In this document: piece by piece, positions 1 to 64,000 of the stretch
Layout of the letters: each line of letters starts with the position of its first letter
Numbering within the stretch: the stretch's first letter is position 1
NCBI GenBank assembly: GCA_027314915.1
Contig: DAHUZZ010000003.1
Location: forward strand, 64,815-128,814
Direction of reading: 5' to 3'
DNA: 64,000 nt
From: Thermoplasmata archaeon
GTDB lineage: Archaea; Thermoplasmatota; Thermoplasmata; Lutacidiplasmatales; UBA184
The notes under the pieces: model-generated
Database searches by the model: none
Told to the model about the DNA's origin: nothing
The model's input: only the letters and a program-made list of their open reading frames with translations
Position numbers and translations under genes: made by a program

Positions 1-159
1 AGCTCGCCCGACCGGTAGGGGGATCGGTTCTTCCTACTTGCGTCGGGCACGGGAGGAAGGCAGGCAGTACGGGCCAAAGAACCCGCCGTCCGGTACGACT
101 TCTGCCTCTACCGCCCGGAATAGGCAGCACCACCGGGGGATGCCCGATCACCCGAGCAC

Positions 160-741
160 CTAGCTCGAGGTCGAAGCAGGGGCCCGTACAACAGTGTAGA
201 CGGTACGGACAGCGTCACGCCGCACACTGAGGGCGTAGCCGCGCTCTCGGGCGAGGGCCATGATCGCTTCGAGATCGGCTCGTGTTAGGCCGCCCCAAGT
301 CAGCCTTGACCGTTCGATGGTGAGGAGACCTGCGTCGGACTGCGCTTGGTCGTCTTGGCGTCTTTCGATGAACCTGAAAGTACGCGCCAGCACATTCCAA
401 CTGATATCTGGCTCGTACGGCAGAGATCGTCCTGTCCGCGCGCTCCTCTGATGGACCCGGATGCCGTCCGTCGCGATGGTGATTCTTTCGGGGTAAGCGG
501 CAGTAAACGTCCACACGATCGTGACGAACCCAAGAGATAGGAGAAGCGCATACAGCAACTCCAGCAGTGTCCACAGGTACCTCTCGAAGCTGCTGGGACC
601 TCCGAACGGAGCGACCGACCAGAGGTACAGCGTCATGGCCCCGCTGATCAAGAGAATGGCGGCCAGGATTCGTGCCGTCCGTCGGCGCCCCGCTCCGGCC
701 AACCACACGATCTGACTCGCGGGCCATACCTCGACCTCCAT
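160..741 (-). CDS. Hypothetical membrane protein (two N-terminal TM helices plus soluble C-terminal domain)
   Basis: 193-aa ORF. Hydrophobic segments ILAAILLISGAMTLYLW and LLELLYALLLSLGFVTIVW. Balanced composition, unlike the overlapping Arg/Pro-rich frames. No recognisable family. Confidence 0.5.
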   Translation of the reverse strand: MEVEVWPASQIVWLAGAGRRRTARILAAILLISGAMTLYLWSVAPFGGPSSFERYLWTLLELLYALLLSLGFVTIVWTFTAAYPERITIATDGIRVHQRSARTGRSLPYEPDISWNVLARTFRFIERRQDDQAQSDAGLLTIERSRLTWGGLTRADLEAIMALARERGYALSVRRDAVRTVYTVVRAPASTSS

Positions 742-1037
742 GTGCGGGAATCCGGTCGAGTCCCTGATAAGTTCTCGGTCTCACGGGCCCGCAGACCGAG
801 GGCAGCTCCCGCACGCGTCCCGATCGCGACGAAACGCCTCGACGCAACCCATAGTAGTACGACGGGGTAGGGGCTATTGGATGGGACGACCGCTGCTCGC
901 TCACGGCGTCCTCGCGATCGCCGTGAATGTGGTGCCTCGCTCCCTAGCGGGTTCGGGTTGATCGTGTAGACTCCGCCCGGGCAACGTGGCGGCGGGCGTC
1001 ACCGCTCGTGGTTGAAGGTGCGACTCCCAGCGGGGCG

Positions 1038-3053
1038 CTACCGCTTCGGAGGCCCCGGGACGGGGATCGCGGGGGCTACGACGAGGGCGCGGGCGTGGAG
1101 ATCGCGAAGGGTCTGGCTCCGGAGTTGGGCCACAGCGGCGTCGAGCCCGATCCCCGTCACGAGCCTGACAAACCGGCCCCGTCCCAGGATCGGGAACGCT
1201 GCGTGTCCGCCCTGGTCGGCGTGATGATCCGCGCCTGGACAGGGCGCGGTCTTGCCGAGACCAGCGGGGGGCACGGTCCGCTCCGCCCGCGCGCGCCCCC
1301 AAGACCGGATGAAGTGCTTGCCGGTCTCGTTGAAGACGGCCGCGATCCGCGCCCACCAGTGCGCGGTGGCGGGCTTGGGGAAGAAGCGCAGGATCGAACT
1401 GCACGCCTCGGTGAGGAACCGGCGGGCGTCGTCGGGGCCTGCTGCAGGGCGGATCGGTCGGGTACGGATTCCGTCGACGGTCGCCTCGGTCCAGGGGAGC
1501 TGCGTCTTCCGGCGGAACCGCTCGCGGGGGACGTCGGTCAGGACGACGACGACGTCGGAGCGCGGAGAGGAGTAGTATGTGGTAAACCCGTCGAACCCCC
1601 CGGGGATCCGGTGGAGGTCCTCGGCGGCGTCCTTGGAGAGCTCGCGGTGGGAGGCGAGCGCCAAGGCGCGGCCGATGGGCTCCCCCGCGGCCTGGTCGAT
1701 CGGGACGACGCGCGGGCGCTCGAGCGTGTAGATGAACTTGGGCGAGGCGCGGGAGAGCCAGGGCGCGGCTTCGAACAGGCGCTGGGCGAGCGTCCAAATG
1801 AACGACTTCGGGTCGACCCTCCAGATCGCGGGGTCCGCGGCGGGGATCGCGTTGACGAGGACGCCGCACGGCTTCCCGTCGACCGCCGGGCGCCGGTCGC
1901 GGAGCGGGACGAATCCGGGGACGGGGTAGAGGCGGTCCTCGCGCAGGCCGTAGATCGCCTCGGCGACGGCGTCGCGGGGGAACGCGCAGCCGTCGGGCGG
2001 GGCCGGCCCGAGCTTCCGGAGGGCGTGTTCCGCCCACGTCCCTACCCCGCCGGCGGACCGGAGCTGCGCCTCGAGGTTGATCTGGTTCCGGCTCCGCGTG
2101 GGCGTCGGCGCCGGGCTTTGGAGTCGGTCCCACACCTGGTCGCGGAAGTAGGCGGCCCCGCGCCGGTCCGAGGGGGTCTTGGTGTGGGGGGACCGGAGGA
2201 CCACTCCGAGCGCGACCTCCGCCGTGATGCCGGCCGCCTTGAGGGCGCGGACGATCGTCCACTCCGTGAGGGACCGGTCGACCGATCCCCCCGGCTGCCG
2301 GATCCCGTCGCGGAAGGCAACCGCCGCGTAGGCCGGGAGGGCGGCGATCGCGGTGTCGACCTGGACCGAGGGCGCGGGCGAGCCGATCCGGGTCTTCGCG
2401 ATCCGCCCTCCCGTCTGGGCCCTCCACGGCTGCAGACGGTCGAAGAGCGCTGCGAACTCCTCCTGGTTCTTGTCCAGCTCGCCGGGTGCGGGGTCCCGGA
2501 ACCAGAGCAGGGCGTAGTCCGGACGGACGTACATGCGCCCGGGCTTGGGCGGTTCAAGCCTCTCGTAGAGTCTACTCGGCGGGATCACCGAGTTCCGGCA
2601 GCCGCCCTCCGGCCCGATCGAGTAGAGCTCGACGGCGTACCCGCCTACCTGCACGGCCTGGCCGTCGGACTCGTAGAGCGTCGACGAGACGAAGCCGTAG
2701 CGGAACCCGCCGGTCGGCGTCTCGATGCCGATGAACGCGTGGGCCTCGGCGAACCGCCTGATCCGCGCGGACCGCTCGACCATCTCCGGGGTGCGCTCGG
2801 GCCCCGGCACGTGCCCGATGTCGTCATCGATCCAAACGGTCCCGGTCCCGATGGCCGGGTCCATCCGGGGCGCCGGGCCGCTGCGGACGCCCACGTTCCC
2901 GCCTTGCAGGATGTGGTTCCTGACGGTGGACCACTCCGGGTCGTAGTGGGGATCGGCCCAGCCGAGGCGCGTGATGGCCTTCCTGCCGGCGCGGACCTCC
3001 AGGAGCGGGATCCCGAGGCGATGCAAGCGCTCGGGGACCGAGAGGTCGGTCAC
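1038..3053 (-). CDS. Primase-polymerase-like (AEP superfamily) replication protein of a mobile element
   Basis: 671-aa ORF. The N-terminal ~170 aa resemble a prim-pol domain (acidic VWIDDD, TPTGGFRYGF, GGYAVELYS...VIPPS). GTG start in a GTGA overlap with the upstream small ORF. The motif II histidine is not evident, so the call is tentative. Confidence 0.5.
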   Translation of the reverse strand: MTDLSVPERLHRLGIPLLEVRAGRKAITRLGWADPHYDPEWSTVRNHILQGGNVGVRSGPAPRMDPAIGTGTVWIDDDIGHVPGPERTPEMVERSARIRRFAEAHAFIGIETPTGGFRYGFVSSTLYESDGQAVQVGGYAVELYSIGPEGGCRNSVIPPSRLYERLEPPKPGRMYVRPDYALLWFRDPAPGELDKNQEEFAALFDRLQPWRAQTGGRIAKTRIGSPAPSVQVDTAIAALPAYAAVAFRDGIRQPGGSVDRSLTEWTIVRALKAAGITAEVALGVVLRSPHTKTPSDRRGAAYFRDQVWDRLQSPAPTPTRSRNQINLEAQLRSAGGVGTWAEHALRKLGPAPPDGCAFPRDAVAEAIYGLREDRLYPVPGFVPLRDRRPAVDGKPCGVLVNAIPAADPAIWRVDPKSFIWTLAQRLFEAAPWLSRASPKFIYTLERPRVVPIDQAAGEPIGRALALASHRELSKDAAEDLHRIPGGFDGFTTYYSSPRSDVVVVLTDVPRERFRRKTQLPWTEATVDGIRTRPIRPAAGPDDARRFLTEACSSILRFFPKPATAHWWARIAAVFNETGKHFIRSWGRARAERTVPPAGLGKTAPCPGADHHADQGGHAAFPILGRGRFVRLVTGIGLDAAVAQLRSQTLRDLHARALVVAPAIPVPGPPKR

Positions 3054-3256
3054 GGCGCCCCCGCGGTCTTGATGTAGTAGCTCGACGGGGCCTTCGGGTC
3101 CCGGCAGTGGCTGGCCCTCGAGCCGTCACCCTTGCCGTGGTGGTGGATCGACCCGCACCATGGGCACCGGAAGCTGGCGAACCCGTCGCGATCCCGTTGG
3201 ACGAAGACGACCGGGAGGGCCGCGTCACCGATCACGGCCGCGCCTCCCTGCCGCAC
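3050..3256 (-). CDS. Small zinc-ribbon protein
   Basis: CPWCG...HHHG...HC cysteine/histidine spacing. An alternative GTG start at 3235 gives a GTGA overlap with the stop of ORF 3232-3525. The stop overlaps the primpol start (GTGA at 3050-3053). Confidence 0.45.
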   Translation of the reverse strand: MRQGGAAVIGDAALPVVFVQRDRDGFASFRCPWCGSIHHHGKGDGSRASHCRDPKAPSSYYIKTAGAP

Positions 3257-3525
3257 GTGCAGGAGCCGTGCGGTTCCTCGAAGAGGTGGATCTTCGGACT
3301 GCAGGTCAACGGGCGCGAGGGATCATCGAAGGCCTCGACGACGCGTGGCCGGGGTTCGTGTACTCTAGCCCCGGGCGGCCGAGCGAGCGCTCGGGCGGCT
3401 TCATCGCGATCGTGCTGTCGTTGGCGGCGCTCCCCGTCGCGGCGGAGATCGCGCCGGCGCCGGACCGCAGCGAGAACGTTCCGGTGGCGCAGCTCCGCTT
3501 TGGGCCGGGGCAGGCGGCCGGTCAT
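3232..3525 (-). CDS. Hypothetical Arg-rich small protein
   Basis: 97-aa ORF linked to neighbours by an ATGA overlap (3522-3525) and a GTGA overlap (3232-3235), which suggests translational coupling. Composition is extreme (Arg-rich), so it could be a shadow ORF. Confidence 0.3.
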   Translation of the reverse strand: MTGRLPRPKAELRHRNVLAAVRRRRDLRRDGERRQRQHDRDEAARALARPPGARVHEPRPRVVEAFDDPSRPLTCSPKIHLFEEPHGSCTCGREARP

Positions 3526-3737
3526 GCGACTGCCCCCCCGATCTGGCGCACGGGCACCCGGGGCGCGGCGATCGAGATGGCCCAGGCGTCCGCCTCAGGA
3601 TGGGTGTTCCGGGCGTGCGCGCGCAGGCGGGCGCGGGACGTAAAGCATCGAGGCGGCGGACCGCCGCAGATCGGGCACAGGACCCTCGAACCGCCGCCAA
3701 CTCCGCGGTCGCTCTGGCGAACGCCGCGGGCGCTCAC
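3522..3737 (-). CDS. Small C2H2-like zinc-finger protein
   Basis: 71-aa ORF with CPICG...RLRAHARNTH (Cys-x2-Cys...His-x4-His). The spacer is longer than the canonical C2H2. This type is common in archaeal viruses and plasmids. Confidence 0.5.
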   Translation of the reverse strand: MSARGVRQSDRGVGGGSRVLCPICGGPPPRCFTSRARLRAHARNTHPEADAWAISIAAPRVPVRQIGGAVA

Positions 3738-3809
3738 GGGCAGCCCCCGGTTGACCCCTCATGGAGGCGGAATGGATGCGTTGAACGGGGTATTACCCCA
3801 AAAAGTAGG

Positions 3810-3914
3810 TGCTCCCGGCGGGAGTTTCCCCGCGAAGGCGGTCGGCCTTCGCGGCTTTGAACCCGCGTCAGAGGCTCGAGAGGCCTCTATCCTTGACCAC
3901 TAGACTACGGGAGC
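3810..3914 (-). tRNA. tRNA-Glu (anticodon CUC) with a 32-nt intron in the T-loop (approx. position 59/60); CCA not encoded
   Basis: Minus-strand read: GCTCCCG-TA-GTCT-AGTGGTCAA-GGAT-A-GAGGC-CTCTCGA-GCCTC-TGAC-GCGGG-TTCAAA-[GCCGCGAAGGCCGACCGCCTTCGCGGGGAAAC]-T-CCCGC-CGGGAGC-A. Removing the bracketed 32 nt restores a canonical GCGGG/TTCAAAT/CCCGC T-arm and a perfect 7-bp acceptor stem. The intron holds a 10-bp hairpin (CCGCGAAGGC/GCCTTCGCGG). Confidence 0.8.
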
Positions 3915-4050
3915 GCCGAGCGCGGGGTAGCGGGGCCGCTCTTTGAGGCTTTCGGAGTTCTTCGCCGCGGCGCGCCCGGCGCTGGGAGCTCGCCCGGGCG
4001 AGGGGACGAAGCCTCCCGGACGGTGCGTCCGTAATGCTTAGTAGGTTCAC

Positions 4051-4536
4051 GTGCTAGGAAGCGTAGTGTCGCCTCCGGTCAAGGCCCGCAGCGGCCACAT
4101 CATCCTGGACGCGCGCGGGTCCTACAAGGATCTGGTGCGGGCCTACCCCGAGATCCACAAGCGCGTGGTCGAGGCGAACCGGCCCTTCCTCAAGGAGACC
4201 GAGCCGCTCCTGCCCGAGGTCCTCCTCGAGGAGAACCTCCGGGACATCCGGGCGAACCGGAAGCCCGCGGGCTACAACCGGCAGGACGCCGCGGGGATGC
4301 GGCTGGTCTTCCCGATCCCGGCCGAGCGACGGGCCGAGTTCTACTTCCTCAAGCCGGCCCGATGCCAGGAGGTGGTCCAGATCACCGAGCGGGTCTCCCA
4401 GCTCCTGCGCCGCCGCGGGATCAAGCACTCCGTCGAGTACGACCGGTTGCCGCTCGGCCCGCCGCGCGCCATCCCGGGACTTCCCCTGCCCGTGCCGACC
4501 CCCATCGGTCCGGGGTCGTACCTTCCGCCCCCCTGA
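4051..4536 (+). CDS. Hypothetical protein
   Basis: 161-aa ORF (GTG start) with normal composition including K/I/Y/F. AT-rich island GTAATGCTTAGTAGG just upstream. No family recognised. Confidence 0.6.
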   Translation: MLGSVVSPPVKARSGHIILDARGSYKDLVRAYPEIHKRVVEANRPFLKETEPLLPEVLLEENLRDIRANRKPAGYNRQDAAGMRLVFPIPAERRAEFYFLKPARCQEVVQITERVSQLLRRRGIKHSVEYDRLPLGPPRAIPGLPLPVPTPIGPGSYLPPP

Positions 4537-4545
4537 ACGGGGAGC

Positions 4546-7500
4546 TCACGCCCGGGTGTCGGCGCGGGCCGGCGGGACCCCGTCGGGGCCGTCCCCGCCA
4601 TCGACCTTCTGGATCGCCTCGTGCAGCAGCCGGAGCGCCTCCCGCGCCTTCTCGAGGGCGGGTCCGTAGTCCGTGGCCCGGAGCCGGACCGACTCCGAGA
4701 GGCATTTCCTCGCCTCCGCGGTATCGATGCGGCGCTCGACGGCGCGCCCCAGCGCGGCATCGACCAGGAAGTGGAGGTTCGTGAGCTCGCGGTGGAGCGC
4801 CTTGCGGCGGTTCAGCTCCTCCTCCACCTCCAGCAGGGCCCGGCCCGCCTCGACGGCGGCCCCCTCGGCGAGCCGCTTCCGGGCGAACTCGAACTTCTCG
4901 GCGGCGGGGCCGAGCGTCACGTGGAGCCCCTCGCGCGCGAAGATGAGCTCCGTCTCGACCTCCCGGAGCTTCTCGTCGAGGCGGCGCGTGACGAGCGTCT
5001 CGAGGGTGGCCTCGCCCTTCTCGACCAGCTTCGCGACGCCCTCGAGCGTGCCCGATTCGAGCGCGAGCTTCGCCTCGCTGAAGAGCTCCATCACGGGGGT
5101 CGTGTCGAGGCTGATCTTCTCCCCGATGAGGAGCCGCTCCTTGAGCTCGGCGATCTTCCGGGCGAGCTCGGTCTTGACCCGCTCCCGGGCGTGCGCCTCC
5201 TCCTCCCGGAGGAGGTCGAGCGCGACCGTGAAGTTCCGCTCGGCGCGCTCCGCCCGGATCCGCTCGGCGAAGGCGGCCCGGTGCGTGGTCTCCGGCTCGG
5301 GGGGCGCGGCCACCAGGCTGTAGACCACGTGGAGCGAGCGCTCGGCGGACTGGACCGCCCGGTCCAGCGCGAGGTAGGAGCGCTCCCGGCCCCGGGCGAG
5401 CGTCTCCGAGGCGCGCTTCCAGTCCCGGATCTTGACGGCCGCCTCGGCATCCTGCCGGGCGGACCGGACCGCGACGGCGTCCTCCTCCGAGCCGGCGGAC
5501 CGGACGAGCTCGCCCAGCTCCTGCAGCTCGGCGAGGGGGCCGGCGTAGAGCCGCTCGATCGCCCAGCGGGCCGCGTCGCCGGCCTCGAGGGACTGGCGCA
5601 TGGACCGATCGTACTCGCCCGCCTTGAGGAAGACGCGCGCGCGCTCGAGGAGCGGGAGGACATCGGTGAGCTCCGCGTTCATCTCGCCGGCCTCGCGGAT
5701 CGCCCGCTCCGCCGACTCGAGGCTGTCCCGGCCGCGCCGCTCGAGCTCGGTCGCGGCGGCGAGCGCGTCGCTCGCGGCGAGGCACCGCTCGAGCACGCGG
5801 GGGAACTCCCGGGCCCCGAAGGCCGCGCGGGCCTCCTCCAGCGCCTGGACGGAGGCGGGCGCGTTGAGGCCCGTCCGCTGGGCGGCGCGGAGGCGGTGGT
5901 CGAGCCGCTCGAGCGAGGAGCTCGCGATCTTGAGCTGCAGCTCCGCCCGCTCGAGCTCCCCCTCGCTGCGGGCCGCCAGCGTGAGCGCTTCCATCGGCTC
6001 CCCGGCCTCGAGGGCGGTCCGCGCCTGTTCGAGCAGATTCTCGGCGAGCGCGGTGAGGGCGCTCTCCTTCCGGGCCGCCGCGAGCGTCCCCTGGAAGGTG
6101 GCGAGCGTCTTCGCGACCTGCTGCCGGATCGCCTGGGCGATCTCGCGCTCGAGGTGGGAGGCCTGCTCGATCACCCGGGCGTAATCCCGCTCGGAGAGGT
6201 GGCGCTCCACCCGCTCGAGCCGGGGGCGGAACGGCCGGACGTCGACACGGACGATCTCGGCGCGGTTGAGCTCCTCCCGGGCGCGCTTCGTCGCGCGCTC
6301 GGCGTGCTCGAGGAAGCCCTTGGTCTCGAAGAACTTGGCCCGACCCGCGTCGAGGAGCTCGGCGACGCCGACGGGGATCGGGGCGGCGAGCTTCCGGCGG
6401 ATCTCGCCCAGCGACTCGGCGGCGTGCTCGACATCGAGGGGCACGGTGCGGGCGATCTCGACGTCGCGTTCGAGGCTGCGCAGGTTCTCCTCCAGGACGG
6501 GCCGGAGCTTCGAAACGAGCTCGGTCTCGAGGGCGCGGGCGCGTCCCCACGCCTCCTCCGGCGCCGGGGAGCCGAGGGTGTCCCGGATCCCTCCGATCCG
6601 CCCGGGGAGCCCCTCGACGGGGAGACCGAGCCGCCCGAGGTCCTCGACCATCAGGTCGCAGTCGTCGAGGCACCGCGCACCCTCGAACCGGGCCTGCTCG
6701 CGGCCGAGCGCGGCGCGCAGCTCGTCGACGAGACGGGCCGCGCGCTCGAACTCGAGCCCTTCGCAGGCCGTCCGGGCCAGCGCGATCTGCTCGGCGTAGG
6801 GCTGCACCGGCGCCCCGGAATCCTTGAGGGATTCCCACTGCTCGGTGGCCGCGCGGATCCGGTCGAGGATCGCCTGGGCGGTGGTCTTGAGCTTGGCCGC
6901 CGAATCGAGCGTCTTCTGGGCGGAGCGGTACGACTCGGGGTACAGCCCCTCCCGGGCACTGCCCTGGGCCGCCTCGAGGCTCGCCTTCAGCGCCGAGGGG
7001 TCGAGACCCATCTTCGAGAGCTCGACCAGGGCGAGCTTGGCATGCGAGATCGCCTCCTCGCTGCGGAGGAGCTGCTGGGTGTGCGCCCGGCTCCGGATAT
7101 CCTGGGCGGCCCGGAACGCCTTCACGAAGTCGCCCATGTTGAAGATCTGCTGGACCTCGTCGATCTGCCGCTGGATCTCCTCCCCGCTGCCGCCCATCTC
7201 GGTGAGGACCCGGAGCTCCTCCTCGAGGCCGTCCACGAGGCTCGAGGCGTGCTGCGCCGAGACCACCGAGAACTCCCGCTCGGCCCGCCGGAGGGTGTCG
7301 AAGGCCCCCTTGAGGTCCTCCTTCACCCGGAGCCCGACGTCGGCGTCCGCGAGGAGCCGCCGGACCGGGTCCACGAGCGCGCCGTCGGGGATCTCCGCGA
7401 GCCCCTTGGAGATCTCATCGAGCCGGTTCGCAAGATAGGGCTGGGCGGCGGTGCGGAGCTCCACCTGGAGCCGCGCGCAGGCGGTCGCCGCCTCGGGGAT

Positions 7501-9006
7501 CTCGCCCTCCTCGAGGTGCTTGCCGGCGGCGAGGAGGTGGTCCCCGAACTCCGACGGCAGGAACCCGAGCTGGGTCGCGAGCTGGCCGAGCCGCTCGAGG
7601 TCGGAGATCTGGGTCCGGAAGTGGAGGACCGCGGCCGCCCCGACCTGCTGGATGATGACGCGGAGCCGCTCCTCGACGGCGGGCAGCTCGACCCGTTCGA
7701 GGTGCTCCCGGACCTCCGCGAGCGCGGGTCGGTACTCCTCGTGGGGGAACCCGGTGCTGCTCAGGTGGTCGAGCAGCCCGGTCACGGTCTGGAGCTCGTC
7801 CCGGGCGGCCTCGAGGTCCTCGGTGAGCGCCGAGACGCGCTCCACCGCCTCCTGGCTCGCCGCGATCGCCTCGCCGTAGATGCGGAGCCTCAGCGCTTCG
7901 CGCGCCCGGTTCATGGCCGCGAAGACCTCCGTCGAGTTCCGCCCGAGCCGTCGGGCCTCGACGAGCTTGGGCCGGACCTCTTCCAGCAGGCCGGCCACGA
8001 GGCCGACGACCGGCTCCTCGACCACCCTGCGGGCCTCGGCGAGCGCGCGGGGGAGTTCGGCCGCCGGCAGGGTGGGGACGGGGGTGAAGACCGTCTCGAG
8101 CCGCGTGAGCGCCTCGGCGGGGTCGATGCCGAACTCCCCGAGGGAGGTGAGCAGCGCCCGGAACCCCTCGATCGTCTGGACCACGCGATCGCGAACGGCC
8201 CCGACGAGCCGGGACTCCTCCTTGGCCAGCGCCTGGGCGCTGGAGGGCGCGTCCAACACGAAGGCGGCGCGGTCCTTTTCGAGGGCGGACTCCAGCGACT
8301 GGGAGGGAACCCCGAGCTCCCGGGCGGCCGCGAGGATCCCGGCCGCCTCCTCCCGGATCGACCTCCACTGGGTGGCGGCCGCCGGGAGCTGCTCGTCGAT
8401 GGCGCGCACGATCTGCGGGGTCGGGTCCTCCGTCCGTCCCGCCCTCAGGCCCTCGAGCGCCGGCCCCAGCTGGTCCAGGATCGCGGCGGCCCGGTCGGCC
8501 GGGGCGTGCGCCCATTCGACGAGCGTACGGATCTGCGCCACCAGGGAGTCGACGTCCTTGGCCTGGGAGGCGACCACCGCCTCCTGGACGGCGAGCAGCT
8601 TCTCGATCGACTGGCGCCACTGGCCCTCCTTCTGGAGCGCCTCGGACTCGTCGAGCCACGTCGGCACCTCCGGCGCCACCGGGAACCTCCCGGAGGCGAG
8701 CCGCGCGATGCGCGCCTTGAGCTCGGTACGGCGCCCGAGGATCGGCGGGCCGCCCTCGTTCTCGAGGTAGACGAGCAGGCTCCGGGCCGCTCCCTCGGCC
8801 CCGTCCCAGTCGGAATGCTTGAGGTGCTCCCGCAGCGCCGCCTCGCGGGTCTCGGCCTCCGGGAGCACAAGGCCGGCGGAACGCAGCAGCTTCGCGTGCT
8901 CCTGCGCCTGATGGGCCGTCGACTCGGCCACCTGGCGTCGGCGCTTGAGCGTCTCCGCCTTCTCCTGGAGCATCTTGCTGAGCCGGGATGACGGGAGCGA
9001 CCCCAT
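4546..9006 (-). CDS. Giant (1486 aa) all-alpha helical-repeat/coiled-coil-like protein, no TM or signal peptide
   Basis: A/E/L/R-rich but with K, Q, I, F, W and Y present. Recurring motif G-[DE]-[YFW]-x-x-A about every 60-75 aa (e.g. GDFVKAFRAA, GEYDRSMRQS, RDWKRASETL, TDYGPALEKA). The equally long plus-strand ORF 4621-8991 has antisense-type L/G/R/P/D composition. Confidence 0.8.
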   Translation of the reverse strand: MGSLPSSRLSKMLQEKAETLKRRRQVAESTAHQAQEHAKLLRSAGLVLPEAETREAALREHLKHSDWDGAEGAARSLLVYLENEGGPPILGRRTELKARIARLASGRFPVAPEVPTWLDESEALQKEGQWRQSIEKLLAVQEAVVASQAKDVDSLVAQIRTLVEWAHAPADRAAAILDQLGPALEGLRAGRTEDPTPQIVRAIDEQLPAAATQWRSIREEAAGILAAARELGVPSQSLESALEKDRAAFVLDAPSSAQALAKEESRLVGAVRDRVVQTIEGFRALLTSLGEFGIDPAEALTRLETVFTPVPTLPAAELPRALAEARRVVEEPVVGLVAGLLEEVRPKLVEARRLGRNSTEVFAAMNRAREALRLRIYGEAIAASQEAVERVSALTEDLEAARDELQTVTGLLDHLSSTGFPHEEYRPALAEVREHLERVELPAVEERLRVIIQQVGAAAVLHFRTQISDLERLGQLATQLGFLPSEFGDHLLAAGKHLEEGEIPEAATACARLQVELRTAAQPYLANRLDEISKGLAEIPDGALVDPVRRLLADADVGLRVKEDLKGAFDTLRRAEREFSVVSAQHASSLVDGLEEELRVLTEMGGSGEEIQRQIDEVQQIFNMGDFVKAFRAAQDIRSRAHTQQLLRSEEAISHAKLALVELSKMGLDPSALKASLEAAQGSAREGLYPESYRSAQKTLDSAAKLKTTAQAILDRIRAATEQWESLKDSGAPVQPYAEQIALARTACEGLEFERAARLVDELRAALGREQARFEGARCLDDCDLMVEDLGRLGLPVEGLPGRIGGIRDTLGSPAPEEAWGRARALETELVSKLRPVLEENLRSLERDVEIARTVPLDVEHAAESLGEIRRKLAAPIPVGVAELLDAGRAKFFETKGFLEHAERATKRAREELNRAEIVRVDVRPFRPRLERVERHLSERDYARVIEQASHLEREIAQAIRQQVAKTLATFQGTLAAARKESALTALAENLLEQARTALEAGEPMEALTLAARSEGELERAELQLKIASSSLERLDHRLRAAQRTGLNAPASVQALEEARAAFGAREFPRVLERCLAASDALAAATELERRGRDSLESAERAIREAGEMNAELTDVLPLLERARVFLKAGEYDRSMRQSLEAGDAARWAIERLYAGPLAELQELGELVRSAGSEEDAVAVRSARQDAEAAVKIRDWKRASETLARGRERSYLALDRAVQSAERSLHVVYSLVAAPPEPETTHRAAFAERIRAERAERNFTVALDLLREEEAHARERVKTELARKIAELKERLLIGEKISLDTTPVMELFSEAKLALESGTLEGVAKLVEKGEATLETLVTRRLDEKLREVETELIFAREGLHVTLGPAAEKFEFARKRLAEGAAVEAGRALLEVEEELNRRKALHRELTNLHFLVDAALGRAVERRIDTAEARKCLSESVRLRATDYGPALEKAREALRLLHEAIQKVDGGDGPDGVPPARADTRA

Positions 9007-9101
9007 CCCTCCCGAGCCCGTCGTAAGTATCGCCTCCGGAGCGTCGCATCCCGGCTCCCCGCCCGGAGCAGCCTAGGACCACGAATTCATGCGGGCCCAC
9101 C

Positions 9102-9112
9102 GATATAAAAGG
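9102..9112 (-). promoter_or_regulatory. TATA-like AT island (GATATAAAAGG / CCTTTTATATC), candidate promoter of the giant gene
   Basis: The only AT-rich island in the 9007-9160 intergenic region, about 95 nt upstream of the ATG at 9006. Its orientation cannot be proven. Confidence 0.35.
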
Positions 9113-9160
9113 TGGAGCCGGAGCGGCTCGACCGACCTCGCCGGGGCCGGCCGGCGCGCC

Positions 9161-9547
9161 CTAGGCGCGGGTGATGCGCCGCTTGCCCATCGCCTCGAGG
9201 TACTGCACCTCGTTGCCGGGCTTGACCTGGTCCCGAATCTCGGCGTCGAGCGGGAGCGAGAAGGTCTCGTAGGTCTCGAGGTCCATGAGCTGCACTTCGA
9301 CCTCGGTCAGGCTCAGGACCTGCGCCTGGCGTTTCCCGATCATCGGGACCTGGACCTTGTGCTTCACCGGGAAGACGACGCTGCGCTTCGAGCCGTCGAA
9401 GAGCCCGACGGCATCGATGCGCGCCTTCGCTTCGCCGTGCTTGCCCGGTTTGGAGGTCTGGATGCTCAGGATCCGGCAGGGTTCCTCGTCGATGAGCATG
9501 TACCGCCCCTCCTTGAGCTCCCGGACCTCCTGCTGCGTCCACGCCAT
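9161..9547 (-). CDS. eif5a: Translation initiation factor 5A (aIF5A)
   Basis: 128 aa, MAWTQQEV...; hypusine-site motif [13 protein letters not shown]. The long 5' extension of track ORF 9161-10573 is a spurious Arg/Pro-rich read-through. Confidence 0.95.
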
Positions 9548-9637
9548 CGATGCGACTTCCGGCCCGCGGTCACGCCGGCGGGGGGAAAAGGATGTCGGCC
9601 GATTCGCGACGATCCTCCCCGACGGTAGCATAGGTTC

Positions 9638-12600
9638 ATGGCCGACGATCCGCATCGTACCCTTCGCCCCGGGTGCCCCGCGGCCCCCCCCATGCGCACG
9701 GTACCGGTCGAGTACGATGACGACCGGCTGAACGACGAGGCCGAGGAGTACTGGCGGGCGCGCCACCTCCCCGCCGGCACCGATCCGGCGCGCCCGGCGC
9801 CCCCGGGGACCGTCACCCTCGAGGGGCCCGCCCTTCCGGCGACGGGTCCCCTCGCTCCCGCGGTGCGGGCGGCCCAGGTCGCTGCCGACATCGGGCTCCG
9901 CTACCTCCTCCTCACGGGACGATCGGTCCGGGAGCTCGCCTTCACGCTCGACGCCGCGGACGCCGGGCACGAGGCGCCCGACCGGCTCGGGATCTGGTTC
10001 GGCCGGCGGTTCCCCCGCGGGCTCCGGGACCCGGCCCCGGGGGGCGATCGGTCGCGGCCGCTCACGGCCCTGGCGGCCCAGGGGCTGTTCGTCGCCCGCG
10101 ACCTCCCGACCCGGGTCTGTCCGCGGTGCGGCCGGAACCTCACGCCCGAGCGCATCGCCTACCGCGAGTCGCTCCGCCCGGCGACCGTCGCGACGTTCCC
10201 GCTCCTCGGACGCGATCCCCCGCTCTCCGCGCTCGTCTGGACCGATGCCGCATGGAAGCTCCTCGCCACCGAGGCCATCCTGCTGCACCCGGACCGACCG
10301 TACGTCCGGGTCGCCTGGCGCCGGCGCGGTACCGCGCAGTCGGTGCTCGTCGCGCGGCATGCCCTTCCCGAGCTCGTGCGGTGGCTTCCCCGGGGCGAGG
10401 CGAGCGTGGAGGAAGAGCGCCCCGGCTCTCAGTGGGCGGGGGGGCCCTACCGGCACCCCCTGGGGGAGGAGATGCCGCTCCTGGCCGATCTTCCCGCCCC
10501 GTCGGGCTCGCTGCTCGCCTCTTCCGCGGTGAAGCCGTGGGGAACGGGGATCGTGGCGCTCGCGCCGGCGCACGGCCCGGCCGATGGGCGGGTGGCCCGG
10601 GAGCTCCGCCTACCGGCACGGTCCGTCCTGGCCCCGAACGGGGACATCCTCGAGGCGCCCCCGAGCGCCTACGCGGGGATGCCGCTCGCGACCGCGGGAT
10701 CGTGCATCCTGCGCGACCTGGAGGAATCGGGGGCGCTCTTCGCCCGGCCGCTCCGGGCGGCGGGACGACCCCACTGTCTTGAGTGCGGGACCGAGGTGGT
10801 GTGGCGCAGCGGCCGGGCGTGGTGCCTCGACCTGGACCGGATCCCCGACGCCGTACGCGAACGGTTCGGTCGGCTGCTGCCGGGCGAGCCGTTCCCCGCC
10901 CCCACGGCCGGGCTCCTCTGGCCCGTGAGCGGCTCGGAGCCTTCGGGCGACCCCGCCGCTCCGGCGCTGGCAGAATCCCCCGCGTGCGGTCGGGTATTCG
11001 ATCTCCCCGGCCCGGAGCTCTGCCCCTGCGGCCTCGAACGCCCGGTCGCGGTCCGCCGCGCCCTTCTGCCGGAGTTCGCGGACGCCCTCTCGGAAGCGCT
11101 CCAGCTCGGGCCGCTCCCCGTCGGGGGCCCGCTCTGGCTACACCTGCCGGAACGACGCCGGGTCCCGGCCCTCCTGCACCGACTGCTCGCGTGGCACGCC
11201 ACCGAGCTCCGGCCCCCGGAGAGCCGGGTCGTCCTCGTGCGCGGGGGGACGGGCACCGCCGACCCGGACCCTTCCTCGGATGCCGACCGGGCCGCGATCG
11301 TCCGCGCCGCCCTCCTTCCCACCGACCGCCGGGACCTGGCGACCGCGCGGGAGGAGGAGCGGGACCGCCTCCGTCACCTCTGGAGCGACGTCGGCCGCTT
11401 CCTCGACGCGGCCACGCGGGCCGGCGTTCCGCCCGACCCGCACCCCATCACGGCCTACCGTTCCGAGCTCCTGCTCGAGGACCGCGCGCTCCTCTCGGCG
11501 TTCGAGCGCATGCGGCGGGACGCGCTCGGGCTGATGGATCAGGGCCGATGGGGCGCCGCCTACGCCCGATCGACACGGTTCTACGACCGGGACTTCCGGG
11601 AGGACTACCTGCGGGCGGCGGCGGGCCGGTTCGACGATCGCGCCGGGGCAGATGCGCGGAACGCGCTGTTCCACGTGCTCGACCACGTCTACGGCCGGCT
11701 CTGCGAGCTCTGGGGTCCGATCCATCCCCGCACGACGGAGGCGATCCATCGGGCGATCCTGGGGGAGGGCGCGAGCCTGTTCGAGGGCCGGATCGCGCCG
11801 GTCCAGCTGTCGCTCCTCGACGAGGCGGCGGAGACGGCCGTCGGGCCCTGGCTCGAACCGGCCCGGACGATGCGCTCCGCCCGTCGGCGGCTCGGTCTCG
11901 GCGAGGACGCCCGCGTCCCGCAGGTCGTGCTCGCCGCCGACTCGGAGGAGGTCGCCCAGCGCCTGGCTCCCGAGCCCGAGCTGGGCGCCCGGCTCCTCGG
12001 GGCCGCGAAGGTCGTGCTCGCGTCGCCGAGGGAGCCGTGGACCGGGCTCGAGTACTCGATCCTCGCGGACGAGGAGGAGGTCCGGAAGCGGTTCCCCGCC
12101 TACCATCGGAAGATCGTGCAGCTGCTCACGACGATGGACCCGCGCCGGGTCCGGGAGGCCGTCCGTGCCGACAGCCTCACGGTGGGGCTCGAGAACACCT
12201 CGATCCGGATCCCCCCGGCGCTCGTGCGCGTCCTCGAGCGGCTCCCGGACCGGTTCGCCTCGGTGCCCTGGTCCCACGGAGAGATCCTCGTGGAGCCGCC
12301 GACCCCTCCGGGGGGCGACCGGCCCGCGCGACTGCCCCCGGCCGCACAACGGGTGCTCGGCCACCTCGAGCGGCGATTGCGCCGGACCGGCGGCGATCTT
12401 CCCCCGGGATCCGAGATCCTCCTCGGGACCGACCCCTCCGGCGCGGCCGGACTCGGCCCGTACCTCCCGCGGCTGGGTGAGCGCCTGAAGGGAGCGAACG
12501 TACGGATCGCGAGCGCTCCGGAGGAGTTCGTGGCCCGGGAGACGAGCACCGGACGGATGGGCCCCGGACGATCCTTCCGGGCCCGGATCCCCGGACGGCC

Positions 12601-13573
12601 CGCCGCACCGCCCCGTGCCCGGCGGCCGGAACCCCCTTCCCGGGGAACGACCGTGCCCCGGGGCGCAATCGAGCGGGCGCCGACCCGTGAGGAGGCCGAC
12701 GGCCGGGGAGCTGACTTCGCGGCGTTCGAGGCCGATCTCTCGGAGGTCACCGCGGACGGACCTCTGGGGCCGGCCAAGGTCGCGGCCGCCTGGGATGCGG
12801 GGTTCCGATCCCGGGCGGAGCTCGCCGAGGCCGACCTGGACCGACTCGCGAGCCTGCCGGGCTTCGGGCCCTGGGTCGCGCGGGAGTTCCTCGCGCGCAT
12901 CGCGCCCGCCCGGAGCGTGCCCGGGGTGGTGCCCGGTCCCGCCCCGCGGATCGAGGTCGGGGAAGCGCCCCCTCAGGCCACGGTCGTAGCTCCGATGACC
13001 CCTCCGGCCCGTACGGCACCCTCTCCCGTGGCCCCGGTACCCGACGGCGCCGTTCCGCGAACCGACGCGGGCGTCCCCGTCGACGCGAGCCTCGGCGCCC
13101 GGACGGCCGGCCCCCCTGACCCCGCGACCCCGCCGGCCGGTGTGCACCTCCTGCTGGCCCCCAACCGGGACGAGGCCTGGGATCGGTTCCTGCGGGCGCT
13201 CTCGCCCGGCGCGCCGGGGCTCTGGGTGGGGCGTCTCTTCCCCCGCGCCCTCCAGTCGGCGGGCTCCGACCACGACGTCCGGTTCCTGTGGCTTTCGACC
13301 GCCGATCGGCCGAACTCGATCCGGCCCTCCGACCTACCGGGGCTCCGGGTGGAGCTCGAGCGCCAGCTGGGTCCGGGGGGGATCCGGACCGTGATCCTCG
13401 AGGAGATCGAGTATCTGGCCGCGCTCCACGGGGTCGACGCCGTGCGCGAGCTGGTGCAGGCGATCGATGTCCTCGCGCGGTTCCAGAACGTGGCCGTCTG
13501 GGTCCCGCTCGATCCCGGGCTCCTCCCGGGAGACCCCTCCGTCCTGACGAGGGGGCTCGGGCCGGCGCCGTGA
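9638..13573 (+). CDS. Class Ia aminoacyl-tRNA-synthetase-like (IleRS/ValRS-type) pseudoenzyme fused to an HhH motif and a C-terminal DUF835-like domain
   Basis: Colinear aaRS landmarks: Rossmann entry [28 protein letters not shown] (HIGH position reads LAPA), CP1 zinc knuckle VCPRCGRNL, editing-domain-like [19 protein letters not shown] and [35 protein letters not shown], and an anticodon-domain-like helical region. No KMSKS ([11 protein letters not shown] at the equivalent place). C-terminus: [16 protein letters not shown] (HhH), then [23 protein letters not shown]...[14 protein letters not shown]...VWVPLDPG (DUF835-like). Confidence 0.8.
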
Positions 13574-13577
13574 ACGG

Positions 13578-13808
13578 TCAGTCGGAGGTCCCTGCGTCGG
13601 GCGGCGGGGCCGACCGGGCGAGCGCCCGCCGGCCCAGCGCCCAGCCGACGGCTCCGAACACGACGGCCCCGAGGAGTGCGCCCCCGACCAGGTAGATCAG
13701 CGCCGGGCCGATATTGCTCAGCTCGATGAAGCCGAGCTGCTGGGCGAGGAGCGCTCCGACGATGCCGAGGGCGATGCCGCTCCCGATGCCGTGGGTGAGC
13801 GCGCTCAC
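13578..13808 (-). CDS. Small two-TM membrane protein
   Basis: About 76 aa (VSALTHGIGSGIALGIVGALLA...LIYLVGGALLGAVVFGAVGWAL). GTG start in a GTGA overlap with the stop of the upstream gene (13805-13808). Confidence 0.5.
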   Translation of the reverse strand: MSALTHGIGSGIALGIVGALLAQQLGFIELSNIGPALIYLVGGALLGAVVFGAVGWALGRRALARSAPPPDAGTSD

Positions 13809-14566
13809 GGCGACTCCTGGGACGGGGCATCGCCGCCGGCCGTCCCCGGCTCCGCGGGCGGGGTCGCGGCGGGCTCCGCCGCCCCGGGAGGTGCGCCGGA
13901 GGGGCCGGGAGGCGATCGCGGGGACTCCGCCGGAGCGCTCTTCGGAGCCGGGGCCCGACGGGCATACCGGCCGGAGATGGCGACCTCGTACAGCTCGTAG
14001 AGACCGATGAGCACCAGGAGGATCGGGAGGACCGCGAGGATCCCGTACGGCGCCGTCGCGTGGATCCAGAAGTTCTGGCTCCAGAGCGTCGAGCCGTTCG
14101 GGTCGAGCAGGCTCGCCGTGACAAGGTAGACGCCCGCGAGCGTCCACTGCAGCACCCCCGGATCCCAGCTCATGTCCAGGCTCCCGGTGTGCCCCGGGAC
14201 CGGGCTCTGCTCGACGACGTCGCGGGTCGAGAGGGCGATGCCGAAGTAGAACATCTGGAGCCGGGCGGTCCCCACGGTCACCGGTGGGGAGGTAGGGGTC
14301 GAGGTGTTCCAGTAGTACCGCACGTCGATCGGGTGGTCGAAGGTGATCTCGAGGGCCGCCGACGGAGTGTCGTAGCGTGCGACGGACCCTCCGTTCCAGG
14401 TCACGTTCCCGGACAGCGTCCCGCTCCCGGACGCGGCGGGGCGGAGGACCAGGCCCGACGCGGTGGCCACGGGGAAGCTCACCGGCACCACCAGAAGGAT
14501 CCCGAGGAGGACGGCCCCCGCGAGGAGCACTCTTCGGCCCCGGCGGGCCGAGCTCCGGAGGCTCAC
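13805..14566 (-). CDS. Secreted/membrane-anchored protein (signal peptide, beta-rich ectodomain with N-x-S/T sequons, C-terminal TM, Pro/Ala tail)
   Basis: 253-aa ORF with N-terminal RRGRRVLLAGAVLLGILLVVPV and C-terminal TM YGILAVLPILLVLIGLY. GTG start. Confidence 0.7.
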   Translation of the reverse strand: MSLRSSARRGRRVLLAGAVLLGILLVVPVSFPVATASGLVLRPAASGSGTLSGNVTWNGGSVARYDTPSAALEITFDHPIDVRYYWNTSTPTSPPVTVGTARLQMFYFGIALSTRDVVEQSPVPGHTGSLDMSWDPGVLQWTLAGVYLVTASLLDPNGSTLWSQNFWIHATAPYGILAVLPILLVLIGLYELYEVAISGRYARRAPAPKSAPAESPRSPPGPSGAPPGAAEPAATPPAEPGTAGGDAPSQESP

Positions 14567-14587
14567 GTCGTCCGGATGCGGAAGGTA

Positions 14588-14598
14588 CCATATCTAAG
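14588..14598 (-). promoter_or_regulatory. TATA-like island (CTTAGATATGG on minus strand) upstream of 13805-14566
   Basis: AT-rich island 22-32 nt upstream of the GTG start at 14566, consistent with a leaderless or short-leader archaeal mRNA. Confidence 0.35.
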
Positions 14599-14700
14599 TT
14601 CGTCCGAGCGAGGGGAGCTCGCCCGGGGCTCGGGCACCCGACGACGACCGGAGGGTCGGACCGATCGACCCCGCGCTCCGCGGCGCCCCATCTCCCCGCG

Positions 14701-15372
14701 CTACGGCGGCAGGGCACCGCCGAGCGGGTGGATCGCGACCGCCTTCACGTAGAGGACGACGTGGCTCCCGCGCCGGATCCGGAGGGCCCGCACCGACGGC
14801 GGGGTGATCCCGGCGAGGAAGCGGGCGCTCCCCACCCGGACGACCAGGAGCCGGCGCATGGGATCGATGCGGCGGATCTCCTCCACCTCGCCCTCGAGGG
14901 CGTTCCGGGCGCTGCTCGGGAACCGCCGTCGGGCGACGACGACCATCTCCGGGTCGATCCCGACCGTGACCCAACGGCCCTCGCGCGCGGGGAACCCGAC
15001 CTGGAGCACGGGGCCCCCCGCGATCTCGATCCGCGGGGATCTTCCGCCCCCGCGGGCCCGCCCCCGGAAGACCCCCATCTCCAGCGGCGCCGGGCCGGTC
15101 GGGGCGCGGGGATCGAGGTCCGAGGAGGGCCGCGCGGAGCGGAGGAGCCGGCGGCCGCGCTCGGTGAGGCGGCTCGCGCCCGCGCGGCGACCCCCCCGCG
15201 CGGAGGCGACCACCGGCGCGCCGAGCGCCTGCCGGAGCCTCAGGAGCCGGTACATCCCGCGGTCCCGGCCGATCCCGAGCCGTCGGCAGGCGGCCGCGAT
15301 GCTCCCCTCCTCCTCGATGGCCACGAGCAGGCCGACATCGAGCGGGCTCACGAGCCGCTCCGCGCGCCTCAC
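14701..15372 (-). CDS. ModE-like regulator (N-terminal HTH plus C-terminal TOBE/Mop molybdate-binding domain)
   Basis: 223 aa. HTH LLVAIEEEGSIAAACRRLGIGRDRGMYRLLRL. C-terminal TOBE-like NALEGEVEEIRRID...RVGS..F.A.IT. GTG start in a GTGA overlap with the ABC ATPase stop. Confidence 0.8.
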   Translation of the reverse strand: MRRAERLVSPLDVGLLVAIEEEGSIAAACRRLGIGRDRGMYRLLRLRQALGAPVVASARGGRRAGASRLTERGRRLLRSARPSSDLDPRAPTGPAPLEMGVFRGRARGGGRSPRIEIAGGPVLQVGFPAREGRWVTVGIDPEMVVVARRRFPSSARNALEGEVEEIRRIDPMRRLLVVRVGSARFLAGITPPSVRALRIRRGSHVVLYVKAVAIHPLGGALPP

Positions 15373-16403
15373 GGAACCCCCGGGACGGAGGCGATGGGGA
15401 GGCGCACGGTCCGCTCGGGATCGACCGATACCCGGACCTCCGATCCCGGCCGCGGGACGACCGCCGTCGCGCGGGCCGCGGCCTCGAGCACGATCCCGCC
15501 GGCATCGATCGCGAGGCTCGGTCCCGCCGGGGTCCATCGGCTCCGGAGGACCCGTCCGGGCCATCCGCCGGCCTCCCCGGGCCCTTCGATGGAGATCGCC
15601 TCCCGGGTGAAGGCGACGCCGCCCTCCCCCGACCGCTCGAGGAGCCAGGAGCGGAGCCCGCTCTCCGGACGGCTCGTGAGCCCCGGCAGCTCCCAGACGT
15701 TCTCGTAGCCCACGAGGCGCGCGGCGAACGCCGTCGGGGGGCTCCGGGCGAGGGTCGGCGCATCGCAGTCCACCACCGCCCGGCCCCGATCGAGGAGGAG
15801 GAACCGGTCGGCCACCGAGAAGGCGATCTCGGCGTCGTGCGTGACCACGATCAGGCTCCGCTTCCGCTTCGCCATCGCGGCGGCGATGACCTCGACCAGC
15901 TCGTGCCGCGCCGCGGGGTCGAGCGCGGCGAGCGGCTCGTCCCAGAGGAGGAGCTCCGGCTCGGCGGCCATCGCCCGGGCCATGGCGACGCGCTGCCGCT
16001 CCCCGCCCGAGAGCTCGGCGGGGTACCGTCGGCGGAAGCGGGTGAGCCCCCACTCCGCGAGCAGCCCTTCGACCTTCCTTGGGCGATCGCGGTCGCTCCT
16101 CAGCTCGAGCGGGTAGGCCAGGTTCGCCTCGACGGTCCGGTGGGGGATGAGGGCGAGGCCCTGGGGAACGTAGCCGATCCCGCGGCGCTCGGGAGGGAGC
16201 TCGCCGCTCGGACGCCCGGCCACCTCCAGGGTGCCCCCGGAGAGGTCGAGGAACCCCGCGATCGCCCGGAGGAACGTGGTCTTCCCCGCCCCCGAGGGGC
16301 CGAGCAGCGCGAGGACCTCGCCCGTCTCCAGGGCCAGGTCGATCGGTCCGAGCTGGAACCGGTCGAGCCGTGCGGTGAGCCCCCGCGCCTCGACCGCCCT
16401 CAT
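15369..16403 (-). CDS. wtpC: ABC transporter ATP-binding protein, tungstate/molybdate type
   Basis: 344 aa. Walker A GPSGAGKTT, signature LSGGERQRV, Walker B LLLWDEP, H-loop VTHD. ATGA overlap with the permease stop. Confidence 0.9.
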   Translation of the reverse strand: MRAVEARGLTARLDRFQLGPIDLALETGEVLALLGPSGAGKTTFLRAIAGFLDLSGGTLEVAGRPSGELPPERRGIGYVPQGLALIPHRTVEANLAYPLELRSDRDRPRKVEGLLAEWGLTRFRRRYPAELSGGERQRVAMARAMAAEPELLLWDEPLAALDPAARHELVEVIAAAMAKRKRSLIVVTHDAEIAFSVADRFLLLDRGRAVVDCDAPTLARSPPTAFAARLVGYENVWELPGLTSRPESGLRSWLLERSGEGGVAFTREAISIEGPGEAGGWPGRVLRSRWTPAGPSLAIDAGGIVLEAAARATAVVPRPGSEVRVSVDPERTVRLPIASVPGVP

Positions 16404-17254
16404 CCCACCGACCGGACCCAGCGCCAGGTCTCCGAACCGTGGAGGGCCGCCCACCGCGCCCCCGCGAAGATGGCGAAGGCGAGGAGCACCAGGAGCGCCG
16501 AGACGGCGACGGCGCCGGAGAGGTCGCCGATCTGGTAGAGGTTGAAGATGAACACCGAGAGCGGGCTCGTCACCGGCCCCGCGTAGGGCCCGGTCGGATA
16601 GACCGCGTAGGCGACGAGGAGGAACCCGCCGATCTCGCTGATGCCGCGACCCCAGGAGAGGAGCGCGCCGGCCAGGATCCCGCGCAGCGCCCCGGGGAGC
16701 ACGACGGAGGCGAACGCCTCCGAGGGGCTCGCGCCGAGGCTGCGCGCCGCCTCGACGACCCCGCGGTCGATGGCGCGGAAGGCGACCTCGCTCGCGAGGA
16801 CCGTGTAGGCGACGCTCACGTAGAACATGACCATGACCACGCCCCAGATCGTTTCGACGGGCGGGAAGCCGTAGCGGGCCAGGGCGGAGCCGAGGGGGCT
16901 GTCCGGGGCGACGAGCAGGAGGATCGCGAGCCCCCCGATGACGTGGGGCAGCACGGTGGGGAGCGTGATGAACGACTCCACGAGGAGCTTCCCCCGGAAC
17001 GGCCGTCGCGCGAAGAGGTAGCCGGTCGGGATCCCGAAGAGCAGCACGAGCCCGAGGCTGATGGCCGAGGCGAGGAGGGTGAGGCCGAGCGACGCGCGCA
17101 CCGCGGGATCCCCGGCCGCCTGTACCAGCTCCCCCCAGCTCGTCGCCCGGAAGAGGGCGAGGAGCGGTAAGAACAGGAGCACGACGAGCGCGGCGGCGAG
17201 GGTGATCTGGAGCCCGAGCCCGGCGCTCAGGTGGGTTCGGGACCGTGGGGGCAT
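16400..17254 (-). CDS. wtpB: ABC transporter permease, tungstate/molybdate type
   Basis: 284 aa, multi-TM. EAA-like loop VEAARSLGASPSEAFASVVLP. Confidence 0.9.
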   Translation of the reverse strand: MPPRSRTHLSAGLGLQITLAAALVVLLFLPLLALFRATSWGELVQAAGDPAVRASLGLTLLASAISLGLVLLFGIPTGYLFARRPFRGKLLVESFITLPTVLPHVIGGLAILLLVAPDSPLGSALARYGFPPVETIWGVVMVMFYVSVAYTVLASEVAFRAIDRGVVEAARSLGASPSEAFASVVLPGALRGILAGALLSWGRGISEIGGFLLVAYAVYPTGPYAGPVTSPLSVFIFNLYQIGDLSGAVAVSALLVLLAFAIFAGARWAALHGSETWRWVRSVG

Positions 17255-17272
17255 GGGCGGACTCCCCCGACG

Positions 17273-18382
17273 CTAGCCGGGCAGGCCGAGCGAGCTCGGC
17301 GCCGGGACCACCTCCGGCTGGAGGGTGGCGGGCAGCGCCGCCGAGCCCCAGCCGTAGGCCGGGACGATCGGGTCGAACCCCATCTGGGAGAGGAGGGCCG
17401 CCCCGGCGGGCGAGAGCAGGGTCTCGACGAAGAGCTCGCCGAGCGTCGCGTTCGGTGCGTTCGTGGGCACCGTGATCGCGAAGGCGACGGGCGCCCCGTG
17501 CACGACGACCGAGGCGCCGGACGCGTTCTCGATGGTGGTGGAGGCCTCCGCGTAGATGGTGAGGAGCGAGGAGTTGAACCCGCCCAAGTTCACGCGCGGG
17601 TCGAAGTTGACGAAGTCCAGGTGGTGCTCGAGGGCGTAGGAGCGGTAGGTGATGTAGGCCACCACGACGTGCTCGGAGAGCAACGTCGCGACCTCCGTCT
17701 CCGGCTCGATCCGGACCGTGCCGGGGTCGGCCTGGGCGAATCCGCCGGGGGGGCCGGAGAAGAAGTGGCCGTAGACCGCGCCCGACGAACCCTCGACGAG
17801 GATCCCCTCGAGCTCGAGGACGAAGATCTCGTTGTAACCGTTCGGATCGCTCGAGGCGTTCGCGAAGCCCACGTACTCCCCGGCGGGGAGCGCGAGGAGC
17901 TTCCCGGCCCAGTTCGTGGAGTTGATCCCGGCGAGCGCCGGGACCGATGGATCGTAGGCGAGCACCTCCGGCGTCGAGGCGAAGAGCGCCTCCCAGGTGG
18001 CGTACCGCGGGCTCAGGAGCTCGGGGATCAGGTGGTAGTCCGCCGCGGCGGCGACATCGTACAGCCCGTGCGCCTCGGAGATCTGGTCGAGCGCGGCGAG
18101 GCTGCCTTCGTAGGTCTGCGCGGCGGTCGGGGCCTGCGCTCCGGGGCTCTCGTTCACCACCCGCCCCGCCACCACGGGGAAGGTGGTGCCGAGGGTCCCC
18201 GCGGCCGTGATCGAGAGCACGGGGGAGCCCGAGTTCGGGCTGGGGGGGCCGATCGGGGAGCCGTCCTGGGACCCCCGCAGCAGGTACCCGCCGAGGAGGC
18301 CCGCCGTGAGGCAGAGGATCGCGATCGCGACGGCCCAGAGCGGGTGCAGGCGGCCGACCATGGATGTGGGTAGTTCCCACAT
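17273..18382 (-). CDS. wtpA: Periplasmic-type substrate-binding protein, WtpA-like (tungstate/molybdate)
   Basis: 369 aa with an N-terminal anchor helix. AAGTL...YDVAAAADYHLIPELLSPRYATWEALFASTPEVLAY resembles the WtpA SADY.LIP..M.P.YADW block. Alternative start at 18361 (MVGRLHPLW...) sits 24-29 nt after a CTTAAG island. Confidence 0.8.
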   Translation of the reverse strand: MWELPTSMVGRLHPLWAVAIAILCLTAGLLGGYLLRGSQDGSPIGPPSPNSGSPVLSITAAGTLGTTFPVVAGRVVNESPGAQAPTAAQTYEGSLAALDQISEAHGLYDVAAAADYHLIPELLSPRYATWEALFASTPEVLAYDPSVPALAGINSTNWAGKLLALPAGEYVGFANASSDPNGYNEIFVLELEGILVEGSSGAVYGHFFSGPPGGFAQADPGTVRIEPETEVATLLSEHVVVAYITYRSYALEHHLDFVNFDPRVNLGGFNSSLLTIYAEASTTIENASGASVVVHGAPVAFAITVPTNAPNATLGELFVETLLSPAGAALLSQMGFDPIVPAYGWGSAALPATLQPEVVPAPSSLGLPG

Positions 18383-18455
18383 CGCTTAAGCGCTCGCCCA
18401 TCGGGGGACGGCCGGCGCGCCCGGCTCCCGGGCGGAGCTCATCTGCCCGGGCCGC

Positions 18456-19223
18456 GTGCCGGCCGCGACGACCGACGCACCTCCCTACCGGACCCGGGCC
18501 CTCGATCGGCCGGACGCCGTCGAGCGCGAGCTGCCGGGCGAGCTCTCGGGGCCGTTCCGGCCGTACCTGGCCTACTTCGCGCGCGAGCAGCTGAGGAGCG
18601 GCGGCGAGGTCCGCCTCCTGGAGCGGGACGGGCGCGTGGCCGGGCTCCTCCTCCTCGATCCCGTGGAGCGGCTGGGGACCCTCTTCACCGAGGACCCGGA
18701 GCTGGCGGGACAGGTCGCGGGCTCGCTCCACGGCCTTGGTCTCTTTGCGCCGTTCCCGCTCGCGGCCCACGCCGAGCCGTTCCGCCTCCTCCGGGGACCG
18801 GCGGGGCCCGAGGACGCCGCTTACCCGTTCCGCCACGCCGTCCGGCGGACCCGTCCGGAGGAGTACCCCCGGGTGGGGCGCCTCCTCCACGAGATCGAGG
18901 GACGGCTCAACCCGCGCTGGCTCGAGGGCGCGCCGCCGAGCGAGGGGTGCCTGCAGGTGGAGTACGGCGGGGAGCTCGCGGGCGCGGGCTGGGTCTCGGT
19001 CGTCGGCGCGCACGCCCGGCTCCACTCGCTCGCGGTCCGGCCGCGGTACCGTCGGCTGGGCATCGCCACGGACCTCGTCCGCGCCCGGAAGATCTGGGCC
19101 TACCAGCACGGGGCCCGGTCGGTCCTCTCGGAGATCGCGGCCGGCAACACCGGGTCGCTCGTGCCCACCGAGCGCGCCGGGCTCTCGGCGATCGGGGAGA
19201 TCTTCCTCACGCGCCTAACGTAG
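18456..19223 (+). CDS. GNAT family N-acetyltransferase
   Basis: 255 aa. Acetyl-CoA motif A HSLAVRPRYRRLGIATDLV. Confidence 0.75.
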   Translation: MPAATTDAPPYRTRALDRPDAVERELPGELSGPFRPYLAYFAREQLRSGGEVRLLERDGRVAGLLLLDPVERLGTLFTEDPELAGQVAGSLHGLGLFAPFPLAAHAEPFRLLRGPAGPEDAAYPFRHAVRRTRPEEYPRVGRLLHEIEGRLNPRWLEGAPPSEGCLQVEYGGELAGAGWVSVVGAHARLHSLAVRPRYRRLGIATDLVRARKIWAYQHGARSVLSEIAAGNTGSLVPTERAGLSAIGEIFLTRLT

Positions 19224-19238
19224 CGCCCCGTGGCCGCC

Positions 19239-20297
19239 CTAGCCGAGCGGCGCGCCGCACCGCGGGCATGTCGGGGTGCCGGGGCTGACGAGGGCGCCGC
19301 AGTACCGGCAGTTGACCTTGACCTCTTCGCGGACGACCACCTGCTGGACGGCCGGCTGGTCGGAGGGCGTGAGGTGGATCGCCGGCGGGGGCGGGCCCCC
19401 CGGCGGCGGCGCGTAGGGCACCCGTCCTCCCGCGGAGTGTTGGGGCAGCGACCGGCGGCGGGACCGCCGGGCCAGAACGACCACCACGATGAGGACGAGG
19501 ACCACGACGACGACCGCGAGGAGGACGTAGAGGAGCAGGTCGGAGGAGCTCCCGGACGTCGGCGGGGGCGGGGCCGCGGCGGCGGTCAGGGGGTAGCTCG
19601 TCGAGGTGACGACGAGCCGATCGATGAGGTCGAAGCCGTTCCCGCTCGCGTCCCGGTCCTGCTCGGTGTAGACGTACCCCACGATGTAGCCGGTCGCCGG
19701 GTCGAAGAACGCCTTCCACGTGTAGCTCGCGGTGAACAGGCCGTAGGAGTCGTTCCGCTGGTAGGACCCGTTGCCTTCGCCGAAGAGGGTGCGCGCGTAC
19801 CCCGTCGACGTGACGCCGACCGGGAAGGAGGCGTTCGTGGTGACGACGCTCATGGGGGTGTTCAACAGGACGAACCGCCCGCCGGTCCCGAGCGTGTTGT
19901 CGATGTAGAACCAGACGTAGGGCCGCGTGTAGCCCGTCTGGTTGTCCGTGCCGCTCACGTAGCGGAAGGTCACCGGCGAGAACGTGAACGAGCCGCTCGA
20001 GCTCCAGTGCTCCGCGTCGCCCTGGTTGTCCCGCCAGGAGTTGTTGTTCGAGTAGTACGCCGCCGCGGTCTGGTTCGGCAGCACCCCCGAGACCGAGATC
20101 GAGCCGTTCGTGAACGTGCCGTCCTGGTAGCCCGTGTAGTTGCCGGTGCCGTTGCCGACGACCGCCACCTCGGAGTACGCGAAGCGGTCCCCCGCGGCCG
20201 GAAGATGGTGCGCGGCCGGCGCGGGGTGGGCCCCCGCACCGAGGCTGCCGAGCAGCAGGGCCACGAGCAGCGCCGCGAGGAGCGCGCGGAGGATCAC
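19239..20297 (-). CDS. Secreted N-glycosylation-rich protein with single TM and cytoplasmic C-terminal zinc ribbon
   Basis: 352 aa starting VILRALLAALLVALLLG (GTG in a GTGA overlap at 20294-20297). Many N-x-S/T sequons. TM LLLYVLLAVVVVVLVLIVVVVLA. C-terminus CRYCGALVSPGTPTCPRCG. Confidence 0.7.
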   Translation of the reverse strand: MILRALLAALLVALLLGSLGAGAHPAPAAHHLPAAGDRFAYSEVAVVGNGTGNYTGYQDGTFTNGSISVSGVLPNQTAAAYYSNNNSWRDNQGDAEHWSSSGSFTFSPVTFRYVSGTDNQTGYTRPYVWFYIDNTLGTGGRFVLLNTPMSVVTTNASFPVGVTSTGYARTLFGEGNGSYQRNDSYGLFTASYTWKAFFDPATGYIVGYVYTEQDRDASGNGFDLIDRLVVTSTSYPLTAAAAPPPPTSGSSSDLLLYVLLAVVVVVLVLIVVVVLARRSRRRSLPQHSAGGRVPYAPPPGGPPPPAIHLTPSDQPAVQQVVVREEVKVNCRYCGALVSPGTPTCPRCGAPLG

Positions 20298-21835
20298 CCG
20301 CTGAACCCCCCCATCGAGTGGATGTGGCCCGGGTGCACCCCGCCGAGGCCGCTGAAGGTGGAGTAGTACGCCCCGTGGGTGACGAGCACGGGCAGGAAGA
20401 AGAACCTCGGGCCCGCCAGCCCCGCGAGCCCGGCGGGGGGCGGGACGACCCGGGGGGTCGCGTCGAGCTCGGTGATCGTCTCCGACCGGATCTCGTGGAC
20501 CATCCGCACGGCGAGGCAGATGAGCTCGGCCTGGGAGAGCGCGGCGGCGCGCCGGCCGATGATCCCGTAGGCCCTCTCGATCAGGTTCAACGACTCGTTG
20601 GCCTCGAGCACCGGCACCGAGGCCACGATCGCGGCCGCGACGAGCGGGTAGGCGAGGTAGGCGCCGATCCCCCGGAGGAGGATGGCGAGCTTCGTGTCCG
20701 TGCCCTCGGGGGGCAGTTCGGAGACGGTGAGGTAGGCCGAGGCGAGCTCGACGTCCTCGGAGGCGGTGTAGCCCCACTGCGTGAACTTGCCCCGCCAGGC
20801 CTGGAACTTGCCGGCGAGGGCGTCCGGAGGAAGGTTCACGATGGCGAGCAACGCCGCCGCCTCGTAGGAGGGCGTGGACCGGAGGAACCGCTCGAGGTTC
20901 GGCACGGCGAACGAGCCGTCGGTCCGCTGGGCGAAGCAGAGGACCGAGGCGATCCCGAGGGAGGAGGCCGCGGGCACGCCGAGCTGCTCGACGGCCGGGA
21001 CCAGGGCCCGGAGCTGCGGGAGCACCGTGTCGAGCGGCCGCGGGACCGCCGTCAGGATCTCGGAAGCCATCAGGCGGTTCTCGTCGTTCTTCGAGAACGG
21101 GCCGAGCTGGCCGTAGGTCTCGAGGAACTTCTGGACCGAAGCGGCGGGCTCCGCGGTCTGGCGCGCGAGCCCGATCGAGATCGCCCAGAGGTAGGACCGG
21201 TCCGCCCCCGGGATCGCGCTCGCGACCGTACCGAAGCACTCCGAGCTGCGGAGGGCGTTCGTCTCGAGCTCCTGCTCGAGGTCCTGCGACTGCTTCCAGT
21301 AGTCGGCGAAGCTCTTGTCCGAGACCCGGTAGAGGCGGAGCCCGAGCTCGCGCATCTGGAGAAGACCGAAGCCCGTGAGGGCCACGTACCCCCCCGGGTA
21401 GCCGGTGGCGGCATCGTAGATCGACTTCGCGGACATCAGATCGGCGAACGCGGCCTCGCGCTGCCGGAGCTCCGCGTCGAGCCCGGCGAGCGCCTGCTCG
21501 TCCTGGGCCAGCCGCGCCGCGTCCGCGGCCCGGTGCTTCCCGCCCGCCAGGTGGAACAGGATCGAGTGGGTGTGGCGGACCTCGCCCGCCACCTCCTGCG
21601 CCTTGGCCGCCCGCGCGGCCTCCTCGGCGCGGAGCGCGTTGCCGGCGCCGTCCAGCCCGCCCCCCGAGGACGTGCCGGCGATCCGCGCCCCCAGCTCCGC
21701 GTAGGCCGGTGGCGTCAGCTGCCGGAGGAGCCCGGCGGCCTCGAGGACGCTCAGGTCCTCCGGCGGCAACGGGGTCGAGATCTGCCGCTGGCTCGCCTGA
21801 AGGAGGAAGTCGTAGACGGCCTGACAGTTCGCCAC
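20294..21835 (-). CDS. Hypothetical 513-aa mostly helical protein
   Basis: Normal amino-acid composition. GTG start 1 nt after the upstream stop. Gly/His-rich C-terminus. No family recognised. Confidence 0.7.
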   Translation of the reverse strand: MANCQAVYDFLLQASQRQISTPLPPEDLSVLEAAGLLRQLTPPAYAELGARIAGTSSGGGLDGAGNALRAEEAARAAKAQEVAGEVRHTHSILFHLAGGKHRAADAARLAQDEQALAGLDAELRQREAAFADLMSAKSIYDAATGYPGGYVALTGFGLLQMRELGLRLYRVSDKSFADYWKQSQDLEQELETNALRSSECFGTVASAIPGADRSYLWAISIGLARQTAEPAASVQKFLETYGQLGPFSKNDENRLMASEILTAVPRPLDTVLPQLRALVPAVEQLGVPAASSLGIASVLCFAQRTDGSFAVPNLERFLRSTPSYEAAALLAIVNLPPDALAGKFQAWRGKFTQWGYTASEDVELASAYLTVSELPPEGTDTKLAILLRGIGAYLAYPLVAAAIVASVPVLEANESLNLIERAYGIIGRRAAALSQAELICLAVRMVHEIRSETITELDATPRVVPPPAGLAGLAGPRFFFLPVLVTHGAYYSTFSGLGGVHPGHIHSMGGFSG

Positions 21836-21836
21836 G

Positions 21837-23051
21837 TTAGAGGTCGAGTATCGGGAACGTAAGATATAGCTCTCGCTCGGACAGCGCGTTGCGGACCTCG
21901 AGCTCCAGGCGGCCCGGCGCCCGGCGGAGACGCAGGAAGGGGTCCGTCGCGAGCGCGCGCTCGAGGAGCGATTCGAACCGCCCCTTCCGGGGGCCGCCGG
22001 GGCCGAAGCGCCGGCTCCGCTCGGCCTCCAGCTGCTCGTAGGCGAACATGCCCTCGTACAGCGAGCGGTAGATCTGGTCCTCGATCTTCTCCCGGACCGC
22101 GGCGCGTCCGACGGTGACCTCCTCGATGCCCTCGAGGTCGACGAAGTGGACCGTCCCGTCGGGGGCGAGGACGGCGTCCTTGTCGAGCCAGACGTCGTGG
22201 TAGTCGAGGCCGCGGAACTCCTCCGGCGCGGGTCCCCGGCGGAGGCTCCGCGCGAAGAGGGTCAGCATCGCGAGCGCACTCCTCATGAAGTTCACCTCGA
22301 AGCCGTAGGCGCGGGCGGCGGTATCCACGCCGAACTGGTCGAAGACGCCCGCCGCGTCGGCGCCGACGGTGGTGCGCGCGTGGAAGTAGATCCGCACGTT
22401 CGACGGGACCAGGCGAAGCTCCTGGACGATGCGGCCGGGGAACCGCCGGTACCAGTGGATCCCCCGCACGGCCGCCTCGAGTTCGGGCGGCAGGTAGGAG
22501 ATGCGGACCACGGGGGCGATCCGGAACCCGTTCAGGTTGGTGAGATCGGCCCGCTCCGAGACGCTCAGCGCCTGGCTCGCGTGCCCGAGCCCCTGCCCGC
22601 CGTACGGTGAGCCCCGGAGCCAGAGCTCCCCGGTGATGAACCGGGCCGGGGCCCCGGTCGGAGCCGCGCTCAGCCGCCGCCGCGTCTCGGCATCCTCCGT
22701 GAGCTCGAGCACCGTGGCGAGGTCGAGCGGCCGGTCCGCGAACGGATCGAACGCGGACCCGACCCCCTTCACGGAGAGATAGTACGGGACGCCGTCGAGG
22801 GTGGCGATCGGGTCGGGCCGGACCGCGCCCCGGTTGTCGTCCTCGAGGAACTCCCCCCGTTCGACCGGGCTCTCCCGAAGGAGCGGCGCGAGGCCCGGGG
22901 GCACGTACACGCGGGCGAACGACTCGGGAACGATCCCCAGGAACTGCGGGTTCACCCTCCCCTCGGCCGGGTAGCCGAGGAGGGTCAGGGGGGTGCCGCG
23001 CAGCCGGCGCGGGGCGGCCGTCCCCGTCCTCCCCACCGGTACCGGATCCAT
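21837..23051 (-). CDS. Hypothetical protein with possible protein-kinase-like/phosphotransferase fold
   Basis: 404 aa. YYLSVKGVGS (beta3-Lys-like) and YHDVWLDKDAVLAPDGTVHFVDLEG, which resembles the HxDxxxxN catalytic loop plus a DFG-like metal-binding strand of APH/kinase-like enzymes. Assignment by eye only. Confidence 0.65.
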   Translation of the reverse strand: MDPVPVGRTGTAAPRRLRGTPLTLLGYPAEGRVNPQFLGIVPESFARVYVPPGLAPLLRESPVERGEFLEDDNRGAVRPDPIATLDGVPYYLSVKGVGSAFDPFADRPLDLATVLELTEDAETRRRLSAAPTGAPARFITGELWLRGSPYGGQGLGHASQALSVSERADLTNLNGFRIAPVVRISYLPPELEAAVRGIHWYRRFPGRIVQELRLVPSNVRIYFHARTTVGADAAGVFDQFGVDTAARAYGFEVNFMRSALAMLTLFARSLRRGPAPEEFRGLDYHDVWLDKDAVLAPDGTVHFVDLEGIEEVTVGRAAVREKIEDQIYRSLYEGMFAYEQLEAERSRRFGPGGPRKGRFESLLERALATDPFLRLRRAPGRLELEVRNALSERELYLTFPILDL

Positions 23052-23114
23052 GCGCTGCCTCGGGCCCGCCCACGTCGGAGGCGGCGCGGGGGGCCCCGCC
23101 GCGCAACGAGGGGT

Positions 23115-23123
23115 GTAAATACA
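23115..23123 (+). promoter_or_regulatory. TATA-like island (GTAAATACA) upstream of mscL
   Basis: AT island about 45 nt upstream of the ATG at 23167 in an otherwise GC-rich intergenic region. Confidence 0.3.
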
Positions 23124-23166
23124 AGGTTTTTCTGGGGAGTTTGACGCCTAGAGGGATTGGAGTAGT

Positions 23167-23589
23167 ATGGGGGTATGGGACGACTTCAAGACCTTCGTGA
23201 TCAAGGGCAACCTCATCGCCACCGCGACGGCGTTCGTCGTCGCGCTGGCGGTCACCGCCCTGATCACGGCCATCGTCAACGACCTGATCCTCCCCGTGGT
23301 CGCGGCGTTCTTCCACGTGAACTTCCAGAGCCTGGGGATCGTGACCGTCAACAACAGCCAGCTGCTGTTCGGGTCGCTGCTCGGGGCCCTGGTCACGTTC
23401 CTGATCCTGCTCGCCGTGATCTTCTTCATCTTCATCTACCCCTACGAGAAGGCGAAGGCGCGGTACGCGAAGAAGGAGGCCGATACGACCCGGAAGTGCC
23501 CCGCCTGCTTCTCGGACATCTCCGTCGCGGCGACCCGGTGCGCGTTCTGCACCTCGACGGTCGTCCCGACGAACCCGGCGACGAGCTAG
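23167..23589 (+). CDS. mscL: Large-conductance mechanosensitive channel MscL with C-terminal zinc-ribbon extension
   Basis: FKTFVIKGNLIATATAFVVALAVTALITAIVNDLILP matches the conserved MscL N-terminus/TM1, followed by a second TM. The extra tail is CPACFSDISVAATRCAFC. Confidence 0.85.
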   Translation: MGVWDDFKTFVIKGNLIATATAFVVALAVTALITAIVNDLILPVVAAFFHVNFQSLGIVTVNNSQLLFGSLLGALVTFLILLAVIFFIFIYPYEKAKARYAKKEADTTRKCPACFSDISVAATRCAFCTSTVVPTNPATS

Positions 23590-23596
23590 GGGCCGC

Positions 23597-25402
23597 TCAC
23601 ATCCGCTCGAGCGGTTCGAGCCCGAGGAGCTCGAGGGTGTTGCCGAGCGCCTGCCGACCGGCGGCCACGAGCGCGAGGCGGCTCTCCCGGCCGGTCTCCG
23701 CCTTGAGCACGGGGACCTCGTTGTAGAACCGGTTGAACTCCTCGGCGAGGTCGTGGGCGAACGTCGCCACGGCGTGGACGTGCCCGGAGCGGGCCGCGTA
23801 GCTCACGACCGAGGGCAGCCGCGCGATCGTCCGGAGGAGCGCCCGCTCCCACTCCGTGGAGAGCTCGGCGACGTAGTAGGGGTACGGTCCGCCCGCCCGC
23901 TCCGCCTTGCGGAGGAGGCTCGAGGCCCGGGCGAAGGCGTACTGGAGGAAGGGCCCGCTCTTGCCCTCGAAGGAGAGCGCCTCCTCCCACCGGAACTGGA
24001 CCGCCTTCTCCGGGGCCACGCGGAGGATCGAGTAGCGGATCGCCCCCGCGCCGACCTTCTCGGCGATCTCGGAGACCTCCGCCTCCGAGAGGTCGTTGCG
24101 CCGCTTCAGGACCTCGCCCCGGGCGCGCTCCACGGCCTCGCCGAGCAGATCATCGAGCCACACCGCGGTGCCGCCGCGGGTGCTCATCTTGCCCCCGCCG
24201 GGCGCCTGGATGTAGGCGTACAGGACGAACTCGGGCCGCCGGGGCTCCCCGATCTCCTCGAGCAGAGCCTCGAGGGTCCGGGCGTGGAGGAGATGGTCCG
24301 CCCCGAGGACGTCGACCACCCGGGGGAACCGGGCGAACTTCGAGAGGTGGAAGGCCAGGTCCCGGGTCACGTAGAGCGAGGTGCCGTCGGAGCGTCGCAC
24401 GATGATGTGCTGGTTGTCCTTCGGGAGCCCGTAGGCGCTGCCGTCGATGGACTCCGCCCCGTTCTCCTCGACGAACCGGTGGGGGGACTTCGCGAGCCGG
24501 CCCAGGACCGCCTCGACCGATCCGTCGTGGAGGAACGAGGACTCCCAGACGAACTCGTCGAATCCGATCCCCAGCCGGGCGAGCGAGGCGAGCATCCCGG
24601 AGAGGATCCGTTCGGCGAGCGCGCGATGGCCGGCGGGCTCCCGGCCGGCTTCCAGCTGCCGGCTGAGCTCCTGGACCTCCTCCGCCGCGTCGGGATGCGA
24701 CTTGAGGTAGGCCGCCGCCGCAGGGTACGGGGCACCGAGCACGTGGTCCTCCTTGGTGGGCGCGGCCTCGCCGACCTCCGTGGGGTCGCCCGCGATCTCC
24801 GGCGGCCAGGACGCCCTCGGCTTCGACCAGATCCAGGTGATGATCGCGGCCTGCCGGCCCACGTCATCGACGTAGTACTGCGACGTCACGGGGTGGCCGC
24901 GGGCGCGCAGGACCCGCACCAGCGTGTCCCCGATGATGGCGTTGCGGACCCGACCGATGTGGAACGGGCCGGTCGTGTTCGCGCTCGTGTGCTCGACCGA
25001 GACGGCCCCGGGCTCCGCGGGCCCGTGCCCGTAGCCGGCCCCGAGCGCGAAGACCCGGGCGAGCGTCGCCTCGGCCAGGGCGGCGCCGTCGGCGGCGAAG
25101 TTGAGGTAGGCCCCGGCGGCCCAGATCCGCTCGAACCCGGGCAGCGCCGAGATCTCCTCCGCCAGGGCCCGGGCGAGCTCGTCCGGTCGCTGGCCGAGCG
25201 ACTTCGCGGGCCGGTGGAGCGCGAGGGCGAGGTCCGCGGGCGGCTGCGCGGGGGCCTCGAGCTGGGCGAGAAGCCAGCCGGGATCGAGGACCGCCCCGCG
25301 GTGCTCGAGGCGGACCCCGACCTCTTCCAGGACCCGGGCGCGGAGCGGGGCCCACGGATCGTCCGGCCCCGCGACGGGCGCTCCATCTGTCGCGTCCGCC
25401 AT
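23597..25402 (-). CDS. argS: Arginine--tRNA ligase
   Basis: 601 aa. SANTTGPFHIGRVRNAIIGD (HIGH region) and GGGKMSTRGG (KMSKS equivalent). DALR-type C-terminal domain ending ...LGLEPLERM. Confidence 0.95.
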   Translation of the reverse strand: MADATDGAPVAGPDDPWAPLRARVLEEVGVRLEHRGAVLDPGWLLAQLEAPAQPPADLALALHRPAKSLGQRPDELARALAEEISALPGFERIWAAGAYLNFAADGAALAEATLARVFALGAGYGHGPAEPGAVSVEHTSANTTGPFHIGRVRNAIIGDTLVRVLRARGHPVTSQYYVDDVGRQAAIITWIWSKPRASWPPEIAGDPTEVGEAAPTKEDHVLGAPYPAAAAYLKSHPDAAEEVQELSRQLEAGREPAGHRALAERILSGMLASLARLGIGFDEFVWESSFLHDGSVEAVLGRLAKSPHRFVEENGAESIDGSAYGLPKDNQHIIVRRSDGTSLYVTRDLAFHLSKFARFPRVVDVLGADHLLHARTLEALLEEIGEPRRPEFVLYAYIQAPGGGKMSTRGGTAVWLDDLLGEAVERARGEVLKRRNDLSEAEVSEIAEKVGAGAIRYSILRVAPEKAVQFRWEEALSFEGKSGPFLQYAFARASSLLRKAERAGGPYPYYVAELSTEWERALLRTIARLPSVVSYAARSGHVHAVATFAHDLAEEFNRFYNEVPVLKAETGRESRLALVAAGRQALGNTLELLGLEPLERM

Positions 25403-25446
25403 ACTCGGGAGTAACGCTCAAGCGAGGGAGCCAACTTAAGGGTGCC

Positions 25447-26337
25447 GTGCCCCCGGTCGTGCTCATCCGGTACGGGGAGCTCGCGCTCAAGTCCCCGCCG
25501 GTACGACGGGAGTTCGAGCGGACCCTCGGCCGCAACATCCTCGAGCAGTTCCGCGCCGCCGGCGCGAGCTGCCGGCTCCGGGCCGACCACGGCCATCTGT
25601 ACGTCTACGCCGACGACGCGGAGGGGGCGATCCGGATCCTCCGCCGGGTCTTCGGGGTCACCTCGGTGAGCGCGGTCACCGAGCTCGACACCGACGTCGC
25701 GGGGATCGCCCGGTCGCTCCTCGACCTCGCCGAGCCGCATCTTCGCACGGGGACCCGCTTCGCCGTGCGCGCGCGCCGGACCGGGCAGCACCCCTTCACG
25801 AGCCAGGAGCTCGCCCGCGACCTCGGGGGCCAGGTCCTGGAGCGGTGGCCGGACCGCGGGCTCAAGGTCGATCTCGAGCATCCGGACGTGGAGCTCCACG
25901 TCGAGGTCCGCGGGCCCCGGACCTACCTCTACCTCGACCGGCAGGAGGGCCCGGGCGGGCTTCCGCTCGGCGTCGCCGGCCGGGTCGTCGCCCTGGTCGA
26001 CAGCTCCCGCGGCGCGCTCGGGGCCTTCCTCATGATGAAGCGCGGGTGCCGGTGCGCCCTGGTCTTCACCCCCGAGGGCGAGCCCTTCGCGCGGGAGGTC
26101 CTCTCCCGGTTCGACCCCCAGCTCCGCCTCGCCGGCCCCGATCCCACCGCCGAGGGGGCGCTCGAGGGTCTTGCCGAGGCGACCCGGGCGGATGGGATGG
26201 TGCTCCCGCTCCCCGTGGAGGCGTACCCGAGCGCCCGGGCCCGGTGGGGCGACCGCGTCCTCTTCTCCCCGACCGTCGGGATGACCGACGAGGAGGTCGA
26301 GACCCGATGGCGGAACGTCGAGCAGCTCGCCGGGTGA
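25447..26337 (+). CDS. ThiI-like THUMP-domain protein with truncated, degenerate PP-loop domain
   Basis: 296 aa. N-terminal LIRYGELALKS...F.R.L and a THUMP-like core. Where ThiI has SGGxDS it reads VALVDSSRGALGAFLMMKRG. The C-terminal half is much shorter than canonical ThiI. Confidence 0.8.
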   Translation: MPPVVLIRYGELALKSPPVRREFERTLGRNILEQFRAAGASCRLRADHGHLYVYADDAEGAIRILRRVFGVTSVSAVTELDTDVAGIARSLLDLAEPHLRTGTRFAVRARRTGQHPFTSQELARDLGGQVLERWPDRGLKVDLEHPDVELHVEVRGPRTYLYLDRQEGPGGLPLGVAGRVVALVDSSRGALGAFLMMKRGCRCALVFTPEGEPFAREVLSRFDPQLRLAGPDPTAEGALEGLAEATRADGMVLPLPVEAYPSARARWGDRVLFSPTVGMTDEEVETRWRNVEQLAG

Positions 26338-26612
26338 GCGGGACGGGCCAGGCCCGCCTCGACGACGACGCGCCGTTGGAGGCCCCCCGGCCGACCGAGA
26401 CGAACGCGCCTCCCCCGGCACCCCCTGCGGCGGAGCCCCCGCCCGCCCGCGCCCCGCTCGACCTCGAGGCCTCCCGCCGCGCGCTCGAGGCGCGGCAGCT
26501 CGCGTGGTTCCGATTCCGGGCGGAATGGATGCGGCGCCGGGCCGAGCGCTCGAAGGGCTCCGGGGCGAGCGGACCCCCGCCGAGCCCCGAAGATCCGCGT
26601 CCAAACCCTTAA
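26334..26612 (+). CDS. Possible small Pro/Ala-rich protein
   Basis: GTG start in a GTGA overlap with the ThiI-like stop (alternative ATG at 26307). Low-complexity sequence ending in a basic helix (RQLAWFRFRAEWMRRRAERSK). May be non-coding. Confidence 0.25.
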   Translation: MSGTGQARLDDDAPLEAPRPTETNAPPPAPPAAEPPPARAPLDLEASRRALEARQLAWFRFRAEWMRRRAERSKGSGASGPPPSPEDPRPNP

Positions 26613-26613
26613 G
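26605..26613 (+). promoter_or_regulatory. CTTAAG-type AT island upstream of LX gene
   Basis: CCCTTAAGC lies 34-42 nt upstream of the ATG at 26647. Confidence 0.3.
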
Positions 26614-26646
26614 CACGGACAACGCTCGCCGCCGCGACGGTGCCCG

Positions 26647-26826
26647 ATGGCGACCTGGCTCGTGAAGGGTTCATACCTGGCCCGGCGGGGATACTGGCAG
26701 GGATTCTCGAAGCGGCTCCCCGCGAAGGACGAAGCCGCCGCCCGCGAACGGGCGGTCTCCCAGCTCGGGGGTTGCCACGGCGTGGCCCGTCGCCTGATCC
26801 GGATCGAGTCGGTGACCTCGGCCTGA
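26647..26826 (+). CDS. rplX: 50S ribosomal protein LX (L18Ae/eL20 family)
   Basis: 59-aa ORF, below the track cutoff, translated by hand: MATWLVKGSYLARRGYWQGFSKRLPAKDEAAARERAVSQLGGCHGVARRLIRIESVTSA. It fits the LX pattern and sits in the expected context upstream of pfdA-ftsY. Confidence 0.8.
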   Translation: MATWLVKGSYLARRGYWQGFSKRLPAKDEAAARERAVSQLGGCHGVARRLIRIESVTSA

Positions 26827-26890
26827 ACGGCTCCCCGCCCCGGACGGTCCCGGAACCTCGCCGGACGTAGCACCGGGGCCGGACCGCACG

Positions 26891-28513
26891 ATGCGATCGA
26901 TCGGCGAGGTCGCGGCGTCCCTCGGCCTCTCCGAACGGGAGTTCGTCCCCTACGGGCCCGGGGCGGCCAAGATCGCGCTCTCCCCGGACGGCACCGTCCC
27001 CCTCGGCGGCCGGCGCGGGAAGCTGGTCCTGGTGTCGGCGATCACGCCGACCTCGAACGGGGAGGGCAAGACCGTCACCACCATCGGCCTCGGCATGGCG
27101 CTCACGCGCCGGGGGCATGCCGCGGTCGCCTGCCTCCGGCAGCCCTCGCTGGGGCCGGTCTTCGGGCTGAAGGGCGGTGCCACCGGCGGCGGCCGCGCGA
27201 CCGTGGAACCGGCGGCCCGCATCAACCTGGGGTTCACGGGCGACCTCTACGCCGTCGCGAGCGCCCAGGGGCTGCTCGCCTCGATGATCGACAACCATCT
27301 GCACTCCGGCAACGGGCTCGGGTTCGACCCCGCGCGGATCGAGCTGCCCCGGACCGTCGACCTCGACGACCGCGCGCTCCGCCAGGTGCGCGTCGGGCTG
27401 GGCGCGAGCTCCGGACCGGAGCGGCCGGACCGCTTCGTCATCACCGCCGCCTCCGAGACCGCGGCGATCCAGACGCTCGCGCACGGGTACCGTGACCTCA
27501 AGGAGCGGCTCGGGCGCATCCTGGTCGGCTGGGACCGGACCGGTCGCCCGCTGCGCGCCCGGGACCTCCGCGCCGAGGGATCGATGGCCGCCATCCTCCG
27601 ACCCGCGATGGAACCGAACCTGGTGGGCACCTCCGAAGACACCCCGGCGCTCATCCACGCCGGCCCGTTCGCGAACCTGGGACCCGGCACCACGAGCGTC
27701 GCGTCGGTCCGGTTCGCGCTCGCGCACTCGGACTTCGCCGCCGTCGAGGCCGGGTTCGCGACGGAGCTCGGGGCCGAGAAGTTCGTCGACCTGGTCTCCC
27801 CGGTGGGGGGATTCCTCCCCGATGCCGCGGTGCTCGTGGCCACCGTCCCCGGCCTCCGATACCACGGGGGCGCGGACGGACGGACCGCCGATGCGGCCGC
27901 GGTGGAGCGCGGGCTGGCGAACCTGGGACGGCATGTGGGGAACCTCCGCCGGTTCGGGCTCGAGGTGGTGGTCGCGCTGAACCGGCATCCGGGCGACGAA
28001 CCCGCGGAGGAGGCCCTCGTCCGGACCTACTGCGCGGAGCACGGGGCGGCGTTCGCCGTCTCGACGGTGTTCACCGACGGCAGCCCCGGCGGGATCGAGC
28101 TCGCCGAGCGGGTCGAGGAGGCGGTGGTCCGGGGCCGGCCGGCGCGGCCGATCCTCGCGCCCTCCGATCCCCTCCGTGCCCAGCTGGCGACGCTGGTGCG
28201 GGAGCTCTACGGCGGCCGGAACGTGCTCCCCTCGGCCGAGGCCGAGCGGGACCTCGAAGGGCTCCTCCCGCTCGGGCTCGACCCGGGACCGCTGTGCGTC
28301 GCGAAGACCCAGACCTCGCTCAGCGACGACCCCAAGGTGCGCGGGGCGCCGACCGGCTTCGACGTGCGGGTGCGGAGGTTCTATCCGTTCGCGGGCGCGG
28401 GCTTCACCGTGGCGGCCCTGGGCAGCATCCTGACCATGCCGGGGCTCCCGGCCCATCCGGCCGCCGAGCAGATCACGCTCCGCGACGACGGCACCATCGC
28501 GGGCCTCGAGTGA
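26891..28513 (+). CDS. fhs: Formate--tetrahydrofolate ligase
   Basis: 540 aa. ITPTSNGEGKTVTTIGL P-loop characteristic of FTHFS, with colinear conserved blocks. Confidence 0.95.
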   Translation: MRSIGEVAASLGLSEREFVPYGPGAAKIALSPDGTVPLGGRRGKLVLVSAITPTSNGEGKTVTTIGLGMALTRRGHAAVACLRQPSLGPVFGLKGGATGGGRATVEPAARINLGFTGDLYAVASAQGLLASMIDNHLHSGNGLGFDPARIELPRTVDLDDRALRQVRVGLGASSGPERPDRFVITAASETAAIQTLAHGYRDLKERLGRILVGWDRTGRPLRARDLRAEGSMAAILRPAMEPNLVGTSEDTPALIHAGPFANLGPGTTSVASVRFALAHSDFAAVEAGFATELGAEKFVDLVSPVGGFLPDAAVLVATVPGLRYHGGADGRTADAAAVERGLANLGRHVGNLRRFGLEVVVALNRHPGDEPAEEALVRTYCAEHGAAFAVSTVFTDGSPGGIELAERVEEAVVRGRPARPILAPSDPLRAQLATLVRELYGGRNVLPSAEAERDLEGLLPLGLDPGPLCVAKTQTSLSDDPKVRGAPTGFDVRVRRFYPFAGAGFTVAALGSILTMPGLPAHPAAEQITLRDDGTIAGLE

Positions 28514-28548
28514 CCCTTATAGGTCACGCCGGCTAGCGCGGTCGATCC

Positions 28549-29022
28549 ATGGCCGGACGTCCGATCGCCCCCGCTGAGGTCGAGCAACAGGTCCAGGAGG
28601 ACTTGGCCCGCCTGGATGCCTACCGGAACCAGCTCGGCCAGATGCTGCAGCAGCACCAGGTCCTCGCCGCGTCGCACGCCGATCATGTCCGGGCGCGCGA
28701 GTCGCTCGAAGGGCTCGAGGCCGCCTCGGACGACTCCGAGGTCCTCCTGCCCCTGGGGGGGGAGGCGTACATCCGGGGCCGGCCGGATCGCACGGGTCCG
28801 GTCCTGCTCGGGATCGGCTCCGGCTTCGTGGCGGAGATGGAACGGCCGAAGGCCGTCGAGATCCTCGCCCAGCGGACCAAGCAGATCGAGGAGGCGGCGG
28901 ACGGCCTCCAGTCGCAGATGAGGACCCTGGAGGAGCAGATGAACGCGGTCAGCCGCCGCGTCGAGGCCCTGACCCAGATGCGGCCGGCCGGGGGCGCCTC
29001 GGACGATGTGGGCATCGATTAG
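28549..29022 (+). CDS. pfdA: Prefoldin alpha subunit
   Basis: 157 aa. Coiled coil, then beta hairpins (VLLPLGGEAYIRG...LLGIGSGFVAE), then coiled coil. Conserved position before ftsY. Confidence 0.9.
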   Translation: MAGRPIAPAEVEQQVQEDLARLDAYRNQLGQMLQQHQVLAASHADHVRARESLEGLEAASDDSEVLLPLGGEAYIRGRPDRTGPVLLGIGSGFVAEMERPKAVEILAQRTKQIEEAADGLQSQMRTLEEQMNAVSRRVEALTQMRPAGGASDDVGID

Positions 29023-30028
29023 GTCCCGGCTGTTCGGACGCAAGCCCGACGAGCCGGCGCCCGAGGGCCCGGGGACGCCCCCGCCCGCGCGGGAGCAGGG
29101 GGAGGTCCCGGGAACCGCGTCGGCCGGGGGGCCGGACCCGGAGGACCACTTCACCGAGTCCATCTTCGGACGGCGGATCCGGGAGGCGACGCTCCGCGAC
29201 GTCCTCGATGAGCTCGAGATCCTCCTCCTCCAGTCCGACGTCGCGCTGCCGGTCGCGGAGCGGCTCTGCCGGGACGTCCGCGAGCGGCTCGAGGGGAAGA
29301 AGCTCCGGATGGGCGCCGAGGCGGAGGTCGCGATCAAGGCCTCGCTCGAGCACTCGGTCCGCGGCCTCCTCGCCCGACCCCCCTTCGACCTGCCGGGCCG
29401 TATCCGGTCGAGCCCCGGGAAGCCCTACGTCGTCCTGTTCGTCGGCGTGAACGGGACGGGGAAGACGACCACGGTCGCGAAGCTCGCCCACTGGCTCGCC
29501 GGCCAGGGGATCCGCCCGGTGATCGCGGCCGGCGACACCTTCCGCGCGGGGGCGATCGAGCAGCTCCTCGTGCACGGCGAGCGGCTCGGCATCCGCGTGG
29601 TCCGGCAGACCGAGGGCAGCGATCCGGCCGCCGTCGCCTTCGACGCGGTGCAGCACGCCCGCGCGAAGGGGCTCGACGTCGTCCTCATCGACACCGCCGG
29701 GCGGCAGCACACCAACGTGAACCTCGTCGAGGAGGCGAAGAAGATCCGGCGCGTGGTGAAGCCGGACCTGACCGTGTTCGTGGGCGATGCCCTCTCGGGC
29801 AACGATGTCGTGGAGCAGGCGAGGCTGTTCCAGGAGGCGCTCGGCGTCGACGGTCTGATCCTGAACAAGCTCGACGCGGACGCGAAAGGGGGCGCCGCCC
29901 TCTCCGCGACGTACGTGACGAAGAAGCCCATCCTGTTCGTCGGCGTCGGCCAGGGCTACGACGATCTCCGGGTCTTCGACGCGGAGTGGATGGTCCAGCG
30001 GCTCTTCGCCGAGGGGACCGCCGCGTGA
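29006..30028 (+). CDS. ftsY: Signal recognition particle receptor FtsY
   Basis: 340 aa. GVNGTGKTTTVAKLA, DTAGR, and LNKLDADAKGGAA in the SRP-GTPase NG domain. Confidence 0.95.
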   Translation: MWASIRSRLFGRKPDEPAPEGPGTPPPAREQGEVPGTASAGGPDPEDHFTESIFGRRIREATLRDVLDELEILLLQSDVALPVAERLCRDVRERLEGKKLRMGAEAEVAIKASLEHSVRGLLARPPFDLPGRIRSSPGKPYVVLFVGVNGTGKTTTVAKLAHWLAGQGIRPVIAAGDTFRAGAIEQLLVHGERLGIRVVRQTEGSDPAAVAFDAVQHARAKGLDVVLIDTAGRQHTNVNLVEEAKKIRRVVKPDLTVFVGDALSGNDVVEQARLFQEALGVDGLILNKLDADAKGGAALSATYVTKKPILFVGVGQGYDDLRVFDAEWMVQRLFAEGTAA

Positions 30029-30762
30029 CGGTGCGGCTCGAGGTCATCCTCGTCCGGCCCAAGGAGGACGGGAACGTGGGCGCGGTCGCCCGCGCCGCCC
30101 GGAACTTCGGCGCCGACCGGCTCGCGATCGTGGCCCCCCGGGCCAGCCTGGGACCGGAGGCGCACCGGCGGGCGATGGCGGGCGGGGTGCTCCTCCGGTC
30201 GGCCCGGATCGTCCCGACCTTCGACGAGGCCGTCCGGGGGGCCGACTTCGTCATCGGGACGACCGACCTCTCGACGGGACGGTCGGTCTCCTACCTGAGG
30301 CGCTCGGTCTCCCCCGAGCGGCTCGGCGAGATCCTCCGCACCCTCGAGGGGAACGTGGCGCTCCTCTTCGGCCCCGAGGACAACGGCCTCGGCCGCTCCG
30401 AGCTCGCCCGGTGCGACCTCCTGGTCCACATCCCCGCCCGCCGGGAGTTCCCGACGCTCAACCTCTCCCACGCCGTGGCGGTGGTCCTCTACGCCGTGCA
30501 CCGCGCGAAGGGACCCGAGGATCCCGAGAGCACCCCCGCCCCCGAGCTCCTCGAGCTCAACGGGCGGGAGAAGGAGCTCTTCCTCACCCGGATCGGTGGG
30601 CTACTTGAGCGCACCGGCTACCCTGTGCACAAGCGAAAGGGTCTTCTGCTCCTGTTCCGCCGGGTACTCGGCCGTTCGACGCCCACCGAGGCCGAGTACC
30701 GGATGTTGCTCGGCTTCGTCAAGAGCCTCGAGCGTCCTTCGAAGAGGCATCCCCATGAGTGA
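30025..30762 (+). CDS. SPOUT (SpoU/TrmH group, TrmJ-like) RNA 2'-O-methyltransferase
   Basis: 245 aa from a GTG in a GTGA overlap with the ftsY stop. ILVRPKEDGNVGAVARAARNFG, LLFGPEDNGL, IPARREFPTLNLSHAVAVVLY. Confidence 0.85.
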   Translation: MTVRLEVILVRPKEDGNVGAVARAARNFGADRLAIVAPRASLGPEAHRRAMAGGVLLRSARIVPTFDEAVRGADFVIGTTDLSTGRSVSYLRRSVSPERLGEILRTLEGNVALLFGPEDNGLGRSELARCDLLVHIPARREFPTLNLSHAVAVVLYAVHRAKGPEDPESTPAPELLELNGREKELFLTRIGGLLERTGYPVHKRKGLLLLFRRVLGRSTPTEAEYRMLLGFVKSLERPSKRHPHE

Positions 30763-31219
30763 GCACGCCGAGTGGATCCGGGCCCGGGGCATCGGCCGCG
30801 AGCGGTTCGCGGCCTACCTCGCCGACTACCTGACCGAGCAGGGCTACGTCGTGGAGCGCGAGGAGATCGCGGACCCCGCGAGCTCCGTCGTCCGGGGCGA
30901 GCTCAAGCGGATGAACCCGGCGGTGCCGGGGTCGCTCAAGCGCGTCACGATCCGGTTCTCCCCCACGAGCGGGGGCGCCGCCGGCGCCTGGGAGGCCCCG
31001 GTCGAGGTGGTCGATACCGAGCGGACCGCGACCGACCGGTTCGTCCGGGAGCTCATCCTCCACCTGGAGCGGACCGTCCGCACCGAGAGCCACGGCACGG
31101 CCAAGGTCCAGCTCGTTCCGACCTCGCGGCTGCCCTGGCAGGCTCCGGCCGCGACGGCACCGAGCGGGCCGATCCCGCGCGGGGACCGCGCGAGCCCGGC
31201 CGCGCCCGCGGAGAACTGA
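30755..31219 (+). CDS. Hypothetical protein
   Basis: 154 aa from an ATG 8 nt before the upstream stop. Normal composition. No family recognised. Confidence 0.5.
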   Translation: MSEHAEWIRARGIGRERFAAYLADYLTEQGYVVEREEIADPASSVVRGELKRMNPAVPGSLKRVTIRFSPTSGGAAGAWEAPVEVVDTERTATDRFVRELILHLERTVRTESHGTAKVQLVPTSRLPWQAPAATAPSGPIPRGDRASPAAPAEN

Positions 31220-31351
31220 GACCGGCCATCGACCCCGATAGGAGCGGGGCCCTGGGGCCGGGCCGTCCCCACCGGAGTCGTTCGAAGCGGCTTGGAAGGG
31301 GTTCGACCCGGCCGGGCCGAGCGCGCCCGGGCCGGGTCGTGGCCGGGGGAT

Positions 31352-32155
31352 CTACGCGACGTGCACCGACGTGAGGATCGCCCCGTGGCCGGTCGAGGCC
31401 AGGTCGAGCGCGGTCGTGACGGTGCTGCCGGCCGGCGATCCCTGGGGGACCGACGACTCGACGCTGAACTCGATCACCGCGTAGATCGCGTAGTGGTGCC
31501 CCGCGACGAGGGGGACCGACCCCACGGTCGCGCTGTACTTCGCGTCCACCGCACCGCCGGTCCAGGACTTCGCGGTCTGCAGCTCCTTCTGGAGGATCTG
31601 CACGCTCCGACCGCGGTAGGTCTTCCCGGCGGTGAGGTCCACGAGCTTGGTCGTGAGGGACATCTCGACCGTGGCATCCCCGCCGGAGGCCGCGGCCTTG
31701 GGGCTCACGGTCGCCGAGCCGCTCCAGGTGATGACCCAGGAGGCGGTGACCGTCCGGTTGCCCGACACGCCCGCGACGAAGCCGAGCCCGGAGAGGCCGG
31801 CGGTCCCGTCGTAGCTGGCCTGCGAGTCCGCGCTCGCGCACGGCCCGGCCTGCGCGGCGACCGCTCCGGTCCCGGTCCCCGTGGTCAGGACGAAGCGGGT
31901 GGGCGTCCACACCGTCAGGTTCGCCCCGCAACCCTGGACCGAGGGGTCCCGGACTTGCACCGCCTTGGCCCCCGTGTAGGGCGCCTGGAACGACGCGATC
32001 GGCGTCGTGGCCGCGCTCAGCGAGGGCACCAGGAGCAACAGCGCGACCACGGCGAATGCCCCGGCGATCCCGGCCGCCACGACGCCTCGCCGTGGTCCGC
32101 TTCTCGTGTTCGGCGTGGTCTCTTCTCGCGCTCCCGTTCGTTCGTTCGCTGTCAT
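31352..32155 (-). CDS. Membrane-anchored/secreted beta-rich protein
   Basis: 267 aa. N-terminal anchor VVAAGIAGAFAVVALLLLVP, then a T/S/G/A/V-rich ectodomain. Confidence 0.65.
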   Translation of the reverse strand: MTANERTGAREETTPNTRSGPRRGVVAAGIAGAFAVVALLLLVPSLSAATTPIASFQAPYTGAKAVQVRDPSVQGCGANLTVWTPTRFVLTTGTGTGAVAAQAGPCASADSQASYDGTAGLSGLGFVAGVSGNRTVTASWVITWSGSATVSPKAAASGGDATVEMSLTTKLVDLTAGKTYRGRSVQILQKELQTAKSWTGGAVDAKYSATVGSVPLVAGHHYAIYAVIEFSVESSVPQGSPAGSTVTTALDLASTGHGAILTSVHVA

Positions 32156-32246
32156 GTTCCCGCGTTCGGAGGTCCGGCGGCCGCACCGTGGGGTCCGGTT
32201 CCGCTCCCTCCGATCCCCTCGTGGCGCCCGGGGGGTCTATCGGATT

Positions 32247-32309
32247 TGGCGCAACCTCCGAACGGGTTGGCGCAACGTCCGAACGGCGTGGCGCAAGGCC
32301 CGAACCGGG
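32247..32309. repeat. Three tandem 21-bp direct repeats (TGGCGCAAC-TCCGAACGG--) in a divergent intergenic region
   Basis: R1 32247-32267 TGGCGCAACCTCCGAACGGGT. R2 32268-32288 TGGCGCAACGTCCGAACGGCG (18/21 identical to R1). R3 32289-32309 TGGCGCAAGGCCCGAACCGGG (16/21). Confidence 0.85.
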
Positions 32310-32420
32310 GGCCCGGACGGGGGGCCGATGCCCCGGGCCGGCGACCCAGCGTCCGTTCCGCTTCACCGAACGGCTCATTATGCCGTGCGACCCGACCTCT
32401 CCCCCGGGAGCGTGGCCCGA

Positions 32421-32726
32421 GTGTCGGTGGACTGGCTCGCAAGCGGGCTCGCGATCGTCCTCGTCGCGCTCGCCGGGGTGCTCACCGGCGTCGCCTGGGC
32501 GGCAGCGCGGCGCTTCGAGGACCGCCGATTCTTCCTCATCGGGATCGCGTTCCTCACGTTGAGCCTCACGGGCGTGCTCTCGATCCTCAGCGAGAGCTTC
32601 GGGGCCTTCGACGAGGCGTTCACCGTCGAGCCGGCGCCCCTCTTCCTGATCGTCCTCGCGGTGGCGGTGCTCTACGTGGCCCTGTTCCAGGCCCGCCTCG
32701 GGGGCGGGGCCGGCGAGCATGGATGA
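32421..32726 (+). CDS. Small polytopic membrane protein
   Basis: About 101 aa from a GTG (VSVDWLASGLAIVLVALAGVL...), three hydrophobic helices. AT island CTCATTATGCC about 40 nt upstream. Alternative ATG at 32328. 8-nt overlap with the downstream regulator gene. Confidence 0.55.
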   Translation: MSVDWLASGLAIVLVALAGVLTGVAWAAARRFEDRRFFLIGIAFLTLSLTGVLSILSESFGAFDEAFTVEPAPLFLIVLAVAVLYVALFQARLGGGAGEHG

Positions 32727-33243
32727 GCTCACGCTCCAGCCCACGCGGCAGCGCATCGTCGAGGAGGTAGCGCACCACCCCGGGCTGAGCGGCCGCGAGC
32801 TCCAGCAGCGGCTGATCCTCGGGTGGGGCGAGACCGCCTACCATCTCGAGCGGCTCGTCCGGGCCGGGGCGGTCCGCCGGGAGCGGGGCGGCTGGCGCGA
32901 CTACTACTTCGCGTCGGACGTCACCTGGGACGACCGCAAGCTCCACCAGTCGCTGCGCAGCCCGACGGAACGGGCGATCCTCATCGCCCTCGCCCGGAAG
33001 GAGAGGTTGACCTTCCGCGAACTGGGCGACGAGCTCGAGGTGGGGAAATCCACCGTCTCCTTCCACCTGAACCTGCTCATCGAGCGAGGTACGGTGCTCG
33101 CGGAGCCCTCCCCGGAGGGTCGACGGTACCGCGCGCAGCGGCCCGACCGGGTGCGCGAGCTGCTCCGCGCCTACCGCGTGAGCTTCCAGGATCGTCTCGT
33201 GGACCAGTTCGTGGCCTCCTTCAGCGGGCTGCTCCGGGAGTGA
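32719..33243 (+). CDS. Tandem winged-helix (ArsR/TrmB-like) transcriptional regulator
   Basis: 174 aa. Two wHTH units: RQRIVEEVAHHPGLSGRELQQRL..ETAYHLERLVRAGAV and ERAILIALARKERLTFRELGDELEVGKSTVSFHLNLLIERG. Confidence 0.75.
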   Translation: MDELTLQPTRQRIVEEVAHHPGLSGRELQQRLILGWGETAYHLERLVRAGAVRRERGGWRDYYFASDVTWDDRKLHQSLRSPTERAILIALARKERLTFRELGDELEVGKSTVSFHLNLLIERGTVLAEPSPEGRRYRAQRPDRVRELLRAYRVSFQDRLVDQFVASFSGLLRE

Positions 33244-33270
33244 ACCCCCGGTCCGCGCCGCGCCGAGCTA

Positions 33271-33282
33271 AGCTTTATAAAC
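33271..33282 (+). promoter_or_regulatory. BRE/TATA-like element AGCTTTATAAAC upstream of rpl15e
   Basis: Strong AT island 26-37 nt upstream of the ATG at 33308, implying a leaderless or near-leaderless mRNA. A similar AAGCTTTAT motif lies upstream of the L1 operon. Confidence 0.5.
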
Positions 33283-33307
33283 CGTCCTCAGGTCCCCCGC
33301 GACCACC

Positions 33308-33922
33308 ATGGCCCAGTCGATGTACGAGCACGTGGCGGCCTCGTTCCGCCGGACCCTCGGTCCCGAGGGGGCGGACCAGCGGCACGAACGGCTGCTCCTG
33401 TGGCGGCGCCAGAACACCGTCACCCGCCTCGAGCATCCCACCCGCATCGACCGGGCCCGCGCCGTCGGCTACCGGGCGAAGGGCGGCTACATCCTGGTCC
33501 GGGTCCGGGTCCGGCGCGGAGGGCAGCGCAAGCGGGCCATCATCGCGGGGCGCCGCCCGAAGCACAAGGGCATCCTCCGGATGACGCTCAACAAGTCGAT
33601 CCAGCGGATCGCGGAGGAGCGCGCCGCGAAGCACTACCCGAACCTCGAGGTGCTCAACTCCTACTGGGTCGGCGAGGACGGCAAGGAGAAGTTCTACGAG
33701 GTGATCCTGGTCGACCCGCAGCACCCGGAGATCGTGAGCGATCCCAAGATCAACTGGATCGTCGCCCCGACCCACAAGGGGCGCGTCTTCCGCGGCCTCA
33801 CCAGCGCCGGGAAGTCGAACCGGGGCCTGAGGGTGCGCGGCAAGGGTGCCGAGCGGATGCGCCCGTCGCGGACACGCAACCGGCGGCCCGAGCGCCGGAC
33901 CCAGCGCAAGGTGATCCCCTAG
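33308..33922 (+). CDS. rpl15e: 50S ribosomal protein L15e
   Basis: 204 aa. [54 protein letters not shown]. Confidence 0.95.
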
Positions 33923-34374
33923 AGGGCGCGGTCCGGGTCGGCGAGCCACTCCTCGAGCGGCGTGCCCTCCTCCTCGGCGCGCCGCCGGGCCCAGCCCCCG
34001 AGCCCCTCCAGGTGGACGACCTCGCCGCGCAGCGCGACCCCGATCCGGCGCCGGAACTCGAGGTCCACGCCGAGCCGCCCGTCCGTCAGGAGCTGCTCGA
34101 GCCGGTGCGCGAGGTGCCCGCCCGCGGTGTCCCAGTCGGTGAGGACGATCACCTCCCGCGTGGACCGGGAGAGCCGGTGCGCCACATCGGGCAGGGTGCG
34201 CCCCCGGTGGACCAGCTCCACCGAACGGTCCACCCCGAGCGCTTCCACCGAACGGCGGTCGCGCTCCCCTTCCACGAGCAGGACCGTCCCGGAGCGCTGC
34301 ATGGCCGAGAGGAGGTCGCGCCAGACCCGCCAGAACTGCGGGAAGGTCACGCGGACCGCGGCGCCGCTCGACAT
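33919..34374 (-). CDS. Small Toprim-domain protein
   Basis: 151 aa. [17 protein letters not shown] (Toprim Glu) and [14 protein letters not shown] (DxD). Confidence 0.75.
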
Positions 34375-34471
34375 CGACGGGACGCCGGCGGAAGCTCCCG
34401 CCAGCGTTCGGGGCCACGAAAGGGGTAACGCCTATAGGGCTATCCCCCTCGGCAGGGCGGTCCCCCGAACG

Positions 34472-35170
34472 ATGGTCGATTTCTACAGCCGTCTCCTCGA
34501 GCTGAGGCGCGCCGAGGGCGCGAGCCGGGGGCTCGGGAAGCTCCCGCCGGACTTCTACCCGCAGGCGACCGCCTACCTGGCCGACACGCGCAAGGTCTAC
34601 GAGAACGAGCTCCGCGAGAACCCCTCCGGCAAGAAGGGGGAGGTGGCGCGGCAGACCCACTCCCGGGCGCTCCAGGTCGCCCGCGATCTCGTGGAGGCGC
34701 GCAGCTCGAAGCTCCTCTCCGCGGCCTTCCAGGCGTCCGTGGGCGGGATGCGCGAGCTCGCGAACGCCCTGCCCGAGGAGCGAGCGCAGTTCGACCGGCT
34801 CGTCGACGTGCTCCGGCAGTTCCGCTCCGCCTCGGCACCGTACCTGGAACCCACGGGGGCCGGCCCGTCGGGGGCCCCGACGCCGCCGCACCCGTCCCCC
34901 CCCGAGCCCGCCGCACGACCGCCCCTGGGGGCCCCGTCCCGCGCCCCGACGACCGTCTTCGTGCGGGTGCTCAAGGGTTCCCCGCCGGTCGAGTTCGGGG
35001 GCGAGACGGTCGAGCTCCGGGCCGAAGAGGTGCTGACGGTCGCGCCGGACCTGGCCCGGATCCTGATCGACGGCCAGCTCGCCGAGGCGATCCAGGCCTC
35101 GGAGGAGATGGGGGGTCCGCGGGCGGGCGCGGCCCCGAGCGAGCTCAAGCCGCGGCGCGGGGCGCGCTAG
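34472..35170 (+). CDS. GINS subunit (Gins51-like)
   Basis: 232 aa. Helical A-domain (FYSRLLELRRAE...LPPDFY), Pro-rich linker, and B-domain VFVRVLKGSPPVEFGGETVELRAEEVLTVAPDLARILIDGQLAE. Confidence 0.7.
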   Translation: MVDFYSRLLELRRAEGASRGLGKLPPDFYPQATAYLADTRKVYENELRENPSGKKGEVARQTHSRALQVARDLVEARSSKLLSAAFQASVGGMRELANALPEERAQFDRLVDVLRQFRSASAPYLEPTGAGPSGAPTPPHPSPPEPAARPPLGAPSRAPTTVFVRVLKGSPPVEFGGETVELRAEEVLTVAPDLARILIDGQLAEAIQASEEMGGPRAGAAPSELKPRRGAR

Positions 35171-36245
35171 CCGGGACCTCGCGCGTCGAGAGCTCCAGCA
35201 CCCGGAAGTTCCCGAAGCCGAAGAGCAGGTTCTTCACCGCGAGCTGGCGGCGCACCGCCTCTTCCGAGGTTGCGGCGTCGGCGAGGTAGGCCCGGGCCCG
35301 GGCCTCGAGCCCCCACGCGGTGAGCGCCTCCGCCTGCGGCCGATAGGCCAGCTCGACGAATCCCGCGTCCCGGGCGGCGGCCCGGAGCCGGGTGAAGTTC
35401 ACGAACACCGAGAGGTCGTGCTCGCCCGGCGCCGCAAGGGGCGTGCCGGTCTCCCGGTGGCCCCGGATCGCGGCGAGCGTCCCCTCGGAGGGCCGCCGGG
35501 TCCAGAGCGCCTCGTCCTCCCCGTAGTCGAGGAGGATCACGCCCCCGCTCCGGAGCTGGTCGGCCATCTGGCGGAGGAGCGCCTCCCCCTGGGGGGCGAA
35601 CTCGTAGGTCGCGCCCTCGACCGCGTCGGAGGGCAGGCGCGGGGGCCGCTCGGCCGGCCGGACCGGGCGCTCGGCGGGCTCGAGCTCCTCGCCGCGACGA
35701 CGCACCCCGAGCTCGACCCAGGAACCCTCGCGGGCGCGGAGCCGGCGGGGCGGGAGCGCGTCGAACAGCTCGTTCGCGATCACCACGCCGTCGAAGGTCC
35801 CCTCGGTCGCGAGCGCGTCGGTGGACCGGACCCGGACGTGGCGGAGCTCGAGCGCGCGGAGACGGGACTCGACCGAGGACCTCAACCGGCCCGAGCGCTC
35901 CACCACCGTGTAGACCCAGTCGGCGCCGTCGGGCAGGCGAGGGTCCACGGCCGCCAGTACGTCGACGGCGAGCTGCCCGTCCCCGGGCCCCAGCTCGACG
36001 ATCCGGTAGGCCGGAGGGCGCCCGGATCGCCCCCAGAGCTCGAGGAGGCGGTCGCCGAGCGCCCCGCCGAACACGGGGGCCACCCGGGGGGCGGTGTAGA
36101 AGTCGCCCTCCTTCCCGAAGATTTGGCCGGGACGGGCGTAGTACCCGAGCTCGGGATGGTAGAGCGCGAGCTCGACGAACCGGTCGAACCGGACGAAGCC
36201 GTCCGGTTCGGCCGCCGCGTCGAGGGCCTCGAGGAGCGTGGGCAC
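35145..36245 (-). CDS. SAM-dependent methyltransferase, MidA/NDUFAF7 (DUF185) family
   Basis: 366 aa. GYYAR...GDFYTAP.VAPVFG, IVELGPGDGQLA, ANELFDALP. Confidence 0.8.
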   Translation of the reverse strand: MPTLLEALDAAAEPDGFVRFDRFVELALYHPELGYYARPGQIFGKEGDFYTAPRVAPVFGGALGDRLLELWGRSGRPPAYRIVELGPGDGQLAVDVLAAVDPRLPDGADWVYTVVERSGRLRSSVESRLRALELRHVRVRSTDALATEGTFDGVVIANELFDALPPRRLRAREGSWVELGVRRRGEELEPAERPVRPAERPPRLPSDAVEGATYEFAPQGEALLRQMADQLRSGGVILLDYGEDEALWTRRPSEGTLAAIRGHRETGTPLAAPGEHDLSVFVNFTRLRAAARDAGFVELAYRPQAEALTAWGLEARARAYLADAATSEEAVRRQLAVKNLLFGFGNFRVLELSTREVPASAPRAAA

Positions 36246-36272
36246 CGGTCCCCTCCTCTGGCCCCGGGCGGT

Positions 36273-37085
36273 TCAGCCGATGTACCCCAGGTCCTCGCGC
36301 GGGGCGCTCGGCTGCGGGCCGGAGGGCTTCTGCTCGGCCTCGTGGATCTTCTGGGCGATCCGGTCGATCTCGCGCGCCTTCTCCTCGAGGTCCGAGAGGT
36401 CGAGCTCGAGGTTGAGGATCTTCATGAGCACCTTGAGCACCGCCTCCGCGCTGCGGGGATCGACGAAGTAGCCGGAGGTCTCGCCCATGAGGCAGGCCCC
36501 CTCCATCTCGAAGAGCCGGCCCAGCCCGAGGAAGAGGCCGCTCGCCCCGATGAGCCCCCCGCCCGGGTCGTTGCGCGAGAAGACCACACCGTGCTTCTTC
36601 ATCGCCTCGACCTTCGCGGAGTTGGTGGCGGCGCCGAGGACGCGCGGCGACTCGACCAAGTGCCCCTGCGCGAACCCGGCGAGGGTGTACAGCTCGCGCA
36701 CCCCCATCCCGCCGACGAGGCTCAGCACCCGCTCGGTGAGCTCGTACTGGCCCTCGGGCGAGATCCCCTGGTAGTCGCCCCCCAGAAGGATGAGGTCGCG
36801 CTGGCCGGTACCCTGCGCACGGTAGTAGGAGAGCTCGTTCGACACGAGCCGGATCGTGCCGTCCTCGTTGACGTAGACCTGGGGCGGGAAGAACTTCGAA
36901 TGGACCGTGGCGAAGCTCTTCGCGGGGAGCTTCTCCTTCAGGTAGTCGGCCGCCAGCTTTCCAACGTTGCCGACGCCGGGCAGCCCCTCGATGAGGATCG
37001 GATCCTTGAGCTTGACCTGCTCGTGGATCCGGATGACCACATCCTCCACGCGATTCCCCTCGTCGGTACGACACGGGGGCGACAC
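36273..37085 (-). CDS. PAC2-family proteasome assembly chaperone-like protein
   Basis: 270 aa. ILIEGLPGVGNVGKLAADYL and GETSGY blocks typical of archaeal PAC2/PbaA-like proteins. Confidence 0.8.
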   Translation of the reverse strand: MSPPCRTDEGNRVEDVVIRIHEQVKLKDPILIEGLPGVGNVGKLAADYLKEKLPAKSFATVHSKFFPPQVYVNEDGTIRLVSNELSYYRAQGTGQRDLILLGGDYQGISPEGQYELTERVLSLVGGMGVRELYTLAGFAQGHLVESPRVLGAATNSAKVEAMKKHGVVFSRNDPGGGLIGASGLFLGLGRLFEMEGACLMGETSGYFVDPRSAEAVLKVLMKILNLELDLSDLEEKAREIDRIAQKIHEAEQKPSGPQPSAPREDLGYIG

Positions 37086-37193
37086 TTAACGATTCGGGCG
37101 CGCGCGGCGGCCTTGCTTACGCGGACGAAACCACCCCGCCGATCGGCGGGCCGACCCGGTCCTTCCGCGGAGGTCGCGCCGCTCGGGCGCGCC

Positions 37194-37949
37194 CTAGAGC
37201 GGCACGACCTCGATCCCCTTCTCTCCGACCGAGGCGCGGTAGATGCGGGCGAGCTCGGGGTGGTTCCGGACCTTGCGGACGATGATCTTGGGCGCGATCA
37301 CGCTCTCCTGCTCCTCGAGCTCGGAGGCGAGGACGAAGTCCGCGACGAGCTCGAGCAAGGCGAGGGTGCGGAGCTCGGGCACCTCGGGACGGACCACGAC
37401 GAGCGCGCTGCCCCCCACGGCCGCGGCGCGTTCGCGGATCTGGCGCGCGAACCGCTCCGCCCCGGCGGCGCCGAGCTCGTCCAGGAGCGGATCGATCGAG
37501 TCGAGGACGTACCGGAAGGGGCCGTCGAGCGGCGCGATGTCGGTCACGAGCCGCCCCCCCACCGCGGGGGGCGCCCGTCGCGGGGCGGCGCCGCCCACCT
37601 CCACCTGCGCTTCGGCCAGGGTGAGCCCCTTGGCGCGCGCCCGCGCGACCGCGAGCTCACGGTGGAGCAGGTCGGACCAGAGCTCCTGTTCGAGGTCGAT
37701 GACGTTCACCCCGGAGGATTCCCACCCGAGCGCGTCGAAGGCCCGGGTCACCTCGGCGGCCGTTTCGTGGGTCGCGTAGTAGTACACGGGGACGGACGCG
37801 GCGCCGGCGTGCGCGGCCTGCTTCGCGAGGAGGTGGCCCAGCCCGCCGCCGTCGTCCTCGATGAGCCCGAGCCAGCCGGCGGGCAGCGCGGACTCGAGCG
37901 GGCGATCCAGCTCGGGTAGGTCGAAGATCGGCACGCGTCCGCCGCTCAC
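37194..37949 (-). CDS. KaiC/RecA-like protein with degenerate Walker A
   Basis: 251 aa. Colinear with the KaiC-like fold, but the P-loop position reads IEDDGGGLGHLL (no GK[ST]). GTG start in a GTGA overlap with the upstream stop. Confidence 0.7.
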   Translation of the reverse strand: MSGGRVPIFDLPELDRPLESALPAGWLGLIEDDGGGLGHLLAKQAAHAGAASVPVYYYATHETAAEVTRAFDALGWESSGVNVIDLEQELWSDLLHRELAVARARAKGLTLAEAQVEVGGAAPRRAPPAVGGRLVTDIAPLDGPFRYVLDSIDPLLDELGAAGAERFARQIRERAAAVGGSALVVVRPEVPELRTLALLELVADFVLASELEEQESVIAPKIIVRKVRNHPELARIYRASVGEKGIEVVPL

Positions 37950-38539
37950 ATCCCTCCCGAGTCGGCGCGCACCTCGATCGTCTCGTCCACGGTGAGGGCG
38001 AGGATCTGGTCGACGAACGTGGCGGACTCCTCGCTCACGGCGAGGAGCACCGTGAGCACCTGGCGGGCCTTGAGGTTGTTGAGCAGGATGTGGAAGAACT
38101 CGCTGAGGAGCGCCGGGGGGTTGTGGATCGCGAGGGCGTTCACCGAGTCGATGATGACCACGGGCCGCTTGCTCGGGTGCTTCTTGAGCAGGTACTCGAC
38201 CCGCAGCATGATGTTCTCGAGCATCCGCGGGCTCTCGATGTAGGAGGCGTTCTCGAGGGGGTTGCGGAAGTCCATCATGATGTGGCTGATGGCGTCCACG
38301 AAGCTCAGCCGGTCGGCCGGAACGTCGAGCGCCTGGGCGATCGTCCAGATGAGCGAGGCGGGGTTCGTCACCGAGACGTAGATGGTGTGGCCGTCCACCT
38401 CGACGTTCCCGCCCTGGATGGTCGCGTTGAGCGCGAGGAGGTAGTTGTCGGCGTAGTTCTCCGGCGCGAGCTTGAGCGCGACCGCGCTCCCGCCCGAGAG
38501 CTCCCGGAGGCGGTCGCCGAGGTCCGATTCGCGCGACAC
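37946..38539 (-). CDS. P-loop-less KaiC/RecA-like (DUF835-like) protein
   Basis: 197 aa. No Walker A. Retains the Walker-B-like strand RPVVIIDSVNAL and the downstream VLTVLLAV strand. Confidence 0.65.
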   Translation of the reverse strand: MSRESDLGDRLRELSGGSAVALKLAPENYADNYLLALNATIQGGNVEVDGHTIYVSVTNPASLIWTIAQALDVPADRLSFVDAISHIMMDFRNPLENASYIESPRMLENIMLRVEYLLKKHPSKRPVVIIDSVNALAIHNPPALLSEFFHILLNNLKARQVLTVLLAVSEESATFVDQILALTVDETIEVRADSGGM

Positions 38540-38542
38540 GGC

Positions 38543-39319
38543 CTACCCTTCCTCGGTGAGGCCGCCCTTGAGGTGGGGCGCCAGCAGGAGGCCGATGGGC
38601 GTCATCTCGACGACGTACTGCGCCCGGGAATGGGGGGTGCCGCGCATCTTGATCACCTGCAGGACCCGCAGGATGTCACCGTGCCGCCGGGCGTTGCCGA
38701 GGAGGAAGAGCCCGTCGACGATCGCCTCCTCGACCCCCCGGAGGGAGTAGCGGCCGGCGCCCGGCCCGATCTCCGAGACGAGCAGCGTGGTGCAGTTGTG
38801 CGCCGCCAGGATCTGCGAGAGTTTGAGCATGAAATCCCGGACCCGCTCCTCGCGCTGGATGCGGTAGGCGAAGCTCGTGAGCGAGTCGAGCACGACGCGC
38901 TCCGCCTTGGACTCGGTGAGGAACCCTTCGAGCGTCTGGAGGAAGAGCTGGATCTCGTCCGGCCGCATCTCCTCGTGGTCGAGCCCGAGCTTGTCGTAGA
39001 GCACCGGGATGTCGACCAGGAGGAGCTTCCCCGAGGTGATGAGCTCGGGACGGAAGAACTCGAAGGAGCGCATGTTCTCGATGAGCTTCGAGGTGGGCTC
39101 GGTCACCGAGAGGAACAGCGAGCGCTCCCCGCGCTCCGCCCCGTGGATCAGGAACTCGAGCGAGAGGGTGGTCTTCCCGGTCCCGACGCTGCCGGCCACG
39201 AGCACGGTGTTGCCCCGGGGGATCCCGCCCTCGAGGATGTTGTCGAGCGCCTCGATACCGGTCGGGCACCGGTCGCGAGCCGTCCCCGCCGGAGCGGCGC
39301 CGGAATCGCCCGCGGCCAT
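38543..39319 (-). CDS. KaiC-like RecA-superfamily ATPase (intact motifs)
   Basis: 258 aa. TGIEALDNILEGGIPRGNTVLVAGSVGTGKTTLSLEF (Walker A) and ERVVLDSLTS (Walker B). Confidence 0.85.
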   Translation of the reverse strand: MAAGDSGAAPAGTARDRCPTGIEALDNILEGGIPRGNTVLVAGSVGTGKTTLSLEFLIHGAERGERSLFLSVTEPTSKLIENMRSFEFFRPELITSGKLLLVDIPVLYDKLGLDHEEMRPDEIQLFLQTLEGFLTESKAERVVLDSLTSFAYRIQREERVRDFMLKLSQILAAHNCTTLLVSEIGPGAGRYSLRGVEEAIVDGLFLLGNARRHGDILRVLQVIKMRGTPHSRAQYVVEMTPIGLLLAPHLKGGLTEEG

Positions 39320-39343
39320 GCCGGAAAATGGGAGTGCCGCGCG

Positions 39344-41914
39344 CTAATGGCCTTTGTCACCGTCGCGCCGTATATCTCCGACCGCGGGGCGGAGGAGGAG
39401 CGCCTCGAGCCCCGGGCGCTCCTCCGGCGTGGGGGGCGGGATCCCCGGCTCCCCGTGCTCCGGCGCCTGAAGCCACCAGACCGTCCCCGCGGGGTCGGTC
39501 GTGCTGCGGAGGAGCAGCCCGGAGCGCTTGAGCTCGGAGCCGAGCGCCCGGCCGGATTCGGAATCGAGACCCAGGAATTCCCGGAGCCGGGGCAACGACA
39601 GTGGGAGCACATGGCCCGGAGGCTCCTGGCCGAGGAGCTCCCGCACGAAGAGGAGCGCGGTGCGGAGGCTCGCGTCGGGGCGGAGCTCGGCCGTTCCTCG
39701 GGCCGGGCCCGGCGAGGGGGGGGCCGCCGGAGAGGTCTCCTCCGGTTCGGCGACGGATCCCCAGCGCGCGAGGGTCCGCTGGCGGGCGCGGCCCCGGCGC
39801 TCGGCGCCCAGCTCGGCGGGAGGGAGCGGCCGGATGGCGACCCAGTCGACGGAGTTCCCCTTCCCGATGAGCACCGCGGCCTGTCCGCGCGGCAACCCGC
39901 TCAGCCGGTCCACCGTCAGCGGCTCGGCCCAGCGCGAGAACCGGTGGGCCTCTTCCGGATCCCCCCGGAAGAGGATCAGGTCCGCGCTGTTCGTCACGAG
40001 CGCCTCGTGCAGCTCCGGCCCCATCGACCGGAGCGCCTGGGTCGCGGTCCAGACGTGGATGTTGCCCCGACGTCCGAGGCGGAGGAGCTCGAGCAGGCCA
40101 TCGTGGGCGTACCATTGGGCCTCGTCGAGCGCGAGGAACACCTTCTCCGGCCGCGGCCGGGCCAGAAGCTCGCTCCAGACGAGCGCGAGGTCGACGGACA
40201 GGAGCTGCCGGGCGGTCGCCTCGCCGACGACGGGCGCCTCGCCGGTGATCACCGTGATGCTCCGGGGTTCCCCCGCCTGCTTGAGCTCGTAGCGCGCCCC
40301 CGCATCGCAGAGCATGCGGCGGAGGACCCGGTTCCGGGCGATCTCCCCGAGCACCCGCCGGCTGCCGGCCACCTCCTCGGGCCGCTCCCGCGCGAGCCCC
40401 CGCAACGACTCGACGGCGCCACGGAGCCCGGAGGGCACCTCGAAGGGGAGGGAGCGCTCCAGCGCGAGGAGCTCGTGGGCTTCGACCAGGGTGCCCCGGG
40501 GGAGCCGGGCCGCGAGCGCGAGGGTCCGGGTCAGGACCTCCTCGATCCGGGGCCCCCAGAAACCCGGGTCGGAGAAGTGCTGGCCCCGTACCCGTCGCAG
40601 GGCGGCGACGAGCTCGTGGAGCGCCCGATCGGAGGGGCCCGCCCCCCCGGCCGCCGCCTGGACGGGTCGGAGCGCGTTGAGGCCCACCGGCGATTCCGTG
40701 GGCGAGATCCAGGTGACCCGGTCGAGGAGCTCCGGCGTGAGACCCGCGAGGAAGCGGCGACCGGTGTCGCCGATCGGATCGAGGAGGAGGACCGATCCCC
40801 AGCGGACCGCCCCGGTCAGCAGCCGGATCAGGAGGCTGCTCTTTCCCATCCCCGTCTCGCCGAGGATGAGCACATGCCGCCCCTGGTCCGGCTCGATCGG
40901 CAGTTGGCTTCGCCGCCCCCGGCTGCCGATCCCGAAGGGCAGTCCACCGGCGATCGGGTCGGACTCCGGACCCCCGGCGCTCCGGACCCAGGGTGCGGGG
41001 AAGATGCCCGCCATCTCGGGCTCGGAGAGGAGGATCCACCCGGGGCGGGTGCGGAACCCCCGCATCGGGCGGAGGAACCGGAGGCCGTTCCCCCCCTCGA
41101 GCCGGACGGTCGCGCTCAGGATCCCCGCGACCCGATCGGCCAGGAGCTCCGCGCTCGCCCCTCGCGCTCGTACCTCGACCCGGGCGCCCCAGGGCAGCGC
41201 GCTCCGGCGCGCCTCGCTGCCCTCCCGCACCGCGCGTTCCCACGCCGTGATGAGCGCCGGCCGGACGGGCCCCGCCGCCCGGGCCGCGGTCGGGGCCGAT
41301 TCGGCGTAGAGCGGCGAGATCCGGTTCGGCACGCGCCCCGGCCGCAGCTCCCAGACGACGTCGACCCCCGGGGCCACGGCGGTCAACCCGAGCAGCGCGG
41401 CATCCGACCACGGCGGGCGGTCGACGGCGAACGGAAGGGGCAGGGCGACCGGGCCGGCCAGGCCGCCGAAGCGGACCGACGGAGCGAAGGGATCGTCCCG
41501 GACGGTGTCCACGACCCAGTGGCCCGGCGGGTAGGCCGGCAGGACGGTCTCCCGGAACCAGGCGGCTGCCGCGGGGTCCCCGGCCGTCGCGCGTACCCCT
41601 CCCGTCGGTCCCGAGGTCCAGCGGAACGCGAACCCGAAGGCGCCTCCGCTCGCCACCCGGAGCGCCGAACGGATCTGGTCCCGGAACCGCCGTTCCTCCT
41701 CGAAGGACGGCGTTCGGGGATGCGGGCGGAACCGCCAGCCCCACGTGGGGGTTCGGACCTCGGCGGGGAGCGTGGCAAGGGCCACGGCGGGCGACTCGCC
41801 GACCTGCCCCAAGTGCCCGACGCCGCCGACGAACGCTGGACGATGCCCGTCCCGTGCGGGGCGCGCGGCCGGGACACGTTCAAGTAGCCCGGCGCTCCCG
41901 TCGGGGCGGTCCAC
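39344..41914 (-). CDS. FtsK/HerA/VirD4-like (DUF87/TraD-type) P-loop ATPase with large N-terminal domain and C-terminal wHTH-like tail
   Basis: 856 aa. Walker A HVLILGETGMGKSSLL followed by LLLDPIGD, Walker B VFLALDEAQWY, then VWTATQ. The start is uncertain because 41914 overlaps the divergent DRG region. Confidence 0.8.
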   Translation of the reverse strand: MDRPDGSAGLLERVPAARPARDGHRPAFVGGVGHLGQVGESPAVALATLPAEVRTPTWGWRFRPHPRTPSFEEERRFRDQIRSALRVASGGAFGFAFRWTSGPTGGVRATAGDPAAAAWFRETVLPAYPPGHWVVDTVRDDPFAPSVRFGGLAGPVALPLPFAVDRPPWSDAALLGLTAVAPGVDVVWELRPGRVPNRISPLYAESAPTAARAAGPVRPALITAWERAVREGSEARRSALPWGARVEVRARGASAELLADRVAGILSATVRLEGGNGLRFLRPMRGFRTRPGWILLSEPEMAGIFPAPWVRSAGGPESDPIAGGLPFGIGSRGRRSQLPIEPDQGRHVLILGETGMGKSSLLIRLLTGAVRWGSVLLLDPIGDTGRRFLAGLTPELLDRVTWISPTESPVGLNALRPVQAAAGGAGPSDRALHELVAALRRVRGQHFSDPGFWGPRIEEVLTRTLALAARLPRGTLVEAHELLALERSLPFEVPSGLRGAVESLRGLARERPEEVAGSRRVLGEIARNRVLRRMLCDAGARYELKQAGEPRSITVITGEAPVVGEATARQLLSVDLALVWSELLARPRPEKVFLALDEAQWYAHDGLLELLRLGRRGNIHVWTATQALRSMGPELHEALVTNSADLILFRGDPEEAHRFSRWAEPLTVDRLSGLPRGQAAVLIGKGNSVDWVAIRPLPPAELGAERRGRARQRTLARWGSVAEPEETSPAAPPSPGPARGTAELRPDASLRTALLFVRELLGQEPPGHVLPLSLPRLREFLGLDSESGRALGSELKRSGLLLRSTTDPAGTVWWLQAPEHGEPGIPPPTPEERPGLEALLLRPAVGDIRRDGDKGH

Positions 41915-41922
41915 GGACGCGG

Positions 41923-43044
41923 ATGTCGTCGCTCGAAGAACAGATCGCGGAGATCGAGGAGGAGATCCGCTCCACCCAGTACAACAAGGCGACCCAGCTG
42001 CACGTCGGCCGGCTCCGGGCCAAGCTCGCGGTCCTCCGTCTGGAACGCGAGAAGCGTGCGCACGCGAAAGGCGGCGGGGGACTCGGGTACGCCGTCCGGA
42101 AGAGCGGCCATGCGACCGTCGGCCTGGTCGGGTACCCCTCCGTCGGCAAGTCGACGCTCCTCAATGCGATCACCGGCGCCGAGAGCGAGATCGGGGCCTA
42201 CGACTTCACGACGCTCTCGATCATCCCCGGCATGCTCCGCTACCAGGGCGCGTCGATCCAGATCCTCGACATGCCCGGGCTGGTCCCGGGGGCGGCCAAG
42301 GGGCGGGGGCGCGGCCGGGAGGTCCTGAGCGTCGTCCGGTCCGTCGAGCTCATCCTCTTCCTGATCGACAAGGATCACACCGACTTCAAGGGCCTCGTCG
42401 ATGAGCTCGAGAACGCCGGGATCCGGATCAACGGGCGACCGCCCAAGATCGTGGTGACCCCGGCCGACCGGGGCGGCGTCACGGTCTCGAGCACCGTGCG
42501 GATCACGCACCTCGCGGACGGCATCGCGGCCCAGATCGTCCGCGAGTTCGGGATCCACAACGGGAGCGTGATCCTGCGGGAGGATGCCACCGCGGACCAG
42601 CTCATCGACGTGCTCGCCGGCAACCGGGTGTACGTCCGGGCCATCCTCGGGGTCAACAAGTCCGACCTCCTGACCCGCCCCGAGATGGAGGCGCTCAAGG
42701 CGCGGCTCAAGCCCTTCGTGCCCGTGTTCGTCTCCGCGCGCTCCCGTCAGGGGATGGCCGAGCTCGTCAACGCCGTGGGGAAGGCGCTCGAGTTCATCCG
42801 GGTGTACCTCAAGCCCCCCGGCCGCGAGGCGGACCTCGAGGAGCCCATCATCCTGCGTCGCGGGGACCGGGTCGAGGACCTGCTCCGGCGCCTTCCCACC
42901 GACCTGGGCGTCCAGTTCAAGTCCGCCCTCGTCTGGGGCCGCAGCGCCCGCTTCCCCGGCCAGACCGTCGGCCGGGAGCACCTCCTCGCCGACGAGGACC
43001 TGATCACGATCGTCATCCAGCGGGGCTCCCGGCCCGGGGGATGA
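41923..43044 (+). CDS. DRG-family GTPase (OBG-like, C-terminal TGS domain)
   Basis: 373 aa. G1 GYPSVGKST, G3 DMPGL, G4 NKSD. N-terminal EEIRSTQYNKATQLHVGRLRAKLA is typical of DRG/Rbg. Confidence 0.9.
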   Translation: MSSLEEQIAEIEEEIRSTQYNKATQLHVGRLRAKLAVLRLEREKRAHAKGGGGLGYAVRKSGHATVGLVGYPSVGKSTLLNAITGAESEIGAYDFTTLSIIPGMLRYQGASIQILDMPGLVPGAAKGRGRGREVLSVVRSVELILFLIDKDHTDFKGLVDELENAGIRINGRPPKIVVTPADRGGVTVSSTVRITHLADGIAAQIVREFGIHNGSVILREDATADQLIDVLAGNRVYVRAILGVNKSDLLTRPEMEALKARLKPFVPVFVSARSRQGMAELVNAVGKALEFIRVYLKPPGREADLEEPIILRRGDRVEDLLRRLPTDLGVQFKSALVWGRSARFPGQTVGREHLLADEDLITIVIQRGSRPGG

Positions 43045-43076
43045 GCTGACCCCGGGGCGGGGGCTCCCAAGGGATT

Positions 43077-43550
43077 ATGGACGCAGGACGACCTCGGGCT
43101 ACCGTGGACCGCCCCGCGCGCGCGCCGGCCCCACCCCCGGGCTGCGTCTTCTGCTCGATCGTGGCCCGCCGGGCCCCGGCGCACATCGTGGGCGAGTCCG
43201 GTTCGGCGCTCGCCTTCCTGACCATCGGCCCCCTGCGGGAGGGCCACGCGCTCGTCGTGCCCAAGCGCCACGTGGTCGAGCTCACCGATGCCTCGAGCAC
43301 CGAGGCTTCCGAGCTGCTGGCGCTCGGGACCCGGATCGCCGAGCTCCAGCGGCGGCGGCTCGGCTCCCAGGGCGAGACGCTGTTCCTGATGAGCGGACGG
43401 GCCGGCGAGCAGGGCGTGCTGCACCTCCACCTGCACGTCGTCCCCCGGTCCGACGGGGATGGGCTCGATCTGAACCGGTGGTGGAACGAGCGGGTAGCCA
43501 CCGCGAGCCCCCTCGCGCTCGAAGCGGTCGCCCGGCGGCTCAGGACCTGA
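43077..43550 (+). CDS. HIT-family nucleotide hydrolase/transferase
   Basis: CVFCSIV...GHALVVPKRH...HLHLHVVP histidine triad. The exact start is uncertain. Confidence 0.85.
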   Translation: MDAGRPRATVDRPARAPAPPPGCVFCSIVARRAPAHIVGESGSALAFLTIGPLREGHALVVPKRHVVELTDASSTEASELLALGTRIAELQRRRLGSQGETLFLMSGRAGEQGVLHLHLHVVPRSDGDGLDLNRWWNERVATASPLALEAVARRLRT

Positions 43551-44370
43551 ACGGGCCCTCGCCGGCGGAACGTCGGCCGCGGGACGGGCGGGCGCCCCGT
43601 GGGAGGATCCTGCGCGGACCGCGGCGCGGAGACCAGAGGAGCCGCGTCCGCTCGCGGCCCCGCGCGGGGGGACCGGGCGCCGACCCTCCTCCCGCGAGGA
43701 GGTAGTGCCTCCGGTGGAACGGCTCGAGCGAGAGCGGATCGTCCAACTCGAACTGCTCGGCGAGGGCCCGACGGGCCGCCTCCACGTGCTCCTCGGGCGT
43801 ACGCTCCCGCCCCATGCTCGCGGTCTTGAGCGCGAGCAGGACCCGGCCGCCCCGCTCGAGGAGCTCGGCGGCATTCGCGAGCACGATCGCCACCTGGTCC
43901 GACTGCGCCACGTCGGCGTAGATGCCGGCGACCGGGGGGACCAGGTGGGCGTACTCGAGCGGACGCCGGGCGTCCGCGAGGATCGGGTAGAGGTTCGGAT
44001 ACTGTTCGGCGACCTCGAGGAGCCGCGCGAACGGACGGAGGCTCTTCTCGACGGCGAAGACCGCGCCCGCCGGCCCCACGAGGTCGGCCACGAACGACGC
44101 CGTCGTGCCGCTCGCGGCCCCGAGGTAGAGCCAGCGTTCCCCGACCCCCGGGAGGGACCCCGAGTACCCCTTGGCGAGCGCGGCCCCCAGCTTGGACCGG
44201 GCCGGCTCGAGGGCCCGGAGCGGGCCGTCCGCGCGCGCCAGCACCCGGACGCCGGCCACCGCGTCCGCCGCCCCGGCGCTCCGGGTGAAAAAGGCGAACC
44301 GCGTTCCGACCGGCTGCCTCAGAAGGCGCGGGTTCCGGTCATCGGCCGGCAGCTCCGCGGGGCGCCTCAT
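43540..44370 (-). CDS. flpA: Fibrillarin-like rRNA/tRNA 2'-O-methyltransferase with about 50-aa Arg-rich C-terminal extension
   Basis: 276 aa. SKLGAAL, WLYLGAASGTTASFVADLVG, YPILADARRP, IYADVAQ. ATGA overlap with the Nop5 stop. The tail is PARGRERTRLLWSPRRGPRRILPRGARPSRGRRS. Confidence 0.9.
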   Translation of the reverse strand: MRRPAELPADDRNPRLLRQPVGTRFAFFTRSAGAADAVAGVRVLARADGPLRALEPARSKLGAALAKGYSGSLPGVGERWLYLGAASGTTASFVADLVGPAGAVFAVEKSLRPFARLLEVAEQYPNLYPILADARRPLEYAHLVPPVAGIYADVAQSDQVAIVLANAAELLERGGRVLLALKTASMGRERTPEEHVEAARRALAEQFELDDPLSLEPFHRRHYLLAGGGSAPGPPARGRERTRLLWSPRRGPRRILPRGARPSRGRRSAGEGPFRS

Positions 44371-45272
44371 CCGCGACCCCGGGCGAGCTCGCGGATCCGC
44401 CGGTCCCGGCGCTGGAGAAGCCGCTCGCTCCGGTCCACCGGCCGGACCTCATCGAGCCGCGCCGCGAGGGCCGCGAGCGCGGCGAGCGAGCGCGCGTAGG
44501 CTCCCTGCCGGGCCGCGGGCACGCGGTCCATCCCGTCCGCCCGGAAGATGAGACCGTACCGGGGGGTCCGTCCGGGCCCGGGACGGCGACGGCTCCCCAG
44601 GAGCTGGAGCTTGGAGGAGTTCAGGCGGGCGAGCGCGGCGCGCCCCCCGGCCTGGGCGATGAGGCGGGCGGCGACCTTGGCGCCGACCAGGTGGGCGAGG
44701 TTCGGGGCGACCTCCCGGGCCTGGCGGGCGAGCTCCTCCTCGAGCCGGGCGTGGTGCCGGGAGAGCTCCGTGCGGAACCCCTCCCACGACGCGCGGTACT
44801 CCTCGAGGGCTCCGTGCGCCGGGGCGAGGAAGTGCTCGGCCGCGCTCTCCTCCTTCCTCCGGGCGCGCTCGAGCCGTTCCTCCTCCCGGGCGAGGGAGAC
44901 CAGGATCTCGACCGGGTCCTCGAGGAGCTCCTCGAGCCGGCGCCGCGCGAGCGCGAGGTAGAACTCCCGGTCGGCGGGGGTGAGCGCCGGCCAGCCCCGC
45001 TCGCGGGCCGCCCGCCGTCGGGCCGTCTCGGCGAGGTCGAGCCGGCCGAGCTCCGGGCCGCGCAGGCCGGGGTCGGCGGCGGCGACCGGGTCCCGGGGCC
45101 GGGATCGGGCGACCCGTTCCGCGAGGGCGGCGGGGAGCCGGAGCTCGGGCGCGGCGGTCGCCCGGGCGGCCTCCTCGGGATCCGGGCCCAGGAGCAGGTC
45201 GGGGCCGAGGGGGCCCTCCGTTCCGACCCACCTCAGGTGCCGTCCCGCCCGCAGCAGGACCGCGCCGGCCAC
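44367..45272 (-). CDS. nop5: C/D-box sRNP core protein Nop5 (Nop56/58 homologue), short and divergent
   Basis: 301 aa. Nop-domain blocks APNLAHLVGAKVAARLIAQAGG...LARLNSSKLQLLGS...RYGLIF...RQGAYARSLAALAALAARLD. Conserved pairing with fibrillarin. Confidence 0.8.
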   Translation of the reverse strand: MAGAVLLRAGRHLRWVGTEGPLGPDLLLGPDPEEAARATAAPELRLPAALAERVARSRPRDPVAAADPGLRGPELGRLDLAETARRRAARERGWPALTPADREFYLALARRRLEELLEDPVEILVSLAREEERLERARRKEESAAEHFLAPAHGALEEYRASWEGFRTELSRHHARLEEELARQAREVAPNLAHLVGAKVAARLIAQAGGRAALARLNSSKLQLLGSRRRPGPGRTPRYGLIFRADGMDRVPAARQGAYARSLAALAALAARLDEVRPVDRSERLLQRRDRRIRELARGRG

Positions 45273-45276
45273 GGCG

Positions 45277-46683
45277 CTAGAACTCCTCGAGGGACTTCTG
45301 GAACCGCTGCCGCTCGACAGGGACCTCGACCGGGTAGCGCGCCGTGAGGCAGCCGAGGCAGAGCCGCTCCGCCTTCATGGAGAGCGCGTCGACGAGCCCC
45401 GCGATCGACAGGTAGTGCACCGAGTCGGCCCCCACCACCTTCGCGACCTCCTCTTCCGTGCGCCCGGCGGCGACGAGCTCCCGGCGCTCCTTCATGTCGA
45501 CCCCGAAGTAGCAGGGGGCGACGATGGGCGGGCAGCCGATGCGCACGTCGACCTGGACCGCCCCGGCGGCCCGCACCATCGCGACGATCTCGCGCAGCGT
45601 GGTGCCCCGGACGATCGAGTCGTCGATGAGCACCACCCGCTTGCCCTGGATGATGCCGGGCACCGGGTGGAGCTTCACCCGGACCTCCTCCTCGCGCCGC
45701 TTCTGGTCCGGCAGGATGAAGGTCCGCTCGACGAAGCGGTTCTTGATGAGCCCCTCGGCGTAGGGGATCCCCGAGACCGAGGAGAAGCCGAGCGCCTGCG
45801 GCCGCGAGGAGTCCGGCACGGGGATCACGAGGTCCGCCGTCGCGGGCGCCTCCCGGGCGAGCCGCTCGCCGATCCGGGTCCGGGCGTTGTAGATGGGCTG
45901 GCCCTCGGCGACCGAGTCCGGCCGCGAGAAGTAGACCCACTCGAACATGCAGTGCGCCGTCTCGCCGTTGGTGGCGCCGGGCGAGGTCCGCACCTCGCCG
46001 TTCCGCTCCAGGGTGACGATCTCGCCGGGGGCCACGTCCCGCAGGAGCCGCCCGCCCATGAGCTCGACCGCCACCGACTCGCTCGCGACGCAGTGGCCCC
46101 CGTCGAGCTCCCCCAGGACCAGGGGCCGGATCCCGAGCGGATCGCGGAAGGCGATCACGCGGTGGCCCACGACGAGGACCACGGCGTAGCCGCCGATGAG
46201 CTCGTGCCGGGCGCGCCGGATCGCCGCCTCCAGGTCCCGCGTCCGGGCGTACTCGACGCTGATCATCTGCGCCATGGTCTCCGAGTCGGCGCTGCCCAGG
46301 AACTCGACCCCCTGCGCCTGGAGCCGCCGTCGGACCCGCTCGAAGTTGACCAGGTCGCCGTTGTGGGCGAGCGCCGCGTCCTCCTCCCGTAGCTTGAGCG
46401 CGAGCGGCTGGGCGTTCTCGATCCCGGAACCGCCCGTGGTGGAGTAGCGGACGTGGCCGATGCCGAGGGAGCCCCGGAGGCTCCCCAGCGATTCGGCGGT
46501 GAAGACCTCGTGGACGAGCCCCATCCCCTTGCGCGTGTGGAGCTTCCCGTGGGAGCTCGTCGCGATCCCCGCGGACTCCTGGCCGCGGTGCTGGAGGGCG
46601 CGGAGGCCCCGGTAGAGGTAGGGGGCTGCTCCGCGCCCCGGCAGGGAGACCCCCACGACCCCGCAGAACTCGTGGGGCGCCAT
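45277..46683 (-). CDS. purF: Amidophosphoribosyltransferase
   Basis: 468 aa. N-terminal CGVVGV (Ntn Cys), HRGQESAGIA, the PRPP-binding loop VVLIDDSIVRGTT, and C-terminal Cys ligands. Confidence 0.95.
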   Translation of the reverse strand: MAPHEFCGVVGVSLPGRGAAPYLYRGLRALQHRGQESAGIATSSHGKLHTRKGMGLVHEVFTAESLGSLRGSLGIGHVRYSTTGGSGIENAQPLALKLREEDAALAHNGDLVNFERVRRRLQAQGVEFLGSADSETMAQMISVEYARTRDLEAAIRRARHELIGGYAVVLVVGHRVIAFRDPLGIRPLVLGELDGGHCVASESVAVELMGGRLLRDVAPGEIVTLERNGEVRTSPGATNGETAHCMFEWVYFSRPDSVAEGQPIYNARTRIGERLAREAPATADLVIPVPDSSRPQALGFSSVSGIPYAEGLIKNRFVERTFILPDQKRREEEVRVKLHPVPGIIQGKRVVLIDDSIVRGTTLREIVAMVRAAGAVQVDVRIGCPPIVAPCYFGVDMKERRELVAAGRTEEEVAKVVGADSVHYLSIAGLVDALSMKAERLCLGCLTARYPVEVPVERQRFQKSLEEF

Positions 46684-46773
46684 GGGTGGGGTCCCTCGCC
46701 GTGGACTACCGGGCCGCGCACTTAAGTCGTGCGCCGCCCGGGCCCCGGCGAGGGCGATCGGAAGGGGTTCGGT

Positions 46774-47085
46774 TCAGCCGAAGAGAGCGGAGAGACCCTC
46801 GGCGGCCTCCTCTTCGGAGACCCCCTTCTCTTCCTTCTTCTCTTCGTCCTTCTTCTCCTTCGACTCCTTCTTCTCGGCGGCGGGGGCGGCCGGGGCCGCG
46901 ACCGCGACGGTCTCCGCCTTCGCGAGGACCTCCTTGAGGTCCACGCCCTCGATCGACGCGATGAGCGCCTTCACGCGGGCCGCGTCGGGCGTGAGCCCGG
47001 CGGCGGTCAGGACGCCGTTCAGTCCCGTTTCGTCGATCGGCTTGCCGGCGGCGTTGAGCAGTAGCGCACCGTACACGTACTCCAT
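46774..47085 (-). CDS. rpl12: 50S ribosomal stalk protein P1 (L12)
   Basis: 103 aa. [10 protein letters not shown]..., acidic/Lys-rich hinge, and C-terminal GLSALFG. Confidence 0.95.
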
Positions 47086-47129
47086 GTTCGTTTCCTCCTC
47101 GGATTCCTTGTCCTAACGTTGGGGGACCT

Positions 47130-47996
47130 TCACTCTGCCGCCCCGGTGGCGGCGTTCACGGCCTTGGCCTGGCGGATCGCCTTCGCGAAGAGCAGCGGCA
47201 GGCTCTCCTTGGTCGGAAAGCCCGACTCGATGGCGAGGGTGAGCGCCCGGCGGTGGGCCCGGACGAGGAGCGGCTCGATCGTGAGCGGCGTGGTCCACGC
47301 GATCTCGAGGGCGAGCCCGAGTGCCCGGCGGTGCGCGCGGAGGAGCTCCTCCCGCTGCTCGTCCAGGTCGATGGCGAGGACCGCGGGCGGGTAGAAGGTG
47401 TCGCCGTCCACCAGGGCCCGGAGGTTCAGCCCCACCTCGAGCGGCTTGATGTCCATCCGGGTGAGGAGCCCCGCGACCTCGCGGGAGATCACCTGGCCGG
47501 CCTTGACGATCGTGACGTCCTTCTTGAGGACCACCTTGCCCTTCTCGATGGCCGCCGGGAAGCCCGCGTGCTGGAGCTCTCCGACGATCGGGCCGGGCTT
47601 GAAGCTCGTCGTCCCGGAGGGCACGAAGATGTCGCCGGGCGCCGTCTCGCCGCCCCGCGCCGGGGTGGGCGAGCGGGTCCGGTCCATCTGACGGGCGAGC
47701 GCGAACGGGTTCGCCTTCGCCACGAGGAGCGCGGTCTGGTCGGTGACGTGGTCGAGCAGCGGGGCAAGGGCCGGCCGCTCCCTGACCGCCGCCTGGAGGG
47801 CGTGCCGGAGCGCGCTGTTCGGAGCGACGACGATCGGGTTGCCCTGGGCGCGGAGCCCGCGCCGCATCCCCTGGATCGCGGCCGCGGGCACCCCCCGGAT
47901 CCCGATGAGGGCGGTCACGGGCGCTTCGACGATGGTACGCGTCAACTGGCGTACCCGCTCCGCCTTCTCCGGACGGACCGACGTGCGACCGGGCAT
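47130..47996 (-). CDS. rplP0: 50S ribosomal stalk protein P0 (L10)
   Basis: 288 aa. Conserved position between L1 and P1. N-terminal rRNA-binding domain pattern. Confidence 0.95.
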   Translation of the reverse strand: MPGRTSVRPEKAERVRQLTRTIVEAPVTALIGIRGVPAAAIQGMRRGLRAQGNPIVVAPNSALRHALQAAVRERPALAPLLDHVTDQTALLVAKANPFALARQMDRTRSPTPARGGETAPGDIFVPSGTTSFKPGPIVGELQHAGFPAAIEKGKVVLKKDVTIVKAGQVISREVAGLLTRMDIKPLEVGLNLRALVDGDTFYPPAVLAIDLDEQREELLRAHRRALGLALEIAWTTPLTIEPLLVRAHRRALTLAIESGFPTKESLPLLFAKAIRQAKAVNAATGAAE

Positions 47997-48009
47997 CTTC
48001 CGAATCCTC

Positions 48010-48648
48010 CTACCAGAGACGGACCGACGGGCCCATCGTGGACTTGACGTAGACGCTCTCGATGTTGCTGCGGCCCCGCTCGAGCTTGCCGACGATCCGG
48101 TTCAGCACCGCGTCGAGGTTGCCGGCGATCTGCTCCGCCGGCATCCCGCGGGTGCCGACGGGGGCGTGGAAGGTGCGGTTGCCCTTCGAGCGGATCCGCA
48201 CCGAGCGCTTCATCGCGTTGATCAGGTTGGTGGGGTCGGTGCCGGGCGGTACCGGTCGCGGCATCTTGCCGCGCGGGCCCAGCACCACGCCGAGCCGCCG
48301 GCCGATGGTCGGCATGAGCGGCGCCTCCGCGAGGAAGAAGTCGACGTCGCTCGCGAGCTTCTTCGCCGCCTTCTTGTCCTTCACGACCTCGTCGAGCTCG
48401 CTCGCCGCGATGGTCAGGTCGGCCACGCCGCGGGTCTTCTGGATCATCTCGGGCGTACCGAAGAGGGCGACCTTGACCGCGCGGCCCCGCCCGTTGGGCA
48501 GCGGGACCTCCTCCTCGATCCGGTTCTTCGGCACGGTCAGGTCGAGCTCCTTGAGGTTGACCGCGACCTCGATGCTCTCGGCGAACGAGCGCTCCGGGGC
48601 CTTTTCCAGGACCTCCTTGACGACTTCGAGCGACGTTCGATCGGCCAT
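48010..48648 (-). CDS. rpl1: 50S ribosomal protein L1
   Basis: 212 aa. FAESIEVAVNLK, LGPRGKMP, FHAPVG. Confidence 0.95.
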   Translation of the reverse strand: MADRTSLEVVKEVLEKAPERSFAESIEVAVNLKELDLTVPKNRIEEEVPLPNGRGRAVKVALFGTPEMIQKTRGVADLTIAASELDEVVKDKKAAKKLASDVDFFLAEAPLMPTIGRRLGVVLGPRGKMPRPVPPGTDPTNLINAMKRSVRIRSKGNRTFHAPVGTRGMPAEQIAGNLDAVLNRIVGKLERGRSNIESVYVKSTMGPSVRLW

Positions 48649-48685
48649 ATTACCCTCGAGGGCGCGGGCGCCGAGCAGACCACCC

Positions 48686-48697
48686 TACATAAAGCTT
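48686..48697 (-). promoter_or_regulatory. BRE/TATA-like element (AAGCTTTATGTA on minus strand) upstream of the L1-P0-P1 operon
   Basis: AT island 38-49 nt upstream of the L1 ATG (48648). Shares AAGCTTTAT with the rpl15e promoter candidate. Confidence 0.45.
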
Positions 48698-48785
48698 GGC
48701 CGGAGCTTCCGGCGAGAAACCGCCCGGAGTCCTCCCGCGCGGTCCCCCGGCGCCCGCGCGGGCGGGGCGGTCCGGTCCTCGGCGC

Positions 48786-48798
48786 ACAAGCCTATATA
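48786..48798 (+). promoter_or_regulatory. BRE/TATA-like element ACAAGCCTATATA upstream of rpl44e
   Basis: AT island 25-37 nt upstream of the ATG at 48823, suggesting a leaderless-type mRNA. Confidence 0.5.
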
Positions 48799-48822
48799 CG
48801 AAATTCGTCTCGGCCGAGGCCG

Positions 48823-49110
48823 ATGCATTATCCGAAGGTGGTCTCGACCTACTGCCCGAAGTGTCGGGTGCACACGAAGCACGACGTCGATAAGGTCAAG
48901 CGGAAGATGGCCTCCGAGCTCGCCTGGGGGCAGCGCCGCTTCCGGCGCGCGACCCGCGGGTACGGTGGTTTCCCGCGCCCGAAGCCCGAGGGCCGGGCGA
49001 AGGCGGTGCGCCGCGTCTGGCTCAAGTACCGCTGCCAGAAGTGCAAGTACACGGTGCAGCCGGCGAGCTTCCGGGCGGGCCAGCTCGAGCTCGTCGAGCA
49101 GCACAAGTGA
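48823..49110 (+). CDS. rpl44e: 50S ribosomal protein L44e
   Basis: 95 aa. MHYPKVVSTYCPKCRVHTKH...KYRCQKCKY zinc-binding pattern. Confidence 0.95.
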   Translation: MHYPKVVSTYCPKCRVHTKHDVDKVKRKMASELAWGQRRFRRATRGYGGFPRPKPEGRAKAVRRVWLKYRCQKCKYTVQPASFRAGQLELVEQHK

Positions 49111-49118
49111 GGTCACGC

Positions 49119-49301
49119 ATGGTGAAAGGTCCCTCCCCCTTCTGGGTCGTCAAGTGCCCGGACTGTTCCGGCGAGCAGACGATCTTCAGCCGCCCGGCGA
49201 CGACGGTGAACTGCACCGTCTGCGGCGCGACGCTGGCGACGCCCACGGGCGGCCAGGCGGAGCTCCGCGCGGAGAAGCTCCGCGACGCCCAGGCGGCGTA
49301 G
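49119..49301 (+). CDS. rps27e: 30S ribosomal protein S27e
   Basis: 60 aa. VKCPDCSGEQTIFSRPATTVNCTVCG zinc ribbon. Conserved position after L44e. Confidence 0.9.
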   Translation: MVKGPSPFWVVKCPDCSGEQTIFSRPATTVNCTVCGATLATPTGGQAELRAEKLRDAQAA

Positions 49302-49317
49302 GGAGGTCCTCGCAGGA

Positions 49318-50091
49318 ATGCCCCCCCGGGCCGAGTACCCGGCCGAAGGCGAGTTCGTCGTCGCCACCGTCACCTCGATCCGGAACTTCGGAGCGTTCGT
49401 CAAGCTCGACGAGTTCAACGACCGCGAGGCGTTCATCCACCTCTCCGAGGTCGCGACGGGCTGGGTCAAGTACATCCGGGACCACATCCGGGAAGGCCAG
49501 AAGATCGTCGCCCGGGTCCTGAGGGTCGACCCGGCGAAGAGCCAGGTCGACCTGTCCCTCAAGCGGATCAACGACCACCAGCGCCGGGAGAAGATCCAGA
49601 GCTGGAAGAACGAGCAACGGGCGAACCGTCTCCTCGTGCTGGTCGCCCAGCCGCTCAAGATCGACCTCGAGACCACGGAACCCGAGTTCGCGGGCACCCT
49701 GGTCGACCGCTACGGCTCCCTCTTCCACGCCTTCGAGGTCGCCTCCGCCGACCCGAAGAAGTTCCAGAAGGACCACGGGAAGGCCGCCTGGGTGACCGCG
49801 TTCCTGCGGGTGGCGCAGGAGAACCTGACCCCGCCGCACGTTTCCATCTCCGGCACCCTCGAGGTGCGCGATCCCTCCCCGGACGGGGTCGAGCACGTGC
49901 GCGCCGCCCTCCTCGAGGCGGAGAAGGCCGACCCCGAGTCGGTGACCGTGCAGTACGTGGGCGCGCCCAAGTACCGCATCCGGGTCGAGGGGACGCAGTA
50001 CAAGCAGGCGGAGGAGACGCTCCGCCACGCGACCGAGGCGGCGCTCGCGAAGATCAAGAGCGTCGGTGGGGAGGGCACGTTCACGCGCTGA
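49318..50091 (+). CDS. eif2a: Translation initiation factor 2 alpha subunit (aIF2-alpha)
   Basis: 257 aa. S1 domain GEFVVATVTSIRNFGAFVKLDEF...AFIHLSEV. Confidence 0.95.
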   Translation: MPPRAEYPAEGEFVVATVTSIRNFGAFVKLDEFNDREAFIHLSEVATGWVKYIRDHIREGQKIVARVLRVDPAKSQVDLSLKRINDHQRREKIQSWKNEQRANRLLVLVAQPLKIDLETTEPEFAGTLVDRYGSLFHAFEVASADPKKFQKDHGKAAWVTAFLRVAQENLTPPHVSISGTLEVRDPSPDGVEHVRAALLEAEKADPESVTVQYVGAPKYRIRVEGTQYKQAEETLRHATEAALAKIKSVGGEGTFTR

Positions 50092-50276
50092 TGTCGGACG
50101 TTCTCCTCCACCGGTGCCGCGTCTGCCGCCGCTTCACCCTCGCCGGGGCCTGCCCCGCCTGCGGCGGGGCGGTCGGTACCCCGCATCCCGCTCGCTTCTC
50201 CCCCCAGGACCGGTACGCACGGTATCGACGTGCGCTCCTGGCCCAATCGGGGACGCGGGAAGATGGGGGAGCGTAA
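50091..50276 (+). CDS. nop10: H/ACA RNP protein Nop10
   Basis: 61 aa. CRVCRRFTL...CPACGG zinc ribbon, then FSPQDRYARYRR. 1-nt TGATG overlap with eif2a. Confidence 0.9.
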   Translation: MSDVLLHRCRVCRRFTLAGACPACGGAVGTPHPARFSPQDRYARYRRALLAQSGTREDGGA

Positions 50277-50279
50277 GCA

Positions 50280-50804
50280 GTGTCAGCAGTCATGCATCGG
50301 ATCAAGGTCGTCAACGAAGTGAGCGAACTGGTGCCCATCCTCCGGGCGGTGGACACTCCGGTCAAGCTCAAGCTCCTGCAGCGGCTGAGCGAGAGCTGGC
50401 TGACCGCCGACGACGTCGGCCGGGAGTTCGGGAAGGAGGGCTCGAAGGCGCTCATCTTCTTCGAGAAGCTCAAGCTCGTCGACACCCGGTGGGTCGCCCG
50501 CGAGGGGCGCCGCCAGCCGGACAAGAGCTTCCACTCCTACTACTCGACGATCAACATCAACACCACCGCGCCGCTCGCCGAGATCAGCGAGATCCTCTCC
50601 ATCGCGAGCATGGAGGACAAGGAGTACGCGAAGCTCGAGCAGAAGATCTACGACTCCGTCGGGGACACCGGACGGTTCTTCAGCGACGTCGCGGAGGAGC
50701 TCGGGATGTCGGCGACCCGGCTCAAGGGGCTGGTGAAGCGCTCCGACAAGCTCGAGTACCGCGGGCATCGCATCGAACGGTTCAATGCCCCGAGCCCCTC
50801 GTAG
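50280..50804 (+). CDS. wHTH-type DNA-binding protein (hypothetical)
   Basis: 174 aa. Noticeably Lys-rich and less GC-rich than its neighbours. N-terminal wHTH-like segment and a C-terminal HTH (FFSDVAEELGMSATRLKGLVKR). Alternative ATG at 50292. Confidence 0.6.
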   Translation: MSAVMHRIKVVNEVSELVPILRAVDTPVKLKLLQRLSESWLTADDVGREFGKEGSKALIFFEKLKLVDTRWVAREGRRQPDKSFHSYYSTININTTAPLAEISEILSIASMEDKEYAKLEQKIYDSVGDTGRFFSDVAEELGMSATRLKGLVKRSDKLEYRGHRIERFNAPSPS

Positions 50805-51342
50805 CGCCCCGCGCCGGCGGATCGAGGTCCTCCGGATCGGGCACCGGCCGGGCCGGGACCCGAGGCTCTCGACGCACCTCGCGCTCGCCGCCCGCGCGCT
50901 CGGCGCCGAACGGATGTACCTGAGCCCACCGGACCCCGAGCTCTCCCAACGGGTCGCCGAGATCGTCAGGCGCTGGGGGGGGAGCTTCGAGGTGATCGGC
51001 GTCGAGGACTGGCGCGCACGGCTCGCCGCGGCCCGCGGTCACGTGGCCCACCTGACCATGTACGGAGAACCCCTCGACCGGGCGCTCCCGAGGCTCAAGC
51101 GAACGCGATCCTGGCTCGTCGTCGTCGGAGGCGCGAAGGTCCCCTCCGAGCTCTTCGCGATGGCGGACCTCAACGTCGCCGTCGGACACCAGCCGCACAG
51201 CGAGGTGGCCGCGCTCGCGATCCTCCTCGATCGGCTCCTCGGCACGCCGGGTCCGGGGCCGTGGCCCGGCGCGGAGCAGGTGATCGTCCCCCAGCCACGC
51301 GGGAAGAAGCTGGTCGCCCCGCCCCGGGCCGGCTCCCCATGA
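50785..51342 (+). CDS. trm56: tRNA (cytidine56-2'-O)-methyltransferase Trm56 (SPOUT)
   Basis: 185 aa. LRIGHRPGRDPRLSTHLALAARALGA and HQPHSEVAALAILLDRL. Confidence 0.85.
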   Translation: MPRAPRSAPRRRIEVLRIGHRPGRDPRLSTHLALAARALGAERMYLSPPDPELSQRVAEIVRRWGGSFEVIGVEDWRARLAAARGHVAHLTMYGEPLDRALPRLKRTRSWLVVVGGAKVPSELFAMADLNVAVGHQPHSEVAALAILLDRLLGTPGPGPWPGAEQVIVPQPRGKKLVAPPRAGSP

Positions 51343-52349
51343 ACGAGGAGGCGGCCGCCGAGATCGGCGGGCGGATCCCCGCGCACCCGCTGCCCTCGAG
51401 CTCCCGCGCACCGGGGAAGTGCATCCTCTTCGGCGAGCACGCGGTGGTGCACGGACGCCCCGAGCTCCTCCTCGCCCTCGACCTCTACACGCAGATCGGC
51501 GTCCGGGCGGCCCCGGCCACGACGCTCAACGCGGACCGGACCCCGCTCGAGCACAACCCCTACCTTTCCCGCGCGCTCGAGACGCTCTGGAGCGGTCGTC
51601 CGCCGCTCGCCCTCACCGCCGTCTCGCGGATCCCACGGGCCGCCGGGCTCGGCTCCTCCGCCGCGTTCGTCGCGGCCGTCGCCGCGGTCCTCTGCGCGGC
51701 GGACGGCGGGGTCGAGCGTGCCCGGCTCCACCAGATCGCCTTCGAGATCGAGCAGGGCGCCCAAGGGGTCGGCAGCCCCGGCGATACCGCGGCCGTGGTG
51801 GGCGGCGGCTACCTCACCCTCAACAGCACCGCCGGGCGGCCGCTGTGGCAGGTGCGCGATGCCCGCCACACCTGGTCGGTCCACCGCGTCCCGGACCCGG
51901 CCTGGAGCTGGCTCATCGCCTACTCCGGGATCCCCCGCGACACCGGCGCCACGGTCCGCGCCGTCGGAGAACGGCTCCGGCAGGAGGACGGGCCCCGGCT
52001 CCTCGAGGAGTTCGAGCAGGTCGCCCACGAGGGGATCGCGGCCGTCGGCGAGGAGGACCGGGAGAAGGTGGGCGCGCTCCTCAACCGCAACCACGGGCTC
52101 CTCCAGCAGGTCGGGGTCTCGCATCCCCGGCTCGAGGAGCTCCTCGCCGCCGTTCTTCCGGCCTGCGAGGGCGGCAAGGTGACCGGCGCCGGAGCGGGCG
52201 GCTCGATCGTGGTGCTCCCGAAGCTCGGGCGCGAGCTCGAGGCCTCCCGGCGGATCACGCGCGCCGGCGGCGTCGCCTACCTCGTGCGGCCGGCCCTGCG
52301 GGGCGTCGAGCTCGTGGGACCGGCCGACCGCGGAACGGGGACCGGGTGA
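51339..52349 (+). CDS. mvk: Mevalonate kinase
   Basis: 336 aa from an ATG in an ATGA overlap with the trm56 stop. APGKCILFGEHAVVHG, GLGSSAAFVAAV, TGAGAGGS. Confidence 0.9.
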   Translation: MNEEAAAEIGGRIPAHPLPSSSRAPGKCILFGEHAVVHGRPELLLALDLYTQIGVRAAPATTLNADRTPLEHNPYLSRALETLWSGRPPLALTAVSRIPRAAGLGSSAAFVAAVAAVLCAADGGVERARLHQIAFEIEQGAQGVGSPGDTAAVVGGGYLTLNSTAGRPLWQVRDARHTWSVHRVPDPAWSWLIAYSGIPRDTGATVRAVGERLRQEDGPRLLEEFEQVAHEGIAAVGEEDREKVGALLNRNHGLLQQVGVSHPRLEELLAAVLPACEGGKVTGAGAGGSIVVLPKLGRELEASRRITRAGGVAYLVRPALRGVELVGPADRGTGTG

Positions 52350-52359
52350 CCGGGCCCCC

Positions 52360-53556
52360 CTACTTCCGCGCGACGATCCGGAGCACCGCGCGGTGCTCGA
52401 CCGGATGTTCCGCTCCCAGCGCGCGGTGCGTCCGGCCGTCGATCGCGCGGATGAAGTTCTCCCCGAGATCGGTGTGGACCCGGTAGGCGACCTCCCGGAC
52501 GGGCGTGCCCGCGGGCACGAGGAAGGCATCCGGCAGCACGCGGCCCTTCGAGTCGGTCCACCGGCCCTCGTCCTCGACGGGGAAGACCACGATCCGCTGG
52601 AGCCGCTCGAAGACGAGCCGCTCGAGCGCCTCCTGAACACCGGTGCTCCCCCACGTCCCGACGAGGCGCCGGATCTCCTCGAGCGCCTTCCCCTGCGCGG
52701 GGGAGAGGCGGCCCGGGTCCGTCGCGGTGAACCCCCGGTCGCCGGGCGTGTACTGCACGAGCCCGGCCCGCTGGGCCCGGCGCAGCGTGAGCTCCGCTTC
52801 GGCGCAGGTGGGGGCGAGCGGTACCGGGGCGATCGCCTCGGAAAGCCCGCGCATCCGCTCCGGCGTGCTCTTGTCCGCCTTGTTCCCGGCCACGAGCCGT
52901 GGCTTCGCCGAACGCAGGAGCTCCTGCGCGAGGAACCGGCGCTCCTCGGCGCTCCACTGGGAAGGGTGGCCGCGGTCCACGGTCACCTGCCGCAGGGCGG
53001 CCGAGATGGCCGCCGGCGGGATCGCGAGCCCGGTCAGGCGCTTTCCGAGGAACTCCTCGACCTTCGCCCCCTCGAGCTCGACGGAGCGGGCCGACCGGTC
53101 GAAGTCCCGGCCCAGGATCCCGTCGATCCAGGCCACGAGCTCGGTCTCGAGCCAGCCCACCTCGTCGACCGGGTCGTAGCTGCCGGGCGCCGACAGGACG
53201 CCCTCGGGACTGGTCCCCCCGCTGGCGTCGACCACCTGCAAGAAGCCGTCCGCGGCCCGGAGCTCGTCGAGGAACTGGTGGCCGAGCCCCTTGCCCTCGT
53301 GCGCACCGGGCACGAGCCCCGGGACATCGATGAGGCTCACCGGGACCCAGCGGGTCCCGTCCCGGCACGCCGCGTTCCCCGGCGTGCAGGGGGTCCCCTT
53401 CTCGGAGTGCGGGCAGGCGACGCGGAGCGCCGCCACGCCGCGGTGGGCCTTCACCGTGGTGAACGGGTACGGCGCCATCGCGGAGTCGAGCAGCGTGAGC
53501 GCGTTGAACAGCGTCGACTTCCCGACGTTGGGCTTGCCGACGACGCCGACCTCCAC
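52360..53556 (-). CDS. OBG-family GTPase/ATPase, YchF/Ygr210-like, with C-terminal TGS domain
   Basis: 398 aa from a GTG (VEVGVVGKPNVGKST). G1 GKPNVGKST, G3 DVPGL, G4 GNKAD. The track ORF's 5' extension to 54399 is a shadow frame. Confidence 0.85.
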   Translation of the reverse strand: MEVGVVGKPNVGKSTLFNALTLLDSAMAPYPFTTVKAHRGVAALRVACPHSEKGTPCTPGNAACRDGTRWVPVSLIDVPGLVPGAHEGKGLGHQFLDELRAADGFLQVVDASGGTSPEGVLSAPGSYDPVDEVGWLETELVAWIDGILGRDFDRSARSVELEGAKVEEFLGKRLTGLAIPPAAISAALRQVTVDRGHPSQWSAEERRFLAQELLRSAKPRLVAGNKADKSTPERMRGLSEAIAPVPLAPTCAEAELTLRRAQRAGLVQYTPGDRGFTATDPGRLSPAQGKALEEIRRLVGTWGSTGVQEALERLVFERLQRIVVFPVEDEGRWTDSKGRVLPDAFLVPAGTPVREVAYRVHTDLGENFIRAIDGRTHRALGAEHPVEHRAVLRIVARK

Positions 53557-53579
53557 CTCGATCCCTCCGGCCGGCCCGG

Positions 53580-54128
53580 CTACGTCGCGTAGTCCGGCGG
53601 GGTCTCCTCCACGCCCGCCTCGTGGTTGAGGACGAGCGCGAGCGCGAAGAGGAGGTCGCTCATGCGGTTGGTCCACTGGAGGATCTCCGGTCCGACCGGC
53701 TCGGCGGCGTGGAGCCGCCACAGCTCGCGCTCGGCCCGGCGGGCGACGGTCCGGGCCACGTGCGCCTGGGCCGCGGCCGGCGCCCCCCGCGGGAGGACGA
53801 AGCTCGTGAGCGGGGGCGCTCGCGCTTCGAGCCGGTCGATGTCCCGTTCGAGCCGCTGGACGTGACGCGCCCCGATCCGCTGCACCGGCGGTGGACGCCC
53901 GGGGGGCGTGGCGAGCTCGCTCATCGCGATGAAGAGCTCGTGCTCCAGGCGAAGGAGGAGCTCCCGGTGCGCCCGGGAGCCCTCGGGGAGTTGGGCGTCG
54001 ACGAGCCCGAGCTGGGCGGCGAGCTCGTCGAACGTCCCGTAGGCGACGATCCGCGGTGCGGTCTTCTCGATGCGGACCCCGCCTACCAGACCGGTGGTGC
54101 CGGCATCGCCGGTGCGGGTGTAGAGACG
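53580..54128 (-). CDS. PduO-type ATP:cob(I)alamin adenosyltransferase; conserved N-terminus lacks any in-frame ATG/GTG/TTG start (possible frameshift, pseudogene or non-canonical start)
   Basis: The frame is open from 54218 down to the stop at 53580. Hand translation gives RLYTRTGDAGTTGLVGGVRIEKTAPRIVAYGTFDELAAQLG... (typical PduO N-terminus), continuing into FVLPRGAPAAAQAHVARTVARRAERE and NRMSDLLFALA. The first standard start codon is the ATG at 53924, 68 codons into the conserved domain. Confidence 0.6.
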   Translation of the reverse strand, partial: RLYTRTGDAGTTGLVGGVRIEKTAPRIVAYGTFDELAAQLGLVDAQLPEGSRAHRELLLRLEHELFIAMSELATPPGRPPPVQRIGARHVQRLERDIDRLEARAPPLTSFVLPRGAPAAAQAHVARTVARRAERELWRLHAAEPVGPEILQWTNRMSDLLFALALVLNHEAGVEETPPDYAT

Positions 54129-54298
54129 CGCCGTGGGTACCTCGACTCCGTGCGGAACACGAGCGCATCGAGCGGCGATGAGAGCCCGTGGACGGGGCAG
54201 TACGAGATGTGCAGCACCTCATTATGCTTGGCGTCCTGCCGGCACAATCGGCAGATGAATCCGCTCCGCTCCGCCCACGCCACGCCCAAGGTTTCCAT
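54083..54298 (-). CDS. Possible small Cys/His-rich ORF overlapping the PduO 5' region in another frame
   Basis: 71-aa ORF with an ATG start and CRLC...H..YCPVH spacing, in a lower-GC patch. Its last ~15 codons overlap the conserved PduO N-terminus, so at most one of the two readings is complete. Confidence 0.3.
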   Translation of the reverse strand: METLGVAWAERSGFICRLCRQDAKHNEVLHISYCPVHGLSSPLDALVFRTESRYPRRVSTPAPAMPAPPVW

Positions 54299-54319
54299 GG
54301 TTTGTTGCCTGCCCGGAGG

Positions 54320-54733
54320 CTAGCGCTCGAGGAGCCCCCGTCCCTCGCGATCGGCCTTGCGACGCGAGAGATGCCGGTCCCGATGGGACCGCGCGGCACC
54401 GCGCAGCGCGGGCATCCGGTCGGCGTGCAGCCGACTCAACTCCTGCATCCCTAGCGTCGTGAGGAGGGTGAGCGCCCCCTCCTCATCGTGCGCCCAACCG
54501 TCCTCGACGAGCTCCTCGACCTCGTGCTGCACCGTCGGGGGAAGCTCGGGGGCCGGCCGGGCCGTCCCCTCGCTCTCCCGAAGGAGCGCTCGGATCGCGT
54601 CGGACCGGCTCTCGATCCCCCGGTTCCGACGGAACTCGTCGAGCCGCCGTGCCTCCTCGTCGCTCAACCGAACGCCGAGGAATCGCGTCACGCCGGTGGG
54701 CGCGGCCTCTCGCACGCGTTTAACAGAGTTCAA
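54320..54733 (-). CDS. Ribbon-helix-helix (CopG/NikR-type) DNA-binding protein
   Basis: TRFLGVRLSDEEARRLDEFRRNRGIESRSDAIRALL is an RHH pattern. TTG start at 54733, or GTG at 54715, which sits about 35 nt after the AT island CTACTAATACATTTGTTAAAC (54738-54760). Confidence 0.75.
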   Translation of the reverse strand: MNSVKRVREAAPTGVTRFLGVRLSDEEARRLDEFRRNRGIESRSDAIRALLRESEGTARPAPELPPTVQHEVEELVEDGWAHDEEGALTLLTTLGMQELSRLHADRMPALRGAARSHRDRHLSRRKADREGRGLLER

Positions 54734-54866
54734 CGACTACTAATACATTTGTTAAACGGCCGAGGATGCGCGGCCCGGGGAGCCCTCCGGCGAGGACGAC
54801 AGGTGAAGCGCGCCGGCCCGAACGACGGGCCCGGTCCCGCGGTCCGGCGGATGGCCGCCGGCCGGA

Positions 54867-55340
54867 TCAGGAACGGGTGCCGGGGGCCGGCGCGGAGGCG
54901 ATCGGTCCCGTCGCCGGCCGTCTGGCCATCGGCGCCCCGCACGCCGCGCAGAACGCTCCCCCGAACGACCTCTGGAACGCGCCGCACGACGGGCACGGGG
55001 GAAGGTCGACGGAATCCGGAGAATCGGGCCCCAGGCTCCCGAGCGGGAGCTCGTCGTCCACCACGTTGTAGAGCGGGAGGACGCCCCGGGCGATCACCCC
55101 GCCGCTCTCCGCCATCGCGTCCTCCATGCGGGAGAACTGAAGGAACTGGAGCGGAACGAAGACGGCGGTGAGGAGCACGGTCAGCCCGACGGCCCAGAGC
55201 AGCCCGAGGGTCCCCCAGAAGAGGACGAAGGACACGACCGGCAGGACGATCATCCCGACGTACCCCATCGCGCGGTAGGTGCTGTAGCGCATCGCGGGCG
55301 GCGTCCTCGCGCGGGGGTTTAGGAGGTCCTCGCACTTCAC
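54867..55340 (-). CDS. Small membrane protein (2-3 TM) with C-terminal zinc ribbon
   Basis: 157 aa. TM segments MGYVGMIVLPVVSFVLFWGTLGLLWAVGLTVLLTAVFV. C-terminus CPSCGAFQRSFGGAFCAACG. Confidence 0.65.
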   Translation of the reverse strand: MKCEDLLNPRARTPPAMRYSTYRAMGYVGMIVLPVVSFVLFWGTLGLLWAVGLTVLLTAVFVPLQFLQFSRMEDAMAESGGVIARGVLPLYNVVDDELPLGSLGPDSPDSVDLPPCPSCGAFQRSFGGAFCAACGAPMARRPATGPIASAPAPGTRS

Positions 55341-55368
55341 CCGATGGAACCCGCCGCCGGGGCGCCCG

Positions 55369-56871
55369 TCAGTGGGAGGGCTGGATCGCAGACGGGTGCG
55401 TCGCGCCGGCGGCCGGCTCTTCCGGCTGGGCCGAGGTCTCCTCGAGCGCGCGTTGCTTGGTCTCGGGGATCAGGGCGAGGGTCACGACCACCCCGATGGC
55501 CGCCACGAGTCCCAGGAACCGCATCATCCCCGCATCGCCCCAGAGGCCGATGAGCGCCGCGAAGAAGAGCGTCGAGATCGACGCCCCGATCTTGCCCCAA
55601 CCCGCCGCGAAGCCCTGACCCGTGGCCCGGTACTGCGTGGGAAAGACCTCGGTGGGGACCACGAAGGTGGTCGTGTTCGGGCCGATGTTGCCGAAGAGGA
55701 ACGTGAGTCCGTAGATGGCGACGAACGGGGCCCCGAGCGCGATGACCCCGGGCGCGAATCCCAGGACCGCGAACGCGATCGCCATCACCGCGAAGCCGAC
55801 CCATTGGAGGGTGCGCCGCCCCACCCGGTCGATCAGGGCGACCGAGATCCAGTAGCCGGGCACGGTGAAGGCGAGCGTGATCAGGGCGGTGTACTCCTCC
55901 GCGACCATCAGGTGCTGGACGTGGCTCAGCCCGGGCGAATAGCCCAGGCTGAGCGCACTGACCATGGTCGGCGTGTAGATGCTCGTCCCGTAGAACGAGA
56001 TGTCGAAGAGGAACCAGCTGAGGGCCGTGCCCACGATCAACGGCCAGAACCTCGTGAGGAATCCCACGTAGGAGCCGCGCGGGGCTCGGACCGACTCGGC
56101 CCCGGCGACGACCTCGACCCCCGTGAGGCCCCCGACGACCCGCGCGGACTCCTTCGCCTTCCCCTCGACGTGGAGGCTGAACCGGGGAGTCTCGGGAAGG
56201 CGTCGGCGCCAGACGTAGACCGCGGCGGCCGGGATCGCGCCGGCGCCGAGCAGGACCCTCCAGATCGCATCGAGCGAGTGCGGGAACGTCCTGAGGAGGC
56301 CGAGGGCGAGGACGACCCCGGTGAGCAGGCCGAAGCCCTGCATCGCGAAGACGGTGCCGACGAGCCGCCCCCGGCTCTTCACGTTCGCATACTCGCTCAT
56401 GATGGTCGAGCTCATCGGGTAGTCGCCGCCGATCCCGATGCCGAGGATGAACCGGAACAGGACGAGGGCCGCGAAGCTCCACGCGAGCGCCGACAGGAGC
56501 GCGCCCGCGACGAGGATGAGCATCTCGAGCCCGTAGATCGTCTTGCGACCGATGAGGTCGCCCAGGCGGCCGAAGATGAACGGTCCCACGGCGGCCCCGA
56601 AGATCGCGGCCGCGCTCACGAGGGCGATGCCGGTGATCGGGGCCACCTGCCCGAAGAACGGGAGGGACACCAGGATCCCCGGGATCGCGAACGGCTGGTA
56701 GAAGGCGAACATCGCCACCACCACGCCGATCACGAAGAGATCGTAGGCATCGGTGAAGAATCCCATCCCGGAGATGAGGACGGTCCTCCAGTGGAAGCGG
56801 CTCACCTTGGCCTGGTCGAGGGGCGCGAGGATGGCCCGATCGAGTCCCCCGGTGGGCGCCTCGCGGGTCAC
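55369..56871 (-). CDS. MFS transporter, Pho84/PHS-like (phosphate or metabolite:H+ symporter)
   Basis: 500 aa, 12-TM pattern. GFFTDAYDLFVIG, GRLGDLIGRK, GIGIGGDYPMSSTIMSEYANVKSRG. Confidence 0.9.
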   Translation of the reverse strand: MTREAPTGGLDRAILAPLDQAKVSRFHWRTVLISGMGFFTDAYDLFVIGVVVAMFAFYQPFAIPGILVSLPFFGQVAPITGIALVSAAAIFGAAVGPFIFGRLGDLIGRKTIYGLEMLILVAGALLSALAWSFAALVLFRFILGIGIGGDYPMSSTIMSEYANVKSRGRLVGTVFAMQGFGLLTGVVLALGLLRTFPHSLDAIWRVLLGAGAIPAAAVYVWRRRLPETPRFSLHVEGKAKESARVVGGLTGVEVVAGAESVRAPRGSYVGFLTRFWPLIVGTALSWFLFDISFYGTSIYTPTMVSALSLGYSPGLSHVQHLMVAEEYTALITLAFTVPGYWISVALIDRVGRRTLQWVGFAVMAIAFAVLGFAPGVIALGAPFVAIYGLTFLFGNIGPNTTTFVVPTEVFPTQYRATGQGFAAGWGKIGASISTLFFAALIGLWGDAGMMRFLGLVAAIGVVVTLALIPETKQRALEETSAQPEEPAAGATHPSAIQPSH

Positions 56872-56912
56872 GCCCCCATCAATCGGACGACGCAGATAAG
56901 GAGCGATTCGGT

Positions 56913-56923
56913 AGAATATATAG
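56913..56923 (-). promoter_or_regulatory. Strong TATA-like island (CTATATATTCT on minus strand) upstream of the MFS gene
   Basis: The most AT-rich stretch of the window (56905-56950), 42-52 nt upstream of the GTG start at 56871. Confidence 0.45.
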
Positions 56924-57001
56924 TCCTACATTGTTGAACATACTCATGTACCGCACGGCGCCCGCGCCGGGGCGGCCGTGGGCGGTGGCGCCCGCCGCGG
57001 C

Positions 57002-58489
57002 TCAGCTCGTGTTCTCCACCACCACGGTGAGGTCGTAGCTGCCCGGGGTCGTCGGAGCGGTGATCGTGAGGGTCCAGACCCCGGTCGAGTCCGCCCCCAC
57101 GGCGAACGCGCCGGTGGGCGCCACGGAGGCGAGGAGCCAGGGGCTGAGGACCCCGTTCACCTGGTAGTTGTGGGTCACGGTGTCGGCGTTGAAGATGAAC
57201 ATCCTGAGGATCATCTGCGCCCCGGGCGCGAGGTAGGCCGGGGGCGCGGAAAAGTTCGGCCCGACGGTGAAGAACGGGTTGGTGTCGTAGATGAGCTCGT
57301 AGCCGACGAACGCGACCACGACCACCGGCGCCGGGCCGCTCGAGACCGAGCCGTGGATCGAATAGGTGCCGGGCCCCGGCGCCCCGAGCTCCACCGTGAG
57401 ATTGACCGAGCCGTTCGGTCCGAGCTCGAACGGAAGGCCGGGGTAGGAGCTCTTGACGGCGAACGGGCCGAGGACGCCGAGCGATTCCACCTCGACGGGA
57501 ATGGAGTCGTTCGACTGGAGGGCGAGGTGGACGGCGAACGTGGCGTTCGGGACGACCTGCGCGGGCGGCGGCGCCGCCCGGACCTGGAGGTAGCCGGAGG
57601 CGTTGCCCTGGTAGGTCACGGTCCAGTTCATCGCGGGGAGCGAGACCGGGCCCGGTGGCGTCGAGCCGATCACGGTGCCCAGGACCGCGTAGGAGCCCGC
57701 CAGGCTCGGCACCCCGACCGTGATCGTGATGGTGCGGGCGACCGCGTGGTCGAACGTCGCGGGGAAGGACGGGCTCGACCCGCGGAGGATGAACCCGTTC
57801 GTGAGCTGGATGTTGTCCACCTTCGCGACGCAGCCGTCCGATTCGCAGACGGGGGTGACCTCGACCGAGAGGTTCGCCTCCGAGCCCGCCACGACGCGGT
57901 CCGGGCCGACGATCCCCACGGTGCCGACGATCACATTGCGGCCGGTGAAGTTCTCCGACAGGAGCGTCACCCAACCGGCGAGGCTGCCGCCCGGAGGCGG
58001 GACCGATCCGTTCGGGTTCGGCGCGGAGGCGGGACGCAGGACGCCGCCGTAGAGCACCGCGGTCGCGAGGCCGGCGACGACCACGAGGAGGATGATCGCG
58101 ATCGTGAGCCACCTCCGCCGCGAGGGCGGCGGGACCGTCTCCGAGGCCGACGGGTCGACGACCTCCGGGCTCTCGTCCATGCACGTGCGGGAGGGGGACC
58201 CCCCGTCGGAGGGGACGAGGAGGGCCCATCCTGAAAAAAGTAGCGGGCCCGCTCCGCCTCCGGCGCGCCCGACCGGGCGGACCCCGGTCGCGGGCTCGTA
58301 GCCGAGGTGGGCGACCACCACGAGGTAGGCCGCGATCGCCACCACGACCACGGCGAGCACGAGGTACCACCCCGTGCGGTTCGGAGGTTCGAGTTCGACC
58401 ACCGAACGACGCGGAGGGGGGTTGGGCGCGGCGGGAGGCGGCTGGGCCTCCCGCTCGATGACGGTCCCGGTCCGCTCGTCGAGCGTCAC
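57002..58489 (-). CDS. Membrane-anchored cell-surface protein with beta-sandwich-like repeats and many N-glycosylation sequons
   Basis: 495 aa. Two hydrophobic anchors (WYLVLAVVVVAIAAYLVVVA; WLTIAIILLVVVAGLATAVLY). An internal ATG (MDESPEVV) could be the true start. T/S/G/V/P-rich ectodomain. Confidence 0.7.
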   Translation of the reverse strand: MTLDERTGTVIEREAQPPPAAPNPPPRRSVVELEPPNRTGWYLVLAVVVVAIAAYLVVVAHLGYEPATGVRPVGRAGGGAGPLLFSGWALLVPSDGGSPSRTCMDESPEVVDPSASETVPPPSRRRWLTIAIILLVVVAGLATAVLYGGVLRPASAPNPNGSVPPPGGSLAGWVTLLSENFTGRNVIVGTVGIVGPDRVVAGSEANLSVEVTPVCESDGCVAKVDNIQLTNGFILRGSSPSFPATFDHAVARTITITVGVPSLAGSYAVLGTVIGSTPPGPVSLPAMNWTVTYQGNASGYLQVRAAPPPAQVVPNATFAVHLALQSNDSIPVEVESLGVLGPFAVKSSYPGLPFELGPNGSVNLTVELGAPGPGTYSIHGSVSSGPAPVVVVAFVGYELIYDTNPFFTVGPNFSAPPAYLAPGAQMILRMFIFNADTVTHNYQVNGVLSPWLLASVAPTGAFAVGADSTGVWTLTITAPTTPGSYDLTVVVENTS

Positions 58490-58651
58490 CGGCGGGAGCT
58501 GGTTCCCGGACCTCGGTAGGGCACGACGGGGTCCGCCCGCTGACCGACGTGGAGAAGGAACGGAGAGGTCGTTACCCCCCCGGTGCGTGCGACGGCCCCG
58601 GGACCGGCCCTGTCGGTAGGTTCATCGTCCCGGCACCGGTCGGCGACATCC

Positions 58652-59488
58652 ATGTCGAAAGCCGAACGGACGCTCCGGATCCGACCCGGCGCTCCCGTAC
58701 GGATGGACCGCGTCGACCCGAGCGACACGTCCGCGTTCGGGGACTCCAAGGACCGGGCCCTCAAGGAGTCGGCGCGGCACATCGAGCGGCTCGATGCCCT
58801 CCAGGAGCTCCTGTACGCCTGCCACTCCCGATCGGTCCTGATCATCCTCCAGGGGCTCGACTCGGGCGGCAAGGACGGCACGATCCGGCACGTCTTCGAA
58901 GGGGTCAACCCGCAGGGCGTGCGGGTGGCGAAGTTCATCGCCCCTACTCCGGTCGAACGGGACCACGACTTCCTGTGGAGGGTCCATCCATCCGCCCCGG
59001 CGCTCGGGGAGATCGTGATCTTCAACCGCAGCCACTACGAGGACGTCCTCGCGGCCCGCGTGCTCAAGTTGGTCCCGGCCGAGCGCTGGCAGAGCCGCTA
59101 CCGGGCGATCAACGAGTTCGAGCGGGAGCTCACGCAGGAGGGCACGCTGCTGCTCAAGTTCTTCCTCCACCTCAGCGAGGAGGAGCAGCGCGACCGCATC
59201 CGCGCGCGGCTCGAGGACCCGACCAAGCACTGGAAGTTCAGCGCGAACGACCTCGCGGACCGTCCGCACTGGGCGGAGTACATGGCGGCCATCGGGGAGA
59301 TGCTGACGAAGACGAGCACCTCGTGGGCGCCGTGGTACCTGATCCCCTCCGACAAGAAGTGGTTCCGGAACTGGGCCGTCTCGAAGATCCTGGTGGACGC
59401 GCTCGAGTCGCTCGACCTGACCTGGCCGCCGCTGCCCCCGGACGTGGCCCGGAAGTACGGCGTGCGAGGGACCGCGCGGGGCCGGTGA
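58652..59488 (+). CDS. ppk2: Polyphosphate kinase 2 family protein
   Basis: 278 aa. ILQGLDSGGKDGTIRHV (Walker A), DFLWRVH, IFNRSHYEDV, WYLIPSDKKW. Confidence 0.9.
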   Translation: MSKAERTLRIRPGAPVRMDRVDPSDTSAFGDSKDRALKESARHIERLDALQELLYACHSRSVLIILQGLDSGGKDGTIRHVFEGVNPQGVRVAKFIAPTPVERDHDFLWRVHPSAPALGEIVIFNRSHYEDVLAARVLKLVPAERWQSRYRAINEFERELTQEGTLLLKFFLHLSEEEQRDRIRARLEDPTKHWKFSANDLADRPHWAEYMAAIGEMLTKTSTSWAPWYLIPSDKKWFRNWAVSKILVDALESLDLTWPPLPPDVARKYGVRGTARGR

Positions 59489-60729
59489 TCGACCCCCCGG
59501 GCCGTATCTCCCCGGCGGCCTCGCCGGGCCTCCGACCGAGCCGGGGACCCTTCCGGTGGATCGCCTACGCGCTCGCGGTCACGTCGTTCGGCGCGGGCCT
59601 GCCGACCCCGTGGTACGCCATCTTCGAGTCGCAGTTCGTCTTCTCGACCGGGGTCCTCGCCACCGTGTTCGGGGCCTACACGGCCGGGGTGCTCCTCACG
59701 ATGTTCTTCGTGGCCCCGCTCTCCGATGCGGTCGGCCGCCGGCCGGTCCTCGAGCTCGCCATGCTGCTCACGGCGGTGAGCGGACTGCTCTTCCTCGCCG
59801 CGGACAGCGTGGGGACCCTCATCGTCGCCCGGGTCGTCTCCGGGCTCGCCGTGGGGGCCACGACGAGCACCGCGACCGCGCACATGGCCGCCCTCGAGCC
59901 GAACGCGGACCAGCACCACGTGGCCCGGGTCTCCGTCGCCGCGAACTTCGGGGGCGTCGCGGTGGGCGTCCTCCTGTCGGGATTCCTCCTCCTCGCGGGG
60001 TCCGGCCCCGCCCGGTACGTCTTCCTCGCCCTCGTCGCCGCGAGCGTGCTCGGAGCGATCGTCGTCGCGCGCACCCCCGAGACGGTCGTGCGCGGGACCG
60101 CCCCGGTCCGGGTGCAGCGGCTGAGCGTCCCGACCTCCCTCCGCTTGCCGTTCGGGATCGCGGCCGGTGGCCTCGCCGCCTGCTACGCGCTCTACGGCTT
60201 CTTCGGCGCCCTCGCCCCCTCGCTCCTCCGCGGCCTGCTCGGCCCGGAGAACCTGACCGACGGGGCCATCCTCGTCGCGCTGATGTTCGGATCCGCCGCG
60301 CTCATCCAGCTCGGGCTCGGCCAGGTGCGCGACCGACGGGCGCTCCTCGTGGGGTTGCCGCTCATCATCGCCGCGGTCGTCGGGCTCCTCCTCGCCTTCC
60401 CGCTCGCGTCGGTGGTGCTACTCGCGGGATCGAGCGTCGTGCTCGGCATCGGGGTCGGCTACGCCTACATGGGCGCCGTCACGCTCGCCGACCGGATCGC
60501 GCCCGTCGCCCTCCGGGGCGAGATCCTCTCCGCCTTCTTCGTCGTCGGGTACCTTGCGCTCGCGGTCCCCACCATCGGCGTGGGGCTCGCGGCGGACCGG
60601 ATCGGGCTCGGGCCCTCGGCGCTCCTCTTCGGGATCGTCCTCGCCGCCTTCGCGCTCCTGCTCTTCTTCGTCCTCCTCGGCACACCGACCCCGCCCGGGG
60701 GCGAGGGGCGTCCCCGTTCGAGCCGCTAG
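59485..60729 (+). CDS. MFS transporter
   Basis: 414 aa from a GTG in a GTGA overlap with the ppk2 stop. 12-TM pattern. PLSDAVGRRPVL (MFS motif A). Confidence 0.85.
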   Translation: MIDPPGRISPAASPGLRPSRGPFRWIAYALAVTSFGAGLPTPWYAIFESQFVFSTGVLATVFGAYTAGVLLTMFFVAPLSDAVGRRPVLELAMLLTAVSGLLFLAADSVGTLIVARVVSGLAVGATTSTATAHMAALEPNADQHHVARVSVAANFGGVAVGVLLSGFLLLAGSGPARYVFLALVAASVLGAIVVARTPETVVRGTAPVRVQRLSVPTSLRLPFGIAAGGLAACYALYGFFGALAPSLLRGLLGPENLTDGAILVALMFGSAALIQLGLGQVRDRRALLVGLPLIIAAVVGLLLAFPLASVVLLAGSSVVLGIGVGYAYMGAVTLADRIAPVALRGEILSAFFVVGYLALAVPTIGVGLAADRIGLGPSALLFGIVLAAFALLLFFVLLGTPTPPGGEGRPRSSR

Positions 60730-60771
60730 TTTCCCGGGCCGAGCGCGCGGTCAAGGCCACTTGACAGGGGC

Positions 60772-60779
60772 CCTATACT
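60772..60779 (+). promoter_or_regulatory. TATA-like island CCTATACT upstream of 60813-61091
   Basis: AT island 34-41 nt upstream of the ATG at 60813. Confidence 0.3.
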
Positions 60780-60812
60780 CGCGCGGCCGATGACCCCGGC
60801 CGGTGGTGCACC

Positions 60813-61091
60813 ATGCCCGAGTCCGAAGCTCCGACCCACGGCGCTCTGCCGACCCGCGCGACCCCGGCCGACGAGGGGTTCGGCTGGCGCGTGGCCGTCA
60901 GCATCACGAGCCTCTTCGGCCTGGTGATCTTCATCCTGCTCTACCTCGCCTTCGGGGCCTCCTCGTTCACGGTCGTCCAGAGCGGCGTGCTGGTGATCGC
61001 GGCCCTGCTGGTCTTCATCGCGGCGAACGGCGCGGCCTGGGTGGGATGGGGGATCCGCCACTCCCCCCCCGCGCCGGGCGCCCCGATCTGA
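60813..61091 (+). CDS. Small two-TM membrane protein
   Basis: 92 aa. WRVAVSITSLFGLVIFILLYLAF and VLVIAALLVFIAANGAAWVGW. Confidence 0.55.
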   Translation: MPESEAPTHGALPTRATPADEGFGWRVAVSITSLFGLVIFILLYLAFGASSFTVVQSGVLVIAALLVFIAANGAAWVGWGIRHSPPAPGAPI

Positions 61092-61103
61092 GCGGGGGGA
61101 GCG

Positions 61104-61952
61104 ATGGCCGCTCCCGCCGTCCCGAACCCTCCCGGTCCGACCCCGCCCCCCTCCCTCGCGGTCGCGGTGCCGTACCTCGCGCGCGCCGTCGGGCGCTTGG
61201 AGACCCTGCTCGTGCTCGGTCTCGGCGTGACCCTCCTCACCCTGGTCCTCGACATGGCCCGGGCGCTCGGGCACGCCCCGGCCGCAGTCCAGGCCTACGG
61301 CGTGACCTGGACGGTCCCGATCACGAGCGTGGTGGCGGACGCGGCGACCGCGGCCATCATCCTCCTCGTGCTGGTCGGGGCCTACTACGCCCTCTCCGGC
61401 CTGATCGCATGGCGTCGGGGCGTGGGGTCGCTGCGGCGCGCCCAGCGGGAGGCCCAGGGGGACCGGGCGGTCCACCTCGCCGCCTCGGTGCGCGAGGACC
61501 GACGGACCCTCGTGACCTTCCTCGCCGCGGTTCTGGGGGCGGTCCTCGTCGGGATCGCGATCGGGATCAGCGACCTGGCGCTCTACGCGGGAGGCTACTC
61601 CGCCATCCCGGCCGCCGCGGCGAGCCTCGTGGTCGGTCTCGTGGCGGGCGCCCTCTTCGTCCTCGTCTACTACCACGGCACGCGCCACCTCCTCGAGGCC
61701 CTCGCGGCCGTGGACCCGCGCCTCGTGTCCGACTCGCTCCGGACCGGCCAGGAGTTCATCCTCGTGGGCGCCGCGCTGGGCTGCCTCGGTTCCATCTCGG
61801 CGGTCCTGTGGCCGGCCGAGGTCGTGTCGGTCGCCGGGCTCGCCCTGGTGCTGCTCGGCGTCCTGAGGATCAAGTCGACGTACGACGCGATCGCCGGCCC
61901 GTCGCTCGGCGGCCCGGGCGGGAGCTCTGCCGCCTCGGTGGCCCGCGCGTGA
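61104..61952 (+). CDS. Polytopic membrane protein (hypothetical)
   Basis: 282 aa, about 6 hydrophobic helices. 12 nt after the preceding small membrane gene. Confidence 0.65.
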   Translation: MAAPAVPNPPGPTPPPSLAVAVPYLARAVGRLETLLVLGLGVTLLTLVLDMARALGHAPAAVQAYGVTWTVPITSVVADAATAAIILLVLVGAYYALSGLIAWRRGVGSLRRAQREAQGDRAVHLAASVREDRRTLVTFLAAVLGAVLVGIAIGISDLALYAGGYSAIPAAAASLVVGLVAGALFVLVYYHGTRHLLEALAAVDPRLVSDSLRTGQEFILVGAALGCLGSISAVLWPAEVVSVAGLALVLLGVLRIKSTYDAIAGPSLGGPGGSSAASVARA

Positions 61953-62628
61953 GCAAGGGGTCCGTCCGACCGGCGACGCGGAACCCCCGGGCGCGGAGCC
62001 GGCAGGCGTCGCACCGGCCGCACGGGGCCCGACCCCCGAGGTAGCAGCTCCAGGTGAGCTCCCACGGGACGTGGAACCGGTCCCCCCGCGCGACGATCTC
62101 CGCCTTCGAGAGCCGGAGCAGCGGCGCGTAGATCCGGATCGGCCGACCCTCGATGCCGGCCCGCGTGGCGAGCCGGGCCAGCCGGCCGAACGCCCGCAGG
62201 AACTCCGGCCGGCAGTCCGGGTACCCGGAGTAGTCGATCGCGTTGACGCCGAGGGCGATCGTTCCCGCCCCGACCGTCTCCGCGTAGGCCAGCGCGAGCC
62301 CGAGCAGGATCGTGTTCCGGGCCGGCACGTAGGTGGCCGGGATGCGGTGGCGGGGGCGGCCATCCCGCGGGACCGGGATCCGGCGATTGGTCAGCGCCGA
62401 CCTCGCGATCTCCGCGAGGGGCAGCTCGAGGGTGAGGTGATCCTTCGCGCCGAACCGTCGCGCCAGGGCACGGGCGCTCGCGAGCTCGCGCCCATGGCGC
62501 TGCCCGTACCCCACGGTGAGCGCGAAGACCTCCCGGTCCCGGGCGAGCTCCGCGAGGCACGTCGCCGAATCCATCCCTCCCGAGAGGAGGACCACGGCGC
62601 GGGGCGGGGGATGCGACGGTACCTTCAC
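61870..62628 (-). CDS. queC: 7-cyano-7-deazaguanine synthase QueC
   Basis: 252 aa from a GTG in a GTGA overlap with the upstream stop. PP-loop VVLLSGGMDS. C-terminal zinc cluster SCY...CGRCDAC. Arg-rich run-on tail overlaps the convergent gene by 83 nt. Confidence 0.9.
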   Translation of the reverse strand: MKVPSHPPPRAVVLLSGGMDSATCLAELARDREVFALTVGYGQRHGRELASARALARRFGAKDHLTLELPLAEIARSALTNRRIPVPRDGRPRHRIPATYVPARNTILLGLALAYAETVGAGTIALGVNAIDYSGYPDCRPEFLRAFGRLARLATRAGIEGRPIRIYAPLLRLSKAEIVARGDRFHVPWELTWSCYLGGRAPCGRCDACRLRARGFRVAGRTDPLLTRGPPRRQSSRPGRRATGRRSRRTST

Positions 62629-63416
62629 GGGCCCACCCCCGCGCCCCTCGCGAGGGCGAGGGCGATCAGGACGGCGCTCAGCATCCCGAGGAGGTTGGTG
62701 CCGCCCTTGGAGAGGTACCCCCGGTTCTCGAGCGTCTCGCCCAGCACGCTGTCGACCTGGCAGGCCAGGAACCCGGCGGCGGTCACGCCGGCGATCAGGA
62801 GCAGGACCGAGAACCTGGGCGCGGCGAACGCGTCGAAGAGCAGGAACCCCACCGTGGCGGTGGTGGCGGCGCCGACGAACGCCCAGAGCTCGCCCAGGAG
62901 GGAGATGCCGCCGTTCGTTCCGGCGGGGACCGGCTTGAACGTGAGGATGCTCCGGGCCCGTCCCGCGAGCACGCCGAACTCGCTCGCGAAGGTGTCGGCC
63001 GCCCCGAAGGAGATGGCGCCGGCGTAGAGGAAGGCGAGGAGCGCGGACGGCAGCACCGCGGGCGCGCTCGCGGAGACGACCACCAGGGCCGTCGGCAGCA
63101 CGATGTGCGCCAGCACGTTGTCCACGCCCCGCTCGCCGGCGGAGCCCTCCTGGACGGCGCGCCGCTTCTTCTCCTGGAATCCGTAGCGGGTCGCGAGCGA
63201 GCTCGCCGCCACGAAGAGGATCAGCAGGGCGAGGTAGGGGAATCCTGCGAGGATCACGATGACCGAGCCGAAGACGGCTGCGAGCGCGCCGGCCGGTCGG
63301 GTGAGCGCCCCCGCCGCGACGGCGGCCGCCGCGAGCAGCCCCGTCGCCGCGACCCCGACCGCGGCGTACTCCCACGACAGGACCATGGGATGGGGACGTG
63401 CGAGGGAACCCGCCAC
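62625..63416 (-). CDS. DUF92/TMEM19-family integral membrane protein
   Basis: 263 aa. TRYGFQEKKR...GERG..NVLA and ADTFASEFG blocks typical of DUF92. Confidence 0.8.
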   Translation of the reverse strand: MAGSLARPHPMVLSWEYAAVGVAATGLLAAAAVAAGALTRPAGALAAVFGSVIVILAGFPYLALLILFVAASSLATRYGFQEKKRRAVQEGSAGERGVDNVLAHIVLPTALVVVSASAPAVLPSALLAFLYAGAISFGAADTFASEFGVLAGRARSILTFKPVPAGTNGGISLLGELWAFVGAATTATVGFLLFDAFAAPRFSVLLLIAGVTAAGFLACQVDSVLGETLENRGYLSKGGTNLLGMLSAVLIALALARGAGVGP

Positions 63417-63470
63417 TTTAGGTTATGGCCGGGCGCGGGAAGGTGGGACCCGCGGACCCGGGGAGCGCTT

Positions 63471-64000
63471 CTAGCCCCGACCGAGGAGGAGGTGGACGGC
63501 CCCGAGGAAGCTGCCGGCCCGGAGGTCGGGGTGCACCCCGTGCGCGCCGAGCTCGCGCTCGATCTCCGCTTCCACGCCCCGCTCCGGGACCAGCACGCTC
63601 AGGAGGCCGAGCCGGGACCCCACCTCCATGTCCATGGAGCGGTCCCCGATGATCGCCGACCCGGCGAGGTCGAGCGAGTGTTCCGCCCGGGCCCGCTCGA
63701 AGAGCTGGGTGCCGGGCTTGCGGCAGGCGCACCCTTCCTCCGGCCGGTGGGGGCAGTAGTAGAAGGCGTCGAGCGGAGCGCCCGCCTTCGCGAGCCGCTC
63801 ATCGATCCGGGCGTGGATCTCCCGGAGCCGGGCTTCGCTGAAGAAGCCGCGTCCGACCCCGGACTGGTTGGTCACGCAGATGACCCGGAAGCCGTGCCGC
63901 CGGAGCAGCCGGATCCCCTCGATCACCCCGGGCAGGAACTCGTACCGTTCGGGATCGCTCAGGTAGTGGAAGTCCGGGTTGAGCGTGCCGTCCCGGTCGG
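63471..64000 (-). CDS. HAD-IIIA phosphatase (GmhB/histidinol-phosphatase-like), 5' end outside window
   Basis: Hand translation upstream of the track ORF gives DRDGTLNPDFHYL (DxDGT motif I) running off the window edge. VTNQSG (motif II), CACRKPG, GDRSMD (motif III). Confidence 0.8.
   Translation of the reverse strand, partial: DRDGTLNPDFHYLSDPERYEFLPGVIEGIRLLRRHGFRVICVTNQSGVGRGFFSEARLREIHARIDERLAKAGAPLDAFYYCPHRPEEGCACRKPGTQLFERARAEHSLDLAGSAIIGDRSMDMEVGSRLGLLSVLVPERGVEAEIERELGAHGVHPDLRAGSFLGAVHLLLGRG

Follow-up and report, generated by a model that had tools for sequence, protein, structure and literature searches.

Organization of the locus

The window analysed here, a 64-kb stretch of DNA from a high-GC soil archaeon of the Thermoplasmata, apparently of the order Lutacidiplasmatales, carries a forward-strand gene that is conserved throughout the order, whose product joins a degenerate isoleucyl-tRNA synthetase (IleRS) body to a helix-hairpin-helix (HhH) region and a terminal DUF835 domain, and which is referred to below as pseudo-IleRS (Table 1). 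The listing of open reading frames places it at 9638..13573 (+) with 1311 aa, the length adopted by an earlier, sequence-only reading of this DNA, and all the peptides quoted in that reading are present in the translation. The true start is nevertheless very probably ATG 9692 (M19), which shortens the protein to 1293 aa, because the 99% identical database protein P0001 begins at the equivalent of M19, as do the N-termini of all relatives, and because a conserved, promoter-like box rich in A and T encloses ATG 9638. An alignment of 47 spacers between the genes for aIF5A and pseudo-IleRS reveals conservation of spacer length and of two promoter-like boxes, and the family consensus of the AT-rich, TATA-like box is GAGGGTTTATTC. 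The divergent arrangement with aIF5A had been read correctly, whereas the 90-bp spacer proposed earlier becomes 144 bp when measured from ATG 9692. The surroundings have a GC content of about 75% and contain long open reading frames in all frames.

The gene belongs to a conserved block. The aIF5A gene (products 78–92% identical) adjoins that of pseudo-IleRS in 74/74 loci with upstream sequence, and the complete set of small gene, giant gene, aIF5A and pseudo-IleRS occurs in every locus that extends far enough, while the outer flanks are not shared (0/39 upstream, 0/42 further downstream). The giant helical protein of about 1490 aa is 38–47% identical among loci from GTDB genomes and 42–50% identical, by global alignment, to its counterparts in six metagenome loci; it has no match in Pfam, NCBIfam, PDB or PADLOC. 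The small protein of about 150–160 aa, for which family searches likewise gave no match, is present in 51/51 loci extending that far, with 67–97% identity.

Table 1. Features of the pseudo-IleRS locus (window coordinates).
Feature	Position	Strand	Basis or remark
~150–160-aa protein, conserved gene-block member	4051..4536	+	no family match
1486-aa all-helical protein, conserved gene-block member	4546..9006	-	no family match
aIF5A, divergent neighbour	9161..9547	-	Pfam IF5A-like_N and eIF-5a
Weak copy of AT-rich TATA-like box	9628..9640	+	alignment of 47 spacers; ~52 nt upstream of ATG 9692
Pseudo-IleRS-HhH-DUF835 gene	9692..13573	+	probable start ATG 9692 (M19); 1293 aa
Degenerate N-terminal half of Rossmann fold, aa 1–135	9692..10096	+	alignment; colinearity
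CP1 editing-like domain, aa 136–380	10097..10831	+	PDB/NCBIfam matches, conservation in 39 sequences
Degenerate second half of Rossmann fold, aa 381–560	10832..11371	+	alignment, conservation
Helical anticodon-binding domain, aa 561–760	11372..11971	+	Pfam Anticodon_1 match at nt 11480..11914
Region colinear with archaeal-type IleRS C-terminal domain (Pfam DUF5915), aa 761–985	11972..12646	+	alignment, hhalign
Arg-rich linker, then helix-hairpin-helix region	12647..12907	+	Pfam HHH_5 match at nt 12764..12871
Pro/Ala-rich low-complexity tether, 76 aa	12908..13135	+	composition, low pLDDT
DUF835, inactivated KaiC-like domain	13136..13531	+	Pfam, structure model, Foldseek

Loss of the aminoacylation site

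The N-terminal 1000 residues or so are colinear with a class Ia synthetase, as proposed previously, and share with canonical IleRS (1ILE, TIGR00392) the domain order, the CP1 zinc knuckles, the GTG loop, the editing aspartate and the anticodon-binding and C-terminal domains. The label 'IleRS/ValRS-like' can be narrowed to IleRS, since the ileS model (75 bits, 4e-21) outscores valS (44–51 bits, 5e-14). Similarity that is both significant and colinear is found in the CP1, anticodon-binding and C-terminal domains. The two Rossmann halves are degenerate and, compared alone with IleRS, give hhalign probabilities of only 32% and 14%; their own profile matches being weak, they are assigned because of their colinearity.

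Alignment with real IleRS sequences shows how little of the aminoacylation site is left. The position of HIGH reads APAV, and its histidine pair occurs in no family member; the GWDxHGLP block, of roughly 34 aa, is deleted; DQTRGWF has become RRRVPALL (R488-R489-R490); and the KMSKS loop is deleted, with D530-A-x-R533 retained in the second Rossmann half, where a cysteine cluster (C429/C432/C444/C446) is also present. Canonical-invariant positions are retained at 5/13 (38%) in the N-terminal half and at 7/29 (24%) in the second half, and 24 canonical-invariant columns of IleRS are deleted altogether. None of HIGH, GWDxHGLP, DQTRGWF or KMSKS occurs in any of the 50 tabulated family sequences, nor do these members have a HIGH- or KMSKS-like motif in the aligned positions or close to them, and the positions themselves are unconserved within the family. 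The previously proposed loss of HIGH and KMSKS is thus borne out, and a shift of the motifs to neighbouring positions is not seen.

Curated models agree with the alignments. The NCBIfam equivalog TIGR00392 (ileS) matches residues 142–406 only, with 74.9 bits (E 4e-21) against a curated cutoff of 621.4 bits, and Pfam tRNA-synt_1 has no match in the window protein. A functional IleRS is therefore contradicted by the ileS score, by the missing tRNA-synt_1 match, by the loss of HIGH/KMSKS and of GWDxHGLP/DQxRGWF, and by the altered CP1 editing site. At the level of sequence, these comparisons establish the window protein as a descendant of IleRS that is predicted to be catalytically dead, and they indicate that the aminoacylation site has been dismantled throughout a high-GC soil clade that includes the Lutacidiplasmatales.

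Retained and remodelled domains

The decay, as judged from the alignments, is uneven, a point missed by the sequence-only reading. The CP1 domain, which carries zinc knuckles at C143/C146 and C362/C365, matches Thermus thermophilus IleRS (1ILE) with an E value of 7.7e-16 (residues 147–398 against 167–407) and retains 25/44 canonical-invariant positions (57%). Among 39 family proteins, 31% of its positions are at least 90% conserved, compared with 9–16% in the rest of the body, and W183, D185, W188, G284, G286, P292, H294 and D298 are invariant in 39/39. The pocket, which also includes K/R189 and the G284-T-G286 loop, nevertheless departs from that of an editing enzyme: the Thr-rich WTTTPWT has become W[TV]DA.W[KR] and the editing histidine is replaced by proline or alanine, so that of the editing site only the aspartate D298, two tryptophans and the GTG loop remain. 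D298 aligns with the editing aspartate of 1ILE, and we take it to be the universally conserved residue that anchors the α-amino group in editing domains; the roles of the Thr-rich peptide, the histidine and the aspartate are presumed from work on T. thermophilus. The editing-like pocket is thus remodelled, yet no other part of the protein is as strongly conserved.

The anticodon-binding domain is recognized by Pfam Anticodon_1 (31.4 bits, cutoff 25.1) and keeps 8/16 canonical-invariant positions (50%). The C-terminal IleRS domain is colinear with the canonical IleRS profile (hhalign probability 93%, E 2.4e-7) and keeps 0/3. The cysteine clusters of the body are retained in the family. Taken together, the conservation pattern shows purifying selection acting on the structural zinc sites, the CP1 editing fold, the helical anticodon-binding domain and the C-terminal IleRS domain.

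The C-terminal extension

Unlike canonical IleRS, the window protein has about 300 additional C-terminal residues. The HhH motif predicted to follow a Pro-rich linker is confirmed by Pfam HHH_5 (PF14520; 29.6 bits, cutoff 27). Its region contains the motifs LGPAK...AW..G and LPGFG, of which LGP.K and GFG are at least 90% conserved in 39 sequences and AW is conserved, and it is 45% identical to the HhH of the fused IleRS P0121. The disordered Pro/Ala-rich tether, which varies from about 64 to 600 aa in relatives, has the lowest conservation of the protein.

The assignment of the terminal module to DUF835 (PF05763) also holds: the domain scores 36.8 bits when scanned alone, above the Pfam cutoff of 33.1, and 31.4 bits, just below it, in a scan of the whole protein, and 12/12 family members match (best E 1.8e-14). 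Conserved residues include W1200-L, P1212, D1214, E1237 and E1240-Y-L. An AlphaFold model built from a 35-sequence alignment (pLDDT 87.2, pTM 0.82) has as its top Foldseek matches in the PDB the KaiC CI domain, Shu1/2, ArlH/FlaH, DMC1 and RadA, with E values of 5e-4 to 3e-3. No Walker A motif (GxxxxGK[ST]) is visible, strand 1 (GVHLLL) being joined to helix 1 by APNR, and on inspection by eye no row of the family alignment has GK[ST] after strand 1. The model thus supports a RecA/KaiC-like fold for this domain, one without a visible P-loop, in line with what had been suggested from sequence.

ArlH/FlaH, a KaiC-like protein that regulates the motor ATPase of the archaellum, is small, has a single domain and exerts its effect by binding a hexameric ATPase. 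Its structure (PDB 4YDS) has the best TM-score among the matches of the model (TMq 0.59); it binds ATP and has a P-loop, however, whereas DUF835 has none visible, is shorter (about 135 aa) and is only about 12% identical in sequence. DUF835 has been reported in Thermoplasmata; among the output domains of archaeal response regulators it is classed as an inactivated KaiC, and a role as signalling hubs in archaea has been proposed for KaiC ATPases (PMC5847659). The response-regulator proteins described in 2018 resemble the window protein in the Pfam family, the KaiC/RecA-like fold, the lack of a visible P-loop and the C-terminal, presumed output position of the domain, but their input is a receiver or PAS domain rather than a dead synthetase of 1000 aa (PMC5847659). 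A literature search, outside the scope of which fell a 2017 mBio survey of KaiC-like proteins, found no published architecture combining DUF835 with an aminoacyl-tRNA synthetase.

Related fusions in other Thermoplasmatota

The fusion is not confined to the dead enzyme: relatives with intact motifs, likewise missed by the earlier reading, can be found elsewhere in the Thermoplasmatota. The same architecture of IleRS body (Anticodon_1 and a DUF5915-type C-terminal domain), HhH, variable linker and terminal DUF835 is present in 14 second-tier relatives, including MBX8637091.1 (Ca. Sysuiplasma acidicola), MCK4757139.1, MBA3046026.1 and MCL4325861.1, which are annotated as 'isoleucine--tRNA ligase' or 'class I tRNA ligase family protein'. 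Five of the 14 examined have an intact catalytic core with HxGT, GFDMHGLP, WTTTPWT, DQTRGWF and xMSKS, and partial decay is seen in the other nine, for example P0132 and P0135, in which WTTTPWT is retained and KMSKS lost. Pfam tRNA-synt_1 is recognized in these fusions (296–445 bits), and their DUF835 domains match the profile of the window family with E values of 1e-21 to 1e-26. They are the best matches of the window body outside its family, ahead of ordinary IleRS, but are only 20–25% identical to the window family; they differ from it in keeping motifs that it lacks, in lying on contigs of 44–51% GC and in not adjoining aIF5A.

A search of the literature found no paper describing IleRS-HhH-DUF835 fusions. 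Because the cores of the relatives range from intact (5/14) to partly decayed (9/14), the window protein is, on sequence comparison, the most degenerate branch of a previously undescribed Thermoplasmatota fusion family. The presence of the same C-terminal module in proteins ranging from motif-intact to heavily degenerate suggests that the module was appended first and that its function outlives catalysis.

A proposed tRNA sensor with a KaiC-type output

A tRNA-binding sensor or adaptor is a more likely role for pseudo-IleRS than that of an enzyme, and the earlier proposal, in which a scaffold that binds tRNA or nucleic acid is coupled to a signalling output, is plausible; it agrees with the published classification of DUF835 among output domains as an inactivated KaiC (PMC5847659). 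In the specific model that we favour, with a probability of roughly 45%, the protein would sense tRNA or its aminoacyl end and signal through the KaiC-like domain. The anticodon-binding and C-terminal domains would still bind a tRNA, for which tRNA-Ile is the simplest candidate, with assistance from the Arg-rich linker and the HhH; the remodelled CP1 pocket would recognize either an amino acid or the condition of the 3′ end; and the tethered DUF835 would contact an active KaiC/RecA-type ATPase through protein–protein interaction, thereby relaying the tRNA or amino acid information.

The use of tRNA as a sensor of starvation is a general theme (PMC4374736). In logic rather than by family, the proposed mechanism would come closest to that of GCN2, with an archaeal KaiC-type output taking the place of the kinase. 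GCN2, an eIF2α kinase, has a HisRS-like domain without catalysis fused to a signalling module. It combines a class II HisRS with a protein kinase, whereas the window protein combines a class Ia IleRS with an inactivated KaiC-like domain; its body is IleRS-like and it has no kinase domain, so that it is not itself of the GCN2 type.

The loss of the charging motifs, the KaiC-like output module, the fixed synteny over many loci and the precedence of the C-terminal module over the loss of catalysis all count in favour of the sensor model. In addition, CP1 (57%) and the anticodon-binding domain (50%) have been retained selectively relative to the Rossmann halves (38% and 24%), and a true KaiC-type ATPase is encoded within the window, at 38543..39319. 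The latter adjoins the KaiC-like proteins noted before at 37194–38539, which are indeed degenerate but form two open reading frames (37194..37949 and 37946..38539) rather than a single span. Several points count against the model. No KaiC gene adjoins that of pseudo-IleRS, the nearest lying 24 kb away; the C-terminal IleRS domain has kept none of its canonical-invariant positions; HhH motifs usually bind double-stranded DNA, not tRNA; and, with its Thr-rich peptide and editing histidine gone, the CP1 pocket may have a ligand other than an aminoacyl end. The conserved neighbours, aIF5A and the two proteins without family, suggest another partnership, of which the model makes no use.

Alternative explanations

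Pseudo-IleRS could still be an enzyme through CP1, catalysing hydrolysis or transfer on aminoacyl-tRNA or a related substrate, for example as a trans-editing deacylase or tRNA-dependent transferase in which the dead core would be only a frame for docking tRNA, with DUF835 regulating the activity or localizing the enzyme. CP1 is the most conserved region, and its pocket (D185, K/R189, H294, D298), in which the new and invariant D185 and H294 lie beside the editing aspartate and the GTG loop, looks less like a passive surface than like an active site; the retention of WTTTPWT by several partly degenerate relatives that lack KMSKS (P0132, P0135) points the same way. The Thr-rich peptide and histidine of class Ia editing are lost, however, no known hydrolase motif is recognized by Pfam or NCBIfam, and a ligand-binding sensor equally predicts invariant residues, which makes an enzymatic role unlikely.

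Alternatively, the protein may be a non-sensing translation scaffold that binds aIF5A, a tRNA-shaped factor, or the helical protein of about 1490 aa or the protein of about 150 aa, with DUF835 as an oligomerization or docking module, in the manner of EpmA/PoxA or of nucleators of multi-synthetase complexes. The fixed gene block with its unshared outer flanks, together with the conserved spacer length and its two promoter-like boxes, speaks for such a partnership. HisZ, EpmA/PoxA (which acts on EF-P) and GluQRS/YadB are synthetase paralogues that do not charge tRNA, and the pairing of EpmA with EF-P would parallel the adjacency of pseudo-IleRS to aIF5A, the archaeal EF-P homologue. HisZ and non-canonical synthetase paralogues have been treated as a general topic (PMC5388404). 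The parallel would end at adjacency: these paralogues are class II or GluRS-type, mostly have an active adenylation site and are in no case known to carry a KaiC-like domain, whereas pseudo-IleRS lacks the catalytic motifs of an active adenylate-forming core and hence the adenylation site that a modification of aIF5A would call for. Moreover, all the genomes come from one clade, as the similarity of their aIF5A proteins illustrates, so that the synteny may simply be inherited; the IleRS-HhH-DUF835 genes of other Thermoplasmatota are not beside aIF5A; and the genes are divergently transcribed and form no operon. A scaffold of this kind accordingly seems improbable.

That pseudo-IleRS is the housekeeping IleRS with shifted or unusual motifs might be argued from the colinearity over some 1000 aa, from one partial copy labelled 'class I tRNA ligase family protein' by NCBI and from the lack of another IleRS within the window, but this identity is refuted at sequence level by the low ileS score, the motif absence in 50 members and the deletion of GWDxHGLP and 24 invariant columns, and a canonical, unfused IleRS is present on Thermoplasmata contigs of 71% GC. 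Equally negligible is an artefact, although the base composition and the long low-complexity linker between the two halves might suggest a decaying pseudogene, a shadow frame in GC-rich DNA or two genes wrongly joined during assembly. The family comprises 78 loci, drawn from species-representative genomes and with one exception labelled Thermoplasmata, and clustering at 50% leaves about 50 representatives of full length; curated domain models match both halves. A chimera is refuted by 38 uninterrupted full-length copies of 1356–1820 aa that were assembled independently, some of them on megabase contigs or on a complete chromosome, and identity among the copies is only 31–43%, yet many columns are invariant.

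A dead IleRS frame

The sequence-only reading had placed an ORF of 1311 aa at 9638..13573 (+), coding for an isoleucyl-tRNA synthetase (IleRS)-like body without HIGH or KMSKS, and this ORF is indeed present in the window and backed by homology. GC content around the gene is ~75% and every frame holds long ORFs, so that the length of an ORF is no proof by itself, and the gene is accepted because the database holds a 99%-identical protein together with ten relatives of 33–43% identity and identical architecture. This homology, the domain matches and a wide distribution that includes megabase contigs and one complete chromosome refute an artefact. Translation very probably begins at ATG 9692, which is codon 19 of the long ORF, because the near-identical database entry and every relative start there, and residues are numbered from it below. 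The gene is divergent from aIF5A, as had been described, but the proposed start at 9638 and 90-bp spacer give way to ATG 9692 and a spacer of 9548..9691, ATG 9638 sitting within the second of two conserved AT-rich boxes in that spacer.

Alignment with bona fide IleRS shows the whole body to be colinear and the loss of both signatures to be genuine. In CP1, the editing-like insertion domain, residues 147–398 match 167–407 of PDB 1ILE (E 7.7e-16), and the NCBIfam ileS model matches in the same region (E 4e-21). Pfam Anticodon_1 scores 31.4 bits (cutoff 25.1) and the C-terminal IleRS domain is recognisable (hhalign probability 93%, E 2.4e-7), while the two Rossmann halves alone match an IleRS profile weakly (32 and 14%). 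APAV occupies the HIGH position, the ~34-residue block holding GWDxHGLP is deleted, RRRVPALL stands in place of DQTRGWF and the KMSKS loop is deleted. The changes at all these sites are common to 50/50 tabulated sequences of the core family, that is, the motif-dead proteins adjoining aIF5A, within which the residues under HIGH are not conserved at all. Compared with 26 canonical-length IleRS, the core family has deleted 24 canonical-invariant columns and keeps 38% of canonical-invariant positions in the N-terminal Rossmann half, 24% in the second, 57% in CP1 and 50% in the helical anticodon-binding domain. Identity with the housekeeping enzyme is refuted by the absent motifs and by the ileS equivalog model, on which the whole protein scores 74.9 bits against a cutoff of 621.4; with such a score it cannot be that enzyme. 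On the evidence of these alignments, the protein, here called pseudo-IleRS, is a dead IleRS frame.

HhH motifs, tether and DUF835

The synthetase body is followed by an Arg-rich stretch, two hairpins of helix-hairpin-helix (HhH) type (LGPAK...AW..G and LPGFG; Pfam HHH_5, 29.6 bits, cutoff 27) and a Pro/Ala-rich low-complexity tether to DUF835, 76 aa long in the window protein and ~64–600 aa in relatives. For DUF835 a scan of the whole protein gives 31.4 bits (cutoff 33.1) and one of the isolated domain 36.8 bits, and the model matches 12/12 family domains tested. A structure model of the C-terminal 297 aa from the single sequence (pLDDT 43) was discarded; a DUF835 model built from a 35-sequence alignment reached pLDDT 87.2 and pTM 0.82, and its best structural matches in the PDB are the KaiC CI domain, the Rad51-paralogue pair Shu1/Shu2, ArlH/FlaH (TMq 0.59), DMC1 and RadA. 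The relation to KaiC/RecA is seen in this fold comparison alone: the DUF835 alignment profile found nothing meaningful among PDB sequences (top matches small terminase, E 0.01), and a word-indexed homologue search with the domain as query returned two fragments and nothing more. The HhH motif and the P-loop-less RecA/KaiC-like terminal domain that had been recognised from the sequence are thus confirmed, the former by a score above cutoff and the latter by domain scores and fold.

Inspected by eye, no member has GK[ST] at the P-loop place of DUF835, where the window protein reads APNR; a Walker-B-like acidic strand, VILEEIEYL, is conserved. Fold and missing P-loop agree with Galperin et al. 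2018 (PMC5847659), where DUF835 is classed as an inactivated KaiC-like domain that serves response regulators of Methanomicrobia and Thermoplasmata as output, and where KaiC ATPases are cited as proposed signalling hubs of archaea.

A remodelled editing pocket

Conservation was scored over the window protein and 38 full-length relatives from genome loci. CP1 is the most constrained part, with 31% of positions at least 90% conserved, against 9–16% in other synthetase regions, 23% in HhH and 18% in DUF835. The Cys clusters C143/C146 with C362/C365 and C429/C432/C444/C446 are kept. In the core family the canonical WTTTPWT has become W-[TV]-D-A-x-W-[KR] and the editing His has become Pro or Ala; W183, D185, W188, G284, G286, P292, H294 and D298 are invariant in 39/39 sequences. 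D298 aligns with the 1ILE Asp within the GTGIVHQAPAFGAED segment, an Asp that in T. thermophilus IleRS reportedly anchors the amino acid under editing by its alpha-amino group. Judged by this pattern, the editing pocket of the core family is remodelled and not decayed. The invariance of D185 and H294 would suit a new active site in CP1, for example that of a trans-editing or transfer enzyme, but the Thr-rich peptide and the editing His are lost, and we hold such an activity to be unlikely.

Distribution and gene neighbourhood

With one genome per GTDB species scanned, the core family occurs at 78 loci, 77 of them labelled Thermoplasmata and the exception being a 2-kb fragment whose bin carries the label 'bacterium'. 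Candidatus Lutacidiplasmatales is the name on one locus, and several are acidic-soil MAGs from the paper that defined Lutacidiplasmatales (PMC9287336). Sequences with the gene include OY970259.1, CAWEHV010000002.1, CAVPSE010000002.1 and CAVVLV010000001.1, from assemblies that are complete or of megabase scale. Gene order is constant, aIF5A being followed by a helical protein of ~1490 aa and then a protein of ~150 aa (see table); aIF5A is directly upstream and divergent in 74/74 loci having upstream sequence, and the small protein is present in 51/51 loci reaching that far. Genes outside this block are not shared with other loci, either upstream (0/39) or further downstream (0/42). The two unassigned block proteins have no match in Pfam, NCBIfam, PDB sequences or PADLOC; the helical protein is 38–47% identical across GTDB loci and 42–50% identical by global alignment at six metagenome loci, and the small one 67–97% identical among loci. 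The genomes are fairly close, aIF5A being 78–92% identical among them, and the fixed block may therefore be inherited synteny. Across 47 genomes the length of the aIF5A/pseudo-IleRS spacer is conserved, mostly 138–144 bp, and its two AT-rich boxes, weaker in the window's own copy than in relatives, are probably archaeal promoters placed back to back.

Table. Coordinates of pseudo-IleRS and other features of the window, and of a canonical IleRS gene at two other loci
Feature	Coordinates	Strand	Remarks
tRNA-Glu (anticodon CTC)	3844..3914	-	sole tRNA gene of the window, just upstream of the small block gene
~150–160-aa protein	4051..4536	+	fixed block with aIF5A and pseudo-IleRS
1486-aa all-helical protein	4546..9006	-	fixed block with aIF5A and pseudo-IleRS
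aIF5A	9161..9547	-	divergent neighbour of pseudo-IleRS
aIF5A/pseudo-IleRS spacer	9548..9691		two conserved AT-rich boxes, GATAAGAGTTGC and GAGGGTTTATTC
pseudo-IleRS	9692..13573	+	1293 aa
253-aa membrane-type protein	13805..14566	-	N-terminal signal-like and C-terminal hydrophobic segment; no family match
ABC transport-like gene group	14701..19109	-	permease at 16400..17254
degenerate KaiC-like gene	37194..37949	-	weak KaiC and DUF7504 matches (with 37946..38539)
degenerate KaiC-like gene	37946..38539	-	weak KaiC and DUF7504 matches (with 37194..37949)
true KaiC-type ATPase	38543..39319	-	Walker A GSVGTGKT; NCBIfam KaiC 140.8 bits
canonical IleRS P0149, locus L090	10001..13372		71% GC contig
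canonical IleRS P0149, locus L091	6147..9518		71% GC contig

The pseudo-IleRS could also be a non-sensing scaffold working with aIF5A and the two neighbour proteins of no known family, for which the universality of the gene block speaks; the block is confined to one clade, however, and this explanation appears improbable. A role in defence is rejected, PADLOC having no match for the pseudo-IleRS or its neighbours.

Homologues of the 253-aa protein are present in 26/42 loci, in 25 of which they share the strand of the pseudo-IleRS and lie no more than ~300 bp downstream of it; the window's copy is inverted and convergent with it. Beyond it, translations alone indicate a ModE/TOBE-like regulator, an ABC ATPase (LLGPSGAGKTT) and a permease, which look like a molybdate/tungstate-type ABC transport operon; these genes are not common to related loci. 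The KaiC-like genes form a three-gene cluster at 37194..39319 (-).

A likely path from working fusion to motif-dead protein

With the IleRS body as query, phmmer run without filters on 1.84 billion representatives returned ~50 full-length core-family members and a second tier of 1228–2329 aa and 20–25% identity, ranked above ordinary IleRS. These proteins come from Thermoplasmata or Ca. Thermoplasmatota, one from Ca. Sysuiplasma acidicola, and are named 'isoleucine--tRNA ligase' or 'class I tRNA ligase family protein' at NCBI, labels that can hide the true IleRS complement in reconstructions of Thermoplasmatota. Six scanned with Pfam contain tRNA-synt_1 (296–445 bits), Anticodon_1, DUF5915 and a strong terminal DUF835 (108–125 bits), and five of these six have HhH motifs; 14 second-tier proteins match the core-family DUF835 profile (E 1e-21 to 1e-26). 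Five of the 14 retain HxGT, GFDMHGLP, WTTTPWT, the editing His and Asp, DQTRGWF and xMSKS, HxGT being scored as an intact HIGH because many of the archaeal IleRS of canonical length tabulated alongside carry it. The other nine lack KMSKS, HIGH or more.

The partly decayed fusions of low-GC Thermoplasmatota (P0121, P0123, P0132, P0135, P0137, P0151, P0154, P0156 and P0161; loci L087–L089) have a recognisable catalytic domain that has lost KMSKS and/or HIGH, some lack the editing motifs as well, and they are publicly annotated as isoleucine--tRNA ligase. Second-tier genes lie on contigs of 44–51% GC and do not adjoin aIF5A, P0132 and P0135 being placed after rpoE-spt4-DUF359-S24e-S27ae with a KaiC-like gene ~5 kb upstream. 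The idea that the pseudo-gene occupies the ancestral ileS locus is unsupported, as fused IleRS genes elsewhere follow rpoE-spt4-S24e-S27ae and not aIF5A.

In a rough neighbour-joining tree the intact fusions are nested among archaeal IleRS, the sole point for which the tree is used; the window family stands on a long branch together with other degenerate forms, a grouping that is not trusted because long-branch attraction may have produced it. The simplest reading of the series is that the HhH–tether–DUF835 module was first joined to a working IleRS, and that catalysis was then lost, apparently on more than one occasion, with both the module and the domains on the tRNA side surviving. On this reading the process has gone furthest in the window protein, a synthetase paralogue that has lost catalysis and bears an added module, and a member of an undescribed Thermoplasmatota family that runs from motif-intact to motif-dead. 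A fusion series within one phylum, with motif-intact, partly decayed and fully motif-dead members, offers a model for the passage of an essential enzyme into a non-catalytic protein and bears on the original role of the DUF835 module in an active enzyme. The literature covered held no paper on a fusion of IleRS with KaiC or DUF835; outside that coverage, Makarova et al. 2017 (mBio) reportedly gives the definition of inactivated KaiC domains.

A candidate tRNA-reading sensor

Amino-acid starvation sensing in archaea is poorly understood, and to our knowledge RelA and GCN2 are both absent from Archaea. Pseudo-synthetases that sense and do not charge are few, among them HisZ and the HisRS-like domain of GCN2; we know of none of class Ia, nor of any joined to archaeal KaiC-type signalling. 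We give a probability of roughly 45% to a sensor model in which the dead IleRS frame would still dock tRNA (tRNA-Ile in the simplest case), the CP1 pocket would read its 3′ end or an amino acid, and DUF835 would pass the signal on by binding an active KaiC/RecA-type ATPase, for which the true KaiC-type ATPase encoded 24 kb away in the window is a candidate. The model draws on the conserved CP1 pocket, the structural zinc sites, the anticodon-binding and C-terminal domains, the HhH motifs and the tethered P-loop-less KaiC-like domain, and its logic is that of the GCN2 HisRS-like domain, although the output differs. The functional proposal of the sequence-only reading, a binding scaffold coupled to a signalling output, remains reasonable.

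It is a more speculative and rather doubtful step to regard the protein as an archaeal counterpart of GCN2, which would read tRNA-Ile charging or branched-chain amino-acid supply, feed the signal into the KaiC-ATPase network by way of the inactivated KaiC domain on its tether, and perhaps act with aIF5A and the two neighbour proteins. Were it true, this would be the first tRNA-based starvation sensor described in Archaea, and the motif-intact to motif-dead series of Thermoplasmatota would record a housekeeping synthetase turning into a pure sensor. With its dead but conserved IleRS coupled to a signalling domain, the protein is a concrete candidate for archaeal starvation sensing that is open to testing, and the candidate link from tRNA to KaiC-type signalling and the natural decay series merit experiments.

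Canonical IleRS and bacterial relatives

No canonical IleRS is encoded in the 64-kb window or within 10 kb of the pseudo-gene at the 78 loci, and none is listed in the supplements of the Lutacidiplasmatales paper. P0149 (MEA3201231.1), from a Thermoplasmata MAG, is a canonical unfused IleRS of 1123 aa with HIGT, AMSKS and all motifs intact, and may be the kind of housekeeping IleRS used by the high-GC clade in which the pseudo-enzyme occurs, which its 71% GC contigs resemble in composition; its assembly differs from every assembly linked to the pseudo-gene, and its flanks have no genes in common with the pseudo-gene loci.

Motif-dead IleRS relatives without DUF835 also occur in bacteria as 'class I tRNA ligase family proteins' of ~1000 aa (P0181, P0168 and P0171). 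In P0181 (MDD2694403.1, Anaerolineales bacterium), WSDAAWK replaces WTTTPWT, close to the archaeal core-family form, and its remodelled editing pocket may be convergent with, or related to, that of the archaeal family.

Follow-up and report, generated by a model that had tools for sequence, protein, structure and literature searches.

Three adjacent genes of the locus (g2, g3 and g4) are well supported as a unit, a translationally coupled module that joins a KaiC-like ATPase to two inactivated KaiC-fold proteins. The trio is considered a conserved unit because the module recurs without the gene that precedes it here (g1) and because the g1-g2 junction accepts insertions. g1 is predicted to encode an ATPase of the FtsK-HerA superfamily and is a clade-specific neighbour of the trio, possibly a functional one, the association being confined to one lineage.

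Gene calls and chromosomal setting

The window (the whole stretch of 64,000 nucleotides that was analysed; 72% GC) belongs to a Thermoplasmata MAG from an uncultured soil archaeon, and homologues of the locus genes are named Thermoplasmata archaeon. ORF calls and translations bore out the arrangement given in the preliminary description, i.e. four co-oriented genes with spacings of 24 nt (g1-g2), 3 nt (g2-g3) and −4 nt (g3-g4, a 4-nt overlap), and placed all of them on the minus strand: g1 (39344..41914, 856 aa as called), g2 (38543..39319, 258 aa), g3 (37946..38539, 197 aa) and g4 (37194..37949, 251 aa). Every motif quoted there was present in the translations. The called frames have a third-position GC of 0.91–0.98, and orthologues of all four genes were found in 17 GTDB genomes and 80 metagenome contigs; we therefore take them to be real genes rather than chance ORFs. 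The reported start of g1 (GTG 41914) is doubtful, since only 8 nt separate it from 41923, the likely ATG of a divergent DRG-GTPase gene, residues 1–54 are modelled as disordered (pLDDT ~33) and orthologue alignments start at about residue 50–60. The true start is probably ~35–44 codons downstream; alternative in-frame starts are TTG 41812 and GTG 41785. Neighbours in the window include L15e, fibrillarin, Nop5 and PAC2, in keeping with an archaeal organism.

Predicted products of the four genes

Judged from its sequence, g2 would be a catalytically intact, single-domain KaiC-like ATPase, in line with its earlier description as canonical. The translation carries GSVGTGKTT (Walker A, 39167-39193, minus strand) and VVLDSL, Pfam KaiC scores 183.7 bits, the g2 profile matches KaiC in the PDB at 4.9e-68 as against only ~1e-5 for RadA, and the protein was aligned residue by residue to KaiC CI. 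K49, T50, E74, D145, K224 and R226 show no variation among 18 orthologues.

The proteins encoded by g3 and g4 had been proposed to be KaiC-like with dead P-loops, and structure comparison (g3) and profile comparison (g4) agree with this. g3 keeps VVIIDSVNAL and lacks a P-loop. The best Foldseek matches of its AF2 model (pLDDT 87.2, pTM 0.87) were PH0284, KaiC and SSO2452 (E ~1e-6, TMq up to 0.70); Pfam KaiC gave 25.0 bits, slightly below the cutoff of 26.6. Asn59 stands in place of the catalytic Glu, the Walker-B Asp131 is retained and the protein stops before the K-x-R finger hairpin. The model points to a truncated KaiC-fold pseudo-ATPase. It evolves as slowly as g2 and the housekeeping genes DRG and PAC2 (mean distances of 0.31 for g3, 0.29 for g2, 0.30 for DRG and 0.26 for PAC2). 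Some relatives of g3 form fusions with DUF835 or with giant TPR proteins, and some are labelled FlaH in JGI auto-annotation.

g4 reads DDGGGLGH at the P-loop position, a degenerate Walker A (37833-37856, minus strand) without Lys or Thr in all orthologues. Glu62, Asp150 and Lys226 are retained, as is Arg228 within the Thermoplasmata clade; in distant orthologues Arg228 is replaced by Thr or Lys, and Lys226 alone is universal. hhalign matched g4 to the g2 family over 223 columns (94% probability, E 1.5e-7), with K226/R228 aligned to K224/R226 of g2, the g4 profile matched PDB KaiC at 6.5e-14 and Pfam DUF7504 scored 27.6 bits (cutoff 27). These alignments indicate a full-length KaiC-fold pseudo-ATPase. 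The P-loop loss in g3 and g4 is kept in every orthologue examined.

g1 is predicted to be a soluble ATPase of the FtsK-HerA superfamily, closest to VirB4/TrwK, TrwB and DndH-C. That superfamily, proposed from the motifs GETGMGKSS (residues 352–360), LLLDPIGD (375–382) and LALDEAQ (594–600), was upheld by Pfam DUF87 (28.7 bits, cutoff 23.2) and by the AF2 model (pLDDT 84.9), whose Foldseek matches in the PDB include VirB4/TrwK, TrwB, DndH and HerA. Beyond the P-loop region no membership of a curated family was found at the sequence level, the VirB4 and TrwB Pfam/NCBIfam models scoring under their cutoffs, and none of the four proteins has a TM segment. The g1 family is limited to one Thermoplasmata lineage (64–66 clusters, with a sharp score cliff).

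The confidently modelled, family-specific N-terminal alpha/beta domain of g1 (residues ~58–320; 40955..41743, minus strand) had been left unassigned, and a profile of 18 orthologue N-domains likewise found no Pfam or PDB sequence match. The RecA-like ATPase core (residues ~325–720; 39755..40942, minus strand) contains an all-alpha insertion (residues ~416–548), the Walker A motif (40835-40861, minus strand) and Walker B (D597/E598). A disordered linker (727–744) tethers the C-terminal winged helix (residues ~746–816; 39467..39679, minus strand; H-E-H-H-E-E topology, pLDDT >90), which gives substance to the wHTH-like tail suggested previously. Among 51 family members G352, E353, T354, G355, G357, K358, S359, D379, P380, G382, E598, R615 and Q626 are invariant and D597 is at least 90% conserved; in the winged helix R789 and G792 are invariant and L774, R778, L795 and W813 nearly so. 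TMt values of the core were 0.61–0.66 for TrwB, 0.66 for the VirB4 C-domain, 0.65 for DndH-C and 0.54 for HerA. Full-length Foldseek alignments with TrwK/VirB4 (815–829 columns) and with Bacillus phage G gp156 (851 columns, E 2e-29) suggest that g1 is laid out in two domains as VirB4 is.

Association of g1 with the trio

The series g1-g2-g3-g4 is retained in some 100 related Thermoplasmata loci together with a whole neighbourhood of ~15 kb, the order Nop5-Fib-DRG/g1-g2-g3-g4-PAC2-MT28-Toprim/L15e being kept in nearly all of them. Because this entire housekeeping neighbourhood is also kept, synteny alone is no proof of a functional link between g1 and the trio: the four genes are indeed co-conserved, but inseparably from the region. 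All g1-bearing loci lie in one housekeeping context and the adjacency therefore has a single origin. The g2-g3 and g3-g4 junctions (0–10 nt or −4 nt) are uninterrupted in 17/17 genome loci. In all genome loci and in 55/56 informative metagenome loci the gene after g1 is g2, usually at a distance of 24–39 nt (10/16 genome loci, those without a junction insert); elsewhere the junction holds a DUF1697 gene in antisense orientation, a Zn-ribbon gene or inserts of 3–4.5 kb. A module of KaiC and a g3-like protein (± a g4-like one) occurs without g1 in five unrelated contexts in more distant archaea (37–60% GC), with junctions of 0 or −4 nt and with the g3-type and g4-type P-loops lost identically in all five; type IV pilin genes (Pilin_N; L026/27, L028/29 and L030) adjoin it in 3/5. 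The g1-less modules and the junction inserts show that the four-gene operon described earlier is not one indivisible unit.

It is quite possible, if on balance doubtful, that the KaiC/iKaiC trio is autonomous and that g1 is an unrelated orphan ATPase retained beside it by housekeeping-region synteny. The conserved Nop5-to-L15e order, the trios or pairs lacking g1 and the junction insertions, an antisense gene among them, all favour such independence, as do partial mirror-tree correlations: those of g1 with g2, g3 and g4 (0.28, 0.07 and 0.40) show no excess of co-evolution over those with PAC2, MT28 and DRG (0.27–0.38). However, g1 and the trio share a strand and, where no insert intervenes, a short gap; g1 still adjoins the trio at L001, L008, L009 and L013, the four loci that lack the upstream DRG/Fib/Nop5 block, and it was never seen without the trio among the loci examined. 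Tentatively, as a reading that falls a little short of probable, we would join the two, with the trio as a KaiC/iKaiC switch and g1 as its clade-specific client or output.

Comparison with known systems and a possible mechanism

As the preliminary description supposed, no named system of the same composition was found in PADLOC, NCBIfam or the literature. PMC5847659, citing Makarova et al. 2017, already reports inactivated KaiC (iKaiC) domains that act as partners within KaiC signalling hubs of archaea. To the extent that PMC5847659 describes them, these hubs (Makarova, Galperin & Koonin 2017) likewise combine an active single-domain KaiC with P-loop-less KaiC-fold proteins, of the Pfam families DUF835, MEDS, DUF7504 (whose cutoff g4 reaches) and DUF7090; the set of active and inactivated KaiC proteins singled out earlier is thus present but not new in kind. 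Unlike the hubs as known from that source, the locus has pseudo-subunits of two distinct types, encoded in a fixed order with translational coupling, and, in one clade, a VirB4/TrwB-like ATPase upstream. CirA is a KaiC-like regulator (PMC10983859), and KaiC-family ATPases occur near archaeal type IV pilus loci (PMC4858521), much as pilin genes lie near the trio-type module in other lineages.

In the archaellum motor, ArlH (FlaH)-ArlI, a KaiC-like protein also partners a hexameric motor ATPase; however, g2 reaches 53.6 bits against the ArlH model (cutoff 215), there are no arl genes here and g1 falls in the VirB4/TrwB-like branch, not among the ArlI/PilB secretion ATPases. The locus, with three RecA/KaiC-fold paralogues side by side of which only some are catalytically competent, also recalls Elp456 and the Rad51-paralogue complexes, hetero-oligomers of RecA-fold paralogues with degenerate sites, but as an analogy only. 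The faint Pfam matches (PAXNEB 2e-4 for g2, Iki1 0.013 for g3) are below cutoffs and cover generic motifs only, and the 50 best structural neighbours of g3 comprise KaiC, PH0284 and SSO2452 instead of Elp5/Elp6. g1 shares with VirB4 (TrwK), VirD4 (TrwB), DndH-C and HerA the Walker A, the DPxGD strand, the Walker B DE, the RecA-like core with its all-alpha insertion and a VirB4-like two-domain length, but it lacks a TM anchor as well as any T4SS, relaxase or nuclease partner, and carries an extra C-terminal winged helix.

The locus might also serve DNA repair or recombination, with RadA-paralogue-like mediators (aRadC type; one active and two inactive, a pattern seen in Rad51-paralogue complexes) working with a HerA-like DNA translocase. 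The RecA-superfamily neighbours of g3 (SSO2452, PH0284), the winged helix of g1 and its resemblance to HerA-NurA, DndH-C and TdpA, and the core chromosomal, vertically inherited position would suit such a role; it is nevertheless unlikely, given the far stronger match of g2 to KaiC than to RadA, the lack of NurA, Mre11 or Rad50 among the window ORFs scanned and the pilin, not repair, genes beside the module in other lineages. Those pilin genes and the KaiC genes known near T4P loci, together with the full-length matches of g1 to TrwK/VirB4 and VirB4-sized phage ATPases, could instead speak for a type IV secretion, DNA-uptake or pilus machine in which g1 is the VirB4-type ATPase and the trio an ArlH-like regulator. 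We consider this very unlikely: no pilin, VirB6/CedA-like, TadC/ArlJ or prepilin peptidase gene was present among the ORFs scanned, which cover most of the window, the modules beside pilin genes lack g1, and neither the absence of TM segments nor the scores of the VirB4 and TrwB models fit.

Highly improbable, and largely refuted by context, is a role in anti-virus defence or as cargo of a mobile element, built on a HerA-like platform. PADLOC mad8 (MADS) does match g1 residues 326–684 (E 4.9e-13), and DndH-C, TdpAB and an anti-phage HerA complex, all structural neighbours, are defence proteins. However, no effector such as a nuclease or Sir2 and no other mad gene is present, PADLOC has no match for g3 or g4, plasmid matches are only ~25% identical and phage matches absent, and the site is fixed in a ribosomal/snoRNP core region, vertically inherited across the ~100 loci. 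No integrase or transposase was present among the ORFs scanned (most of the window), GC across the window (0.68–0.76) shows no compositional anomaly and the scanned ORFs gave no defence, mobile-element or T4SS context around the locus, so that the defence and mobile-element suggestions made earlier find no support.

KaiC-like ArlH acts on the hexameric motor ATPase ArlI, a precedent for the trio acting on g1. In the joint reading that we prefer, g2 would be the sole member of the trio that can bind and hydrolyse ATP, and g2, g3 and g4 may form a mixed RecA-type ring or stack, an ATP-driven switch. As its finger is retained though its own P-loop is lost, we infer that g4 would complete the ATP site of an adjacent g2 via a trans-acting Lys (plus Arg in this clade); g3, without P-loop, catalytic Glu or finger, would be a purely structural or adaptor subunit. 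g1, set directly upstream of the trio in one Thermoplasmata clade and probably co-transcribed with it in this genome, would be a hexamer-type VirB4/TrwB-like ATPase that most likely translocates or remodels nucleic acids. That g1 may serve the trio as a client or output specific to this clade is the most economical reading and the weakest step of the proposal. The trio itself belongs to the known KaiC/inactivated-KaiC theme, and as a signalling-type module it is old and widespread.

Gene calls and neighbourhood

The four genes lie on the reverse strand, in the order g1 (an FtsK-HerA-superfamily ATPase; 39344–41914), g2 (an intact KaiC; 38543–39319), g3 (37946–38539) and g4 (37194–37949), the last two coding for KaiC-fold proteins without a working P-loop; the successive spacings are 24, 3 and −4 nt. 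They are real genes, since their codon usage shows a GC3 of 0.91–0.98 (GC content of the window, 72%) and their orthologues are abundant, and all motifs quoted in the preliminary description were found in their translations. A divergent gene for a DRG-type GTPase probably begins with the ATG at 41923, only 8 nt from the start called for g1 (GTG, 41914), and the longest ORFs of the two genes overlap by 61 nt (window 41854–41923). Residues 1–54 of g1 are disordered in its structural model and alignments of its orthologues begin around residue 50–60. Therefore, TTG at 41812 or GTG at 41785 is the more likely start; with either one, the divergent spacer measures about 110–137 nt.

Archaeal housekeeping genes surround g1–g4. 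Their own strand carries, downstream, a PAC2-family gene (36273–37085), Methyltransf_28 (MT28) and Toprim genes, then L15e, SpoU methylase, FtsY/SRP54 and prefoldin; upstream, and divergent, are the DRG GTPase and HIT genes, then fibrillarin, Nop5, a PurF-like amidotransferase, P1/L10/L1 and aIF2-alpha. Homologues carry the name 'Thermoplasmata archaeon'. Flanking mobile-element or defence-island genes, which the preliminary description had suggested looking for, did not appear: the scanned ORFs, which cover most of the window, include no integrase, transposase, pilin, secretion or defence gene, and no composition anomaly was found in the window.

Rfam gave nothing relevant inside or close to the cluster. 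A perfect 16-nt palindrome, CCCGCCGATCGGCGGG, is present at 37135–37150, just past the g4 stop codon; it is not evidence for a terminator, because shuffled versions of the 108-nt spacer fold just as stably (z = −0.35). The sole RNA gene found in the window is a tRNA-Glu (CTC; 3844–3914, reverse strand), which barely reaches the Rfam gathering score (29.4 versus 29). DUF835 is an inactivated-KaiC-type domain, and a match to it (E = 1.9e-7, 31.4 bits against a cutoff of 33.1) was found near the C-terminal end (about 13184–13519) of a long forward stop-to-stop frame with coding-type GC3 (9629–13573). This frame probably holds more than one gene (Anticodon_1 and HHH_5 match further upstream) and may contribute a second KaiC-hub-type component 24 kb from g1–g4. 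On the reverse strand, a 1508-aa frame (4546–9072) has a very strong coding bias (GC3 0.96); like the reverse-strand frames 1038–3125, 20294–22261 and 57002–58621, it has no Pfam match at E ≤ 1e-5.

One intact and two inactivated KaiC-type proteins

The g2 product is unambiguously a single-domain KaiC, with Walker A, catalytic Glu, Walker B Asp and K-x-R finger intact. Its reading as a canonical KaiC-like ATPase is borne out by a Pfam KaiC (PF06745) score of 183.7 bits against a cutoff of 26.6 and by a profile match to KaiC of the PDB at 4.9e-68; K49, T50, E74, D145, K224 and R226, which align with the catalytic positions of KaiC CI, are invariant in its orthologues. A circadian KaiC was rejected on the basis of size (a single domain of 258 aa as opposed to a duplicated CI+CII of about 500 aa; circ_KaiC, 94 versus 546), and there is no KaiB-like gene near g2. 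ArlH/FlaH was also rejected (NF052589, 53.6 against a cutoff of 215; no arl genes in the scanned context).

The g4 product is a full-length KaiC-fold protein: hhalign aligns it with the g2 family at 94% probability over 223 columns, its profile matches PDB KaiC at 6.5e-14 and its Pfam DUF7504 match is at the cutoff. Its Walker A is devoid of the Lys/Thr pair in 18 of 18 orthologues (e.g. GTPGSGSH, GQSGSGLP and DDGGGLGH), among which E62, D150 and K226 are invariant and R228 nearly so. The last two residues align with the K-x-R finger of g2 (hhalign); in distant copies R228 is replaced by Thr or Lys and K226 is universal. The g3 product is shorter and more divergent. Its profile–profile match to g2 is weak on its own (E = 0.052) and it has no PDB sequence match, but its AlphaFold2 model is confident (pLDDT 87, pTM 0.87) and matches PH0284, KaiC and SSO2452 (Foldseek, E ~1e-6, TMq up to 0.70). 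The KaiC fold proposed for both proteins therefore holds, by profile matches for g4 and by model matches for g3. All 18 g3 sequences are without a P-loop. The g3 protein keeps the Walker-B Asp131, Asn59 replaces the catalytic Glu, and the chain stops before the finger hairpin. The P-loop loss noted in the window proteins extends to all 18 + 18 sequences and to homologous loci outside the clade, i.e. outside the Thermoplasmata lineage that carries g1 (loci L026–L032), where g4-like proteins have GPPGAGLE or GPPGAGTG as Walker A and g3-like proteins have none. Since the same dead P-loops recur in such distant orthologues, their inactivation is ancient and maintained.

A g3 profile search of the full protein library returned 822 representatives, many of which are stand-alone proteins of ~190 aa and some of which are C-terminal domains of DUF835 proteins or of giant TPR/SNAP proteins (e.g. 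from an Altiarchaeota MAG). On the basis of these relatives, g3 can be placed among the DUF7504/DUF7090-like inactivated KaiC (iKaiC) domains. A g3-like iKaiC domain forms the C-terminus of three of the giant TPR/SNAP proteins (P0235, P0240 and P0249; 920–1776 aa), one of them encoded by an Altiarchaeota MAG.

The contexts of the closest relatives outside the clade are decisive. KaiC + g3-like + g4-like trios occur in L028/L029 and L031, and KaiC + g3-like pairs in L026/L027 (Methanomassiliicoccales), L030 and L032; the junctions are 0 or −4 nt, in five unrelated neighbourhoods of 37–60% GC, and a g1-like gene is absent from all five. Pilin_N genes adjoin the module in three of these contexts: one or two such genes (archaeal type IV pilin) are found in L026/L027, L028/L029 and L030. 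L026 also has a type III-A CRISPR-Cas (Cas10/Csm) locus a few kb downstream of the module, and in L028 a giant TPR protein of at least 1435 aa, unrelated to g1, is encoded divergently from the trio (1–4305, reverse strand).

An orphan ATPase family of the FtsK-HerA superfamily

The g1 product has the motifs of the FtsK-HerA superfamily, namely a GxxGxGKS/T Walker A (GETGMGKSS), a D-P-x-G-E/D strand (LLLDPIGD) and an hhhhDE Walker B (LALDEAQ). In 51 sequences K358, S359, D379, P380, G382, E598 and a candidate Arg, R615, are invariant and the Walker-B D597 is conserved in at least 90%. Curated models say little more: only DUF87 (HerA central domain) is above its Pfam cutoff and covers residues 345–405 alone, TrwB_AAD_bind (13.5 versus 20.5) and TraG-D_C (12.6 versus 22) are below theirs, VirB4 gives no Pfam match and no NCBIfam model comes near its cutoff (e.g. 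TIGR03743, 23 versus 366). An AlphaFold2 model built with 51 family members as input (pLDDT 84.9) shows a mixed alpha/beta N-domain with long helices (residues ~58–320), a RecA-like core (~325–720) with an all-alpha insertion (416–548), a disordered linker (727–744) and a canonical winged helix (746–816). The model thus supports the wHTH-like tail recognized earlier, and the N-domain, left unassigned in the preliminary description, still finds no Pfam match and no PDB sequence match as a profile. Among PDB structures, Foldseek matches g1 to TrwK, DndH-C, HerA, TrwB, VirB4 and TdpA with a probability of 1.00; full-length TrwK/VirB4 tops the list (E = 1e-12, 815–829 columns, TM 0.35–0.37), followed by DndH-C, HerA-NurA, TrwB, TdpAB and the VirB4 C-domain, with TMt of 0.61–0.66 to the single-domain targets TrwB, the VirB4 C-domain and DndH-C and 0.54 to HerA. 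Motifs and superposition of the core uphold the FtsK-HerA assignment. Among viral models, large Bacillus phages provide the best matches, with ATPases the size of VirB4 (phage G gp156, E = 2e-29).

The family comprises 64–66 clusters, all from Thermoplasmata. A search with its profile brought back the same 64 proteins, after which scores fell off abruptly, and no weaker relatives; among PDB sequences it gave matches at the level of the P-loop only; searches with g1 gave only T4SS-coupling/DUF87 matches of ~25% identity among plasmids and no matches among phages. No transmembrane segment was found, the highest 19-residue Kyte–Doolittle mean (1.49) being inside the ATPase core. On these grounds, g1 is a new, sequence-isolated, soluble member of the VirB4/TrwB/DndH-like branch of the superfamily.

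HerA proper has an N-terminal HAS beta-barrel, whereas the N-domain of g1 is mixed alpha/beta with long helices; with no NurA-type nuclease gene nearby and a HerA_antiphage score of 13.1 against 800, HerA-NurA was rejected, and a role in DNA repair, for which the resemblance of g1 to HerA-NurA, DndH-C and TdpA could speak, is quite improbable. VirD4/TraD/TrwB coupling proteins have an N-terminal transmembrane anchor that g1 lacks; the helical insertion recalls the all-alpha insertion in the nucleotide-binding domain of TrwB, but the curated models stay below their cutoffs, and VirB4, which has a two-domain layout, is matched over the full length with the significant E but also the low TM cited. 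The scanned window ORFs include no T4SS genes, and participation of g1 in a type IV secretion or pilus apparatus, in spite of this kinship and of the pilin genes beside the module elsewhere, seems very unlikely. FtsK/SpoIIIE was rejected as well (FtsK_SpoIIIE Pfam, 13.8 versus 24; no transmembrane segment), since only the winged helix on its flexible linker is analogous; FtsK combines a motor with a gamma domain, a layout that g1 recalls by analogy only. In favour of a defence function is the PADLOC mad8 match to the ATPase core (E = 4.9e-13, 47 bits); however, PADLOC HerA models match at E ≥ 0.019, g3 and g4 have no PADLOC match and the context is housekeeping, so that a MADS/HerA-based system was rejected and defence is hardly credible.

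Association of g1 with the KaiC-type genes

Among GTDB species genomes, 17 Thermoplasmata loci were identified. All of them keep g1-g2-g3-g4-PAC2-MT28, and in most the conserved order extends to Toprim and L15e on the downstream side and to DRG-Fib-Nop5 on the upstream side. Identity to the window protein is 37–42% for g1, 58–68% for g2, 56–69% for g3, 35–42% for g4 and 66–78% for PAC2; within the clade the evolutionary rate of g3 is as low as those of g2, DRG and PAC2, and that of g1 is the highest in the block. A metagenome scan added 80 loci, with g1 followed by g2 in 55 of the 56 informative ones and the same context throughout, and six more contigs, looked up singly, agree in order and context. 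Co-conservation of g1–g4 within the clade, suggested as a check on the proposed operon, is therefore found, but the entire ~15 kb region is conserved alike, so that the adjacency of g1 and the g2-g3-g4 trio is one evolutionary event and not repeated evidence.

Insertions are tolerated between g1 and g2. In one subclade (L002, L003, L005, L006, L015, L022 and L023) an antisense DUF1697-family gene (~187–198 aa) sits exactly between g1 and g2; L025 has a Zn-ribbon/DUF6114 gene there, and L010 (4.5 kb) and L062 (~3 kb) have unrelated ORFs without Pfam matches. The g2|g3 and g3|g4 junctions are always 0–10 nt or −4 nt and uninterrupted. The proposal of a four-gene unit is only partly supported: the order is kept across the clade loci, but g1|g2 takes inserts and the module occurs without g1 elsewhere.

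Co-evolution was analysed by mirror-tree with 44 non-redundant loci. Raw correlations were all between 0.83 and 0.92, and partial correlations did not single out g1 and the trio; the method was not discriminating, since the highest partial value, 0.60 for g2-g4, is matched by 0.61 for PAC2-DRG. In favour of a functional link are the same-strand g1|g2 spacing of 24–39 nt in most genomes, the persistence of g1 with the trio in four loci whose upstream block differs and the lack of any solitary g1 among the loci examined; against it are the one-event synteny, the permissive junction, the module without g1 and the lack of excess co-evolution. We consider the link a tentative proposition, somewhat short of an even chance. 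That g1 and the trio are mere neighbours, which the latter observations would suggest and the former would not, is only slightly less likely than the link.

As for the trio itself, we infer that g2, g3 and g4 would assemble into a mixed RecA-type oligomer in which only the g2 sites turn over ATP, g4 would supply a trans-acting finger and g3 would act as scaffold or adaptor. More weakly, and by analogy to ArlH-ArlI, g1 might serve the trio switch as its client or output in this clade only. KaiC hubs with inactivated KaiC partners are a published concept (PMC5847659, citing Makarova et al. 2017), which such an oligomer would match as represented there; it would also agree with the reported occurrence of KaiC-family genes in association with archaeal type IV pilus loci (PMC4858521) and with CirA, a KaiC-like regulator (PMC10983859). 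A hetero-oligomeric ring would be a prokaryotic analogue of Elp456/Rad51-paralogue assemblies: Elp456 is a 2:2:2 hetero-hexamer of RecA-fold paralogues, and the trio also has three paralogues. PAXNEB and Iki1 Pfam matches are below cutoffs, and membership in Elongator was rejected, the comparison being one of analogy only. The full reading, in which the trio forms an obligate ring of one catalytic and two pseudo-subunit types that docks on and gates an orphan, soluble VirB4-like translocase with an FtsK-gamma-like winged helix in this clade, is rather unlikely.

Public annotation labels g1 as 'DUF87/HerA domain-containing', g2 as 'KaiC' and g3 as 'hypothetical', 'KaiC/GvpD/RAD55 family' or, wrongly, 'FlaH', and leaves g4 unnamed. 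The g1–g4 composition is absent from curated families, PADLOC systems and the literature searched (with Makarova et al. 2017 represented by PMC5847659 only), in agreement with the earlier impression that no named system has it. In the light of that same source, the principle of KaiC with iKaiC is already known; what appears to be new is the fixed trio with two types of pseudo-subunit, the orphan family of VirB4-like, winged-helix ATPases and the association of the two in one lineage of Thermoplasmata.

KaiC-like ATPases have been proposed as the main signalling hubs of archaea, and the Thermoplasmata hosts are uncultured. To our knowledge, for almost none of them have the partners or the stoichiometry been defined. 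The trio offers a clean case, with a fixed order, translational coupling, one active subunit and two that are inactivated in different ways, conserved in genomes of 37%–72% GC, and it gives a concrete prediction as to mixed-ring assembly and which interface hydrolyses ATP. The g1 product adds a new, sequence-isolated family to the VirB4/TrwB/HerA branch, without a secretion or defence context. If g1 is not coupled to the trio, the proper unit of study is the trio and not a four-gene 'operon'; if it truly is, this would be the first KaiC-type switch controlling a motor of the DNA-pump type, and a ring docked on the translocase would be a machine not described before, associated with the chromosome and encoded by core genes.
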